Assembly: GCA_001938485.1 (NCBI GenBank)
Contig: MQRK01245180.1
Coordinates: 41,892 to 105,891, forward strand
Direction: 5' to 3'
DNA length: 64,000 nt
Source: Girardia tigrina
Taxonomy: Eukaryota
The translations under genes were made by a program, and so were the position numbers. The notes beneath the pieces are model-generated. The model searched no databases and was not told the origin of the DNA. It saw only the letters and a list, made by a program, of their open reading frames with translations. Positions 1 through 64,000 of the stretch are shown here, one piece after another; position 1 is the first letter of the stretch, and every line of letters starts with the position of its first letter.

Positions 1-49
1 AGATTTTTCTTCGTTTTATTTTATACATAATATTTCTCACTTTCACAAA

Positions 50-117
50 TGCCGCCCCCAACAGTCGTGCCGCCCGGGGCGGACCGCCCCCCCCGCCCCC
101 CCTACGCTACGCCACTG
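50..117 (-). mobile_element. Terminus of a hAT-like DNA transposon/MITE
   Basis: GC-rich island reading CAGTGGCGTAGCGTAGGGGGGCGGGG...CCGCCCCGGGCGGCA on the minus strand, a typical hAT-type terminus. The rest probably lies left of the window. Confidence 0.65.
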
Positions 118-769
118 CTCCATGATTGCCCTCGTAGGAAATAACCATAGACACTGAAAATTGTCTAGCATTCACTTCCATAATACTCTATAGGTAAAAT
201 ATTCGTAAAAAATTCGTAAATAAATAGGTAAAAAATTTGATCAGTTTTTTCCATACCATCAAACGCGGTTGCATTGAATTGTGGGTTGCAATTTTTTAAA
301 GTGAAACATCGATTTTTATGATGATTGCTCATTCCGATACTATATCAAGGAGAACACATTTGAGTATAAAAACAATGCATTGTTTTCAAAATGGAGAGTT
401 ATAATTTGCTCCAATGTTGCTTCAGAACTCTCCCAGGAGGATTACGAAGACTGCTGCTTAAAAAACGAGAATAAAAACTAATTGTCTTGATTATTTAAGA
501 AGTAAACAAAATTAAAAGCCACGGATTTTGATTGAGAGAAAACAAAATGAAAAGAATATTTTGAAGCAAATTATTTGAAACAATAATTGGAAGTTCCCAA
601 AGATTACTTAGTAAATCGAGAACATTTCAGTCTCATTTCCTTCTACCGTTGTTCTTCTCGTTTATTTGTCGATTGCGTTTATCGGTTACATTGCTACTTT
701 GATTCTTTTACTTTAGGGAAGGAATGAACGAAAATATCTGAATAAATTAATTTTAAAAAAATATTTTTT

Positions 770-1135
770 TTATATCCATTCTTTATACAGACAGAACTCT
801 ACTTTTCCAACAAAGATTTAAAAATTTAAAAAATTTCAATTGAAAAAAACATTAAAAATTAATATAAACTACTTATAATTTATAAATAGATATCTTGCAA
901 TTAATATTGTTCGGGAACTCCTAATTTTCCGTTTTTTCCCATTTTGGGATCTTAAAAAGTTTTTTTTCGACCAAATTTTTACATAATTATTTATTGTCAT
1001 CGAGAATGAGTAAGTGTGCAAAGATTGGAAGAAAATTGATTGAGTAGAAGGTCTTCAAAAACAGGTTTCTAAATTCCATGGATACATATATATATACCTA
1101 TATAGAAAGTAAGTTAATAAAAAGAATGGAATTAA
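770..1135. mobile_element. Short non-autonomous element with imperfect terminal inverted repeats
   Basis: TCCATTCTTT near 775 is inverted at ~1121-1131 (AAAGAATGGA), next to a TA microsatellite. The right end recurs inverted at 28758-28790 (CCATTCTTTTTATTAGCTTGCTTTCTATATAT). Confidence 0.4.
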
Positions 1136-1398
1136 AACAAATAAATAGAAATAATTTATATCGCAATAAGCGATAATAAAAAAAATTTAACTACCCGTCG
1201 CAATTTTGTGGTTACCAAATTCAGCATACTCTAAAAATAAGACATTGAATTTAACTAGCAGAAACTATTTCACTATTCGATACTTACTGTGTTATTCTAA
1301 CTCCGCGTGTATTGGTCGAGGAATGATGTGGTCTTTCTTTCATTTGTCTCTGTACTTGACCTTGATTGATTTGAGTGTTCGCTGTACTTAGGCATGTC

Positions 1399-1936
1399 TT
1401 GAGCGTGTTGTATGCTGTGTTTGCTTACGATCCCATCGGATACGGTGTGCTCTATAATCCCTTAATGTTCTCAGACACTCAAGAACCACTAGTTGAAGTT
1501 GCTCTTCAGATTCTATGTGTCACATTGGAAACAATTGAAGATATGAATTTAAAAAGTTCGAAAAAGAAGTTAGATATGTATGCCTCTCTGACGACTGCGT
1601 CTTATGTTTCTAACAATTGCAATTCAATTCATTCAGAAAACGATGTCATGAAGGAGGTTCAGAGTTCAGGGAATCTTTTTGTGAATTATATGTCTCGAAT
1701 CCATAGAGATGAAGATTTTTCATTCATTTTAAAGGGACTTATTCGATTACTTAACAATCCATCGGTACAGACCTATTTCCCGGGTTCCACTAAAAAAAGT
1801 TAATTATCATCAGGAATTGCTTATTTTGCTTTGGAGAATGTGTGATATCAATAGGAGATTTCTCTTTTTCTTATTGAAATCGAGTCATATTTTAGAGATT
1901 TTTGTTCCAATATTATTTCTCTTTAATAATTCGAGA
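1399..1936 (+). pseudogene. HID1: HID1 (Golgi/dense-core-vesicle protein) internal fragment with frameshift
   Basis: AYDPIGYGVLYNPLMFSDTQEPLVEVALQIL...NLFVNYMSRIHRDEDFSFILKGLIRLLNNP..QTYFPGSTKK matches HID1. After one extra A in the run at 1792-1798 the match continues as VNYHQELLILLWRMCDINRRFLFFLLKSSHILEIFVPILFLFNNSR. No flanking HID1 exons seen. Confidence 0.85.
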
Positions 1937-2544
1937 AATATTCCATTAAGAATTTAATTCTAAAATAAAAATCAATAAATAAATTGATTTAGATCATTAA
2001 TGTATATAATTACTTACCGTTTGTGATAAAAAAAGGCGTTGTCGAATATTTTTTGGACATTTGTTATTAACAATAAACTTATTTGAATTTAAGGTGATTT
2101 TCATTTGTTTCTTTACTGCTTTGGTTGACATTGACTTTTTGTTAACGGTTAAGTGGTATTTTATTTACTTATTTTCTGTTTTTACCTATTTTCTTATCGG
2201 TAAGAATAGTTATTCGTTTTTTTCAGAGCGAATAATTATTTTTACACTTACCATTCAAGTTTTTCTCAAAACATTTTGAATCATAATCCTCAAAATCTAT
2301 AAAAGATTGTATCAATTATCACAACAGTGAGTAAAGACCAACATTCCAAAAAAATCCTTACATCGATTCCTAACCAACTCGACAAAGAATAGAGACAAAA
2401 TCTATAACCATTTGAGACACCTGAATACTTTTACGATACATAAGAGAACAATTATTACTAGAGAGCGAGTAAAGTAATGATGCTCAGTTATCTAAACTTT
2501 TTTAATATCCAATTCTACTCTGATTTTTTGTGATCGATACTTAT

Positions 2545-2547
<3 letters not shown>

Positions 2548-2584
<37 letters not shown>
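2548..2584. repeat. (TA)n microsatellite
   Basis: Direct reading. Confidence 0.95.
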
Positions 2585-2589
<5 letters not shown>

Positions 2590-2672
2590 AACTAAGAAAC
2601 AAAAAGAATTTTGTAATATTTATTTATATTTTTATAATAGAGAGGATGGTTAAAAATCGATGAACAGACTTT

Positions 2673-2950
2673 TTAACCCTCTTACACTCAACATCTGGTG
2701 TTTTTTTAAAATTAAAGAACATATAAAAAAACATTTTTGATTCGTTTTCTAAGCGGATCAACTATCACGAGGGAGTATTTGTCCCCTAAAACGCAAATGA
2801 TTATCCTAACACATTTACAAATGTTTCCTTCTGACTGCCATTTACAATCTTCAGATGCGCTGACATTTACCTCTGCACTCTCGCTATTAGTTACACATTT
2901 GGTTTGTGCATTGTCGATCAGTTTTTATAGTTTTTTTTAACAATTCAGTC
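2673..2950 (-). mobile_element. Possible piggyBac relic (3' end)
   Basis: TTAA-CCCT terminus at 2673. The minus strand shows a decayed Cys-containing segment (RGKCQ...) resembling the piggyBac C-terminal domain. Confidence 0.3.
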
Positions 2951-5092
2951 ATCAAATAATTCCAAAAACTATATTTATATTTGTTTATCATCTTTTTTCA
3001 TTTAAATTTTCTTGAATGTTGGGAATCAAGTTTCGGATTTCGTTGAGAATACAGAGTTTGTCTTTTAAGATGATTTTGTTGTTGGATTTTGGCTTTAAAA
3101 AGACTTTAGTTGATAATCTGTCTTATAAAGTCTCAATATAGTTCCTTAAAGATATTATCACAATTACAAAATTACAGAAGACAATAATTAATAAATTGTA
3201 ATGAAAAATTATAAAAAATGTATTATGATGTAGACTAACGCAATTTTGAAGACGTAATGAAGAATCTGTCAACATCGACACTACTTACATGCAAAGAAAG
3301 GAATATTTGTATTTGTAAGACTTGGAAATTATTGTAGCGATTAGAATGGAATGTTATGAAATTGGTTTAGACATCTTCAAAATGGATTCTATAAAAAAAT
3401 TTATAAAATTAAAAAATGTACTTTCTTTAATTTGAAATTTAGTCCTAGAATTTACCGTTGTCGAGTTATATAAAGAAATGACCTCTGTCAAGGAATCATC
3501 TCAATCCCTCCTGATCACTGACAATCAATTCGGATATTGTTTAACTCTCCTAAAGTAGGCAATGCAAAATGTATTTTGTTTCAATAGGGGGGTTCTCTAT
3601 TTTTCGGCAAATCCCCATATTCTCGAATTAGAATTTCAGAGAGAAGTAAATTCGTCAAAATCTGATCTCTCTGATGTTAGAATTGAATAGATAAATCAAT
3701 GCGGACAGAGCTGATACCTTGACAATAATCATTTTTTTATATAACTTTATACAACTTTGCAATACAGCGAGTCCAGTTCAGTACCGAGATGACCGGCTCT
3801 CAATGACGGTTATTTCATAGGGATACATGTATCCCTGTACAGATTCTATAGGATTTCGTATAAAAAAACAAAAGAAATTGAATTTTGATCTTTGCTCAAT
3901 TGATACGAGATCAGTACCTAATTGTAGACAAAAACTGTAAAATCTCAGTAAGGTACCAATCTCACCACGAAGGCACATTTGGAAACCACTGTTGGAGATT
4001 ATTTAAGTAACAGAGCATGCAATTTTGAACACTCTTGTTTTTCGAAAATCAGAAAGTTGTTTTTATCTATTTTTTTGGAAATTCGGAACATTGTTGTGCG
4101 TGATTTGAATAATCAAAAATTGTTGATTATCAATTAAAATCGAATGATAATACAAATCAATTAATTGAATTGTTTTTTTTCCAATGTAATATTGAATTTA
4201 AATCGGATAAATTAATTTTGATCCTTTCTCAAAAAAGAAATTATTCAATCGACAGAATTTGAAATATCGAAAAAACTAATTTTAATAACCAAAATGATTA
4301 TTAATATAAAATTGAAAGTTTTTTATTAAATTATTGAAATTAAAATAACCTTGAGGTTGTTTTAATAAAATGAATGATTGTATGGAAAAGTTTTTTGATT
4401 TTTTTTGGAAATTCGTAACATTGTTGTACGTGATCTGAATAATTTCTATGAATGAAATTTTTTGGCGAGGATTTAATTAAGGATGTTATTTGTAAATCAA
4501 ATTTTATTTTGTGAATCGATTTTTTTGGCTAGAATTTTAATTGAAATTGTTGATTATAAAGAAATTTGATTTTGCAAATTTTTTTGAGAAAGCATTTTAA
4601 ATCAAATAAAATTTGCGTAAAAAACTTTGTTAGAAAATTCTAATTTGAAATGAGTTTCAAACGGAAATATAAAAATAATTTCGATGGATAATTTATAAAA
4701 TGAACCAGTGATGAATCGTAACAAGAAAAACACTGATTCATTGGTATTATGAATTTAATAGTGTGACTTTGAACCACTTTTTATCAGCGAGATAAAACAG
4801 GAAAATATTCAAATCTTAAAAGAAACGTGTATTAACCAAAAACAAATTCTTAGAAATGTAAGTGATCTAAATTTTTCCAATTGATCGTTGATTTAATTCC
4901 CTAGCGTTATAATCATTTCGATAATTAGTTGCAGTACATTTATCAAATGGTTGATGCAGTTCAAGACATTGAGTTTTCTCTCAGTCTGTCGGATTTTTAT
5001 TTAAAATATCTCTGTCAAATGACAATAAAAATTCCTTTAGCAGTCGATATGTAGTTGTTTATGTATCATTTGAATTTTCAGACCAAGTACGG

Positions 5093-5640
5093 TTATAGCG
5101 GAGCGGGTGCAGCTGTTTCACGGCTGCGGTACGCTGGTGTTGGGAGGCAGAATTCTGGTCGCGGTGAGGTACAAATAAATACCTTTGATTTGTATTCCCC
5201 GGTGGGCTCGGTCAATTGGAATCCGTTGTCGTTGCCGATTATCATCTGCATTGTGTCGGTCACCAGATACATCAAATATAACTCGATACAAAACTGACTG
5301 GTCGTCGAGAAACGGGTACTGACACAAAGCGCTTCCATAAAATTGACGGGTAGAGTGAGGCAAACCGACGACTGTATCACTTGTCTGTCACCGGCGCCAA
5401 TTATGATTGAGATTCGAGAACCGCCGATCGATGTGGCAACAACGGTGCTGAGAATGTTTCCGATGATATATTCGAGAGAGATAACTAACTGACTCATTTC
5501 ATGGAAAACCAAAACAACTTTTAACGGAATCGTCAAGATATAAATCGATCCATCAATGAATCCGACGGAGATCAATGCGAATAATTTTCAATTGGCAGAC
5601 CTCACAATCATTATTCGTGCCGACCACAACAATATCGATA
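5093..5640 (-). pseudogene. GC-elevated hydrophobic ORF fragment, possibly from a membrane protein
   Basis: 160-codon open frame with hydrophobic stretches (LEYIIGNILSTVVATSIGGSRISIIIGAG) and GC well above background. There is a stop just upstream and no family was recognised. Confidence 0.25.
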
Positions 5641-7505
5641 TTTACATCAAATGCCGTTATTACATTAAATCTCTTTAGAAATTTTCCTTTTAAAAATTTC
5701 AGAATGTTTCAAAATCCATTCGACTGATTCGTGTTAAACAATTCCAATTTCACTTGACATAATCAAATTCATTATCGATGGATAATCGATAAAATGGCAA
5801 AGAAAATCGATCCAAAAAACGCGAACAAAGCGCAAAGAAAATTGATAACTCAATAGTTAAATACGGACAACAAAAAGAACTCCATTCGTAATTGATATTT
5901 AATGTTTATTCAAATTCAAAAAAACCGCCATCAAAAATTTGCGGTCTCAAAAAAAACTGATTCATATAAACAAAAATTCAATTTTATATCAAATAATATT
6001 ATTATTTTTTACAAATTTCGAATCGATTTTTTACAATTATTTAAGACAAAAAAATTACAATAATTTCAAATTTGATTAATAAAAGTAAAATTTCTTTTTT
6101 TAAAAAAATCAGATTCAAACCAAATTCAATAATTACCTTTTTCCTTTTCAATTACAAAATCCCAAAGAAACACCAAAAAATGTTTTTCAACTCTTTAACA
6201 GTCATAAAGTTCAATACATAACTAAATTTCAACTTGCAATTCTAAATGAAATCATTGTCTGACACGATTTTCTATTAAAAGAATTCCAATTTAACAATCA
6301 AGAACGTCAGTAATTGTGTGACGAATTTTTGTGGATTTTTTGTGGATCGTTTCGACAAATTAATCCGATTGTTGTTTCTAAATTCGACAATGAGCTCCAA
6401 TATCGATTGAATATAATCTGGATATTTAGTTCTTCGTCTTGATATTTATGAGACATTAACTGAGAATGGATCGATATGTTACGACAAATGTTAAATAACA
6501 TTGATGATTTACTGAACCTTTTCGTTTCGATTTCTATTCGAGTTTTGATGTTTTGTTACATGATTTCTTTGATTGATAACTTTTCGAATAATTTTTTGAC
6601 ATCCATTTGTTTGTTTCCGGTTGGGCCAGTTGATGAAATAATATGACATCCCCTTTTTACAATCAAACATTACTCACAAAATATACGGTGAGATTTCTGT
6701 AAGTCATCTATCTCCCGAAGACCCTCGACTGACGTAGCAGTGCCGCAGCCGCGCAACTGCGCTGACTGTGCGGTCATTTGTACTGCTAAGTCTAAATGTA
6801 CATTTTACTATGTAAATGCTTTGTGAAGCAATCAGGATGAAATTGTAACTTATGTTAAGGGATATATCAATATAGTTCGGGCACACTTTACATTTGTTGT
6901 CTCTATCCATGAAATCGATTGATAAAATTCCTTTCAAATTTAGTGCAAAACATTTCCATTAAGATGGTGTAATTATCATAAACATTTGTTTATCCATACT
7001 TTTTTAATTTTAGTATATTTTACTCTGGGATTTAAAATCTATATTACGATAGTTTAATGACTCACAAATGACTTTTCAAAATTTAGCGTGGTCTGTAAGA
7101 TTTCCTGAAAAAGTTTTTCCTAATTTCATAAATTTTGAAGTGAAATAAAGAAGAAATTAAATATAGTGTAAAATTTAGGTTGGTACACAAAAATACATTT
7201 CTCTTTTATTCTTGGATTATAAATGAAATTTTATTTTAATGTTATGCTAATTTTATGTTAAAATAAATTTCTATCTGTTTTTAATTCAATTTAACAAGTT
7301 TAAATCGAAGTCATTGCCAAAATCACTTAATCATTTTTGTTGTTGTTCCTGATCGTATTGCTTTCGCATTTTTTGGTATGAAACAAATCGGACTTATAAT
7401 TACAAAAAAAATAATTGATTAAAAAAGAAAAGAAAATAAGAAACTTTGTTTTAATATTCAAACATTAGTTTTTTTCTTCGAGTGTTAAATGAAATTTTAT
7501 TTATT

Positions 7506-7990
7506 TATTAAGAACATTTAGACAAGTCTCATTTGAATTTTTATTGCAATTGCATTTAGAGTCATTACAACTCTCAGAATGTCTTTCATCGTTTGCCATC
7601 GTTCAATTGGTTTTCTTATTTCTGTTTTTATTCATGATTATTCGAACTGTTTTTCTAAGTTATTTTATAAAATATTTAACCTCTAAAAATATTAATTAAA
7701 AAATAATAATTTTTACCATTTCTCAATAAATCCCAAAATAATAAAAATGTCATCAAATTATTAAAGATGCATTAAATTTAAATTTTACTAAAAATTATTA
7801 AACTTAATTTTAATTGTGAAATTAAAAATTTAAACTTATCATATGATTATTTTAATTATGTTCGAATAGTCAATCACCTTAAACTTAATAAAAAATACGA
7901 ATTTCCATCTGGGTGGAGAATCACCATTCTAAATTCAACATACAGCATCCATACATTTACACATTCAAACAATTTAAAAAAATCCTCACA
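7506..7990 (-). mobile_element. Solo LTR (485 bp, subfamily A)
   Basis: Aligns end-to-end with 27138-27622. Termini on + are TATTAAGAACATT...CCTCACA, and it shares the TTCCATCTGGGTGG motif. Confidence 0.75.
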
Positions 7991-8963
7991 ATATGAAAGT
8001 TTTAAAATTGAGTTATGGACATGACTTCCGACGATAGAAACATGTTTAAAGAGGCAAGAAAATACCAATGACCATTACAAGCCTGAACTATAACCAGATG
8101 TCTTCAAAATAATTATAGGGAAATGTGACTTCTTTCTACAGTCATAAAAACTACCACGAAACAAAGACTACAAGAATATTTTTAAGGAATTTATTTCTTT
8201 TAAGAATGAATTTTATTAAAAACTTGTTAACTTTATTATAAACAATTAACTTTAAACAATATACTTCTAAAAGAATGTAATATTCTTTTCCAGAATCATA
8301 TTGAGGAGATAGTTCTACAGAAATTAGTGTCCAGAAGCTCGGCTAATGTCGACATTGAAAAAAATTTCCTTTGAAGAAAAAAAATGTTTTTCATAGAAAT
8401 TAAATTTTTGTCATCGTAATCTCCGGAGAGTAATTATCCAAATATATATGGCCCTAATTCGCAGCATATTTACATTCTGTATTCTTTCATGCCTCCCTCC
8501 GACATCTGTCGAAATAGAACATAATTTCTCTTTTTATAATTAATTATTTATAATCGCGAAGAAATGATTATAATTGATATTACATTTTATGTCTTATTTT
8601 TTTGCTTATGAAAAATAATTTTCCATCACTAAATAATTAATAAAGTTCTTTAGTATTTCGATTCTCGTTGTAGATATACAAGAATTACTTTGAAGATATT
8701 AAATGTCCAAAAAAAATGATAAAAAGAAAAAAATGAAATATTTTACGAGTAATAAAACATTATAAATGCTGAAAAAAATCATTTTTTTATTTTGTTTTAA
8801 TATAATATGAAATAAGAACAAATAAACAAAGACAACTAAAAATAAATAAATAATTTTAAGCAATCTTTTTAAATTTATTAAAAAGGAAATTTGAAAAAAC
8901 AAATTATTAAATTATTTATATATTTACCAAGGAATGTAAAAAATAATGGTAATTTATATTCTT

Positions 8964-9338
8964 TATTAAAAACTGAACGCCATTTTTAAAAATTTATTTT
9001 TGTAATTAATTTCGGCGGATTACCCAATGTCATCTTCAGACTAAATTAACACTGGCGTTTTGTAGCTTATATATGAGAAATGTGATTACATAATCGATTA
9101 TGTAATATGGGCTCTATAATAAAAGTAAAGAATGGATCCAAAAATTAAAATTCAAGCTTCACACTCAACTTCAAACATTTTCAAATAAAGCCTCTATTAT
9201 ACAATTGATTACATAATCGCCATTCTCATATATAAGCTACAAAAAACCAGTGTTAATTTAGTCTAAAGATGGCATTGGGTAATTCCTCGAAATTAATTAC
9301 AAAAATAAATTTTGAAAAATGGCGTTCAGTTTTTAATA
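8964..9338. mobile_element. Inverted pair of Penelope-type pseudo-LTRs, each with a hammerhead motif
   Basis: Arms of ~135-140 bp (8964-9106 and 9207-9338) are inverted around a ~100-bp spacer. Each arm has CT(G/A)AAGA-T-stem-GAAA-TTAA-TT, homologous to the ribozyme at 46685. Confidence 0.7.
9002..9041 (-). ncRNA. Minimal type I hammerhead ribozyme motif (weakened stem II)
   Basis: Minus strand: GT CTGAAGA T GACATTGGGTAATCCGCC GAAA TTAA TT AC. Confidence 0.55.
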
Positions 9339-10172
9339 TTTATATATTATTTTAAAATATTATCCATTTATCTATTTTCGTAAAAAAATTATATAAAAAT
9401 TCTAAATATATAATATTTTCATTTTCATATACAAAAAAGTATTAATCTTAAATATTTAGTTTTATATTTTTATTTTCAATTTATTTTTATTTGAAAAACA
9501 TTGTACAAAAATATTCTGGAGGATGAACCTCGCGACAAAAAATGTTTTGATGCTTAATAAAAATATTTTAAGTAGTAAAGATATCAAAATATTTTATAAA
9601 TAACCTATTTAATTATTTTATTTTTCTATTCTTTACAATCAGCAAAATATAAATAAATAATTAACATAATTGCTTCTTATTATTTGATTAGGAAAATGTA
9701 AAATAATATTTTATTTCACCTCCTCCAAATCGAGAGTAATAAATAAATTCAAATTATTTAATATTCTTTTAATACTAATATTTCAATATTTCAAATCGAC
9801 AAATATATCGAACTTTGTCATCTCAATTTTTTTTAATTTACTCTCAATAAAAAAAATTCATTAAAAATTAATTAAAATTCAAAGAAAAAATCGTAGGAAA
9901 TTTAATCTTGAGATTAATTCTACAAACTTGTTGAGAAAGTCACCGAAATAAAACTGGGTAAAATTTAAATAAATTATTTATTATCCATTTAAAATAAATT
10001 AATATTTTTCATCTTTCACTTATAGAATATTATTGATTATTATAATTTGCAATGACTTAATTTTGATATTCTATTGATTTAAACAAGTCAAAGAAATTAA
10101 AAATAAATTTTATGCATTATTTGTCAATGTAAATTATATATAATTACAAAATTATTAAATAATGAAAATAAT

Positions 10173-11445
10173 ATAGAGTCGATTCAAAAGCTTTTGGCAT
10201 TTTAAGCACAGTTATTGAAGAAGTTTTGAAAAAAGTACAAAAGACTAATTCTCAAAGTAATCCCCGTCAGCATCTATCACCTTTTTCAAGTTGTCTGCCA
10301 CCTTTGGGATGACATCCTTGAAAAAGCTTTTTGGGTTGGATTAGATGAAGTAAGCGATGCAATTTTTCTCATCATCTTCTTTCTTAAAACTCTGTCCAGC
10401 AACATGCAGGCAAGTATTTTAATGGCGGAGGATGATCTTCCTGACACTATGACCAACTTGAGACCGTAATTCCTTGATTTAATTGCTTAGCTTGAACAAT
10501 TAATCACTTGTAGCACTGGACTGTAACTGTTTGCCCGGGGTTGAGCAACTCATAGAAAAGCACCCCATTCATAACATCATCTTCTTCCCATAAATATTCA
10601 GTTCAGGAGTGAAGGTTGTTTTTCCAGGGCTAAACAATGATCTTTTGAGTAACGCATTCTCGTAATGTACTCATTTCTCATCACCAGTAATAATTCGCCA
10701 AAGAAACTATTTTTTGATGGTGACGTGCATAAAGCAAAATCCATGAAGTCAATCTTTGAGTAATAGTTTCTAGGGATTATTAGTATGGTATACGTCTTCC
10801 ACCCTTCAGGATTTTACCTATGGATTGTAATCTCCTTAAAACAGTGATTAGTTCACTTCAAGTTGTATAGCCAGTTAATTTGTCGTCTGGACAGTATCCT
10901 TCAACAATTCTAGACGAAGATTTTGCAAATTGTTGGTTTTTGTTTGTCCATTGTCTATTGTCTATCGACCTATTGTCCATTCCAAAGTCGATAGGTCTTG
11001 AGTTCTACATCATTTAGTAAAACTGATTCAAGAGTCAATCAAGCTCATCCGAGACAGTTTAGCATCTTATTAAAACTCATAACGTCATTGCGCCTCTTGA
11101 ATATTTCTTGATCTTTCTAAGTGTTCACAATCTTTTCGGTCTTGTTTTTTCTAGTCCCCACATCATTAGTTTTTCACTATCGCACCAGAACTTTTTATGC
11201 CAATGGAATCTGCAGTTGAGCCTTGTTGTGATTGCAGCTGCTTTCATTCTTAATCGGCACAAAATTACAATAGCACTTCGATGTGGCAAAACGTTTGTCA
11301 TACCTAAAATTCAAAAGGATAAGATAGAAATACAGTAAAATAACTTGTAATACGCAAACAAAATAAATTAGATGCGCAGCAGATGATCTGGGAAATGAAT
11401 AAATATTTTAAAGAACAAAAACAATAAATTATACGGACCACCATA
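10173..11445 (-). mobile_element. Degenerate mariner element
   Basis: Minus strand encodes FLWRIITGDEK (first catalytic D motif) at ~10675-10706 and C-terminal KVIDADGDYF at ~10255-10285. Length is ~1.3 kb and the TIRs are decayed. Confidence 0.8.
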
Positions 11446-12089
11446 AATATATTTATAATAGTGGGGACATTTTGAAACGTGTTTATGCTTATGAAGGTTG
11501 TCTCAGACGTTACATAAATAAAGTATTGTTTACCGTTGACAAAGTATAAGTATAATCTTTATGACTAAACTTCCCAACATATTAAAGGAGGTTCATCCAA
11601 CGAGAGAATGACCTCTTCAAATCACGTACCATTCATAAATCATTATATTCTTTTCATCGTTCTTTATTATCCTTCTTAAGCAACTGTAATTTCCAGACCT
11701 TCAATTTATCAATTTTATTTCCTTCAAAATCTTCTGTAAACTTTTTCTCAAAATGTTCAATTTATTTGACGAGGTTCTTTGTGACTCGAAATTAAGTTGA
11801 CATTTAAAACATACCTTATCTTAAAGTAAAAATACTTGATATTTAATTATCATGAAGCAAAATAAAATAAATACGAGGTGATTTTTATTATACTTAACAA
11901 CGTTTGTGTAAAATTGCATCCTTCTTCCTGACAAATTAACTTCAGGGGTATTCATCCATAGGCTATGTGAAGGGTTCGAGATGGTAGCGAGTGTCATTAA
12001 GGTATGTTATCGTCACACGGAGATAATCAATTAGAATAACTTCTATAAATTTGATTTCTTTTGTATCGGTATTAGATAGTAATAAGTAC

Positions 12090-13800
12090 AAATGATTTTA
12101 TGAGTGTTTTCAGTAAGAGAAGTGATTCTACGACTATAGCATCTTAGGGATATTAGAAGTACACCTGACTGGCTAACACAGCAGATCCTTTTTCGTATTG
12201 CAACTTATTAGTCCATGCACTCTGTCAGTTTTTATGAATAAATTCAATACAATTTGTTTATCCTCTGAGAATATTGAATGCTAATTTACGATCTTAATCT
12301 TTTAACATTTTCGACTGCAGTATGGATATTGCTCATCGAATAAATGACATACTTATTGCATTTTCACAAATTTCGATTATCAAATTATATCTCATTTTAT
12401 TTTAGAGATACACACAAAAGTATAAATTTTAGTGAAGACCAAGAAGAGAAACTATCAGTTCAAAACACGCGATTGAAGTTCTTGAATAACGAAAATCGTT
12501 CTCCACAGCCCTTTGGTCAATTTGGGACCCAGTATCAAAAAAAAGCAAATACTCTTCCAACGAGTTTCACAATTGAGTCTAGAAATGAAATTTTTAATAA
12601 CGTAATTTTTTTTTCTAATTAAATTATTATAATGAATAAGTACATCCAAATACAGAATAACCTCTAAATTTGGCCAAAAATGTGGAATGCCAAAACAGAG
12701 TTGTTAACATCTCCATTTTCATGGTCTCCGATTTCATATTCCAATAATGCCCCATTTTCACTATAAGTAATCACAAAAATTCATCTTCCTCCATAGAATC
12801 CAGAATATCTGTTTTAAAATCTTAACATCTTTGGTCAGTAGCAGAATTTGGCCAAATTTAGAGAGTTTCCATGGATTTTTAAAAGATTGTTTCTAAAAGT
12901 TTCTAAAATGGGAAGTTGACCAATTTTAAAAGTTATACTGTACAAATAAAAAGAGTCTTAGAAATTTTTGTTGTTTTCTTATAGAAATATTAAATGCCTT
13001 ATACTTCGATGATTTCATAAATTATTGCTGATTTCGTTTTCCATAATCTTAGGAAAGTTTCTGTATCAATATAAGGAAATATGCCTAATATTACAAGCTT
13101 TAGTTCCTACAAGATTCCTTTTTTTTACTTTTCAAGGTTATTCAAGAAGGTTGCTGGATGGTAGATATACTCAGCTCATCGACAGGGGTCATGTATTATC
13201 TTTTTGAGTATAACAAAAAAGTTTATAAAGTTAATTACTTCAATTATTATATATTGATAGTTGTATTAATTTTGTAAGCAAATCTTTTTGCATGATTTTC
13301 GTTACGCTTTTAAGTGATGATATCTTCAGCTTTTCTCACAATTAATATTAACATTCTAAAGTGTACTCTGACGGGACTTTGTTTTTGCAAGTCTCACCAC
13401 AAATGTTTGAAGATTACTTTTACTTTTGATAATTATTATACTTCTTTTCGGTACTAGTTATTGAGTTTTATAAAATTCGCCTACTGTGTCTCCTTTCTGC
13501 ACCTTCCTTGATCTGAGAGAGTAAAAAAATGGTTCTGATTAGGCATATTCTACCTTGATTTCATTTATTTTTCTTAAAAATCATTTTGTAAGAAACTTTT
13601 GCATATATATTTTTTATTATCTCATTTCCACCTCTTTAATGTTTCACCATCATAAACCAAATGAAGGAATCCATTAGAATATAATAACCTCCACATTCAA
13701 TCAGGAAATTCTCTTAATAATTTCTAAATTCCTATAAAAATCATTGCATAACGTATACAAAAATTTTCCTTCCTTTTTGCTTAAATTACGAAGGGGGAAA
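12090..13800 (-). mobile_element. Highly decayed CR1/L2-like LINE (RT and 3' region)
   Basis: Scattered minus-strand remnants resembling RT motifs (..FGIP.. near 12685) and the CR1-type C-terminal region. Many stops. Confidence 0.4.
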
Positions 13801-15001
13801 ATCATTGTTTTACTTAAACGAAGGTTGTAAAACCTAAAAAAAGTGTTTATAAGGAATAATCATGGTTAATGAAATATTTAAATAATATTTTTGTCTGTTA
13901 AATATAAATTTATCTATAGTTAAATAAATTACGGAAATGAATCAAGACAGTAAAACATCGAAATTAATTAATAAAATAAAAAAATAAGTTATTTGCTATC
14001 GGTTGTCTCGGTGGAATGTTAAAATGTCAAAGCGATTTTTGCGATAAATACCAAATTCTTTTCGCAATATTGTTCAAGGAATTCTTAATTATAATTCTTT
14101 GAAATAATATTTGCAAATGTAATGAATTATTTATAAAATACGTATTATTTTTAATGATAGTAATCAAAAAAATGATTCTCATATGACTAACTTTTCCATC
14201 TTTTATTTTAAATAATAATCATATCAAATGTTTACTAAATGCTATGAACTCCAATAAATTATTATTTAAGCCCACACTAATTTGGGAATCTTCATAAAGC
14301 TAAAGATTGAAAGGGTCTTGCTCGGTGTCCAAGTGGACCTCTTCATCTGTTTGTACGTGGTGTACCGATTAAGTAGTGAGCTTACCATAGAAAACGTAAT
14401 GCGATTTGAATGCAATTAATTTTACAAAACAAGTAAGTCTTAGAGACATCGTTAATAATATTTTTTTGTCGAATTGTTTTTTATAATTTTACAAATCATA
14501 GAAATTTACATATGCATTTAGAAACTATCTAAAGTCAAAAAATTGGAAGAGATATTTGGTGAGCTGAGTTCTATTGCATCAAATATTTTCGAGATCATCA
14601 AAAATCTGTTTTTAATGAAAAATTTTTAGATCTGTCATGTGAATTTGGCGACAAAATATCAGAGCAACTCAATCCAATCGTGTAGAGTTAATGACGAACA
14701 ATCATCAGAGAACTAAAAATGCTCTTGAATGTCAGTAAATATACTCTGCAGTTATAATTTGGTACAACTTGAATGATATAATTGAGTTGTACGAGCAAAG
14801 GTACAAGACCTCAGATTGATTTGCAGTTATGAGAATTCAAATCTCTTTGAATGTATTGGAGGCCGTTTCTTACAAAATATTATACCCATTGATAAAACAA
14901 TTTTTTCTCTTATTATAACCAAATTGAGGCGTGAGTCTCTAGAGCTAAAGGAAACATGAGAAGAGTCTTAAAAGAAGATCCAATCACCAACATACAAGAA
15001 G

Positions 15002-15130
15002 ATGAATTTCCTTTTTGGAAATTCAAATGGAATGATCCAGGCCGACTTAACAGAGACGGGGATTAGGTTCAACAGTGAGTATTATTCTATGCTTGTACAA
15101 CATGTCAGGAAGCTAAAAAGGAAGATCACT
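15002..15130 (+). mobile_element. Small mariner transposase fragment
   Basis: LFGNSNGMIQADLTETGIRFNSEYYSMLVQHVRKLKRK resembles the mariner FWD..G...D....G.TIN.EYY..LL motif. Confidence 0.45.
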
Positions 15131-16419
15131 ATACAAGCATATTTAAAAGATACAACCTTATATGTTTTTTTCCAGCAGCCATCCAAATTGTTTGAAAGGT
15201 CTTCGAAGATCTTAATGTGCTCTGAAAACATGTGATTAAGTAAATGGAAATTACTTTGAAAAGTGATGCGTTTATAACTTATTTGATATGAAAAAGTTTT
15301 AAGTTTTCTATGGAAGGCTCACTGCTAATTGGGTGCATCATGTACACATTGAAGTTTATCATTTGTCTTGTGGTATTCTAAATAAGATTTTAATGCTCAT
15401 TTTAGAGCCAGTGTAATGACCTCGTCCTTTGTGAATCAAGAAAACTTGAGTAATTTATCAGAATATCATCTACCCAATAGTTGGCAAGACAAAAACGTAT
15501 ATTGTTACTGTTACAATTCAGAATTTCGTCAAATAAATTTCCCGAGATGTCTCTGGATCTGTTCCTTAGTTTCGTAAGAGAATTATACTGTAGCAAACCC
15601 TAACTTGTTTCCGAAGTTACTATAAGGTCTGAAAAAGAAACTGCTCTTGATATATGAGAACTATAAATGTATAGCAATGAGTCGCTCTAAATTTCCGTTA
15701 CTTTTTCTATATTTTGGTTTAATAAATATAAATTAAATATTTCAATTGTAAAATATAAAAGTTATATAAATCAAAAAATATGTAAAAAATGCAAACTCAT
15801 TTTCGAAAAAAGTGGGACAAAATGACACAGTTTTATATAAACATTATTTGAATCAAAATTATTTATTTTTGTTAATAATTTTCACACAAATCTCAAGAAA
15901 AAACAAATAATTTTCTTTTTCGTTCTAAAAATAATAATTCTCAGTGAAGAATTTTCCCTGAAAATGGCCAAAATTCGTAAAGTCATGCAATAATCTTTTA
16001 ACAATTTGTATATTTGCTGACCTAAGAATGGGAATAATCTGCGGGGAACGAATGTGAAGAATAATTAAAAACATTTCGACTTCACACTGAAAATTGTTTC
16101 GTTTTCGATACACAATTACCATTTTATTAATAATTATTTTTGAATTATTTTTGGGAAAATATAAAATAATCGCATTTTTGTCATAAATAAGGATAACATG
16201 CTTAGTTTTTATTTTTTCGAGAAAAATAAGATTTAGACAAAATTATGAATAATAATTCCTAAAATAAAGGAAAATTGTAACTGTTTTCATGAGAAAAATA
16301 TAACAGTATATGCAAAGCATATAAACTTATATGAAATTTATCATTATAATAAATAGATATATTAATAAAAAGATAATAAACAAACTTACAAAAGGAATAC
16401 ATTTCAATACAGGTTATCT

Positions 16420-18420
16420 GTTCAAATATACATCGCAAAGTAAAATCTATATACAAGAGTTAAAAAGAAGACGACGCATTTCGAGATAACAACCTCATCA
16501 AGAGGCCAATTCACACCAAGAGTAAAACTAACACATTATACAATAATTAAAAAATATTTTACCAAAAAAATCATTAGATTAAAATAAATTTATTTCATAT
16601 TTCTTAAAAATTAAGCAAATATACATTAAACGCAATTAATTCCATTCTCACAAACTAACCGTTTGAGAAAACGATATGTTTACTCTATTGTTCCATGCCT
16701 TACAATGTTTAAGAGACAACTGACAGCCAACCAAAAGCTAATCTTTGAGAAGAAACCTCTCCTTCTCAATGAGTGATATACTCAATTTTATTTTTCACAT
16801 GAAACCCAATACAATCTTAAATTTCATTGAAATCCTATCGAGTGAAATCTCTGACCAAATGGCGAACTGAGAGAAAAATGTATTCTCCGAATTGTACCAG
16901 ATTTGAGACTGGTGATACTCAATATAATAACACATTCGGTCAGTAAAAAACAATCTCTCACCGACAAAATAGAATTCGTTTTAAATTTCTTTGTTCTTTA
17001 CAAATCTTTCACAAAATTATTGATTATATCGTCAAAATATATACATCACAAAGTAAAATCTATATACAAATCTATATACAAGGGATAAAAAAAGACGACG
17101 TATTTAGAGATGACAATCCAATTTATCCAATCAGTCCACACGATGTATTAAACTAATACGTTATACGGAACTATACAGTCGAATTCCATCAATGAGATTT
17201 CAGATGATATCCCATACCTTATAACGTACGGAACATCGTTTTCTCAAACGGCAAATGAAAGCTGCCATTTTGCGAGAATGGAATTGATCATGTTTAGTGT
17301 ATTTTTGTTTAATTTTTAGATAAATGAAATAAATTCATTTTAATCCAATGATTTATTGGTCAAACGTTGTTTAATTATTGTATAGTCTCATATACTGTGT
17401 CAGTTTAATACATGATTTATATATATGTATGTATGTATATATATATATTCATCTACTATAAACCGCTTAATAGGACCACATTTGTCCCAAGTAAAACTGG
17501 TCCCATTAACCGAATGGTCCCTTAAAGCGAAGTGCTTTTACTTTTAACAATTTGTTTCTTAAAACTTTGAAAATGCTAAATGTAATCACATATTAATCCA
17601 TATTAATCGAAGCCACATGAAAAATAAAAAAAACATGTTTAATTAGAAAACTAAAAAAAATGAATAAAATTTATTTTAAACAATATTAAAAATGGGCCCA
17701 GTACCAACGAAACTCTGCCACTCAGTTGTTTGGAATAAGTCAGTCAACTTTAATTATTTTCTTTTATTGCTGGCTACATGAGACACAGACTGATGCCATT
17801 GCGGTTTTTCCATCCACTGAGCCATCAATCAGTTGGTTTGTAATCGGCTTTTCCCATTCAATCATCCAGATCTTTCGTTTTTGTAAGCAGTAATGGTCCA
17901 GATATCGAAATGTCTCGATATCTGGTCTCCCGAAACCACTGCAAGAGAGCTTCATCCACTTCAGCGTCTTTAGATTCTCGCCGACGCTCTCTCTGAGGTC
18001 CACCAACTGTTCCTTCAATTTCTTGATGTTGTTGTTACAATCGAAGAATTGTTGACTTAGATACATTTAAGGCAGATGCTAATTGACGTTGGTTAAACTT
18101 TGGAAACTCATCCATTTTGCGAATAAGAGAGAGTTTATCTTTCTGTTCGAGGCATTTGGATAAAATAGATCACCTGGTACAGTTCAGCAGCAACAAAAAA
18201 GACACTAGGTTACAAATGATAAAAATTCAGTTTTTTGTGGTGATTTTTCATTATTTACATAGGAAATGATTCGGTCCTACTGAATTTGGTCCTATTAGGC
18301 GGCTGGTCCCATTAACCAGTGGTCCAATTTAAGCGGTTTACCCTGTATATAAGTATATCTCTTGTATAAATATAAGCTTTATAATTGCATGTACTTAAAA
18401 TGATAATTTCATGTATTTCT
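16420..18420 (-). mobile_element. Decayed Penelope-like element with tandem and inverted pseudo-LTR pieces
   Basis: Direct repeat 16420-16540 vs 17030-17170 and inverted repeat 16535-16680 vs 17230-17385. YIG-like remnant near 16880-16930 (-). Hammerhead-like TTGATGAGG..CTC GAAA TGCG TC at 16470-16503 (-). Interrupted by a Tigger. Confidence 0.5.
17456..18345 (-). mobile_element. Internally deleted Tigger/pogo element
   Basis: TA-flanked TIRs (..TAAACCGCTTAA / TTAAGCGGTTTACCCTG) with GGTCCCATTAA subterminal repeats. Minus strand encodes psq/CENP-B HTH (KLSLIRKMDEFPKFNQRQLASALNVSKSTI...VDEALLQWFRETR..DISISGPLL). The DDE domain is missing. Confidence 0.85.
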
Positions 18421-18479
18421 TCTATCGTAGAAGATTATGGAATGATGACACTGATAAATTGGGAAGTTTCTGATATTGA

Positions 18480-19100
18480 TAATTTAAAATTAGAAGAACA
18501 TGATTTACATTACTCATTTTATTGACCTTTTCCATAGTAATTTGATTGAACTGATCCGTTTTGAATGACTTATTAAAAATGACTCAGTCGCTCTCCTCTC
18601 GTTATTTGCGTGATAAGATTGTTTCAATAACTCAATTTCGTAATTTACCTTATTTAGATACATCCCCTTTGTAATGTCTTTGAAAAACGAAAGTCTTCTG
18701 TTGGATTTTATGTATCACACTTATATAAAAATGGCGATCCATTTGGTAAATGTAACGAGAGTTAGGCCTCGTGAATAATTTTGTTCTAGGTTTCTCTCTG
18801 AATTTTGTTTACAAATGTAGATTTAAAGGGTTAAAGCTTCATAAATCTATTATACGTCCAGCCTTGGTGACTTCTCGCCATTTTTGGAAACTTTTCCTTA
18901 GCAGAACCTATCCGATTGAATAAAGGAAATTATATTGTCACGTATTATTTTAGAACTTCGTCTGCATGGGAATAGGTCCAGAGATCTTTGCTAGATCCCT
19001 CTCGCTATTACATCCTTCAAAAGTCATAAAGTTATATTTATTCTGAGTCAAGTGTTTATAACACTAAAAATTTCCCCCATGTCCTCGCAAATAGTTAATC
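18480..19100 (-). mobile_element. Decayed LINE reverse-transcriptase fragment
   Basis: Remnants resembling VRQG (~19080), YADD (HADE, ~18960) and downstream motifs on the minus strand. Confidence 0.4.
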
Positions 19101-19643
19101 GATTCTCGTGAACTTTGACTTCATAATAACTACTTTACCTGGTTTAATATATATACTGTGAAACTAATGTTAATCCCGTCTACCTAGGACGACAATCCAT
19201 CGGCCTTAATTGCAAATATAAATTGTTTAGACTGCATTCTAATGAACGTATGATAATATATATTCATTATTTTATCAATATTTATGTAAATAAAAAGTTA
19301 TACAAGTTCAGAGTGAAGATAAAATTGAAATTACAAATATAAGCAGCAAAATATTTCTTTTGTAACATTTCAAATTTATAAAAAAGCCACAAAATATTTT
19401 GACCGAGTGAATACTTGAAATAATCTTGTAATTTATAGTTTAATATACACAAAACGCCCATGGGGCCGCGACATTCCCACTGATAATCGCTCTTCTGTCC
19501 CAATACCAATTTGGCCTAAAAGATATTTCTGAACCAATAAATGCTACTATAAACAAATTATATCTAATATTTAATAAATGTAGACATAGTTTCTGGCTCT
19601 ATTGAATTACTGTAATTATATTAATAAAATATATTTATTGTAG

Positions 19644-21760
19644 AATATACCGCAAAAGAATATCGAAATAGATGAAGATGACAAAGCTGATTACAGTTTC
19701 ATGACTTTACCAGTCAGTGAGCGAAAAAAACTTTTCGCAACACCAAACGAAAATGCGGCTAGAACAAGTTAGGAAATTCTATTTATTTAATAATGAAACA
19801 TAAAAATGAATAACTTTTAGTGCCAAGACAAAGATCATTTAGTTTTAGACCTACTCAAAAATTTCAAACAAAAACTCAATCAGCAATTTATCAAAAGGCA
19901 CCTCATGACTTTGGGTGGGGACCAAGTACTGAAAAGATTGAAAGAGCAAGAAACGTAAGGCCCAACCAATCAACCGTTCCGCTACGCTATCAAGAAGCCT
20001 TAGCTGCATCTGTTAGTTAATAAAGTTAAAATTTTATGTTTAATAACTTATTACAACAGCCTCGAATAATGAAAACTAATGCAGAAAAAGTGTCTAGCAG
20101 CTTCTTTTCCGGTCATCAAACCGCGCCTCGAACTACTCAACCGAATCGTCGTTACAGCAGCAGTGCAACTATACCTGGGCAAACTCGAACCAATTTCTCT
20201 TCGTCCACCTTAAATTGCTCAAATGATACATTTCAAAATCAGTACCCGGGACATAAAGTAAAATCACAGAAATACGTTTATCATTGTGGACGAAATAATG
20301 ATGCTAATACTGTTGAACCTTCGATCATTGTTATTCCAAGCCATAGACAACCACAAAATCTTTATGTAAATACCTACGGAACAGGGTATTATCTTGTAAA
20401 TCTGTTTAAGAAAACATATATAATTAAAAGATTCACAATATATTTTTAATAAATTTTCTATTTCAGAAATCAAATGTTGTCACCTGCACAATCGCCAAGA
20501 TATTTCAGGCCGGCCTATCCTGCGTATAATGCAGAAAACTCGGGTATGGACAGTATGTCAATAATATCTGTGCGCAGCGAACCGTATTCAAAGAGACTCG
20601 ACAAAAGTATCGGATATGACAAAGCCGGGGTTGGTTAATTTTCTGAAAAATTTTATAATAAACAATATGCAGAATAGTTAAAAACATAATTCAAAGAAAA
20701 ACAGAAGAACATTCCTAGAATCTTTCGTAAGAACCAAAATTTAAACAAAAAAATATAAGTTTTTTAGACAACAGATGTCTTTACACAACTTCACAAAATT
20801 TTTTTGAGGAAAACTATAGAGATGGTATGATAAAGGGCTAAGTTCATAGAGTTTGGATTTGGTATTTTAATTTTGAAATCTCAGACCATAGGTGATATAT
20901 TTTTAAAGAACGTTTGAGGGAAAAAATGTACACAAAAATTGATAGATCACAACATTAAGGTTATATTGAACAAATTATGAACAAAAAACGAGGAAAGAAA
21001 GGACTAAAGAAAGAAAACATTGAAAAGCACAAATGAATAATCAAAGTATCATATTCTGAAGGATTTAAAGCATTCAAGAACAGTATCTACTAATATACAT
21101 ATATATATATATATATATACAGCTGTGGACAAAAGTCTGTTGACTTTCACATTTTCTACACATTAAGTGCACAAAAAAAAGTTGCCTCCAAACACCACCA
21201 TGAGAAGTGAAAATTATTTAAATGTGTTGAAAGAAAGGCTACAACCCATGATGAATATTCGAGGAACAAAAATATTCATGCATGNNNNNNNNNNNNNNNN
21301 NNNNNNNNNNNNNNNNNNNNNNNNNNNNNCAAGTCAAGGTATCGAAATCCTCTCACCATGGCCAGGAAATAGTCCAGAATTGAATCCTTTGGAAAATTTG
21401 TGGCATATTATGAAGGCCAAGGTTGCTGCCCACCGCCCAACAAGTTTTTAGAATTTGAAGGAAGTCATTGAAGGCGTCTGGTGTACTGAAATTACTCCAG
21501 AATTGTGTCAAAAATTGGTCCACAGTATGCCAAAAAGAATCAATGATGTGCTGAATAATAAGGGTCAANNNNNNNNNNNNNNNNNNNNNNNNNNNNNNNN
21601 NNNNNNNNNNNNNNNNNNNNNNNNNNNNNNNNNNNNNNNNNNNNNNNNNNNNNNNNNNNNNNNNNNNNNNNNNNNNNNNNNNNNNNNNNNNNNNNNNNNN
21701 NNNNNNNNNNNNNNNNNNNNNNNNNNNNNNNNNNNNNNNNNNNNNNNNNNNNNNNNNNNN

Positions 21761-21803
<43 letters not shown>

Positions 21804-24326
21804 TGTCAATGTGGTTTCAATGACAGTCAACGTTCAAAGCTTCCTCTTGAATAAATCGTAAACGATTTGTGGATCGCAAACTAATCTGGTTTATACATTT
21901 GATTTTCACGAGTGTAAAAACTTGTACATTGGCGAGTGAGACTCCTTACTTCAATCAGAAAGACTCAATAAGACAAGAATAACTGTGCCGAAGCTGATCA
22001 ACGAGAGAGAGAAACGTCACTAATGTCCAGTTGAAAAATGCTAAAATGTGTTCGTCGAAAAGATGGAGCTAAACAGACACATCAAAAGTGACCATGCGGT
22101 GTCCACTTCCGCTAATCTTGATCAGATCAACGAGACACAACAACAGCAATTACCATTCCCATGTACACTATGCAAAAAGTCGTACAAATGAAAGGGGTGG
22201 CTGATCAGGTACCTCTACCGGGATCATAAAATTGGAGGAGACAGAAGAAATTAAAGAACTGACAATGATACTTGCGCAAACCAGTTCAACTAATAACCTA
22301 GAAGAAAGACTCGTAGAAAACCTCAACATTCCTGGCAACGGCGGTGGAGGAAGAGATAGGTATTGAAGAAACACATCTGACTTTTAGGATTGCAGATTCA
22401 GATGTCCTTTTTGTGACTTTAGGAAGCCCACGAATACAGCCAAAGTTATCCTGAACCATGGATATACAACCCATGGGTGGTCGTTTCTTACAGGGAAGCC
22501 TAAAAGATCTCGAAGAGCGAAATTATCCGACGGCGTAGGAAACTCTTTAGTTTGGGTGGACCCTATAAAGAGCCTTTAGGCACAATACAAAGAGATGGGA
22601 GGCCCACATTGAGAGAGAAATCGTCATCTCAAAACTCGGATTAGTGAGCATCCACAATCAAATCGATCGATTAATGCTCTTGATCATTAGTTACATTGTA
22701 AAAATGGAATCTCTTCTGTTTCAAAGGATGAGTTTTCTGTTTTACAGAGTGGCTTTGATTCACAATTTGAGTGGCAGTTTTGTGAAATATTATTAATAAG
22801 ATATTACAACCCATTAATAAACATTCAAAATGGACAAAGTAAAACCGTCTAAATTCTTAAAATCTTTAATTAAAATAAAAAAACATTTTTTTTGCCAATT
22901 ATATTCAATAAAATCCTAAATACTTCAATATTTACTGATTAAATTTCCAATTAATTAACATTTGATAATCTTAGAAATTATATTATAATTGTTGATGATG
23001 GCAAACGAAATTCCAAAGCATGTTCAATATTCAATTTCTTAACCAGTTTTTAACAAAATTATTTTCCGAAAATATCAAATTAGCGTTCACAAGACTTAGT
23101 TATACAATGTTAAAAAATAAAAACTTTTGAAAAAGTTCAGAACGAAAAGATTATTTAAAAAATAAAGTCATGTAGAATATAGGAGGTTAGAGTTAAGGTT
23201 AAGCATTTGGTACGAGATTCTTTGATCTATCAGATAAGTTTGTTGTTCGGAAGAAGTTGTAATGGCGGGAAACAATTTTGAGAGTGTAGGGATATCAAGA
23301 AAAGCTTAGATTGAATTCTCGAGGACCTGAGGAATTAATGAAGGGAGACTCACTTAATAACAATTTTTACAGAATTTTAGTTAAGGTGAAAAACTTCTTT
23401 TTCCATAAAAAGGGTCTTTCGAATGATAATCAATTTATATTTTTATAAAAATATATTTTTAGAACATTGTACAGTATAATATTTAAACCCACAATTTTTA
23501 ATAATTTTTTTTAATAATTTGTTAATGGATATTTTTTCAAAAAGAATAAATTTACTAAAACATTTCTTTATTTTTAATATTACTCGAAAAAATGTATTTA
23601 TAATTTATTTAAAATATAAATAAAATTTCAAAAATTTCAAAAACAACTCTTTTTCCTTTTGAGCCATCAATTAAAATATATAATCCCACGACCCTAACTA
23701 AGTAACCTTGTAACATAATTACCGGGTTAATAAGATTCTTCACTGGAATATACATATAAATTCACCGCTTCCTTTTATCTTTTTTTTACCGTCCTCATAA
23801 TATTACAGCTTAACATATCACAATAATTGCAAAAATTTATGGAGAATTTTAAATTAAAAATTTTCTGCTGACTTCCTTTTTGAATTTCAAAAAATAAATT
23901 ATCTATCACTACGTTTATAATATAATATTATATTTATATTTTACGTCATTATAGAATTATCGGATTATTCGCGACGCATCATCTGCTCAAAGAGATTTGC
24001 CGAATCAAATGAGTACACTTCAAATAGGAGAACCGCGTACACGAATCATTGCAAACCCTGCTTCACCAAGCTTTCATTTAAATAGAACATTTTGGGGGCC
24101 GGATTCTCAAACCAGCAGAAACTATGAGGAGCCAGTTCAGTACTTTGCTATGCAATCTAGTCCTATCATGATGGATTCAAGGCCCCACCACAGGAGTGTA
24201 ACAGTTCCAAAGTCTCAATCTTCTATTATTATGAATCCAACTCGTCAAACCAACGATTCGGTTTACAACCAAGTATCATGGCTGAAACAGCATAGAGACA
24301 GTATGACTGGAGTGTCTGACTTTTAG
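19644..24326 (+). CDS. Spliced host gene, last five exons; uncharacterised S/P/Q/R-rich, probably disordered protein ending ...MTGVSDF*
   Basis: Exons 19644-19767, 19821-20011, 20060-20385, 20467-20629 and 23955-24326 are joined by GT-AG introns of 53, 48, 81 and 3325 nt with consistent phases. The spliced frame is open for ~390 codons (NIPQKNIEID...LPVSERKKLF...GVSDF). 5' exons were not identified. Confidence 0.85.
21120..21760 (+). mobile_element. Internally deleted Tc1 element in intron 4 (partly N gap)
   Basis: TA-CAGCTGTGGACAAAAGT terminus, and WPGNSPELNPLENLW plus CQKLVHSMPKRINDVLNNKG transposase C-terminus. Flanked by (TA)n on both sides. Confidence 0.85.
21830..23090 (+). mobile_element. 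5'-truncated Penelope-like element (GIY-YIG plus pLTR) interrupted by a LINE 3' end
   Basis: NLVYTFDFHECKNLYIGE ends at 21936 and resumes at ~22620 as RHLKTRISEH...CEILLIRYYNPLINIQ. Decayed hammerhead at 22988-23028. Confidence 0.8.
21937..22605 (+). mobile_element. 3' end of a LINE with C2H2-like zinc fingers
   Basis: FRCPFCDFRKPTNTAKVILNHGYTTHGW. Homologous to 40705-41317, which is linked upstream to LINE RT motifs. Flanked by ACATTGGCGAG / ACATTG-AGAG. Confidence 0.7.
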
Positions 24327-25039
24327 AGATTTTTACTTCGATACTTTCAATTCTTAATCACTAAATGACCGAAGGTGCATGAGTTTTCAAGGATTTTACT
24401 TTTCCTAAAATCAGAAAGTGCGACATGTGCTATGAGCAAGAATTTAGCAAAATTATTGCCTACTCTTTGTAGCTTGATGTTTTTTTATTTTATATGGCGT
24501 TAGATCTAAATTTAATTTATTTCTCTTGTGGGAATATGTTTTAGATACGGATTATTTACCATTTGATACCTGCTCCTTAACGTTTATTTTATTGAAATAT
24601 ATTTTAGCATGAACATTTCTTTTTGTGTTTTCGGACATTAAATTAAAATTTCTAAAGATTTTCTTCTAAATTTATCTATTGAATATACGTGACAAAGTCC
24701 AGGAATCAACCCTTCTTTATTCTTAAGCGAGTGTACGATTCATGTATACAATACCATTACATTTAGGTCTTGTAAAATGATTTCTAACAACTCACTTCTT
24801 CAGTTATTCTAATTAACAATTAGTAAGGAAAGTTTTAGTTTTGATCAATGATTGACATACAATCATAAACTTACCGAAAAATAATATAATTTTAAAGGTA
24901 GTTTAACTCTTGTAAAGAATATAATTATTCAAACAAAACTACAAACGAATAGTCTGTATTGAATTACAAACATTTGTGACATTATTCAAAAATTAAATTA
25001 TTATTATAACATATAATTAATATAGCAGTAAGTAAATTT

Positions 25040-25870
25040 AATGCTATAGCCGTTTTGTTGCCTGAAGATATGCCTTGTCAATGTCGTAACAGCCGCAATA
25101 CATTTTGCTATATATGTGGTGAATTTACACTCGCGTCTTAGAAGCATTTTATAAATGCTCATATGAGGAAATAATATCATCTGCATTTCGGTTACAAAAT
25201 TGGTGACTAAGACAAGGAATATGCGCCTCAAATTTGCTGCACAACATGCGCTGTCAGTCTAAGAACCTTGTGCAGAGGCATTCATTCATTCTGTTGGCTG
25301 TTTCGATGATCTGTCATGAACAACAGGACCATGGGACGGACTGGTATTTTGTTTGATAAATGTATCTGGTTTCTCTACCAAAAACAAGAAAGTTTCCACA
25401 GGGAGATAGTCTTGAAATTCCAAAGCAACCCTATGATGGGACCTTTAACAAACCAGACGAAGAAACTTCAGTGCAGGATACTGAAAGCGACTTTGACCCA
25501 GATTTCAAACCTTGCTCATCAGGGAATCTCCATCTGATAAGACAGGTAAAATTGAACAATTTGATTAGAGATTTGGATCTGTGAAAAGTAAAGATTGAGT
25601 TACTCAAATAGGTAGTATCTACTGTCACTAGCTACTAAAATTGATATCACCAAATGTTTTGCACAAGTCGACAGTCTCTGTTTCTGTATTAACATCAAAG
25701 AATTGTTCTCGGCCTTAGGTTGAGATTACAATCCAGAAGAGTTGTGTCTCCTCCTTAATTGGTTGATTCTAAGCCTGAAAGTAGTTCTGCTACGCAATGG
25801 CCAAGTTTATCCGTCAGTACCTGTTATCTACGCAGAACACAGGAAGGAAACGTATAAGAATATGGAAAAA
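25040..25870 (+). mobile_element. Decayed DNA transposase, probably Chapaev3-like (CMC)
   Basis: Remnants read FCYICGE...GD*DKEYAPQICCTTC...EQQDHGTDWYF...LNNLIRDLDL...SLKVVLLRNG..YPSVP. Family name is from recall. Confidence 0.6.
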
Positions 25871-27137
25871 TATATAATGCTTAATGTAATGTGACAACTT
25901 TAATTAATCAATAAATTATTTTTCATTCAATTGTTGTTGAATTAAAAATAATGATTTTTTTATCGATTGTTTAAATCGATAGATTTTGTTATTAATAAAT
26001 TTTTAAATAATCTTTTCTTTTATCAATTTAAATTATTCAGTATTTAAATAATGCTAGAAGATTATACTTAACAACAAAACTTTTATTTTAAAGGCTATTA
26101 AATATTTAAATTAAATGACCAAAAACAATCAAAATATTCATTCCATCAATCAACTATCAATGTAAGAAAGTTATCCCTTCAGAAGTAACGTAAAATATAG
26201 TATGTACAATGGATATCATTCGAAAATATTCCTCCCAGTTGGTAAAGATAACAGAACAACAACTTACACAATATATTAAAACAAATAATAGAAGGAAAAA
26301 GAAGGTTAGCAGTTATATAGTATAAGCAATAATAATAAAATTATAGTGAATAAACTCATTTATATGTAGTTGTGATTTCTGATGAAGAAGCTTTGGATGT
26401 TTTCATCTGAAATAAATCAGAATGAATCTAATCTTATTTTTCTCTTTTTCTACGAAATATTGTAAGTTATGTCCACTTGTGTTGCCCGAAAATTATTTCA
26501 ATCAGTTTCTTAAAAATGTCATCAAATATATAATAAATAAATATATATCCATTGAGTAAATATTTGAGCATAAACTCTTATCAAACTAATTAATGATAGC
26601 GAAATACGACTCAGATTATGATAAAGAATTCAGTAGCAAAGGACTCATGTTTGTGTTTCTGTGGCGTTTATCTGGGAGAATTTTATTTAAACAAACAAAA
26701 AATAATATCTCATCTCAAAAATAATGAAAATCAGAGAAAAAATATTTTAATTATTTTCATTTATTTAATTATAGTGTAATATAAAAACTCTACACGTGAG
26801 AACAAAATCCTATCTACCAACATAAACTGACCCTTTCACAGCTGGCCTCCCAAAGTTTTGAAAATTAATACTTCCGTTAGTTATTTTCAGAAAAATATTA
26901 GTATTTTTGAAAACAATACTGCAAACAAGTGTTAATTATATTTTAAAATAATAAACAATTATTTTTCTTCATATAAAAAATAATGTAAAATAAAATATAC
27001 AATATTTACCTTCCTTTATTTATTATTATTGTTCAGCACAATATCCTATAGACTGACCGGTGGTATTAGAGTCTTAGAGCAGATTTGAAGAATGAGCGTT
27101 TCATGATCGTGCTGGGTCCATTTACATTTATAGTGCA

Positions 27138-27622
27138 TATTAAGAACATTGAGACAATTCTCATTTGAATTTTTATTACAATCACATTTAGAGTCATTAC
27201 AACTCTGAGAAGATCTTTCATTTTTTGACATCACTTTAAATGGTTTCGTAACGAAACTTTCGTTATTTCTGTCTTTAATCATGATTATTCGAACAATTTT
27301 TCTAAATGTTTTTAAAATACATGATTTTAAAAATATTAATTAAAAATAATAATTTAAATCATTTCTAAATAAAAACACAAAATTATAAAAAATGTTATCA
27401 AATTAAAAAAATGACTTTAATTTAAATCTTATTAAATTCATTTAAATTTAATTCAATGCTTTTCTTTTCTTAATAAAATATTTAAATTAATTTAAATTGT
27501 TAATTTAAAAAATACTAATTTCCATCTGGGTGGGATAATCACTATTCTAATTTCAGCATACTCAAATCAACATACAACATCAATACATTCACACATTCAA
27601 ACAATTTAAAATATTCCACACA
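27138..27622 (-). mobile_element. Solo LTR (485 bp, subfamily A)
   Basis: Paralogue of 7506-7990. Flanks GTGCA / ATGCA (4/5 match) fit a 5-bp TSD. Confidence 0.8.
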
Positions 27623-28794
27623 ATGCATACTGATAATCATTTATATTTCAAGATTGTTCAATTCAAATAAATCAGGATTCAAATTTTATTATCAAAGAGA
27701 ATCAGAACAAATAGAAAACAATATAAAATTTTGAAAAAAATGTATTCAAATCAAAAACTCCACTTCATTCGAAAAATAAAACATTCAAATTCGTAAATGA
27801 AATTAACATTCAATTAACTCCTTCAATTCAAAATTAATTTACACTAAAAAAATTGGTTCGATTCAAAATATATTTATAGTTGATTGAAATTCTCGCAATA
27901 GTGCATCAACAACAAAAAATTTCGTGACTTGTAATTTTAAAAATCACTCAAATTCACAAAACTCGCTTTGATTGGTTAACCAATAAGAGTGAGTCATTTG
28001 AGTTCAATTTTCCTCAGTTATACTGAACATTGGCAAATTCAATTACTGACAATAAAAAAAGACTCGATGAGTCATCGATACAAATAATCATCTAATTACA
28101 ATCGAACTAAGACATCCTTGTTCGGATTTGAAGAAAAAAATCGCCAAATTAAAATAAATTTAACTCAAAAAAGTAGCAAAAAAATGATCAGAGAATTGTA
28201 TTTCAAGATAGATTTTCTGTTCGAGTAAGGAAACGATTTTCAAGATATCAGTAGTAAAAACTAAATGATAATACATAATAATAAATAGCTTAAATTCCAA
28301 AGAATTATTATTATTATTAGTATTATAGTAAGAACGGCTGAGTATGCACCGAGTAATTAATATGGTATATAACTTTAATACAATGGATAACTATAAAAAT
28401 ATAAATTAAATTATATTTTTATAAATAACAACACAAACAACGTTTAGTAACGGAAAGATAGAAAAAATAATTATAATATCAATAAAAAACTGATTTTCAT
28501 GGGAACATAAAGAAACCACGAATGATATTAACTATAAATCGTGAATACACACTGTCGAAACGAATTATTCAAATTACTTATTCTTTTTGGCCAAGATCCC
28601 TTGAAGAAGCAGGAGGATTGCTTGTAACAAAAACAAATAATATATTGTTATTTTTACTTTGATATTCTTTTTGTTAGATTGCTCTAAGAATTTTTGGGAT
28701 TTGATAATTGATGAATTAAAAGTTGTTTTTAAATTTTCCATTTAGTTAATTTTTTTCCCATTCTTTTTATTAGCTTGCTTTCTATATATATATA

Positions 28795-29780
28795 TTGAAA
28801 GAATGAAAGATAAATATCAGACTCGAATATATCGAAAACCAACTGATACCGGTTTGTACAGTTGTCCAAACAGTTTTTCTGACCCAAAATACAATAGGAA
28901 CATGATTAAAGGTTTGGTACATAGAGTCTAGGGTTTAACATCAACCTTTGAGATATTTGATAATGAAGTTGATGAACTTCATAATAGGCTTTCTAAAAAT
29001 GGATTTAATAAAAAAGTATTTAAATAAAATCATAACAGATACTGTTGAATCCATTTATTCAAAATCAAATAATGCATCAAATATAACTTCGGGAAATGAC
29101 ATTGATAATCAAATTACTATCAATCTAACATTACCGTACTCAGAGAGAGCAAAAGAGTTCAAACGATTTTTAGAACATCGAACACCTGTTAGCTTAAAAT
29201 TGAGAGTAATCTTTTTAACTAATAAATGCCGGAACTATTTTTACAACAAATCAAAAGCTCCTTTGTGTATTAAGGCAAATCTAGTTTATCAATTCAAATG
29301 TCACAAGTGCGAAGCCTTGTACATTGGAGAGACAAGTCGTCATCTCCGCACTAGAATTGCTGAACATACTCAATCGAGTAGAAATAGTTCNNNNNNNNNN
29401 CATATTAAAAGATGTAAAGGTAATTTTATGGATTACAATAAAGATTTTAAAGTGATTTTAAATAATTTTGACACAAATTATGAAAGGATTATTGCCGAAG
29501 CATTGTTAATAAAGCATCATAAACCATGCTTAAACGTGCAAGGTGATTCATCTAATCATATTAAAGTTTTTTAAATATTATTAAAATATTTTTTTTAAAG
29601 AAAAAAAAGCATGTTTTTGAGACGTATGATGAGACGTAGTTTTTCAACTATATAATTAGTAATTAATCACTTTATTTCATTGCACTGAAGATGCCGAAAT
29701 GGTGAAACGCGTATGTATTGGGAATAAATTTAATATTCAAAAATGGCCTTTGTTTTCATTATTATTAAAAATGCCATTAT
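28795..29780 (+). mobile_element. 5'-truncated Penelope-like retroelement (RT C-terminus, GIY-YIG endonuclease, pLTR)
   Basis: IYRKPTDTGLY followed by ANLVYQFKCHKCEALYIGETSRHLRTRIAEH...EALLIKHHKPCLNVQ, with a hammerhead downstream. Confidence 0.92.
29681..29717 (+). ncRNA. Minimal type I hammerhead ribozyme
   Basis: TGCA CTGAAGA T GCC-GAAAT-GGT GAAA CGCG TA TGTA: stem I, core, stem II, palindromic stem III and GUA triplet, sitting in a Penelope pLTR. Confidence 0.8.
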
Positions 29781-30143
29781 CAGTTCTAGATAATATTAGA
29801 TTTAGAATATTTTTGAAGGCATTTTACTCACCATCGTTTTGCCTTTTACTATAGAACTGGCTCTTCGATTTAAAAAAAAACCAATGATTTATTTTCTTTG
29901 TACTATAGACGAAAATACTTATAATTTTATGTGATTTAAAAAAAATCCTGATTACAATAATAATGAAAGCAATAAATTTTAGACCAAATTATTTTATTTA
30001 ACTAATTTATTTAGTTATTTTTATTTATTTATTTTTTTATTTAATTTCTTTATTTAAATACTTTTAATTAATTATTTAATTTTATTTAATAATAAACATG
30101 TTATCTCGGCAAATGTTCGGTCACTCCTTTTACTTTACGCTCA

Positions 30144-30144
<1 letters not shown>

Positions 30145-30176
<32 letters not shown>

Positions 30177-30196
30177 AATAATAATATTATCATTAT
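30145..30196. repeat. (ATT)n/(AAT)n microsatellite
   Basis: Direct reading. Confidence 0.9.
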
Positions 30197-30198
30197 TA

Positions 30199-30355
30199 CC
30201 GTGTTTCCCCGATAGTAAGACACCCCCGATTGTAAGACGTATCGGGAGTTTCAGAAGGGTCAGCTAATATAAGCCGTACCCCGAAAGTAAGACATAGTGG
30301 GGCTTTTAGGGATAAAAAGAAAGTAAGACACTGTCTTACTTTCGGGGAAACACGG
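30199..30355. mobile_element. 157-bp Tc2/pogo-like MITE
   Basis: TA TSD and 24-bp TIR CCGTGTTTCCCCGA(T/A)AGTAAGACA, with internal GTAAGAC repeats. Confidence 0.9.
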
Positions 30356-31329
30356 TATTATTAATTTTAAAATTGTGTTTAATAAAATATAAATAAAAGA
30401 TTTATTATTGTAATTCTAAAATTTCATTATGATGAAAAAGAAAATCTAAATAAAATTAATTATTTTAATTAACGAAAGACTCAAAATATCACAAAAGAAT
30501 TACGATTTTAAATACAATTGTTTACTTATTAATTATTAAACATATACAGAATGTCTCAAACCTAACTGAAATTTTGTTTAATTTTTAATTAAAACGATAC
30601 AATTTTTAAAAAATATAACAAATAAATCACATAATTTAAGTTTTTTTCGATTTAATTTACGTATTTATGAAAATAGATGTGAAAAAAAACGGAAAAAAGT
30701 GTAATTGTAGTCTTCATTTTGCTATCATCATTTATATATTTTTTATTATCTTCCTAAAATAAGGAAACGAAAGTAAAACTTAATAGTTATAATTATAAAC
30801 TTGTACGTAGTAATTATAATGATGTCATCCATAATAACTCTTTCTGATAATAGCTTTGTACCTATAAAATTGTTAACAAAAAGAGGAATAAAACAATTAA
30901 TTTTAAAATTTCTTTAGTTACATTTTTACACACTTTAAAAAACTAAATATAATATTAAATTATTACTCAAACAAATGTTAACGACCTGAGTTATGCCGCT
31001 TAAATACTTTTTTTCTCTAAACATTGTTTTTGGAGACAATTTATTATAAAAAAGTTGAAATAATGAATTCTTTGAGCACGATCAACACTGTTCGAGATTG
31101 AGTTAAATTAAATTAAAAAAATTAAAATGAGAAAAAAACTTTTACATATGACAGTAAATTTTTTTTTGAAAAAATAAAAAATTTGATTCATGAAATTTCA
31201 GTTGAATTTTGACATTTTTGTTTAACTGCGTCGTTGCTTAGTGATATAATTTGAATGGAAAGTATTTGTCATTAAAAAATAAAATTATGGGTCACGTGTT
31301 TAAATTAGTTTTATCAATTGATTTATGAT

Positions 31330-32224
31330 TTCATTTCATTCAGCATGATTTGCCAATTCAGGACGTTCCTGTTGAATTGAATGAGCCCATTTTTCCAGCT
31401 AACCACAATATCTGTCTGAATTGATGGTTTCATTCCTCGGAAGGAGTTCAAAAAACACAATTCCTTTAAAATCCCACCAGATGAAAAGCATAACCTTCTT
31501 TTGGTGAATTTCTGCTTTTGGGATCGTTTTGGCACGCTCACCACATTTTTTCCATAATCGCCGGCGTTACACATTGTTGTAAACAATCCATTTTTTGTCA
31601 CCCGTAATCAAGCGCTTCAAAAATGGATCACTTTGTTCTCGCTTCAAAAGGGAATCGCAAATGTCTATACGTTTTATCAAATGAATTTCTTTCAGTTCAT
31701 GTGGTAACCACATATCGAGTTTACTGACGAATCCAAGTTTCTTTAAATGACTTCCAACACTTGATTTTGATATTTTTAGAGTCTCTGCAACTTCTCTTGT
31801 CATCATATGTGGATGAGATTTGATCAGTGATGTTATTTTGGCGCCATCAACTTCAACTGGTCGACCGGAGCGTGATGCATCTTTCAGATGAAATTTTTCA
31901 GAACGAAATTTATAAAACTGTCGAAGTTTTAAGGAGTCACTACCATATACAAAACATATCTTCTAATGAGCTTGCACAGCAGTTTTCCCTTTGCGAAAAT
32001 AATGTAACAAAACATGACAAAAATGCTCATTTTGATTTTCCATTTCGAATTAACGGTAAAGAATAAATTAAAACAAAATCAATTAATATTTTGTATAAAC
32101 ATAGTCTGAAAATTAAGGTTTCAGAATATATAAATGAATTTAAATTTTATCACATCGTTTTATATTTTCAAGCTTTTTATTAGGACGTACTCAAAAACGC
32201 AATGACTTTTTGGCCAACCCAATA
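31330..32224 (-). mobile_element. Mariner element, 5' two-thirds
   Basis: TIR TATTGGGTTGGCCAAAAAGTCATTGCG, plus WLPHEL and FLKRLITGDKKWIVYNNV motifs. Frameshifted and 3'-truncated. Confidence 0.9.
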
Positions 32225-33796
32225 TTATTTAACTTTATACCACATTTTATCGTCTTCACGTATCTTAAAATACATTTCTATTTTTTACTTTTATAATTTG
32301 ATATTAATTTAAAATGTTTTTTTATCTTCAATTTAAAAATTTAAAAGTCTCCCGAAATCCTCACAAAAATAATTTTTAAATTTTTAGAAATATAAATCAT
32401 GTTCGTATTTTTTAAAGGTTTTTACAAAATATTATTGTACAATCATTTGCTACTTTGAGTATAATTTTGACTTCAAAAATAAAAATAGAAAGAAAAATAA
32501 ATTAATTAATCTTTCAAACAGTGTTTTAAATAATAAATAAAATATGGAAAAAAAATATTTAGTTTTTATTAAGAATAATATACCTAAAAATAATTTATTT
32601 ATTTCTTGCACTGGAAAAAGATTTCTTGTCTCTAGTTTACATCTTTCAGTTAATTTCTTTTATTATTATCAAGAAGCATCTAATGAAAGAACGTCTCGAG
32701 CTTTATGCACAGAAGAAACAAAAAAACAGAACCGCAATTATTCTATTTTCTTTTCAAATCAACTGATTTCCTTCATCAAAAAATATATATTTTCTAGGAT
32801 TGCTTTTGAAACTTCTTTTTTTTTATTTTTAGCTCTACGTGTATCCGAAAACTGTTAATTAACTGAAAGGAAAGCTGGATAATTTATTAGAACAAGTGAA
32901 AAATCAATAAGTAAGAATATAAATTTTCTAAGTAAAAAATAACAAATTTTTGTCACATAAAAATTAGAAGCTCTATTCAATACTGACTGTTATCCATTTA
33001 AAATAGACGGCTAATTCCGGTTCTAAGATTTATTAATTATGACACAATAACTTCAATCTCGAGTATTTAATAGGGAAAATAGTGATGTTATAATGACTCA
33101 TATTTAAAAAGCCTTTTCATTGGTTTACACTCTCAAGCACACACATACTTTCAACATGCATTCAACGTACAGGATTTTTTTAGTTGAAATGCGACATTAT
33201 AAAAATTATAAAACCTTTCCTTTAATTAAAATAAATTTAAAAAATTTAATTAAAATGTCTTTCTCGCCAATTTTTCATTAAACCTAGCACAATGTATTCG
33301 ATTTTCCTTCAACATTTATTTATTCGATCCTTAATAATTGAATTTTAATTCATTAAAAATGATTTAATGATGACGATGGGTGTATTAATAACGTTTATGC
33401 CATTTTCATTATCCGAAATCTCTGAATTCATATTTATCACAAAATTATATTAATAACAATAATAAACATATAAAAAATTCTCGTTCATTTAATCATTTCG
33501 CCAAAACCCATTAATTAAATTTTTCTTTAAATTTAATTTGTAAAATAACTTATAATTATACAATTTATTTTAAATTATAACTAAAAATATTATTGTAAAA
33601 TTTTATCGTAAAACTCTTAAATTTTAAATCACCTCAAGCCCTTTACACAAAAAAATTATTTCTTAAAAATATTATAAATTTTAATCCGTTTATTATTTAT
33701 TTTACAGTTCTTATTTCAAAACCTTTATTAAAATATATCAATGGTTATGATTGAAAACTTTTTTTTGTTTTTAAATAACTAATTAATTTTGGTCCG

Positions 33797-34155
33797 TGCA
33801 CTATGCTTGTGCAGGTTGAAGTCAGAGGAAACTCTGATGGAGGACCGCCGCGGTTCTGACGTGCAAATCGATCGTCGGACATGAGTATAGGGGCGAAAGA
33901 CTAATCGAACCATCTAGTAGCTGGTTCCTTCNNNNNNNNNNNNNNNNNNNNNNNNNNNNNNNNNNNNNNNNNNNNNNNNNNNNNNNNNNNNNNNNNNNNN
34001 NNNNNNNNNNNNNNNNNNNNNNNACTTATTCTCAAACTTTAAATGGGTTCGAAGTGCGCCTCTCTTTAATATTTTTGTTGGAGGTGTACATCGAATACAA
34101 ATGCCTAGTGGGCCATTTTTGGTAAGCAGAACTGGCGATGTGGAATGAACCAAAC
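33797..34155 (+). rRNA. Dispersed 28S rRNA fragment (pseudogene)
   Basis: Universal LSU motifs GAGGAAACTCTGATGGAGG...GTTCTGACGTGCAAATCGATCGTC...GGGGCGAAAGACTAATCGAACCATCTAGTAGCTGGTTCC and AGTGGGCCATTTTTGGTAAGCAGAACTGGCG. It has abrupt AT-rich flanks. Confidence 0.95.
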
Positions 34156-34204
34156 ATTAATTAATTTTTGTTTGTTTTCATTTAAAGATCATTTTTAATT
34201 TCAA

Positions 34205-34783
34205 AAAACGGTCGCCAAACCAGGACTAACGGCCAGGAAGGTTCTACTGTGTGTTTGGTGGGACTGGAAAGCAATCATTTATTATGAGTTGCTACCGTAT
34301 GGCCAAACACTAAATTCAGGTCTGTACTGTCAACAACTGGACCTTTTGAAGATAGTAATTGATGAGTAACGACCAGAATTGGCCAACAGAAGAGGTGTCG
34401 TGTTCCATCACGACAATGCCAGACCATATACGTCTGTAGTGACTCGCCAGAAACTCAGCGAGCTTGGTTGGGAAGTTTAAATCTATCCACCATATAGTCC
34501 GGACTTGGCACCAAGCGATTACCACCTTTTTCTCGCCTTGCAAAATTTCCTGAGTGATAAGAAATTGGTATCAATAGAAGATTGTAAAAATCGATTACTA
34601 CAGTTTTCGCCAATAAGGACCAAGACTTCTACGAGAAAGGTATTATGAAGCTACCTTCAAAATGGCAACTAATTATACAACAAAACGGTGCATATTTGAC
34701 TCCAAGAGGACAATCCGAAACATGTTAAATAAAGTTTTGAATTTCATGCCAAAATAATGGATTTCTTTTTCCCCAACCTAATA
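34205..34783 (+). mobile_element. Mariner element, 3' half
   Basis: LLCVWWDWKAII, FHHDNARP and PPYSPDLAPSDYHLF motifs. Right TIR ...TTTCCCCAACCTAATA. Confidence 0.92.
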
Positions 34784-35347
34784 TTGATACTTAATTTTTA
34801 TTTAAATAAAAATATATTTTTAATTTCAATTTAGAAATGTCACTTTAAATTTAAATATTTTTCTAAATATATAATTAAAAAGAAACTTTTTAATGAATAC
34901 TTTGAAACATTCAACTAAATATTATTGATAAAATTATTGCTTTCATTTATTTAGCCGCAATTGTTTTAATGGATTAATAATTCGCAATAATAATTAACTT
35001 TAACAATAAAACAAATTCTTTTGTTTTAATGCTGGTTTATTATTTTTAATAGATATTAATACTGAAGTATTCTCAATCAAAAGTATCTAATTTTTATCGT
35101 CTATGACGATGAATAAATAATTGATGTCAATAATTTATTTTTATTAATATTTTTAATATTGAAAAATTTAATATTACTATTTAAAAGTTTAGGAATTGTA
35201 AAGCGCATTAAACATAACAACATTTTTTAAAATTAATGAACCATTTAAATGTTTTGAAGGATTGGATTCTCTATTAATAAAGTTTTTAAAAGATGTAAGT
35301 ATTTTCTTGTTTTTTTAAAAGAAAGATTTCATCAGCATCTTCACCCT

Positions 35348-35742
35348 TATTAAGAACATTAATTGGGATTTCTTTACATTTATTATTATCACAATTTGAA
35401 TTGCTACTACAACAATTCTCCGTAAAACTTGCGTAGCTCGTCATCGTTCTTGATTGATAATCTTTAATAATATTCTTTAACGTCTTATTATTCGAACAAA
35501 TTTAAATTACATTTCAATTATTACAAAAATAATTTATACTTTAAATTTGAAATAATTTTTATTTATTTTAAGAAAATATTATTTATTTATTAGTTTAATT
35601 TTAAAGTATTTATTTAAATTTTAATACTTGATTAAACAACTCGACGTTTTAAAATATCTAAAATATCAATCTTCCATCTGGGTGGGAGAAACACAATCCT
35701 AAAACAACATACAATAAACACAATTCAAAAATATTCCTCACA
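35348..35742 (-). mobile_element. Solo LTR (395 bp, subfamily B)
   Basis: Near-identical to 57723-58117. Flanks ACCCT / ACCTT (4/5 match). Confidence 0.8.
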
Positions 35743-37389
35743 ACCTTAGTTGAAGTCTTTTTCAGGAATTTATCGTATTGATCCATTGCCATCAAACATG
35801 ACAACGACTCGATTGACTATCATCTTCTACCAAAGAATTCTGTACACCATTATCGCAAAATTATCCGACCACCCAGTATTATTATAAAATATATACAAGT
35901 TTAATTGTTTGAATATAACTAACGATATATAAAAAATCGATAGAAATTCAATTAATAATTATTTACTGTGTTTCATTATTAAAATATATTTTAACTTAAA
36001 TATAATATAGTTCATGGAGGTTATTTTTAAGAAGGGTCGTGAACTAACTTAAACTGAGCGTGGCATCATAACTGGCTTATTGATCAGAGATATATAGTCG
36101 TCTTTACTAGAAACCCCAAAATTAATAAGTTAATTTAAATTTTATACTTCGAATTTTGCTGAATCCAATCAAAAACTTCAATGAAAATATTATTTCAAAA
36201 TGATTAAAAATAAAAAAATAGTATCCAATGATTATACATTTACGCTCCACAATAAAATGGGCCCAGCACAAACACGAAATGTCGGACCTTAAATTTCGAT
36301 ACTACCACCGTCTGGTCTTCGGGGCAACGTGGAGATCGGGTGGAGCAGCTAATATTTACTTATTCGAAAAATCAAAAAGAACAATGTATAATGGAACAGA
36401 CTTTAGTTCTAAACGATTTCACTATGAAAAGACAACCTCAAGTTTTACTATGTTTAATTAACGTAATGAATAAAAGATAAACAAAGAAATAACTAATAAA
36501 TAAATATAATGAATCTAGAAATAGAATAATAGAAAATAAATATCAACATATAAATCATTTTCGTTGATTATTTAGAATTATCGTTTATGTCTTCGAGCAA
36601 CAGAAAGAAAATATTAATCATTTTCAAGATTTAAAAACAGAAACTATTTGGATAAGATAAAATTTTTGAAATATTTTTTAGTATATTATTTATTTATATA
36701 ATAAAATATCAGAATTAATGAACATTCATTTAACGAGATAAATTTGATTATTTTATGTTAAGATAGTTCATTTAAGATAGCATTAATATTTCATTCAAAC
36801 AAAAAAATGTTTTTTGAAGTCTGAAGACTGAAGTAATGTTGTCGTAATATGAGACTTCTAAAATTTAATATAAATATTACAAAATACATTTAAATATTAT
36901 TGCGAAAGAAAGTAAAGCAATAAAAAAAATTAACATAATTTTGATGCATATTTAAGAAAAGATAATTTTTTTTTATTTATTAAAAATTTTATTTATTGTT
37001 TTTCGGGTAACAGAGACAAAATATATTAGAATACAACGGGAAAAATTTGATTAAATAAGTTAATTTTGATTTATTTTTATGAAACATTCTTCAGAATTTT
37101 CTTCTCCTCACTCTTAGTTACAATAACAAAAGATGGAAACGTTTGAACAAACTTCATTGTCAAGAGCTGTTGATACGGCCTTATTGTAGCGTCTGAACCA
37201 ATTTATGTCATACCTAGTTCAAAATATATTTATTCATCAAATGAAGATTTTGGAAAAATATTTTAAAAAATAATTTATAAACGATAAAAAGTTCTGATAA
37301 GAATTTTTAAATATTTTATTTTGAAAATAAATTTATGATTTTGATAAAATTCCAATACAAAATCGGAATGAAAATGATTGCAATAATAT

Positions 37390-37700
37390 TTTTTAGACCT
37401 TAGCCGTTGGGCCATGGGTGCATCCAATTATGCACAACCCACATGGCTTGGCTTTTGCATGTTTTTTAACTTATCAGTAGGCAAGTAAGCTCGTGGCGCC
37501 TATCTCCTCTCCAGGTATGGATGGCGATGGCTCCAAGGAGCTCATCCACCCTTTACCAGGTATTGTATTTCATCCCGTTGGGTGTCCACACATCCTCTTT
37601 ACGAAGATTTCTCTTGGTGACGGAGCCTGTTTAGTGGCCAACCATGAAACAGTTCTTTCTGTGTTGAGCAATATTACAATTTATAATGAGCGAATTTGAA
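37390..37700 (-). mobile_element. 3' end of an RTE-like LINE with terminal stem-loop
   Basis: GC-rich block with decayed W.GH and KR.RGRP-like motifs. Stem-loop at 37411-37447, then a ...GGCTAAGGTCTAA end. Confidence 0.55.
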
Positions 37701-39089
37701 GGCTTTTGTCAAATGTTCCGAGAATGATTTGTTAAATTTAAAAATCGTGACGATATCATACAACACAAAGAGTTTAATGAGTACTAAATTGATCAGTGCA
37801 ATTGGATTGTGCTCAAATAGAAAATACGGTTTAAATGGTGGAGTTGGTGTAAAAAATTTTTAAATTGTAATTTTAATGAAAATAAAAAGGTCTGTGAGAA
37901 ATTAATGTACAAGAGAATTAATCCACAGGAGAATTACATAAACATTGATTTGGTAAATAAAGGTAACTGAAGAAAGAGACATGAAAAAAGAGACTACAAA
38001 AGAAGACTATTGATAGAAAACCTAAATGCACTTGATTTATAGTTTTTTCATGTATTTTAATATATTTAAATATAGGTTTTTGCATTCATTTGACCAGAAA
38101 CAACAATTGAATTGCCGTTTGCCACATTCAATTTACCTAAAACGTAAATTGATTTAATTATTTAATTATATCTTTTATATGTATATCATCTATATATGAA
38201 AATAAAGTAGGAAACAAATCAGCAATTTTCATTCAGATATGGAAACCTATAATATATTTTTATTATTGTAAATTCAATGTAAACTTTAAATTTTTTCATA
38301 AATGTTTTAATAATTTTATAAATAGAATACCATTTTAAATGTTATACGTTGTTGCTATATATTTGATACTATTTGTCAATCGAAATTGTTCATCAGCCAT
38401 CTGAGAAAGACATAAAACATTCAAATGCAATACAAAAATATTAAAAAATATTTCTCTTACTTATCACTTATTATTTAAATACAAACACTTTATACTTTTA
38501 TTTTATCTTCGTTTTCATTTATCTTGATCTCTTTATTCAGGAATCTTTTTGCATAGTCTCTCTATTCTGGTATCTTTTTCAGAGGTCTCTTTTATCCTCC
38601 TCTTATTTCTTATTTCTTACTCTTATTCTTTCAAGAATCGTATTTAAATGCAGATATATCATTGTTAGTTTAGTCTGAAGAGTACGGTTTATCATTTAAA
38701 ATTAAAAAATTTTGATCAATGTTGCTTTTAAAATGAAAAATTAAATTTTTATTTATAATTAAATTAAAAAGAATTTATTAATTTCATTTAATGATAATGA
38801 ATATAAAATAATAACAAATATTCTTGTACACAATAACCTTTTATCAAAATATTTCAAAAGTAATTAAAAATAGATATTTTACTTTAATGTAAAATAAGTT
38901 TTTAATAAACTTGTCTGGAAGATTATTAATATAAAAACTATTCTTTTTTTTTCGTTAAAAGGAATTTCAAAAATTAGAAGCTAAAACTAAAACGATTTTG
39001 CAAATTTTTATAACACACACACACACATATATATAAAAGTAATAATCCATTAAAGTAATTTTGTTAAATCTTTTTTGAAAATTTATTAT

Positions 39090-41317
39090 TGAGCGGGCCA
39101 CGCAGCTGACTATCAGTATCCTCAGGAAGCTGTTAGAGAAAGTCCTTTATGAAAGTATTTAAAGATAAGCCTTTCCAGACTGTAACGGATAACGTTGTAT
39201 TACAAATAATACTCAGCATTTGCACACAGCGTATTGAGTAAAAGAGTCTATATCGGGTAGAAACCATGAGACAAATACAAAGTTTTCTGATTCTCTCACA
39301 AAGCTTCGAATTCAAGAGTGCGACCTTTCAATTTACGGGCACGCTTTGATAATCTCTGAGAAAGGATCAGTCCGTTCATCTGTTCCGTGATTCTGAAGAT
39401 GTTTGACTGTATAAACGCACATGTTGCAACGGGGAAATGGGTACTGAAACACTCCCCTATCCATTAAATTATCCATCCGAAATTTTAGCAGCACTCTAGG
39501 ACAGTCCTCATTAGTTACATCGATAGACACCAGCGTTCAAGTTCAAAGGTCTAGTACGTCTCTCTATTTCTGCTCTTTGTATTACTATTACCTTGGATTC
39601 GATTATCAATTAATAAATACCGTTGTAGCCAAGCTCAATATAAGAATATTAACACAGATGAAATCTTAAACGAGCTAGAGAAAGCCTTTGATAGTGTCCC
39701 CACAAGTCTTTCTGGAGTAGTTTAAAAAGACTAGAAATAAAAGGAAAATGCTGAAGATCATCAGAGGAATTTAATGGCTCTATTTTGAAGATAAGCTTCA
39801 AAATTAACAAGAGAGTGAGACAAAGTTGTGTTTTAGGTCTGCTTCTATTTGATATTGTGTTCGGCACAGTATTGAAACCTACAGTATCAAACAAACTTTC
39901 TAGAGGATGGAAGATGAAAAAAGGAAGAAAGCTTCCATAAAATTAACAGATTAGCCTATGGAGATGACCTCTGTCTAATGTACAATATATAGTATATATT
40001 ATTTATTTTACAATACAAATTTTTTTTAACTCAAAATTAAAAAATAAGCCATAATGATATTATTATTAAAACCAAGTCTATTTTGAATTTTACTAGTGGA
40101 ACATTAAAACCGATAATAAAGAAATTCCTTGTTTTCAGTTTTTTGTTAAATACAATGAGAAAAAAATCGTTTTTTATAATAATTAAGAGGATGATTTAAT
40201 TAATTTTTTTACATTTTATTGTTAATTTTATTTCTTCGCTTGTTATGGATTACTGCCTTTTCCTTTTTTATTTAAAAAATATAAAATTAGTAAATAATTT
40301 AGTATTTTTTTATTAAAAATAATTAAAACGAATGCGGGTTAATTTATGTTCACTACGCCTGTATATTCTCTGTAGTTTATTATGAATGTAAAATATAAAG
40401 AACTACTCAGAAGAAGATCAACAAACTACAGGCGCTTCACAATCTTCGCACAAAATATATTTTAGATTTGAAGAAAATAGAAAAGGTCCGCATGAACACT
40501 AGGACATTCAACAAATTATACCAATGGACATTATTGTAAGTAGATGTCTTACATTCCATTATAAGAATGAAGAGAAAGAAGATTTCTAGTACATCAAATG
40601 AATCTGGACAGCGACAATACCAATGGGGACGAAAATTAGTGGGAAAAAGAAGTCATCCACCTCCGAATGTCTTGGATTGTATATACAGTGACTTATTGTA
40701 GATTGTGAGACGTATATAAACTCCCTAATCATATTAAACAGGGTTCATCGAACAAGAACAGATGTACCAAAAGGATAGAAAAAAAACTATTACAGTGTCC
40801 AAAATAATGATGCTACAAGAAGCTCTATAGACATTTCAAGAAAGAAGATGAAGCAGATGAATACTGAAATAGACGTATAACTTTTCAAATTTAATTGTCG
40901 AAATCTCTTCAAATCATTCTGAGAAAATCGACCAGATGAGCAACACAATTGGGAAAGTCGACCAAAATACCAAAAATATTCCAGAAACTCAAAATCATTT
41001 AGCAACGGGGGTGGAAGAAAAGATCACAGCCGAAGTAACACATTTGTTTTTTGGACCACATACTCATCTTCGATGCGTGAATTCAGATGTCCCTTTCGCA
41101 GCCACATAAAGTCCACATATGTAGATAAAGACATGCAAAACCATGGATTTCAATCCATGGGTGGTCACCTCTTACATGGGAGGGCTATAAGATCCCGGAG
41201 ACCAAAATTATCCAACCCCGTATCGGAGCCTATCATGGGCTGCTTGATACGTTTTCAGTTTAGATACACATTTTAAAGGATCTCGAGGCTCAATACCCTT
41301 GAAAGAGATTGGAGGCA
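39090..41317 (+). mobile_element. Decayed LINE (RT plus C-terminal zinc-finger region)
   Basis: LEKAFDSVP (~39675), VRQSCVLGLLLF (~39815), LAYGDDL (~39952) and FRCPF..H (41082). AT-rich interruption at ~39985-40340. Confidence 0.75.
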
Positions 41318-41760
41318 CATATTAGAGAAATAAGTAGTCTTCTTGAAACCCATATTATTGAGCATTCACAATCGAGTCAATCAAGAAGGGTTCTTGCTCA
41401 TTAGTTAGATTGTAAAAATAGAATCCCTTTAATTTCAAAATGTGAGTTTTCTTGATTCACACTATGAACGGTAGTTTTGTGAATCATTATTAATAAGACA
41501 CTACAACCCCTTAACAAACATTCCAAATGGAAAAAGTAAAGCCCCTTCAAATCTTAAATTAAATTAAAAAAAGATTTACCATTAATATCCAATGATACAA
41601 ATGAATCAAATACAAATTTTCTTTATCTTCAATTAAATCTAATTTTTAATTTTTTAAAATTCAAGTGATAACTGCCGATGATGGAGAATAAAACTTCGAA
41701 AGATGTTCAATAATCAATTTTTTAAAAAAAGCTTTAACAAAATATTTTTCCTCTATAACA
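41318..41760 (+). mobile_element. Penelope GIY-YIG 3' half plus pLTR, fused directly to the LINE 3' end
   Basis: HIREISSLLETHIIEHSQSS...CESLLIRHYNPLTNI aligns with 22606-23060. Decayed hammerhead ACTG CCGATGA T GGAG..CTTC GAAA GATG TT CAAT at 41671-41711. Confidence 0.8.
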
Positions 41761-42849
41761 ACTCACGATTGAATATTTTTGAAGGGATAATTGATTGATT
41801 AAAACAATAAAAAAGAATTTGCCATAATAATTTAACCAACAAAACATGGTTGCATGACAATGTTATATTCATGTTCCAATATGTACCATTGTATGTATAA
41901 CTTGACGCGGGTTCTGTATAAATTTGTACCTGATAAATTGAGAGAAATATTTCTGTTTGGCCAGACTCAATCTTCAGCTGAAGTGTTTCTAAGCAACATT
42001 AAGACATACGAAAAAATAGTATTTTCTTTTTATTTAGAAATAAATTAATAAATTATTAAATTGAAAATTATTAAAGTTTAAATAACAAATTGATTTTTTT
42101 TCAATTAAATTTTATAATATAATTAATTATAAAAATATAAAATATAATTTATGATTATTTGCATTAAAACAAAATATTCTAAAAATCTGGAGGACGCCTA
42201 TGATCGGGTCGTCTTGTTTGAGTATTGTAAAAAGAAGTTATTTAAATAAACAAGAATATTTTTTAATTTTCTATCTAATAAAATGGATTTTATGTTTGTT
42301 CTTAAAGTCTTTTTCCATCAGAAATTAAGTTGAGTCAAGTTGCAAATGAATAAATAATAAAAAACATTAAAACGGCTCCACCTTTATTCGTCACAATGGA
42401 CATTCGGGGAAGGGAATATTAAACCTGGTTAAAACAATAGAGGCGGTTGATTGCTTGATTAATGTTTCAGTAGTTCCATCTGCGGTTGGCCATTTAATAC
42501 TTAATGACTATGATTTTGAAAGTCACAATCTTTTTGTAATTGCAATTCATATGAAATATAAAAAAATATATAATATCTATGCCCAAGTCTCAACTTGAGA
42601 CAGAAGCAACAGATAAATGACAGTGTTTAATGTGATGACTTTATTGACAATTTATAAAGTAACATTATATTATTTTGTTATCTAAACCCTCTGTCCTGTT
42701 CAAATTGACTCTCCTTGTTTATTGTTTGGGTCAGTATGTCACGAAACATTATTTACAACAAAAAAACCTTTATCTGATTTTTAAAAAAATACTTTATATT
42801 AATCAAAAATAAAAAGCATAGATGTTACAGTCGGATAAACTTAAATTTA

Positions 42850-44005
42850 TTTAATATTTGAGTCTTGTGATCGCCTACTTGCTTTCCACTTTAAGTAATT
42901 TGTGTCATCCCTACACATCACAAACTCAGTGCGTTTCTGCAATTTATCTTTGATGAGTAATTTCAGTTCTTCTTCATGCCCAATTAGCCATCGCTGGTTA
43001 CTTCGTGTCCGTTTAGATCTTCTGCTTGCCCTCCAGACCATTCCTTGAAGGGTATGATTCAAGAACTTCCAGTTTACGATACCTGAAATAGTGATGTGAA
43101 GTAGAGTCTGTACAATAATCTCTTCATGCCTTATTACTGCCTTACTGTCAGGCATCCTAGATTTACGTGGTTTCCTGTCAGTTGAAATCATTATTGAACG
43201 CTTACCTTCATTCCGTTTGAGAGCTGTTGTGACCACTAAGTCATGATCGGATCCACAATCCAATCCCGGATAGCTGCAAGCATCTAACTATCTTATTCGT
43301 TCGATGTCGCTCCGTGAGAAAGATGTCCGACAGCTCCCGCCTTTATTGTACCTGGATGAGTCCTACTCATTCTCTGGATAAGTTTCTATCTAAAAAAGTG
43401 TTCTTCACACGTAATCCACAGGTAGATGCCATCTCTATCAGCAGCTGTCCGTTTTCTGATAGAGTATTTTTATATTAATCAATTTTATATTTATTTTATT
43501 TATTATATTATTATTTTATTATTATTATTTTATTATATTTATTAATTTTATATTTATATTGCTAGCTACTCCACTAGCAAAAGAACCTACAATATTAATA
43601 TTGTCCTCGTTTTCCTTCAATCTTCAATTGAAGTTGCCTCCAATCAGCAGCTCCATTATATTGTTATTTGCATACATTTCTTCTCTCTCCACTATCTCTT
43701 GAAGTTCATGAAAGAAATTAAGTTATTCCTCATGTGTATACCCGCAGCCCATTGAGGTGTACACTCTAGTGATTGTAATTAAACGCCTAAAATATCTATA
43801 AACAAAAACTTGATCATTGATCGGCATGAAGTCAAATTTAGAATGATCAAATTCTTTGATCATTAGTGCAACACCTTTCTCTTTACGTATCCCGGTGGTA
43901 CTGCCACTCTTGAGGATTTTCCACTCGTTGAATTGTGTGATGTCACTCCTCCTCAAGCACGTTTCGGTCAGAATACACAGCTCCGTTCGCGTTTTTTCGA
44001 GAGCC
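42850..44005 (-). mobile_element. LINE apurinic-like endonuclease region (RTE-like), decayed
   Basis: EKGVALMI, IGGNFN, ENGQLLIE and DCGSDHDLVV APE motifs. Confidence 0.8.
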
Positions 44006-44172
44006 CCTAAAATACAAATAATTTATGGGGAAAGAGTTGCATGTGAAGCTTCATTAAACAGGACCCACAATACTAAAATAAATATTCAAGCGACAATCTC
44101 AACCAATTTATTAAAAGTATTTAATTAAAAAGCGATTGAATAATTTGATTACATAACCATTACTTGCAAATA

Positions 44173-45794
44173 CTACCTCCATTCAAATGTATTCGGACAC
44201 GTGAAATAATTCTTATTAAAAAATTAAATTATAAATAATATGTACTTATTTGTATTATAGATGAATTAATTTGATATTTTACGATAATATAAATACAATT
44301 CTAAAATAATTTGAAGAAATCAAATAAAAAAGTAAACTAATAAAAATTTTATTCTCATTTAAAAATTTGTTCTCATATTCAAAAGAATTCGGACAATTAA
44401 TAAAAATTATAATATAAATGTAGGCAATGAATTATTTTAAATTCAATATGGATTATTAGTAAAAACACATGTAGTTATTAATGTTTAAATATTTCAGTCG
44501 ATAAAATTTTCGTTATTTTTAAAATATGGTTCGTGGAAAAAAGATGGATACGGAAATGCGTAAGAAAATATTTGCCATGCATGTTAAAGGAAAATCAGTA
44601 ATGGAAATTTCAAAAACTTTAGAGATAAGTGTGTCGACGGTGTTCGATAACATTAAAAAAGCTAAATGCCGTCAGAATAACTCATCGTCAAAGAAATCTA
44701 GACGACCAAAGTTGACTTCCGCTACTGATAACCGGTGTTTGAAGAGGTTAATTCCTCAACGAAGAAATCAACGAGAAATGGAGTATGCAAACAGGCATTT
44801 CTTCAACTCCGTCCACTTGTCTACGTCGAATACATGAATTAAATTATTCATTCTACAAGGTAAGATTTTCTTAATGAAATATAAGCATTGCGTAACACTT
44901 TTTTCTTAACACAAACCGTTTCTGTCACCTATTCAAAAGAAAAAGAGACTTGAATGGGCTCTTAATCATAGTAAATGGAGCCAAAATGATTGGAATAAAG
45001 TTATTTTTTCAAACGAAATTTGTTTTGAATTGTCTATGGGTAAAAATGGAAAAGACTTAGTACCAAGTCATTATTATCGGTCTGTTTAAATCGAACTCTG
45101 AAATTTCCAGAAAGTGTAATGATTTGGAGTTTTATGGCAAGCAAATGACTTTGTAGTCTTCACTTTATAGAGGGCACAATGAACTCTACAAAGTATACCG
45201 AGATATTAAGGGAAAGTCTCATCCCATCTATTGCGCAATATTTTGACAACGGAAATTTAATTTTTCAACAAGATAGAGCATCTTGTCATACTTCTAAATT
45301 TACAAAAACTTGGATGATGAAAAATAATGTTTTTCTAGACATGACCTTCAGAAAGCCCAGAGTCAAGTCCCATAGAGAATGTTTGGGCATTTATGAAAAA
45401 GGAATTACGAAAAAAACATCCTAAAAATAAAATTGATTTGAAGAATAAAATTTTAGCAATATGGAATAGTTTTCCCATTGATAAATGTCAGGATTTATAC
45501 AATTCAATGAATAGAAGAATGGAAGATGTCATAAAAGCAAAGGGCGATGTTACAAGATTTTAAATAGCAAGTGTCCGAATTCTTTTGAATTTGAGAACAA
45601 ATTTTTAAATGAGAATAAAATTTTTATTAGTTAACTTTTTTATTTGATTTCTTCAAATTATTTTAGAATTGTATTTAGATTATCGTAAAATATCAAATTA
45701 ATTCATCTATAATACAAATAAGTACATGTTATTTATAATTTAAATTTTTAATAAGAATTATTTTACGTGTCCGATTACATATGAATTCGGGTAG
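44173..45794 (+). mobile_element. Full-length but defective Minos-like Tc1 (IR/DR) element with intron
   Basis: TA-flanked ~223-bp TIRs with inner and outer ATTC...TTCGGACA direct repeats. Transposase 44526-45563 reads MVRGKK...YSFYK|KPFLSPIQKKKRLEWA...LHFIEGTMN...FQQDRASCHT...AKGDVTRF*. GTAAGA donor at 44860. Frameshifts and FSNE (D to N). Confidence 0.92.
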
Positions 45795-45796
45795 TA

Positions 45797-46658
45797 TATG
45801 TTATGCCGAATTTGTGTTATGGCCGAATTCACGAATTAGGCAAAATATTTTGCGGAGTTCGTGAATTCGGCAACAGTTTGCTGAAATAGTGTAATTGCCG
45901 AATTTATGAACTGGTCAATTTTTTCCGATTTCACTATTTATATGAAAAATTTTCATTTTAAAATGAAAATTTCTCAATTTATAATAAGAGATTATGCATT
46001 TAATTTTAAAAAATATCAATTTAATATGACAAAAATTAATTTAATATGAAAAAATATCAATTTTATTATGAAAAAAATATCAATTTAATATGAAAATTAT
46101 GTTTTTAATACGAAAAAATATCAAATTATCATTAAAATTTATCAATTTAATATGAAAAATAAATTAAATATGAAATAAATCTTAATTTATTATGCAAAAT
46201 AGATTCCAAATGTAAAGTTTTATTTATAGTTTTTAAACTTCTTCCTTGGTGGCTAGCTGAATTACAAAAGTTTGTATTTTAATAGCATTTTTCATATTAA
46301 ATTGATATGTTTTTCGTATTAAAAACATAATTTTCTTATTAAATCGATATTTTTTCATATTAAATTGACTGTTTTTTCATATTGAATCGATATTTTTCAT
46401 ATTAAATCGATAATTTTTCATATTACATTGATTTTTTTCATATTAAGTACAAAAATTTTCATATTAGATACATATTTTTTCATATTAAATAATAATATCA
46501 ATTTATAATTGAATTAAAAAAAATTTTAAAAAATTGCCGAGTTCGTGAATTCGGTAAGTCGGTTGCCTAATTCGTGAAAATGGTTGCCAAATACATGAAT
46601 TCGGCAAAAAGTTACCGAATTCACGAATTTGGCAATTACACAAATTCGGCATAACATA
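45797..46658. mobile_element. Foldback-type MITE with modular repeats
   Basis: TA-flanked perfect TIR TATGTTATGCCGAATTTGTG. Outer GCCGAATTCACGAA modules and inner ~20-bp AATTTAATATGAAAAAATATC modules are mirrored on both arms. Confidence 0.88.
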
Positions 46659-46684
46659 TACATTGTTTTGATCATCTTTTGTTT

Positions 46685-46723
46685 TGTCTGATGATGACGG
46701 GTGATCCGTCGAAATTAATCACA
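46685..46723 (+). ncRNA. Intact minimal type I hammerhead ribozyme
   Basis: TGT CTGATGA T GACGG-GTGAT-CCGTC GAAA TTAA TC ACA. All core nucleotides are present, stem II is a perfect 5 bp, and the AUC cleavage triplet ends at 46720. Confidence 0.85.
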
Positions 46724-47159
46724 TTACTCAAGATTTTTTAAATGAAATCAGATATTAAAAATCTTGGCGGTGAATTCACCAATTAAACAGAAATCCTCCG
46801 ATTGTGAAAAGCTCAATTTCCTCTCGATCGTCGTCTAATTACAATAATTACATAAGCAAATCCACAACAAAATTCTCTATCTCAAGTGCCTGTCTTTGTC
46901 AAATCTCGTTGGTGATCCGAATAATTATCTCGCCAAAATTTACTTAAATAATAACTAAGATAATTGGGATATTATATCAACTGTCTTTTATGATTGATTT
47001 CCTGTTAGTTTATTATATTGTTAATTAAATTCATTAAATTAAAATTTATTCTTTTATATTTTTTAATTATAATTATTATTTTTCGTCAAAAGAGCTCATT
47101 GAAACATCAGTTTCAGTTAGCTCTTTTATAGCTATAATGAAAAGTAACTCGTAAATTCA

Positions 47160-47741
47160 CCCTTTGGAATTTCAAATGCTGAAATTATATTTAGAATATA
47201 TTGGACCCTACAAATAAGTAACGCATCTAGTGAAAGGTCATTTTCAGTATTGAAGCTAGTTAAAAATTTTTTGAGGAATTCTCTTGGACAAGATAAATTA
47301 CATACACTAGCTCTGTTACAAATAGAATTAGAGTTTATGGGGTCGTTCGACTATAACGACATAATTGATAATTTTTTTTCAAGAAGTCACGAAAGAAGAA
47401 TATTCAATAATACATAGTTATTAATATTTTTAATTACACTTTTTATTTGAAAAATGTATACGTTTCATTCATTTTATTTTCTTATGCAATGCAACTTCAT
47501 GAATTATCATTATATGAATTCAGATTTGAATTTTTCTTAGATGTATTCTTATATTTAATTTACAATTTTTTAAATGTTATTTCTTATATTTAGCAATAAA
47601 TTTTGTGGTATACTAAAATAAATATTATTTATGCAAATTCTATTGTAACTTATTATATTTCTTAATAAAAAAAACATTTCATGAAAATTGCCCCAGTTGC
47701 GCAGTTTACCTAGGGCACGTAGGTATGTAAAAGTGATACTG
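47160..47741 (+). mobile_element. hAT transposon 3' end (dimerisation domain plus terminus)
   Basis: TLQISNASSERSFSVLKLVKNFLRNSLGQDKLHTLALLQIE, with a terminus ending ...ATACTG. Confidence 0.85.
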
Positions 47742-48070
47742 TATATACATATAGTATATTACAGGGTTTTTTAAGGTTTCCAGCTTGGTGTAACCTAAGA
47801 AAATGTGTGTGTACAGTATAACATATTTATTTTTACTCAAAAATTGTTATATCACACATGCACACAAAATTTAAAGGGTTAAGAACAAAAGAATGTCTTA
47901 TACTTATTAAATAAGTATACAATTATAAATGACCTTCTGTAGGAGCGTATATGTGGGAGAGGGAGAGAGAGTTGGTGGAATAGTAGTGTGTGTATTTTTA
48001 ATGAACTCATGCTTTACCTATAAATAGCTAAATTTTTGGGTTACATCTACAAAAGTTGAGTGTACATTGT

Positions 48071-48074
<4 letters not shown>

Positions 48075-48120
<46 letters not shown>
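48075..48120. repeat. (TA)n microsatellite
   Basis: Direct reading. Confidence 0.95.
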
Positions 48121-49553
48121 CATTGTATAATATACTATATTATAGACTGATGGTATATACATATACACTCTTGATACATATACATAAATACTTATATATA
48201 TATATACATACATATAAATTTTAATAAAAAAATTAAAATTTCAGTTAAATCTGATAAAAAGAAATTTTTCTCTTCCAACGAAAATAATATAAAAAGAAAA
48301 TGTTAAATATTTTCCCTTTGAAAAAGTGTCATAAAACTGCCATTGTATTATTTGGACTTGACAAAAGAATTTACAAACTATTCTGGAAATATTAAATTCG
48401 TTCAAGCAAATTTTTTTATGTCTTTCTTTTATTTGTTTTAATCAATCGATTCTCCAACAAAAATTCGTAAGCAAAATGATTAAAGAAAATTCATAATTTA
48501 TTATAATTTCTTCTAAATTATTCTTTCTTTTTATTAACATTTTACAATTCATTTCTCTCTCGTTTTTCAAATTGAGGAAATCTTTGAAACGAATGTTTAA
48601 TTATCCGTTAAATGACTCTAATGAACTAATTCGTAACTAATTTGCAAAAAATATATTAAAATAAATAAATTTTACATAATATTTAACAATTATTTTCCTT
48701 GAAAAAAGGTTGTCTGAAAATATTTTGTTAAGAAATTCTTCTACCCACAAGAACAGATTTTCTCATTTAGTTTTTATTCAGACAAATCAGTCTGACAAAA
48801 GGTTGTAACAAATTGATTGTCTTACGGAACTTAGGAGAGCGTCGCAGTTGCCATAGCTTTATTTATTGTTAAAAATGATATTGTATGAAGAAATGAAATA
48901 TAAAATATTATTCGATTTGTAATCTTTTGAAACTAATTCTTTATCATATATTTTGACTTGAATTACTAGTAATAATGCTGCGAAAATCATTTATTATACT
49001 TTATATTTTTTAAATATTACATAACAAGTTATACAAATGTTTTGAAATAATATCATTTTTGATAATAATAAATATATTATTTATATTTTCTGTTCCAATA
49101 CTCAATGGCATTGTTTGTTGGTCAAATGGTAACCGATTTAACAAATTTCCATTAGATAAATTATTTTGATGCGTAAGACATTCATTAAAACTCTCTGTTT
49201 TTAGATAATTTGTTTTTATTTGCCACTTTATTTATTTTTTTATTTAAATAAAATCTATTTATTAACCTTGTATTTAATACTGAGAGCAACAAACAATACT
49301 AAGCCAACGAATAAAAAAAATAAATATTATAAAATTATGAACCGAGTGCTGCATAATCATCAGTAAAACCATTGAAAAATTACAATTTAAATTAGTTGAA
49401 ACTCGGAATTTAATTATATATGGCTTAGGAGTAACTTCAACAGAGGATACAAAGAAATGGTTGTGTCTGGTGGAAGGAGAGCAAAGATTTCTCAATTTCG
49501 TCTCAAAGAAATGAAGTGTTACCTATGCAAACAGAATGATGAAGAGTCTAAAA

Positions 49554-50425
49554 CAGGGGTAGTCAACCTTTTCATACCTATAGCCTACTTTTTCACCTCG
49601 AATAGTAGTACAATAATTTTACCGCCCACCTTTTCTACAGTATTGATAATTGATAAAGTAGGAATGTTTCGACAATTTATTAAGTAGAGTTACAGAAAAT
49701 TAAAGCATAAAAATACAATATTTTAGTACACTAGAAAATATCTATGACAATATACAGCATCATGACAATGTACCTTATTGATACTGTATCACAGGTCTTC
49801 TACTTAAAAACTAATGATAAAACACATATTTCTATATTCATTTATTAATACTTTAATATACATAGAGTATACATTCCATTGCAATTAAATGTAATTTACT
49901 AATTGTAGTAATGGGATCATTGATGCTAATGCCGCAAAGTTAAACATTTATTAAAATATTAAACGTGCATAAGAAGAATAGCGAAATTCAAATTACATTT
50001 CATATTATGGTTCTGTAAGTTCTTTAGTCTATGGAACTGGAGAAATGTAAAAGGATTCTAATTAGAAGTGTCAAAAATAAAAACAAACGATGTGCTTTTA
50101 ACTCCTATTGTGTGATGTTTAGTGAGAATTATTATGTATATGAATACCAAAAAGCAGTAAACTCCAGCACCAAGAATAAGTTGGGTGATAAATACAAAAG
50201 CAAATAATTCGCACGCATTATTTAAGTACTTTTATAGCTTTGAATCGTTGTACATCAAAACACAACATATACCTGAAAAGCTAAAAATCGAATATGCCTG
50301 ATAAATAAAAATGTTTTTTAATAATATTTTCAACAATATATTGTTTTCAAAAACAATTATATTTTTACTAACAGGAAAATGTTTTTATATCGGAAAACAT
50401 CCCACTGCCCACCAAAAACTCGTAG
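49554..50425 (-). mobile_element. Non-autonomous hAT (Buster/Charlie-type) element
   Basis: Terminus CAGGGGTAGTCAACCTTTT preceded by GTCTAAAA (TA at positions 4-5). CCGCCCAC subterminal motifs and a QHQ*SH* C-terminal remnant on the minus strand at ~49911-49930. The other end is truncated. Confidence 0.75.
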
Positions 50426-51760
50426 ATAAGATAATTATTTTTGCGAATATTTAGAACGTGTTAAGTATTTTTAACAAAGTGGAAGAGACACTTGTTTGGA
50501 CATTTAATAATACTATACGTGAATTAATTACATGATGTTTCTGAGCATACATCCATGGGCGTTTATTTGTATTTATATTTTTGTTTCCAATCAGCTTCAC
50601 CAAAATTGAAAATAACATTATTAAGAAGGCTGTGTACTGCTTTTATAATTCTCTAAACATTGAAAATTTATCAAAAAAGCTTTTTTGCTAATATCAAGAT
50701 TTTGCTAAAAGAATCAATATGAATTATTGAAAAATTTAAAAGGTGTAAAACTTATAGAATTTATTAATCATTATTTTTTTCTGTAAATATATTTATTATA
50801 TTGTTTTTGATAACAGAGCATGCACTGCACTTGCGTGGCCGTTGCGAGCTGATGTTGGGAGGTTGACTGCTGGTCGAGGGGAGCAAAACCGTCTATGAGT
50901 ATATCTGGTTCCCTGGACCCCACTCGAGTCACTCTGACGAAGAAAGAAGTTCGGCATCTGTCTGTGATTGAGAGGGGTCTTGATGATCTGCACGTGCTGA
51001 AGAACTTTCTTTGCGGGATACTTGTTCAACAAATTACAATGACGGGTTCCAATAACATTTAGAAATCGGTTTTGGAATTGTGAATTTGTAAACAATCACA
51101 AATAGAAATAATTTCTCTCAGAGTTGAAAGATTCTCTCTCATAATTTATTTGAAAATTTTGATTAAAAAATACCAACAGATCGAAAGACGAAATGATTAA
51201 TTTTTCGCGCATCATCACAAATATCACAATGATTTTATTGCTTTGAACAAACAATTTTGTAAATTTTTTACATTTACTATGATTGAGATAGGTAAATATG
51301 CAATCAATTAAGTAATAAAATCTCTTGAAAATGTTTTTGAAATTTGAAAATGTTTAACAGAGAAGAAGAGTGTGAAGCTTGAATATTAATTTTTTGATCA
51401 AGTACTCTCTCTCAGTAATTTTTAAATCGATTACACAGAATTTGAAAATCATTTTTCCGATTTTCTTTTTACATTTTAAATTATGTTCATTAAATGTTCA
51501 CAAATAAAAAATATTAATTATTTAATAGAAAAATATTTAATTGTTTATAAGGAAAGAACACATCATTTAAGTCTTATTGAAATTTTTACTATTTGTAAAA
51601 CGCTACTTTCGTATGCTTTGTGTGTAGATGTTATACTCTTTCTTTTGCTTTTGTACAAAGTCTTGGTATGATTAGTTGCTCTTTGTACATAGGGTTTCCT
51701 GTGTATGTGGAGTGTGATCTATTACTATACATTTTACTTGTAAAACGGTTACTTTTGAAG

Positions 51761-52000
51761 ACGATTTGTTTTTCGAGAATCCTCAAGATCTCACTGACGT
51801 AATCAGTGAGTTAGAGGCCAACAATTTGAGTCTCATTGAAAACGTTCAAGAACAAGAAGAAATGTGTGATCAAAGGAAGTAGAGAATCGAAAATATCAAG
51901 CGCGATATGAATCAACAAATGTCACAGATTAACAAACATATTGTTGCGGAAAAAAAGAGAAAAGATCTTTAACTTAGAGGATTCGATAAATTGCATCAAT
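51761..52000 (+). pseudogene. CFAP100/CCDC37-like exon fragment with in-frame stops
   Basis: DLFFENPQDLTDVISELEANNLSLIENVQEQEE resembles the CCDC37/38 motif YF..PQ.L......LEE.NL.LI.N.QE.EE, followed by coiled coil with TAG/TAA stops. Confidence 0.6.
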
Positions 52001-53067
52001 GAAACGGAAAAGTTTTTAGACAAATCCGCCAACATCGAGGTGCCAAACATTAGCATTATATTTTATAGAAAAAACAATCGAATTTAACACTGGACGTGTT
52101 GGCATATTTATTACTTGATAATCATAATTACAAAAGATAGCTGTGACATTACTTTCAATAGGAAAATAACTCAAATTTAATTTTTAATTAAATTTACAGC
52201 TTTGACAATTGTATCACATTCAAAAATCCAAAATCAATACAATCCAAAAAATGATAGTCTCTGGAAAAAATTGTCAGACAAAATCAAATATGCTAAGGGT
52301 TGTAATTTGCTCAATATATCACAATAATTCAGCAAATCCTTTAAGACGATCTTGTGACCGATATAAATATGCTTCTGTGTCCCATAACATTTGCAAAATA
52401 ATTTTGTTATCGCCTTCATCCAAAGTGGTTTCAACAGATAACGGGGGACAAAATCTTAGAAATGGAACTCGAAGGCTACTGCACCACGCCCTTGCCCGAT
52501 CAACTACTCAACTAATAATAAGAAAATATTTTGAAATTAAATAAGGCAATTAATAAATCAATGGATAATTAATAACAATATAATTAATTACCGTCTGAAC
52601 GTTTTTGGAAGGAACGTGTTTGTGAATGTTTGTGACAATAAATGTTATTTATATGCAATGAGGTTATTTTTTTATTTAATTTTTTTAGAATTATGGTTGA
52701 TATTTATCGTTAACTAGTTATTAATATTTTTCCTTTTTATAATTTATTTGTAGTAAAATTAGACTCATTTTGTTGACTACTTGAGTCTATTTTTACACTA
52801 TTCATTTAAATCTTACAAATAAATTAATTAAAGAATTGATAGAAATAACAGATAATTTGAAAGCTATTGTAATATATTATGTTAAAGATTCTTATTTAAT
52901 TTTAAAAAATAAATACAAAATAACAGAACAATCTTCATTTGAATATTTTTGTAAATACGAAGACATCAAATTTAAATCATATTTTTAGAATAATAGATAA
53001 ATTAGACGATGGTGAAAAGTTAAAAATTATAAAACTAAAAGATTTAAAAAATTTGAAAAAATCGTCT

Positions 53068-53157
53068 AATCGACTATGCTCTTTGATCCGTTGACAGAGA
53101 TGACGAGATGTCTCTCCAATGTATGTGGAGTTACACCCATTACATGTATATTTAAAT
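53068..53157 (-). mobile_element. Penelope GIY-YIG fragment
   Basis: FKYTCNGCNSTYIGETSRHLCQRIKEHSR. Confidence 0.85.
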
Positions 53158-53399
53158 TTCTTTTTAGACTATTTAAAATTCTTTTCTTTTTTTCAATAAT
53201 AATTTTTTTACATTTATTATTTTTTATACAACAAAAAAACCAGAAAGATAATTAATCGTAAACAACAATATCAGAACATAAATTAGTTATTTCAGTATTT
53301 AACGCAAACCAATTAATTAAATCATCATTTAACATTAAAAACATGAAGATCATTTATCATTTGTCAGTCATCAGAGATCGATTATACTCCTGTATGTAT

Positions 53400-54560
53400 T
53401 CACAGAAAACTCCGGTTGAATTGTTCGTCAAAAAAACGTTTTGATAATTTTTGAAATTTCTGCTTAGCGTATTAAACTTTTTTTACATTAGACCTAGAAA
53501 CTTTATTCATAGGTTCCATAATGTTTCTACTATTTAAAAATCATCTTTGCTTCTGAATTTACAAACAACGATGTCGAGAAGGCTTTTAAATGTATTTGAC
53601 AATTTTCTCATTACCAGAAAATCGATGAACAAGATTTTAATATACAAAAGCTAAAATGATTGAAACAATAATTTTACGCTTTCGAGACTCTTGGTACAAA
53701 TCAATTACACAGCTGATATAGACATTTTTTCGACTTACTCCCAAAATCAAATCTGAATTTTAGCATTCCGATAACTTCGTTTCCTGTAACAACTTAACCG
53801 ATTTGAGGTTCGGGCAATTTGTTTTCTTGTGGTTACCACCACATTCGTAGCCAATTATAGCTTTGCAAAAAACTTTTGATGTATCCGACTTTATTACATC
53901 TAAAACATTTACGTTTGTCGCTCTTCACATTATTGGATAATGCATTATTTTTAAGTTTAAATATTTCATCCTTCAAAGATTTTATTTCTGTCTTTAGTTT
54001 TTGATTCTCCTGAAGTAATTCCGCAATCGATACGCTTTTGTTCATTTTAAACAATTCGTAGTTATTTTCGTCACTATTGTCGCAGTCTTCTTCTTTCACC
54101 ATCCCGAGAGCTTCGGATAGTGTTGTCGGTTTGAGAATTTTGAAGACTTTAGAGATCCGTTTGACCAGTAGTCCGTGCTGGAAAATTTTAACTATGGAGT
54201 CCTCTGATTTGATATTTAGCTTAAACGCTTCCAATTTTACTCTTTTTGTTCTTGCCTCATTTGCCAGATTGGTAACAATTCACTGACTTTAGATCTTTAC
54301 ATGTAGAATTTTTGATCAATTTAGAAGCCAGTGTTTGCGTATTCCAACATTTCTAATCGGATCCGGAATCGCATTGAATTTCTGCAATGAAATCTTTGTC
54401 AAAATACGAATAAAACACCTCCATTTTCATATTGTCGTTATATTTCGCTTCTTCAAATAATGTTAAAAATTCTTTAACATTATTGATGTGTTTCGCAATC
54501 GATTTTTCCTTCAGATGAATTTTTTCGAAGATAAACAATTTTTCTTTTTTTTCTTGAATA
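53400..54560 (-). mobile_element. LTR retrotransposon gag (and possibly protease) relic
   Basis: IFQHGL...KPTTLSEAL, a coiled coil and a degenerate zinc knuckle KCFRCNKVGYIKSF. Frameshifted. Confidence 0.75.
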
Positions 54561-55945
54561 TGATTTCTTCTAAAAACGTCTTAAATAAAAGATTAATAAG
54601 ATGGATTATAAAATATTTATTAACAACAAAAACGTGTTTAAATAGTAATATTTAAACATATCAATTCCTATTTTTTAATAATTTCTATTTTTTTATTCAT
54701 TTTTTTTAATAATTATCATAAATGATAATATAATGGAATTAGACAAATAGAACACTCCATATGATCTGAAATATTTGATATTCGATAAAATAATAGTTAA
54801 AATATATTTTACTACTCAAACAAAATATTTATTTTTTTTAATTAAATAATTTTTTAAATAAAGAAATAAATAATTAATTTAATTAAAATAAATTTAACTT
54901 TTTAAATAGTTGTTAAAAATAAATTTCAAATATTAGAAATTAAATTAATTTAGAATAAAAAAATATTTTTTTTCATATTATTTGATAATAATGTTTTTAG
55001 TATTTTGCTGAAATTTATAATGGTATTTTAAAAAGTAAAAATAAATGATCTATATCGTTTTATAATAAATAATAAAACATTTTTATTAAATTATTATATT
55101 TATTTACATTTAGTATAAAATTGTTAAAAGATATTTTTAATTAATGAAAAAATTAAATTTTTATTTTTATCTGAATAAAATCGTAATTATAAATTTTAAA
55201 ATACTTTTGTAAAAAATAATGATCTGAAATAAATAATACAAATTATGTAAAATTATTTCTTAAATATTATTATTTATGTTTTTTTTAATTTTTTTGTTTT
55301 AAAAAATAGGTTTGGAAAGTTAATATTTTATCTGTTGTTAAATTAATATTTATTTATTTTAAACCATAATTTAAATGTAATTTATTAATTTAAATGAAAA
55401 TGATATAAAATAAAACATTTTTGCTTAAGCAATACCAAAACAATAAATATCGTAACATTTTTATTAATAAAAAACTGATTTTTAAAGTTTTCAGTAAAAA
55501 AGTAATAATTGATAGTCTTATTAATGAGTTTCAGTTTACAGATTTTTTATATTTTTGATAATTATTAAATAAACATCATAAAGCAAATTTTTCCTACCCT
55601 CCTCCGTCTCTCCATCATTAAAGCACAATATGATTACTTTTTGTATTTTCGGAATTAAAATTTAATTTTTGATTTTTAATATAAAACTTTTAAAAGTAAT
55701 ATATTTTATTGTTTAAAATAATACTTTTTAAAAAATTTTAAATCAAATAAAAAAGTTTTTAGAATAAAATCAAAATAAACTTCCAAGTTTAAGAATTATT
55801 ACGGAAAAATGCAAATTTGCGAAGTAAAGATAAATAATATAAATATATTATAATATATTATTACATAATTCAACTCTATCTACTTGGCTGATTTTTTTTG
55901 TGAAAGTGACAAAAAGTTTACTCGATTGTTAAACCTGAGTGTCAG

Positions 55946-56409
55946 TGTTGAGAGAACTCACACATTTGACGGAACATTTATTACATTCACATTTTTGATC
56001 ATCTTTATGATGATCTATAGTATTGTTTTCACTTAGATCCATCACTCAATGTTTAATACTTCTCATTCAATTCTGAACTAATTTGAAGAAAATTATTTGA
56101 TTTAAATTATTTAATTTAAATTTTATTGGCTAAAATAAAATTACTTTTTATAATTACTTTTAAACATTAATTTGATTTTAATTATTTAAAAATTTACAAA
56201 AATAAAATCAATAAAATTATTTAAGTTACAATAATAAAAATTAAAAAATTTGAACATTAAATCTAAATTTAAATAAATTAGTTTCAGATTATAAGAATTA
56301 AAATATTGATCATCCATCTGATTAGGAGAGGCACAATCCCAAATCAACACACACCATTTAAACATGCAAGCACTACACAAAAACATTCACACAACAAATA
56401 TTCCTCACA
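55946..56409 (-). mobile_element. Solo LTR (464 bp) with perfect 5-bp TSD
   Basis: TG...CA termini flanked by GTCAG on both sides. Shares the AATATTCCTCACA end and CCATCTG motif with the other four LTRs. Confidence 0.88.
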
Positions 56410-57722
56410 GTCAGGCTGTGAGGAGTCGTGACCCTGCAGTCGTGTGGTCGATTGCATCGCAATGATCCAGGGTTTCTAATCCTAGTGAGGGGTGTTGTGA
56501 AGCCGATTCGCCGGTGGAGGTTAGGCATGGATCCCGACATTGGGGGAGTACCTATTGAAGCCATTAGCGTCTCAGTCCTCCTAAAAAGCTTCAGGTTTAA
56601 TATCTTTATAGAATGAGAGGTTCACTCGATTGTTAAATTGAACAAATTTATTTTTTATTTCTCAAGAGAAACAAAATATTAAATGAAAGTAATTTACTGT
56701 GTCTGGATCATGACAAGTCTTTCAATGACGTTTTTTGAAAATATCTTGTTTGAAAATTACTTTTTTAATTGTTTTTTAAAAGCGGAATCTGACAAATTTT
56801 GATTTATGTTACTTTTGAAAAAATAAAAAATTTTTACAATATTTAGTCTTTATTTGTTTACATATGAACACACGAAGAACTTTGAGAGTGAAAAAGTAGA
56901 AACATTTTGATGAAGTCTGTATGAATAGTTGGACATACCAAACATTCTGTACAATCTTCTAGTCATCGGAGAATGTCTTCATAACCAAACTCAATTAAAA
57001 AACAAAATAATGTCCATAAAAAACTTTTTATAGTCATTAGGCAGCAGATAATCTTAATTTTTGTCATTATAAAATTATATGTCATACTGATTAATGTATA
57101 ATAATTCTGAAAGTATCTTAAAATAACATTCATTGCAGATATATAAAATTCTTTTAGCGAACAGAAAATTTCCTTTTAGTTAGAAATCCCAACAGGAAAT
57201 GTTTAATTCTTTAAAATCGCACATCATTGATGTTGGAATTTTTAATAAATATACTCTGTTTTATGATGGTCAGAGTTTTCAGCTTGGCGACATTTTTAGA
57301 AAACATCCTCATCTTGCAAAGAAGAACAGAAAAAACATTAAATAAAAGGGAATGGGAATAATGGATTATTTTATTTTTTTGATTTCTTCTGAAATACTCA
57401 TTATAACGAAAGAAAATTTATTCGATAAAAAATATTTTGTTAAATATATTGTTTATGAGAGAAATATTTCACAAAAATTATTCTATGTTAATTTGAATTT
57501 CTAATTTGAAATCTTTGAATTTTATTAATATAGTACAATTATATATTTTTCGAAAAAGTTTTCGAGGAACATTTTTTTCTTTTTATACATAAATATTATG
57601 AAATATAAATACGAATTCTTAATTTATTATTTATGTAATTTGGGAATTTCAAAATTAATTTTATCGCATTACTTTTTTTTAATTTTTTTACAAAATCTTT
57701 TAATTGTAATCAGTTTTCATTT

Positions 57723-58117
57723 TATTAAGAACATTAATTGGGTTTCCTTTGCATTTATTATTATCACAATTTGAAATGCCACTAGAACAATTCTCCGTAA
57801 AACTTGCGTAGCTCGTCATTGTTCTTGATTGATAATCTTTAATAATATTTTTTAACGTCTTATTATTCAAACAAATTTAAAATACAATTTAATTATTACA
57901 AAAATAATTTATACTTTAATTTTGAAATAATTTTTATTTATTTTAAGAAAATATTATTTATTTATTAGTTTAATTTTAAAGTGATTATTTATATTTTAAT
58001 AATTGATTAAACAACCCGACGTTTTAAAATATTTAAGATATCAATCTTCCATCTGAGTGAGAGAAACGCAATCCTAAAACAACATACAACAAACACCATT
58101 CAAAAATATTCCTCACA
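57723..58117 (-). mobile_element. Solo LTR (395 bp, subfamily B)
   Basis: Near-identical to 35348-35742. Flanks do not match as a TSD. Confidence 0.8.
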
Positions 58118-59454
58118 ATAACGATGTTTCAATAATATTATTATTTTTTAAACATTAAATATTTTCAACCATAATGTTTTTCAATATTTTAATTTATAAA
58201 GACATTTTTTTTAAATATTTTGAAATCTCCTTTAAAGTATTTTAAATACTCAAATTCCAAAATTTGTGTGAGCTCCCCAAAATCCTAACATTTATTTAAT
58301 TAAATATTTTTAAATAATGTAGAAGTCTGGCTACAAATATTGAAAAATAGTTCTTTACCGTGTTTTATGAATTTATGTGTCTCAAAAAAAATTATTTATA
58401 TTTTAATTAATAAATTTATGTTTATTTTTAAAGCATTTTCACCGGAAATCTAATAAGTACTGTTTCGTTTTCGATTTCACGGAATCTTACATAGAAATTT
58501 ATGTATAAACTATTTAATAATATTTACAAGAGTAATGAAGGATGAAACAAAATTTTTTGAAGAATATTTTATGTGAATGACGTATTTGAACAAATTTCTT
58601 TTGAAGCAGAAATCGTTGGACAAAAAGCGATGCCAAACATTTCAGAATAATTTGTCTGGGGAATTCCCTAACAATTCCGCATTTGAAACAACAAAAAAGT
58701 AACAAAATTATAATGATAATTAATTAATTACTATTATTTAATAATATTATTCATAGTAACATTTGAATAAGAATAGTTGAAAAATTTAGTTGTTGCTATA
58801 TAAAGTATTGATGGACTTGTAATATTCTACTTTATAGTTTACCTGGTCCGATTCACTGAATTCCTATATCCTCACTCCATCCACAAAAATAATAAAAAAT
58901 GGACTTTTCTGCGATATTTTTTTAGTTTTAGTAACTTTTATATAAGATTGTGAGGATGGGACTTGCTCCTTTAGATTTTTATTTATGTTTATTAAGTTCG
59001 TGGTTTTGTTGCGATGAAATTTCCGAAAAAAGACATTTTTGAAACTTTTATTTAAGAGCAATAGTAAAACTTATTTAAAAAAAATTTTTATTAAGTAAAT
59101 TTCTCGGGAATGATTTTTCATTTTTCTTGCACAAACCAATAATATCTAAATAATAAATATAAAAATATGTTAATTTTTTATTTTGGAAGTTTTATATTGT
59201 ATTTAATTTTTTTAATTTAAAAACTATTATAAACATAAACTACCTTCAAATGTTTTATATTAATTTTTGTATTTAATTAAATATATTGTTTTTAAATATT
59301 GTATTTTCTTTTGAATAATCATTTTATTAAACTTCATTAACATTTAATATTTATTATGATATTTAGTTTTTTTCCATTTTGTATTTACTTTTAAAGTTGA
59401 ATAAATTCTGTTACAATATTTTCCGGATCTTATCTTTAATTTTTATAAAATTTT

Positions 59455-59930
59455 TTATAAATTCTGCTTCACGATTTCTATACCATGGAAAAGTTGTTTC
59501 AGTTCTAGTAAATTCTTAATCTTTAAACATGATCCCAGTAACTCTGATGAAATTTTTGATAAATTCAAATCTCGAACAAGGTCGTTTAATTCAGCCTGAG
59601 AAAATGCTCGTCTAGAATCTGAATTGCTAAGTGAAAAATTGTCTTTATCAGTTTCAACAACATCGTCAAAACTAGATGCATAATTTGACAAAACGTCTGC
59701 TATGTCAATTGGTATCAGAACAGGAATGTCATCTCCATGGGGTACTGGTGTCAATGCTGAAGGCAAAATAGGATATAATATATCTTTTTTATTCCTTTGG
59801 TGTTTACCACGCAGAAGTAACAATCGTCTGTGTGATTTTTGGTTTCACGCAAAATCATTGGAATTCCAAAACTTAAAGAAGTTTTCAAACCTCTGCTCCA
59901 ACTTCTTAGTCCTTCTACACATGTCCATTC
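59455..59930 (-). mobile_element. Decayed Chapaev3-like transposase fragment
   Basis: ILYPILPSALTPVPHGDDIPV...FSQAELNDLVRDLNLSKISSELLGSCLKIKNLL. Same type of protein as 25040-25870. Confidence 0.65.
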
Positions 59931-59949
59931 TACATGGTATTCTATTTGC

Positions 59950-61010
59950 TTGGCTATTTTAGGAGACTAACTCTTCTCTTGTGGAAAAGGTCCGAGTTGA
60001 ATGTAGAGGTGTGCTTTAAGTCGTTGTCCGGTTGGAATATCCAACCACGATCCATCAAAAACCTTGTACTGGGAAGCATATGTATCTCCAGAATGTCTTT
60101 GAAGACATAAAGATCAATGGTGTCTCAAATGCGACAAAGATCACAAAGTATATGTTTCTTCTCTGGCCAAATGTAGCCATTTTTACATTTTTTCCAGCAG
60201 AGAGAAATATTTCTGTTTCCTTCATTAGGCTCTTTAATTTATATTTCTCTCTCTCAAATCAGTTCAATATACACTACATCTCTAATCCAAATGGACCATT
60301 AGGAGACGTCTCCATTAAATGAGTTATTTTTATTCGGCCGAACAACCCGACACCGGTAGCTTGCTTCACCAAATTTGACGGTTTAAGGATGATAATGAGT
60401 CTCTTTTTTAAAACGTCTTATATATGTTATTACAACCAATTTGAAAAGAAGACTCGTTAGAAAAGTTTGCGGATGTCTAATAGAGATGCTTCCTCTCTAA
60501 TGCGACTTCCTATAAGCCTATTTTTTATAGAAATCAACAGTTTCCTGACCTGACGTCTTCCATATAGTCGATGAAAAAAGCTTAAGCACATGAGTTTTGT
60601 TCATCATTTCAGTCTGTGACGGAAACCGTGCCTCACTCATTTCATCGCCGTTCACGAAAATTTTATAAATTACAGATACTCGATGTTTTTGAATTCGAAT
60701 GTTTCAAAAACAAATTTTGTAGAAATTTTGTCGAAACCATTTTAGAGATCCTTCTTGTTCAAGTAAAAGGATAGACAATTTTGTTCGCGTCGTTTGCTGT
60801 GTTCACGATGATAGTATCTTCTCTCTAAGTGATCTTACTGGGTCGGTCAGATCGGAAAAGAGTGCCATGGTGTTGGTGAGACTTACAACGAGATAGCATG
60901 CACATTACCGTTTTTCTGGAGAGTCTGAACTGCTCGAAGAGTTCTTTGATAGAGATAGAGACAATCGCAAATAGTCTTGTAGATGTTTCTAGAGATTTCA
61001 CAAACCTTAT
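59950..61010 (-). mobile_element. Decayed LINE (RT remnants and zinc-finger-like tail)
   Basis: Weak RT-like remnants and HILCDLC...LEIHM on the minus strand. Confidence 0.45.
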
Positions 61011-62133
61011 CCATCTACAAAAGTAACGATAATTAATATAAATTATTAAAAATATATATAAAATTTAGGTCACAACCTGTAAACTAATTCAGCTTTAATA
61101 AAATATTTCGACTGATTAAGGAGGTAAAAATTTTGTGGTAACCTACAGTAATCCAGTATTACTTGATACACTAAAAATCAAGATGTACTCACAGAAAAAT
61201 AGAGAGCGTGTTTCAAATGCTTTCATATTTTAGTGACAAAAACCTTTATTTTGGAAAAGTTATTAAATAACACGATGTGCAAATACTTGTGACCGCTACT
61301 GCATGTGATATTGGCATAAAGTATTATTAAAAAATAATGTAAAACTTTTATAACAATTTTACGAGACATCAAGACAAATGAAGGAAGAGGGAATAAAATC
61401 AACATAACAAATTATATTCAATGAAACTTAAAACAATATATTCTTACTAAAATTAAAATGAGTATCTTTCTGAATGGTAGGTCTTGTGGTGAAGATCACG
61501 ACTTTCTGTTTTTTGGCCTATTCATTACTTCCTTAGATAATATAATATTTAGAAGTACATTATCTGATTCTATAATAATATATAATGATGACGTTGTAAT
61601 TGTATTTTATTTATTGCTTCCTTATATCAAACAATATTTCGAAATATTTGACCTTATTTTATAAAAATATATTTATACGGACAAATTTAATGAAGTGAAA
61701 ATAGTCCCTATTTACGGGACAAAAACAATCCTCTATTTTTACAAAATAATATTTTATCGCTTTACTGGATAAGTTGAACGTCTACAGTTTGCTTATGATT
61801 AAATCATAAGAGAATAAAATGAAGTAAATGTTTTTAATTATATTAATTAATACATCAAAAGTAATTATTACAATATATACTAACCTTATCATTCTTAAGA
61901 AGAGTTTCATTAACCTTTTCTTTTTCTTTGTGATTTTCCTCCATACAACAGTTATTATTGTGAAGAATAATGTCTTAATTAACGACCGAAAGGTTTTATT
62001 GTTTTCCCCAATTAGGCAACCTTTGAGACTTTCTATTAATATTTATCTATTGAAATTTCTAATTAATGAACCTTTGCAAATAAATTAATTGTTCGGATTA
62101 TTTCAATATCTATCAATCTCTGTTTTAAATGTA

Positions 62134-62170
62134 ATATAATATAATATAATATAATATAATATATTATATT
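62134..62170. repeat. (ATATA)n microsatellite
   Basis: Direct reading. Confidence 0.9.
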
Positions 62171-62792
62171 ATATAGTATAACATAATTTAATATAAAAAA
62201 CATTGAATGTCGTTCACGGTGATGGTTATGTCTGTCCAGACAAAATCATCCTGAGCTTTTGTTAACCATTTCAAAGGATGAGGAGTGCCAGTCGGAATTT
62301 CATTTTAAATATGTGTTGGATTTTATATTATTATTTTTAATTTTATTTACATAGATTAATTTGTTTTAAGTGTCAATGTTCCCATATGAGACTAATTTGA
62401 CCCAATATATTATTTGGATATGTTTCTCTGCTAAGGGTCCCTAACCAATACTTATCAGAGATCCATATTATACCCAATCAATCTCATCTGGCCCTTTGAT
62501 TTCGCCAGTGAAATTGATGAAGTACTTATTGGGTTATACATAAATAAGTTATCGTTTTATTACATATAGAGGTAGATTTTAGAAGTGAAGAAGAGAATCT
62601 TGAATCAATCTATGAATAAATGTTATATAAGTATATTACTTAATATGTGTGATTATAAGATTATATATATATATACGTGTGTGTATTTAAAATGTGTAAT
62701 ATTTTAAATTGTTATTTTTTTTAATGGAATGTTGTGTTTATATCTTTAATTAATTAATTTCCTTGTTTACTTAATTTATTCTTGAATATAAG

Positions 62793-62885
62793 ACGAAGGG
62801 TGATATATTGAAGTTGGTAGATAATCAAAAAAATGACAAATGGTAATATATACCTCACAAGTCACACCATTTAAAGGGTAACTTC
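62793..62885 (+). pseudogene. Possible SH3-domain fragment
   Basis: KGDILKLVDNQKNDKW*Y..H....KG resembles SH3 KGD.L......WW. Confidence 0.25.
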
Positions 62886-63481
62886 AACTGAGGAGGTGAT
62901 CGAATGGTGTAACGATCTATAAAATGAAATTATGGGATTTTCTGTAAAATTATCTTAAAAATCTTTTAAAATCTTACCTTGTAGAATATCATACAGTTTC
63001 TGATATTTAATACGTAATATTTGTTTTTTTTTAATAATAAGTTTTTACATTATCATATTTTGTTGCTTATGCAGCAACAAAATAAAAGGACATTTGACGA
63101 CTTTTCTAAGAACAATAAAAAATGGTCTCTCAAACTGAAATTGAGAGGATGTCGGGCCATCAGAAAATATCTATTATCTCTTATTAAAAAAAGTGGCATT
63201 TTTATTATTATTTCATATCGAAATAAATTAAATAAATAAAATAGTTAACATAAGATTTATAATATTTTGGTTTTATTAAATAATATTAATAAAAATAGAT
63301 TTTCAATAAAAATTTGGAAATTATAAAAAAATAACCCGAAGTCAAAATTTATGCTAATCAAGTTAAACATTTGTCTAAATGAATAGAAACAAAATTGTCT
63401 TAAAAAATCTGAAAAAAATTAAAATATAAAGCCAAAATTTTTAAAAAATATTTTCTAAACAAATTAATAAAAATATTAAAT

Positions 63482-63516
63482 ACTAGAAAAAGACCCGGTA
63501 TATATGACGGAAGAGC
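63482..63516 (-). mobile_element. Possible Helitron 3' end
   Basis: Minus strand CCGTC-ATATAT-ACCGG imperfect hairpin followed by CTAG|T. Confidence 0.35.
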
Positions 63517-64000
63517 TGCATTTTATTCTTTGAAAGTTTCTGTTTTAATTTTAAAATCATAATTATAATTTATTGTTTCAAATTCTGTGTTAATTTTATA
63601 TTTAATATTGTTGGAATTTATTACCTTAGAATAAGAAGAAGAAAACAAAATCATTTTGCTTTCTTCTAATTTGCAAAAAAAGGGAAACTCGCTTTCGAGT
63701 TTATTATTTATAAAATAAAAACAATAAAAAAATCGAAAATAATATTAATAAATTTCGTTTTCGGATTTAACTTGAAAGAAAACAAAAAATGTAAATATTG
63801 TCATTTATTAAAATATAAAAACAGTAATTCGGTGGAGAAAGGAAATTTAAAAATGATTTAAAAATTTCATGCCGAAAAATAAGAATGAATTTGTCATCGT
63901 TCTCCTGGGAAAAATCAGTCATTAATTTTGTGTATTTTTGTTCGCTGTCTTTTGCGGATTTTGTTTTATTTTTTGTTTGAAAAATTCAAAATCGAAATTC

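Follow-up and report, generated by a model that had tools for sequence, protein, structure and literature searches.

Several described retrotransposons bear on the arrangement reported here, a LINE joined to the nuclease gene of a Penelope element. Tx1L and Tx2L of Xenopus resemble it in that a LINE with an AP endonuclease has another mobile element as its target, reportedly a DNA-transposon-like repeat in the case of Tx1L. The Tx1 clade has two ORFs, with a CCHC-type finger at the C-terminus of ORF2, and R1 elements carry a gag-like ORF1. A further likeness is offered by the R1 clade (R1Bm, TRAS, SART) and Keno, whose AP-endonuclease elements are specific for conserved multicopy sequences, although their targets are host rDNA, telomeric repeats and U2 genes, whereas here the codons of the Penelope nuclease would take that place. 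In Kojima and Jurka (PMC4640811), transposons are counted among the known LINE targets and Tx1 among the target-specific clades, most target-specific LINEs being early-branching elements with a restriction-like endonuclease, Tx1 or R1; the targeting of other transposons by LINEs is thus known in general (PMC4640811 and PMC8869645). According to PMC6007223, priming in R1Bm and R2Ol is helped when the RNA 3' end pairs with the target, and known RTEs have a loose insertion signature and microsatellite-like repeat ends. For Penelope, PMC3846280 and PMC8557442 give as features a pseudo-LTR holding a hammerhead and the first ORF codons, an optional 30-40-bp tail and an inverted 5' piece, and describe such inverted 5' pieces along with mobilisation of cargo in trans; in Pen3a of Adineta vaga, pseudo-LTR pieces, both direct and inverted, frame foreign sequence with an NRPS gene (PMC3846280). 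Neither a LINE targeting Penelope nor a target-specific RTE was found in the accessible text of the open-licence PubMed Central and bioRxiv literature (including bioRxiv 10.64898/2026.07.22.740005); Repbase or subscription papers could hold one.

Here we describe two loci at which LINE sequence meets the GIY-YIG gene of Penelope at the same nucleotide. We consider it rather probable that a sequence-specific RTE-like LINE targets the Penelope nuclease motif and that Penelope secondarily copied the interrupted element, and we infer the site specificity from two loci of one window.

Composition of the window and search for related proteins

The window, that is, the whole stretch of 64,000 nucleotides analysed (Girardia tigrina contig MQRK01245180.1, positions 41,892 to 105,891), is AT-rich (27.5% GC) and eukaryotic, with numerous decayed transposons and one HID1-like gene (1375-1954, plus strand), whose frame seems to shift by one base in a run of A near 1790, the sign of either an assembly error or a pseudogene. 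The argument is built on this window and on related proteins, with two junction loci (A and B) in decayed sequence. Penelope sequence makes up about 4% of the window, and all four pieces of the LINE group (A, B and the pieces E and F described below) sit in or against it; a weak match to a Penelope C-terminus (51343-51465, minus strand, HMM score 12.1) is possibly a further fragment. The window also holds two repeat pairs, 35347-35743 with 57722-58118 (94% identical) and 7506-7992 with 27138-27624 (74%), and AT-rich tandem repeats, imperfect and about 105-125 bp in length (45937-46490), within a short element with inverted ends.

Of 268 candidates in the search for parental proteins, two were hits, each matching a different half of the query; their clusters contain P0017, a Penelope ORF of 836 aa, and P0022, an intact LINE ORF of 1188 aa. 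No protein spanning the junction or starting at it was present among the hits (2/268, 28, 3/5 and 6/1493), which is a weak test, and the YIG motif was intact in all three short Penelope protein hits. Of the 28 hits, P0035, P0037 and P0041 proved to be unrelated repeat proteins and were dropped. The scan of prokaryotic genomes for relatives yielded none among 63 candidates; one of 23 prokaryotic candidates gave a 29-residue match on a bacterial contig, free of LINE context, which we attribute to chance. Only generic RT and endonuclease clusters were returned by the Atlas search.

A Penelope element split by a truncated LINE

Locus A is a Penelope copy (about 20779-23100, all parts on the plus strand) whose GIY-YIG motif is split by a LINE and which has a decayed hammerhead and the first ORF codons at its end. 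It begins with the decayed end of the RT domain and the linker (20779-21087), with 62/102 residues identical to aa 298-401 of P0003 (tblastn and frameshift-aware alignment). Between (TA)n runs there follows an unrelated insertion with N gaps (approximately 21120-21760), on both sides of which the Penelope ORF is collinear; its translation resembles the C-terminus of a transposase and we take it to be Tc1/mariner-like. The 5' half of the GIY-YIG domain (21802-21936, 28/47 residues identical to aa 405-451 of P0003) ends with the residues YIGE, encoded by TAC ATT GGC GAG at 21925-21936. Within these codons lies the 5' copy of a target-site duplication of 11 bp (21926-21936), which has one mismatch against the empty site of the Penelope copies C and D; its 3' copy (22606-22615) has lost one base, the sequence resuming as ACATTG-AGAG. 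The insert is thereby flanked by the 11-mer ACATTGGAGAG, with one different change in each copy. The insert itself (21937-22605, 669 bp) is a 5'-truncated LINE with a short 3' UTR, corresponding to aa ~960-1182 of P0022 and belonging to the same subfamily (78% identical to the intact protein over aa 964-1182; 156/199 residues). It carries three C2H2 fingers (about 22018-22095, 22156-22227 and 22397-22480); the Pfam finger matches in the insert (E about 6e-5), which cover the first two, fall just below the curated cut-offs. Target-primed reverse transcription commonly yields a LINE that, as here, starts in the middle of its ORF directly after the duplication.

Behind the insert, the 3' half of the GIY-YIG domain (22606-22873) has 63/86 residues identical to aa 451-536 of P0003 and contains an in-frame TAG at 22688, which is also found in locus B. 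A decayed minimal hammerhead motif (22988-23028, predicted cut after 23024), recognised by motif scan and by comparison with copy C, overlaps the end of the pseudo-LTR (23020-23100), where the ORF start (aa 6-26 of P0017) is followed by a tail extension of about 30 bp in the layout given in PMC3846280. Both halves of this element match consecutive parts of the GIY-YIG domain of copy C (28939-29571) and of intact P0003, and no inverted Penelope head was found at the Penelope of locus A or at copy C. The first-pass annotation had described the YIGE codons at 21925-21936, a zinc-finger LINE of about 670 bp, the resumption at 22606 and a duplication of about 11 bp, all of which we recover; its GIY-YIG junction stands, but it had missed the Penelope sequence that extends upstream to about 20779, past the Tc1-like insertion.

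A longer LINE copy framed by Penelope sequence

Locus B (39052-41750) contains a longer and more diverged copy of the LINE, and Penelope coding sequence is absent upstream of it. The LINE part (39093-41318, plus strand) comprises aa 579-1188 and the 3' UTR of an earlier-branching subfamily, with RT motifs; it is heavily decayed (52-61% identical to P0022) and harbours two nested inserts. One of them, piece E (approximately 39160-39596, minus strand), is the 3' end of a more distant, P0054-like zinc-finger LINE lying antisense, with no YIG site after it; a partial duplication of RT residues surrounds it. The other is an AT-rich insert (39981-40356, strand not assigned) that interrupts the RT and appears as a gap between tblastn matches. 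We considered piece E as a third 3' end and dropped it, its family, C-terminus and UTR being different. The LINE 3' ends at A and B are alike, AAAGAGAT(G/T)GGAGGCnC, and at B the junction 41318|41319 falls on the same base as at A (21936/22605-22606). The earlier claims of a junction at an identical nucleotide in both loci, and of a diverged, longer copy around 41300-41345 with RT motifs upstream, the same 3' end and the same Penelope codon, are therefore borne out.

Downstream of the junction (41319-41750, plus strand) lie the 3' half of the GIY-YIG domain, with a TAG at 41402, the UTR, a decayed hammerhead (41671-41711) and the pseudo-LTR end. This tail is identical to that of A in 179/229 coding and 148/200 non-coding bases. 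At the other side, the truncation point of the LINE is adjoined by an inverted copy of the Penelope 3' terminus (39052-39092, minus strand; 36/41 bases identical to 41707-41748). After the sequence itself and locus A, this 41-bp head is the best match to the terminus among 1596 sequence windows (score 52, the next being 42). Both the lack of a Penelope 5' half and this inverted terminus had escaped the first reading of B, which was right about the shared junction.

Locus B is thus framed as one Penelope unit, and the inner end of its inverted head is at most one base away from where the hammerhead is predicted to cut; the interrupted Penelope was therefore probably recopied by Penelope machinery, with the LINE as cargo. 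The composite at B is a Penelope carrying a LINE and not a LINE carrying a Penelope. The position of the head also suggests that an RNA 5' end made by the ribozyme templates the inverted piece of Penelope insertions. The arrangement could also result from a later deletion between an ordinary inverted pseudo-LTR and a point within the LINE, but such a deletion would have had to end at the cut site by chance. In its framing by direct and inverted Penelope pieces the cargo of B recalls Pen3a; it differs in being a LINE fragment, which had entered Penelope beforehand, and in having an inverted piece of just 41 bp.

The target site and its uninterrupted copies

The host elements belong to the Penelope type with a C-terminal endonuclease: RT and GIY-YIG follow each other in a single ORF, A and C are collinear with P0003 and P0017 (RVT_1), and the pseudo-LTR with hammerhead and first ORF codons, the tail and the inverted 5' piece are all present, the hammerhead being identified by motif alone. 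Copy C (28776-29740, plus strand) is an uninterrupted Penelope of another family, with a Pfam GIY-YIG match (28939-29571, E 3.9e-7), an empty target at 29321-29331 and a canonical-looking hammerhead at 29681-29717. Copy D (53070-53156, minus strand) is an uninterrupted YIG fragment of a third family, also with an empty target, and both carry the perfect 11-mer. The Penelope tail with its hammerhead, as proposed at first, is real, the hammerhead being decayed in A and B and canonical-looking in C; none of the seven Rfam matches in 20000-43000 is a hammerhead, and folding of the hammerheads gave no significant result (z 0.36, -0.27 and 1.18).

Of the four YIG sites in the window two are occupied (A and B) and two are empty (C and D). 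With four such sites, a random insertion would hit the exact junction base with a chance of about 3e-5, so that either common descent or specificity is required. Both intact 3' ends of the lineage in the window (2/2) lie at this one base, which is what a target-specific element would give if the insertions are independent; their independence is supported, not proven. Against specificity, C and D are empty despite perfect sites, both occupied sites belong to one Penelope family, and B has neither the 5' Penelope half nor a target duplication.

The codons of the YIGET-RHL block are conserved at the DNA level in three Penelope families (29320-29346, plus; 53097-53123, minus; 22606-22630, plus). 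Between C and D, DNA is identical at 8/8 positions inside the block and 2/6 outside, and the tail of A agrees with C at 4/4 positions inside and 9/15 outside, hinting at a cis-acting signal inside the Penelope nuclease gene; such a block would make a durable target. The proposed microhomology between the LINE tip and the target likewise holds: the tip of B shares a 7-mer with the target (9/11 bases), and such a 7-mer is rare in the background (0.25% of the 17-mers of the window and 34/3085 LINE 17-mers), the test having been picked after the match was seen. This likeness suggests a long association or RNA-DNA pairing at priming.

The LINE and its relatives

P0022 comprises an AP endonuclease, an RT and, C-terminally, three C2H2 fingers (Pfam Exo_endo_phos, RVT_1 and C2H2, with no zf-RVT match), and its best PDB match is LINE-1 ORF2 (E 7e-32). 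AP endonuclease and RT in one ORF, 5' truncation and target-site duplication together identify an AP-endonuclease non-LTR retrotransposon, which by its RT and thumb motifs and its single-ORF layout we take to be RTE-like. It appears to share with BovB and RTE-1 a single long ORF starting from the endonuclease, a short 3' UTR (about 70 bases) and the RT and thumb motifs; it differs from known RTEs in ending with a target-like tip at a fixed base, and the microsatellite-like repeats usual at RTE 3' ends are absent from both tips. Judged by their size, the contigs of 3889-3925 bases that hold the 1188-aa ORF leave less than 360 bases beyond it, which would give no room for the gag-like ORF1 of R1. 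From Tx1L it is distinguished by its apparently single ORF and three C2H2 fingers and by its target, here a coding motif of a retrotransposon nuclease. The comparison with Tx1 made in the first-pass annotation holds as an analogy, that of a LINE targeting another repeat, but in its domain layout the element departs from Tx1: P0022 has C2H2 fingers and no zf-RVT, and no ORF1 was seen.

Sister subfamilies of P0022 were found at about 40-70% identity, among them P0042, P0063, P0065 and P0066 (50-65%). In two proteins from a distant subfamily the reading frame runs on into 3' UTR sequence matching that of A. Across subfamilies that are 43-70% identical, an invariant VGGLSG end and shared 3' UTR sequence occur (P0004, P0039, P0042, P0063, P0077 and P0082), probably an RNA recognition signal overlapping the end of the ORF.

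To the LINE group of the window, recognised earlier from A and B, two pieces have to be added, the piece E already mentioned and piece F (42850-44022, minus strand), the AP-endonuclease part of a related LINE (aa 14-369, 183/355 residues identical to P0022) that has lost its 3' part. No YIG junction occurs at either, which counts against specificity, though E is of another family and F without a 3' end. F is not the missing 5' part of B, as its orientation and position are wrong and aa 370-578 are absent. The 5' end of F is adjoined by piece G (44024-44125, plus strand), the C-terminus of yet another Penelope family, inverted relative to F (P0055; tblastn 61% over 33 aa, E 7e-7 in pairwise comparison; HMM score 13.6). 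This nearly 5'-complete endonuclease piece set against an inverted Penelope C-terminus has the same layout as the head of B; it may represent another inverted head or else an insertion without specificity. A Tc1/mariner-like copy with inverted repeats of 232 bp (44167-45800) starts just after piece G.

Comparison of the two insertions

The LINE parts of A and B were compared at sites that separate P0022 from its sister P0042. In A, the P0022 residue is kept at 62/80 subfamily-specific sites and at 91/116 conserved sites, the same rate, so that A is a decayed P0022-type copy. B keeps the specific residues at 36/78 sites and the conserved ones at 130/202 (Fisher p 0.007); the sister residue appears in it 13 times where 3.5 are expected (P 8e-5), or 12 times for an expected 3.7 with P0063 as sister. 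These values come from an alignment restricted by hand to four blocks of a badly decayed copy, with expectations from an assumed substitution and decay model. Of the 32 polarised sites covered in A, 27 are derived, 0 ancestral and 5 other; for the 41 covered in B the counts are 12, 8 and 21. Only one non-P0022 residue is common to both in 153 aligned LINE sites. In the tree from the long alignment, B falls outside A plus P0022 with 96% support, and the AU test rejects a clade of A and B there (p 0.039), while the short overlap gives no rejection (p 0.16); since long-branch effects are possible, we give the site-wise count more weight than the tree. The codon-position test of the LINE part was not used, the overlap being too short and decayed and its frames straddling frameshifts. 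As the subfamilies differ, the LINE lineage evolved between the two events. The LINE of A starts at aa ~960 right after the duplication and therefore cannot be the parent of B, nor is it easily derived from it.

In 70 codons the tails of A and B differ 13, 17 and 14 times at the three codon positions, and this even divergence fits decay after insertion. Relative to the two nearest intact Penelope relatives, they share the TAG and one further non-reference residue (2/77 sites, with 1.2-1.5 expected by parallel decay). We reject the TAG as proof of common descent, 0.17-0.2 shared stops being expected by chance; together with the single Penelope family it is unremarkable, yet leans towards common descent. 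The tail of A keeps 49/64 conserved residues against 91/116 in its LINE and is no more decayed than the latter, and the LINE of A is less decayed than that of B (p 0.011). Homology between the loci is confined to the elements (22396-23067 with 41081-41751), and among 146 random pairs 32 and 96 score as high as the flanks do. Taken from sequence comparison, the two insertions look independent.

Alternative explanations

A single chance insertion of a non-specific LINE, the composite then being spread by Penelope enzymes in trans, is unlikely in our estimation, though it draws on several of the features just described: the TAG and the Penelope family common to both loci, the Penelope-mobilised look of B, tails whose decay does not differ significantly (49/64 kept in A, 41/60 in B, p 0.32), the several deletions at both loci and the mostly P0022-like state of the last 55 residues of B at polarised sites. 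Locus A would then have lost part of its length by deletion and had its LINE part replaced by gene conversion from a younger subfamily, or B would be an A-like composite recombined with an older LINE. Such a course needs a deletion ending about one base from the duplication in addition to the conversion or recombination, and it is opposed by the near lack of common changes (1/153 LINE sites, 2/77 tail sites) and by the significantly lesser decay of the LINE of A. That the two loci are an old segmental duplication of one insertion, or an assembly artefact, is the remotest of the readings. They lie 19 kb apart on the same strand, their identity is similar along the shared part (72-78%) and the assembly has gaps; yet the homology ends at the element ends, the flanks score as random, LINE lengths and subfamilies differ, and a divergence of 22-28% is too high for collapsed haplotypes. 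The first-pass annotation had named such a duplication as part of what would overturn its reading, and the unrelated flanks, the element-bounded homology and the differing subfamilies contradict it.

The first-pass annotation had also raised a LINE that adopted a Penelope tail. A long-lived chimeric LINE, whose master copy has a 3' UTR made up of the Penelope tail with its hammerhead and moves by LINE machinery, would account for the identical junction and tail at both loci, for tail divergence without codon bias and for the lack of upstream Penelope coding sequence at B. We hold it to be improbable: A lies within a full Penelope, with a target duplication and no second tail, and B starts with an inverted Penelope terminus, a signature of Penelope integration. 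Moreover, for a LINE lineage change of about 5% of residues, a drifting tail is predicted to keep 43-65% of its conserved residues at omega 0.1-0.3, and the 49/64 kept in A (P <=0.03; 0.16 at omega 0.5) are too many for a passenger drifting between subfamilies, unless selection on the LINE is weak. We give still less credence to recurrent template switching, in which the Penelope RT would leave Penelope RNA at the ATTGGAG microhomology and continue on the 3' end of the LINE RNA. The resemblance of the LINE tip to the target speaks for it, B would be explained in one step, and template jumps have been proposed for Penelope (PMC3846280), but A requires two switches and an 11-bp duplication, and a homology-guided switch would remove one of the shared words, of which the tip and target copies are both present. 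A sequence-specific LINE inserting into the Penelope nuclease motif, as first suggested, remains the favoured reading, on account of the differing subfamilies, the truncation and duplication at A and the unrelated flanks.

Proposed mechanism and implications

Under the favoured reading, an RTE-like LINE with one ORF would use target-primed reverse transcription to enter the YIGE codons at T|ACATTGGAGAG, with duplication of 11 bp. The site would be chosen by the endonuclease or by zinc-finger recognition, and the LINE RNA may pair through its 3' end with the nicked target. An older subfamily would first have entered one Penelope copy, and Penelope enzymes would then have recopied the interrupted copy in trans, giving B, whose head is inverted Penelope sequence and whose 5' end falls within the LINE; A would stem from the later entry of a younger subfamily into a different copy from that Penelope family. 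With the first half of the nuclease cut off from its remainder by the LINE, the host Penelope copy would lose its own endonuclease on LINE entry. We regard as evenly poised the further proposition that this LINE lineage is a parasite of Penelope, which recognises the conserved YIGETxRHL codons, destroys the endonuclease and is then spread as cargo, the Penelope RT making use of the intact pseudo-LTR and hammerhead downstream.

If true, target specificity would occur in a LINE clade with no known case in the literature searched, aimed at the active-site motif of a nuclease, and a specific element outside the three known groups would mean another independent origin of specificity. It would also provide an intact AP-endonuclease and zinc-finger protein with a defined 11-bp target, which is testable and relevant to LINE-based insertion tools. 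Locus B, with an inverted head that starts at the predicted hammerhead cut, is a clue to the mechanism of Penelope. Finally, one retrotransposon would hold another in check, disabling the nuclease of the very element that carries it.
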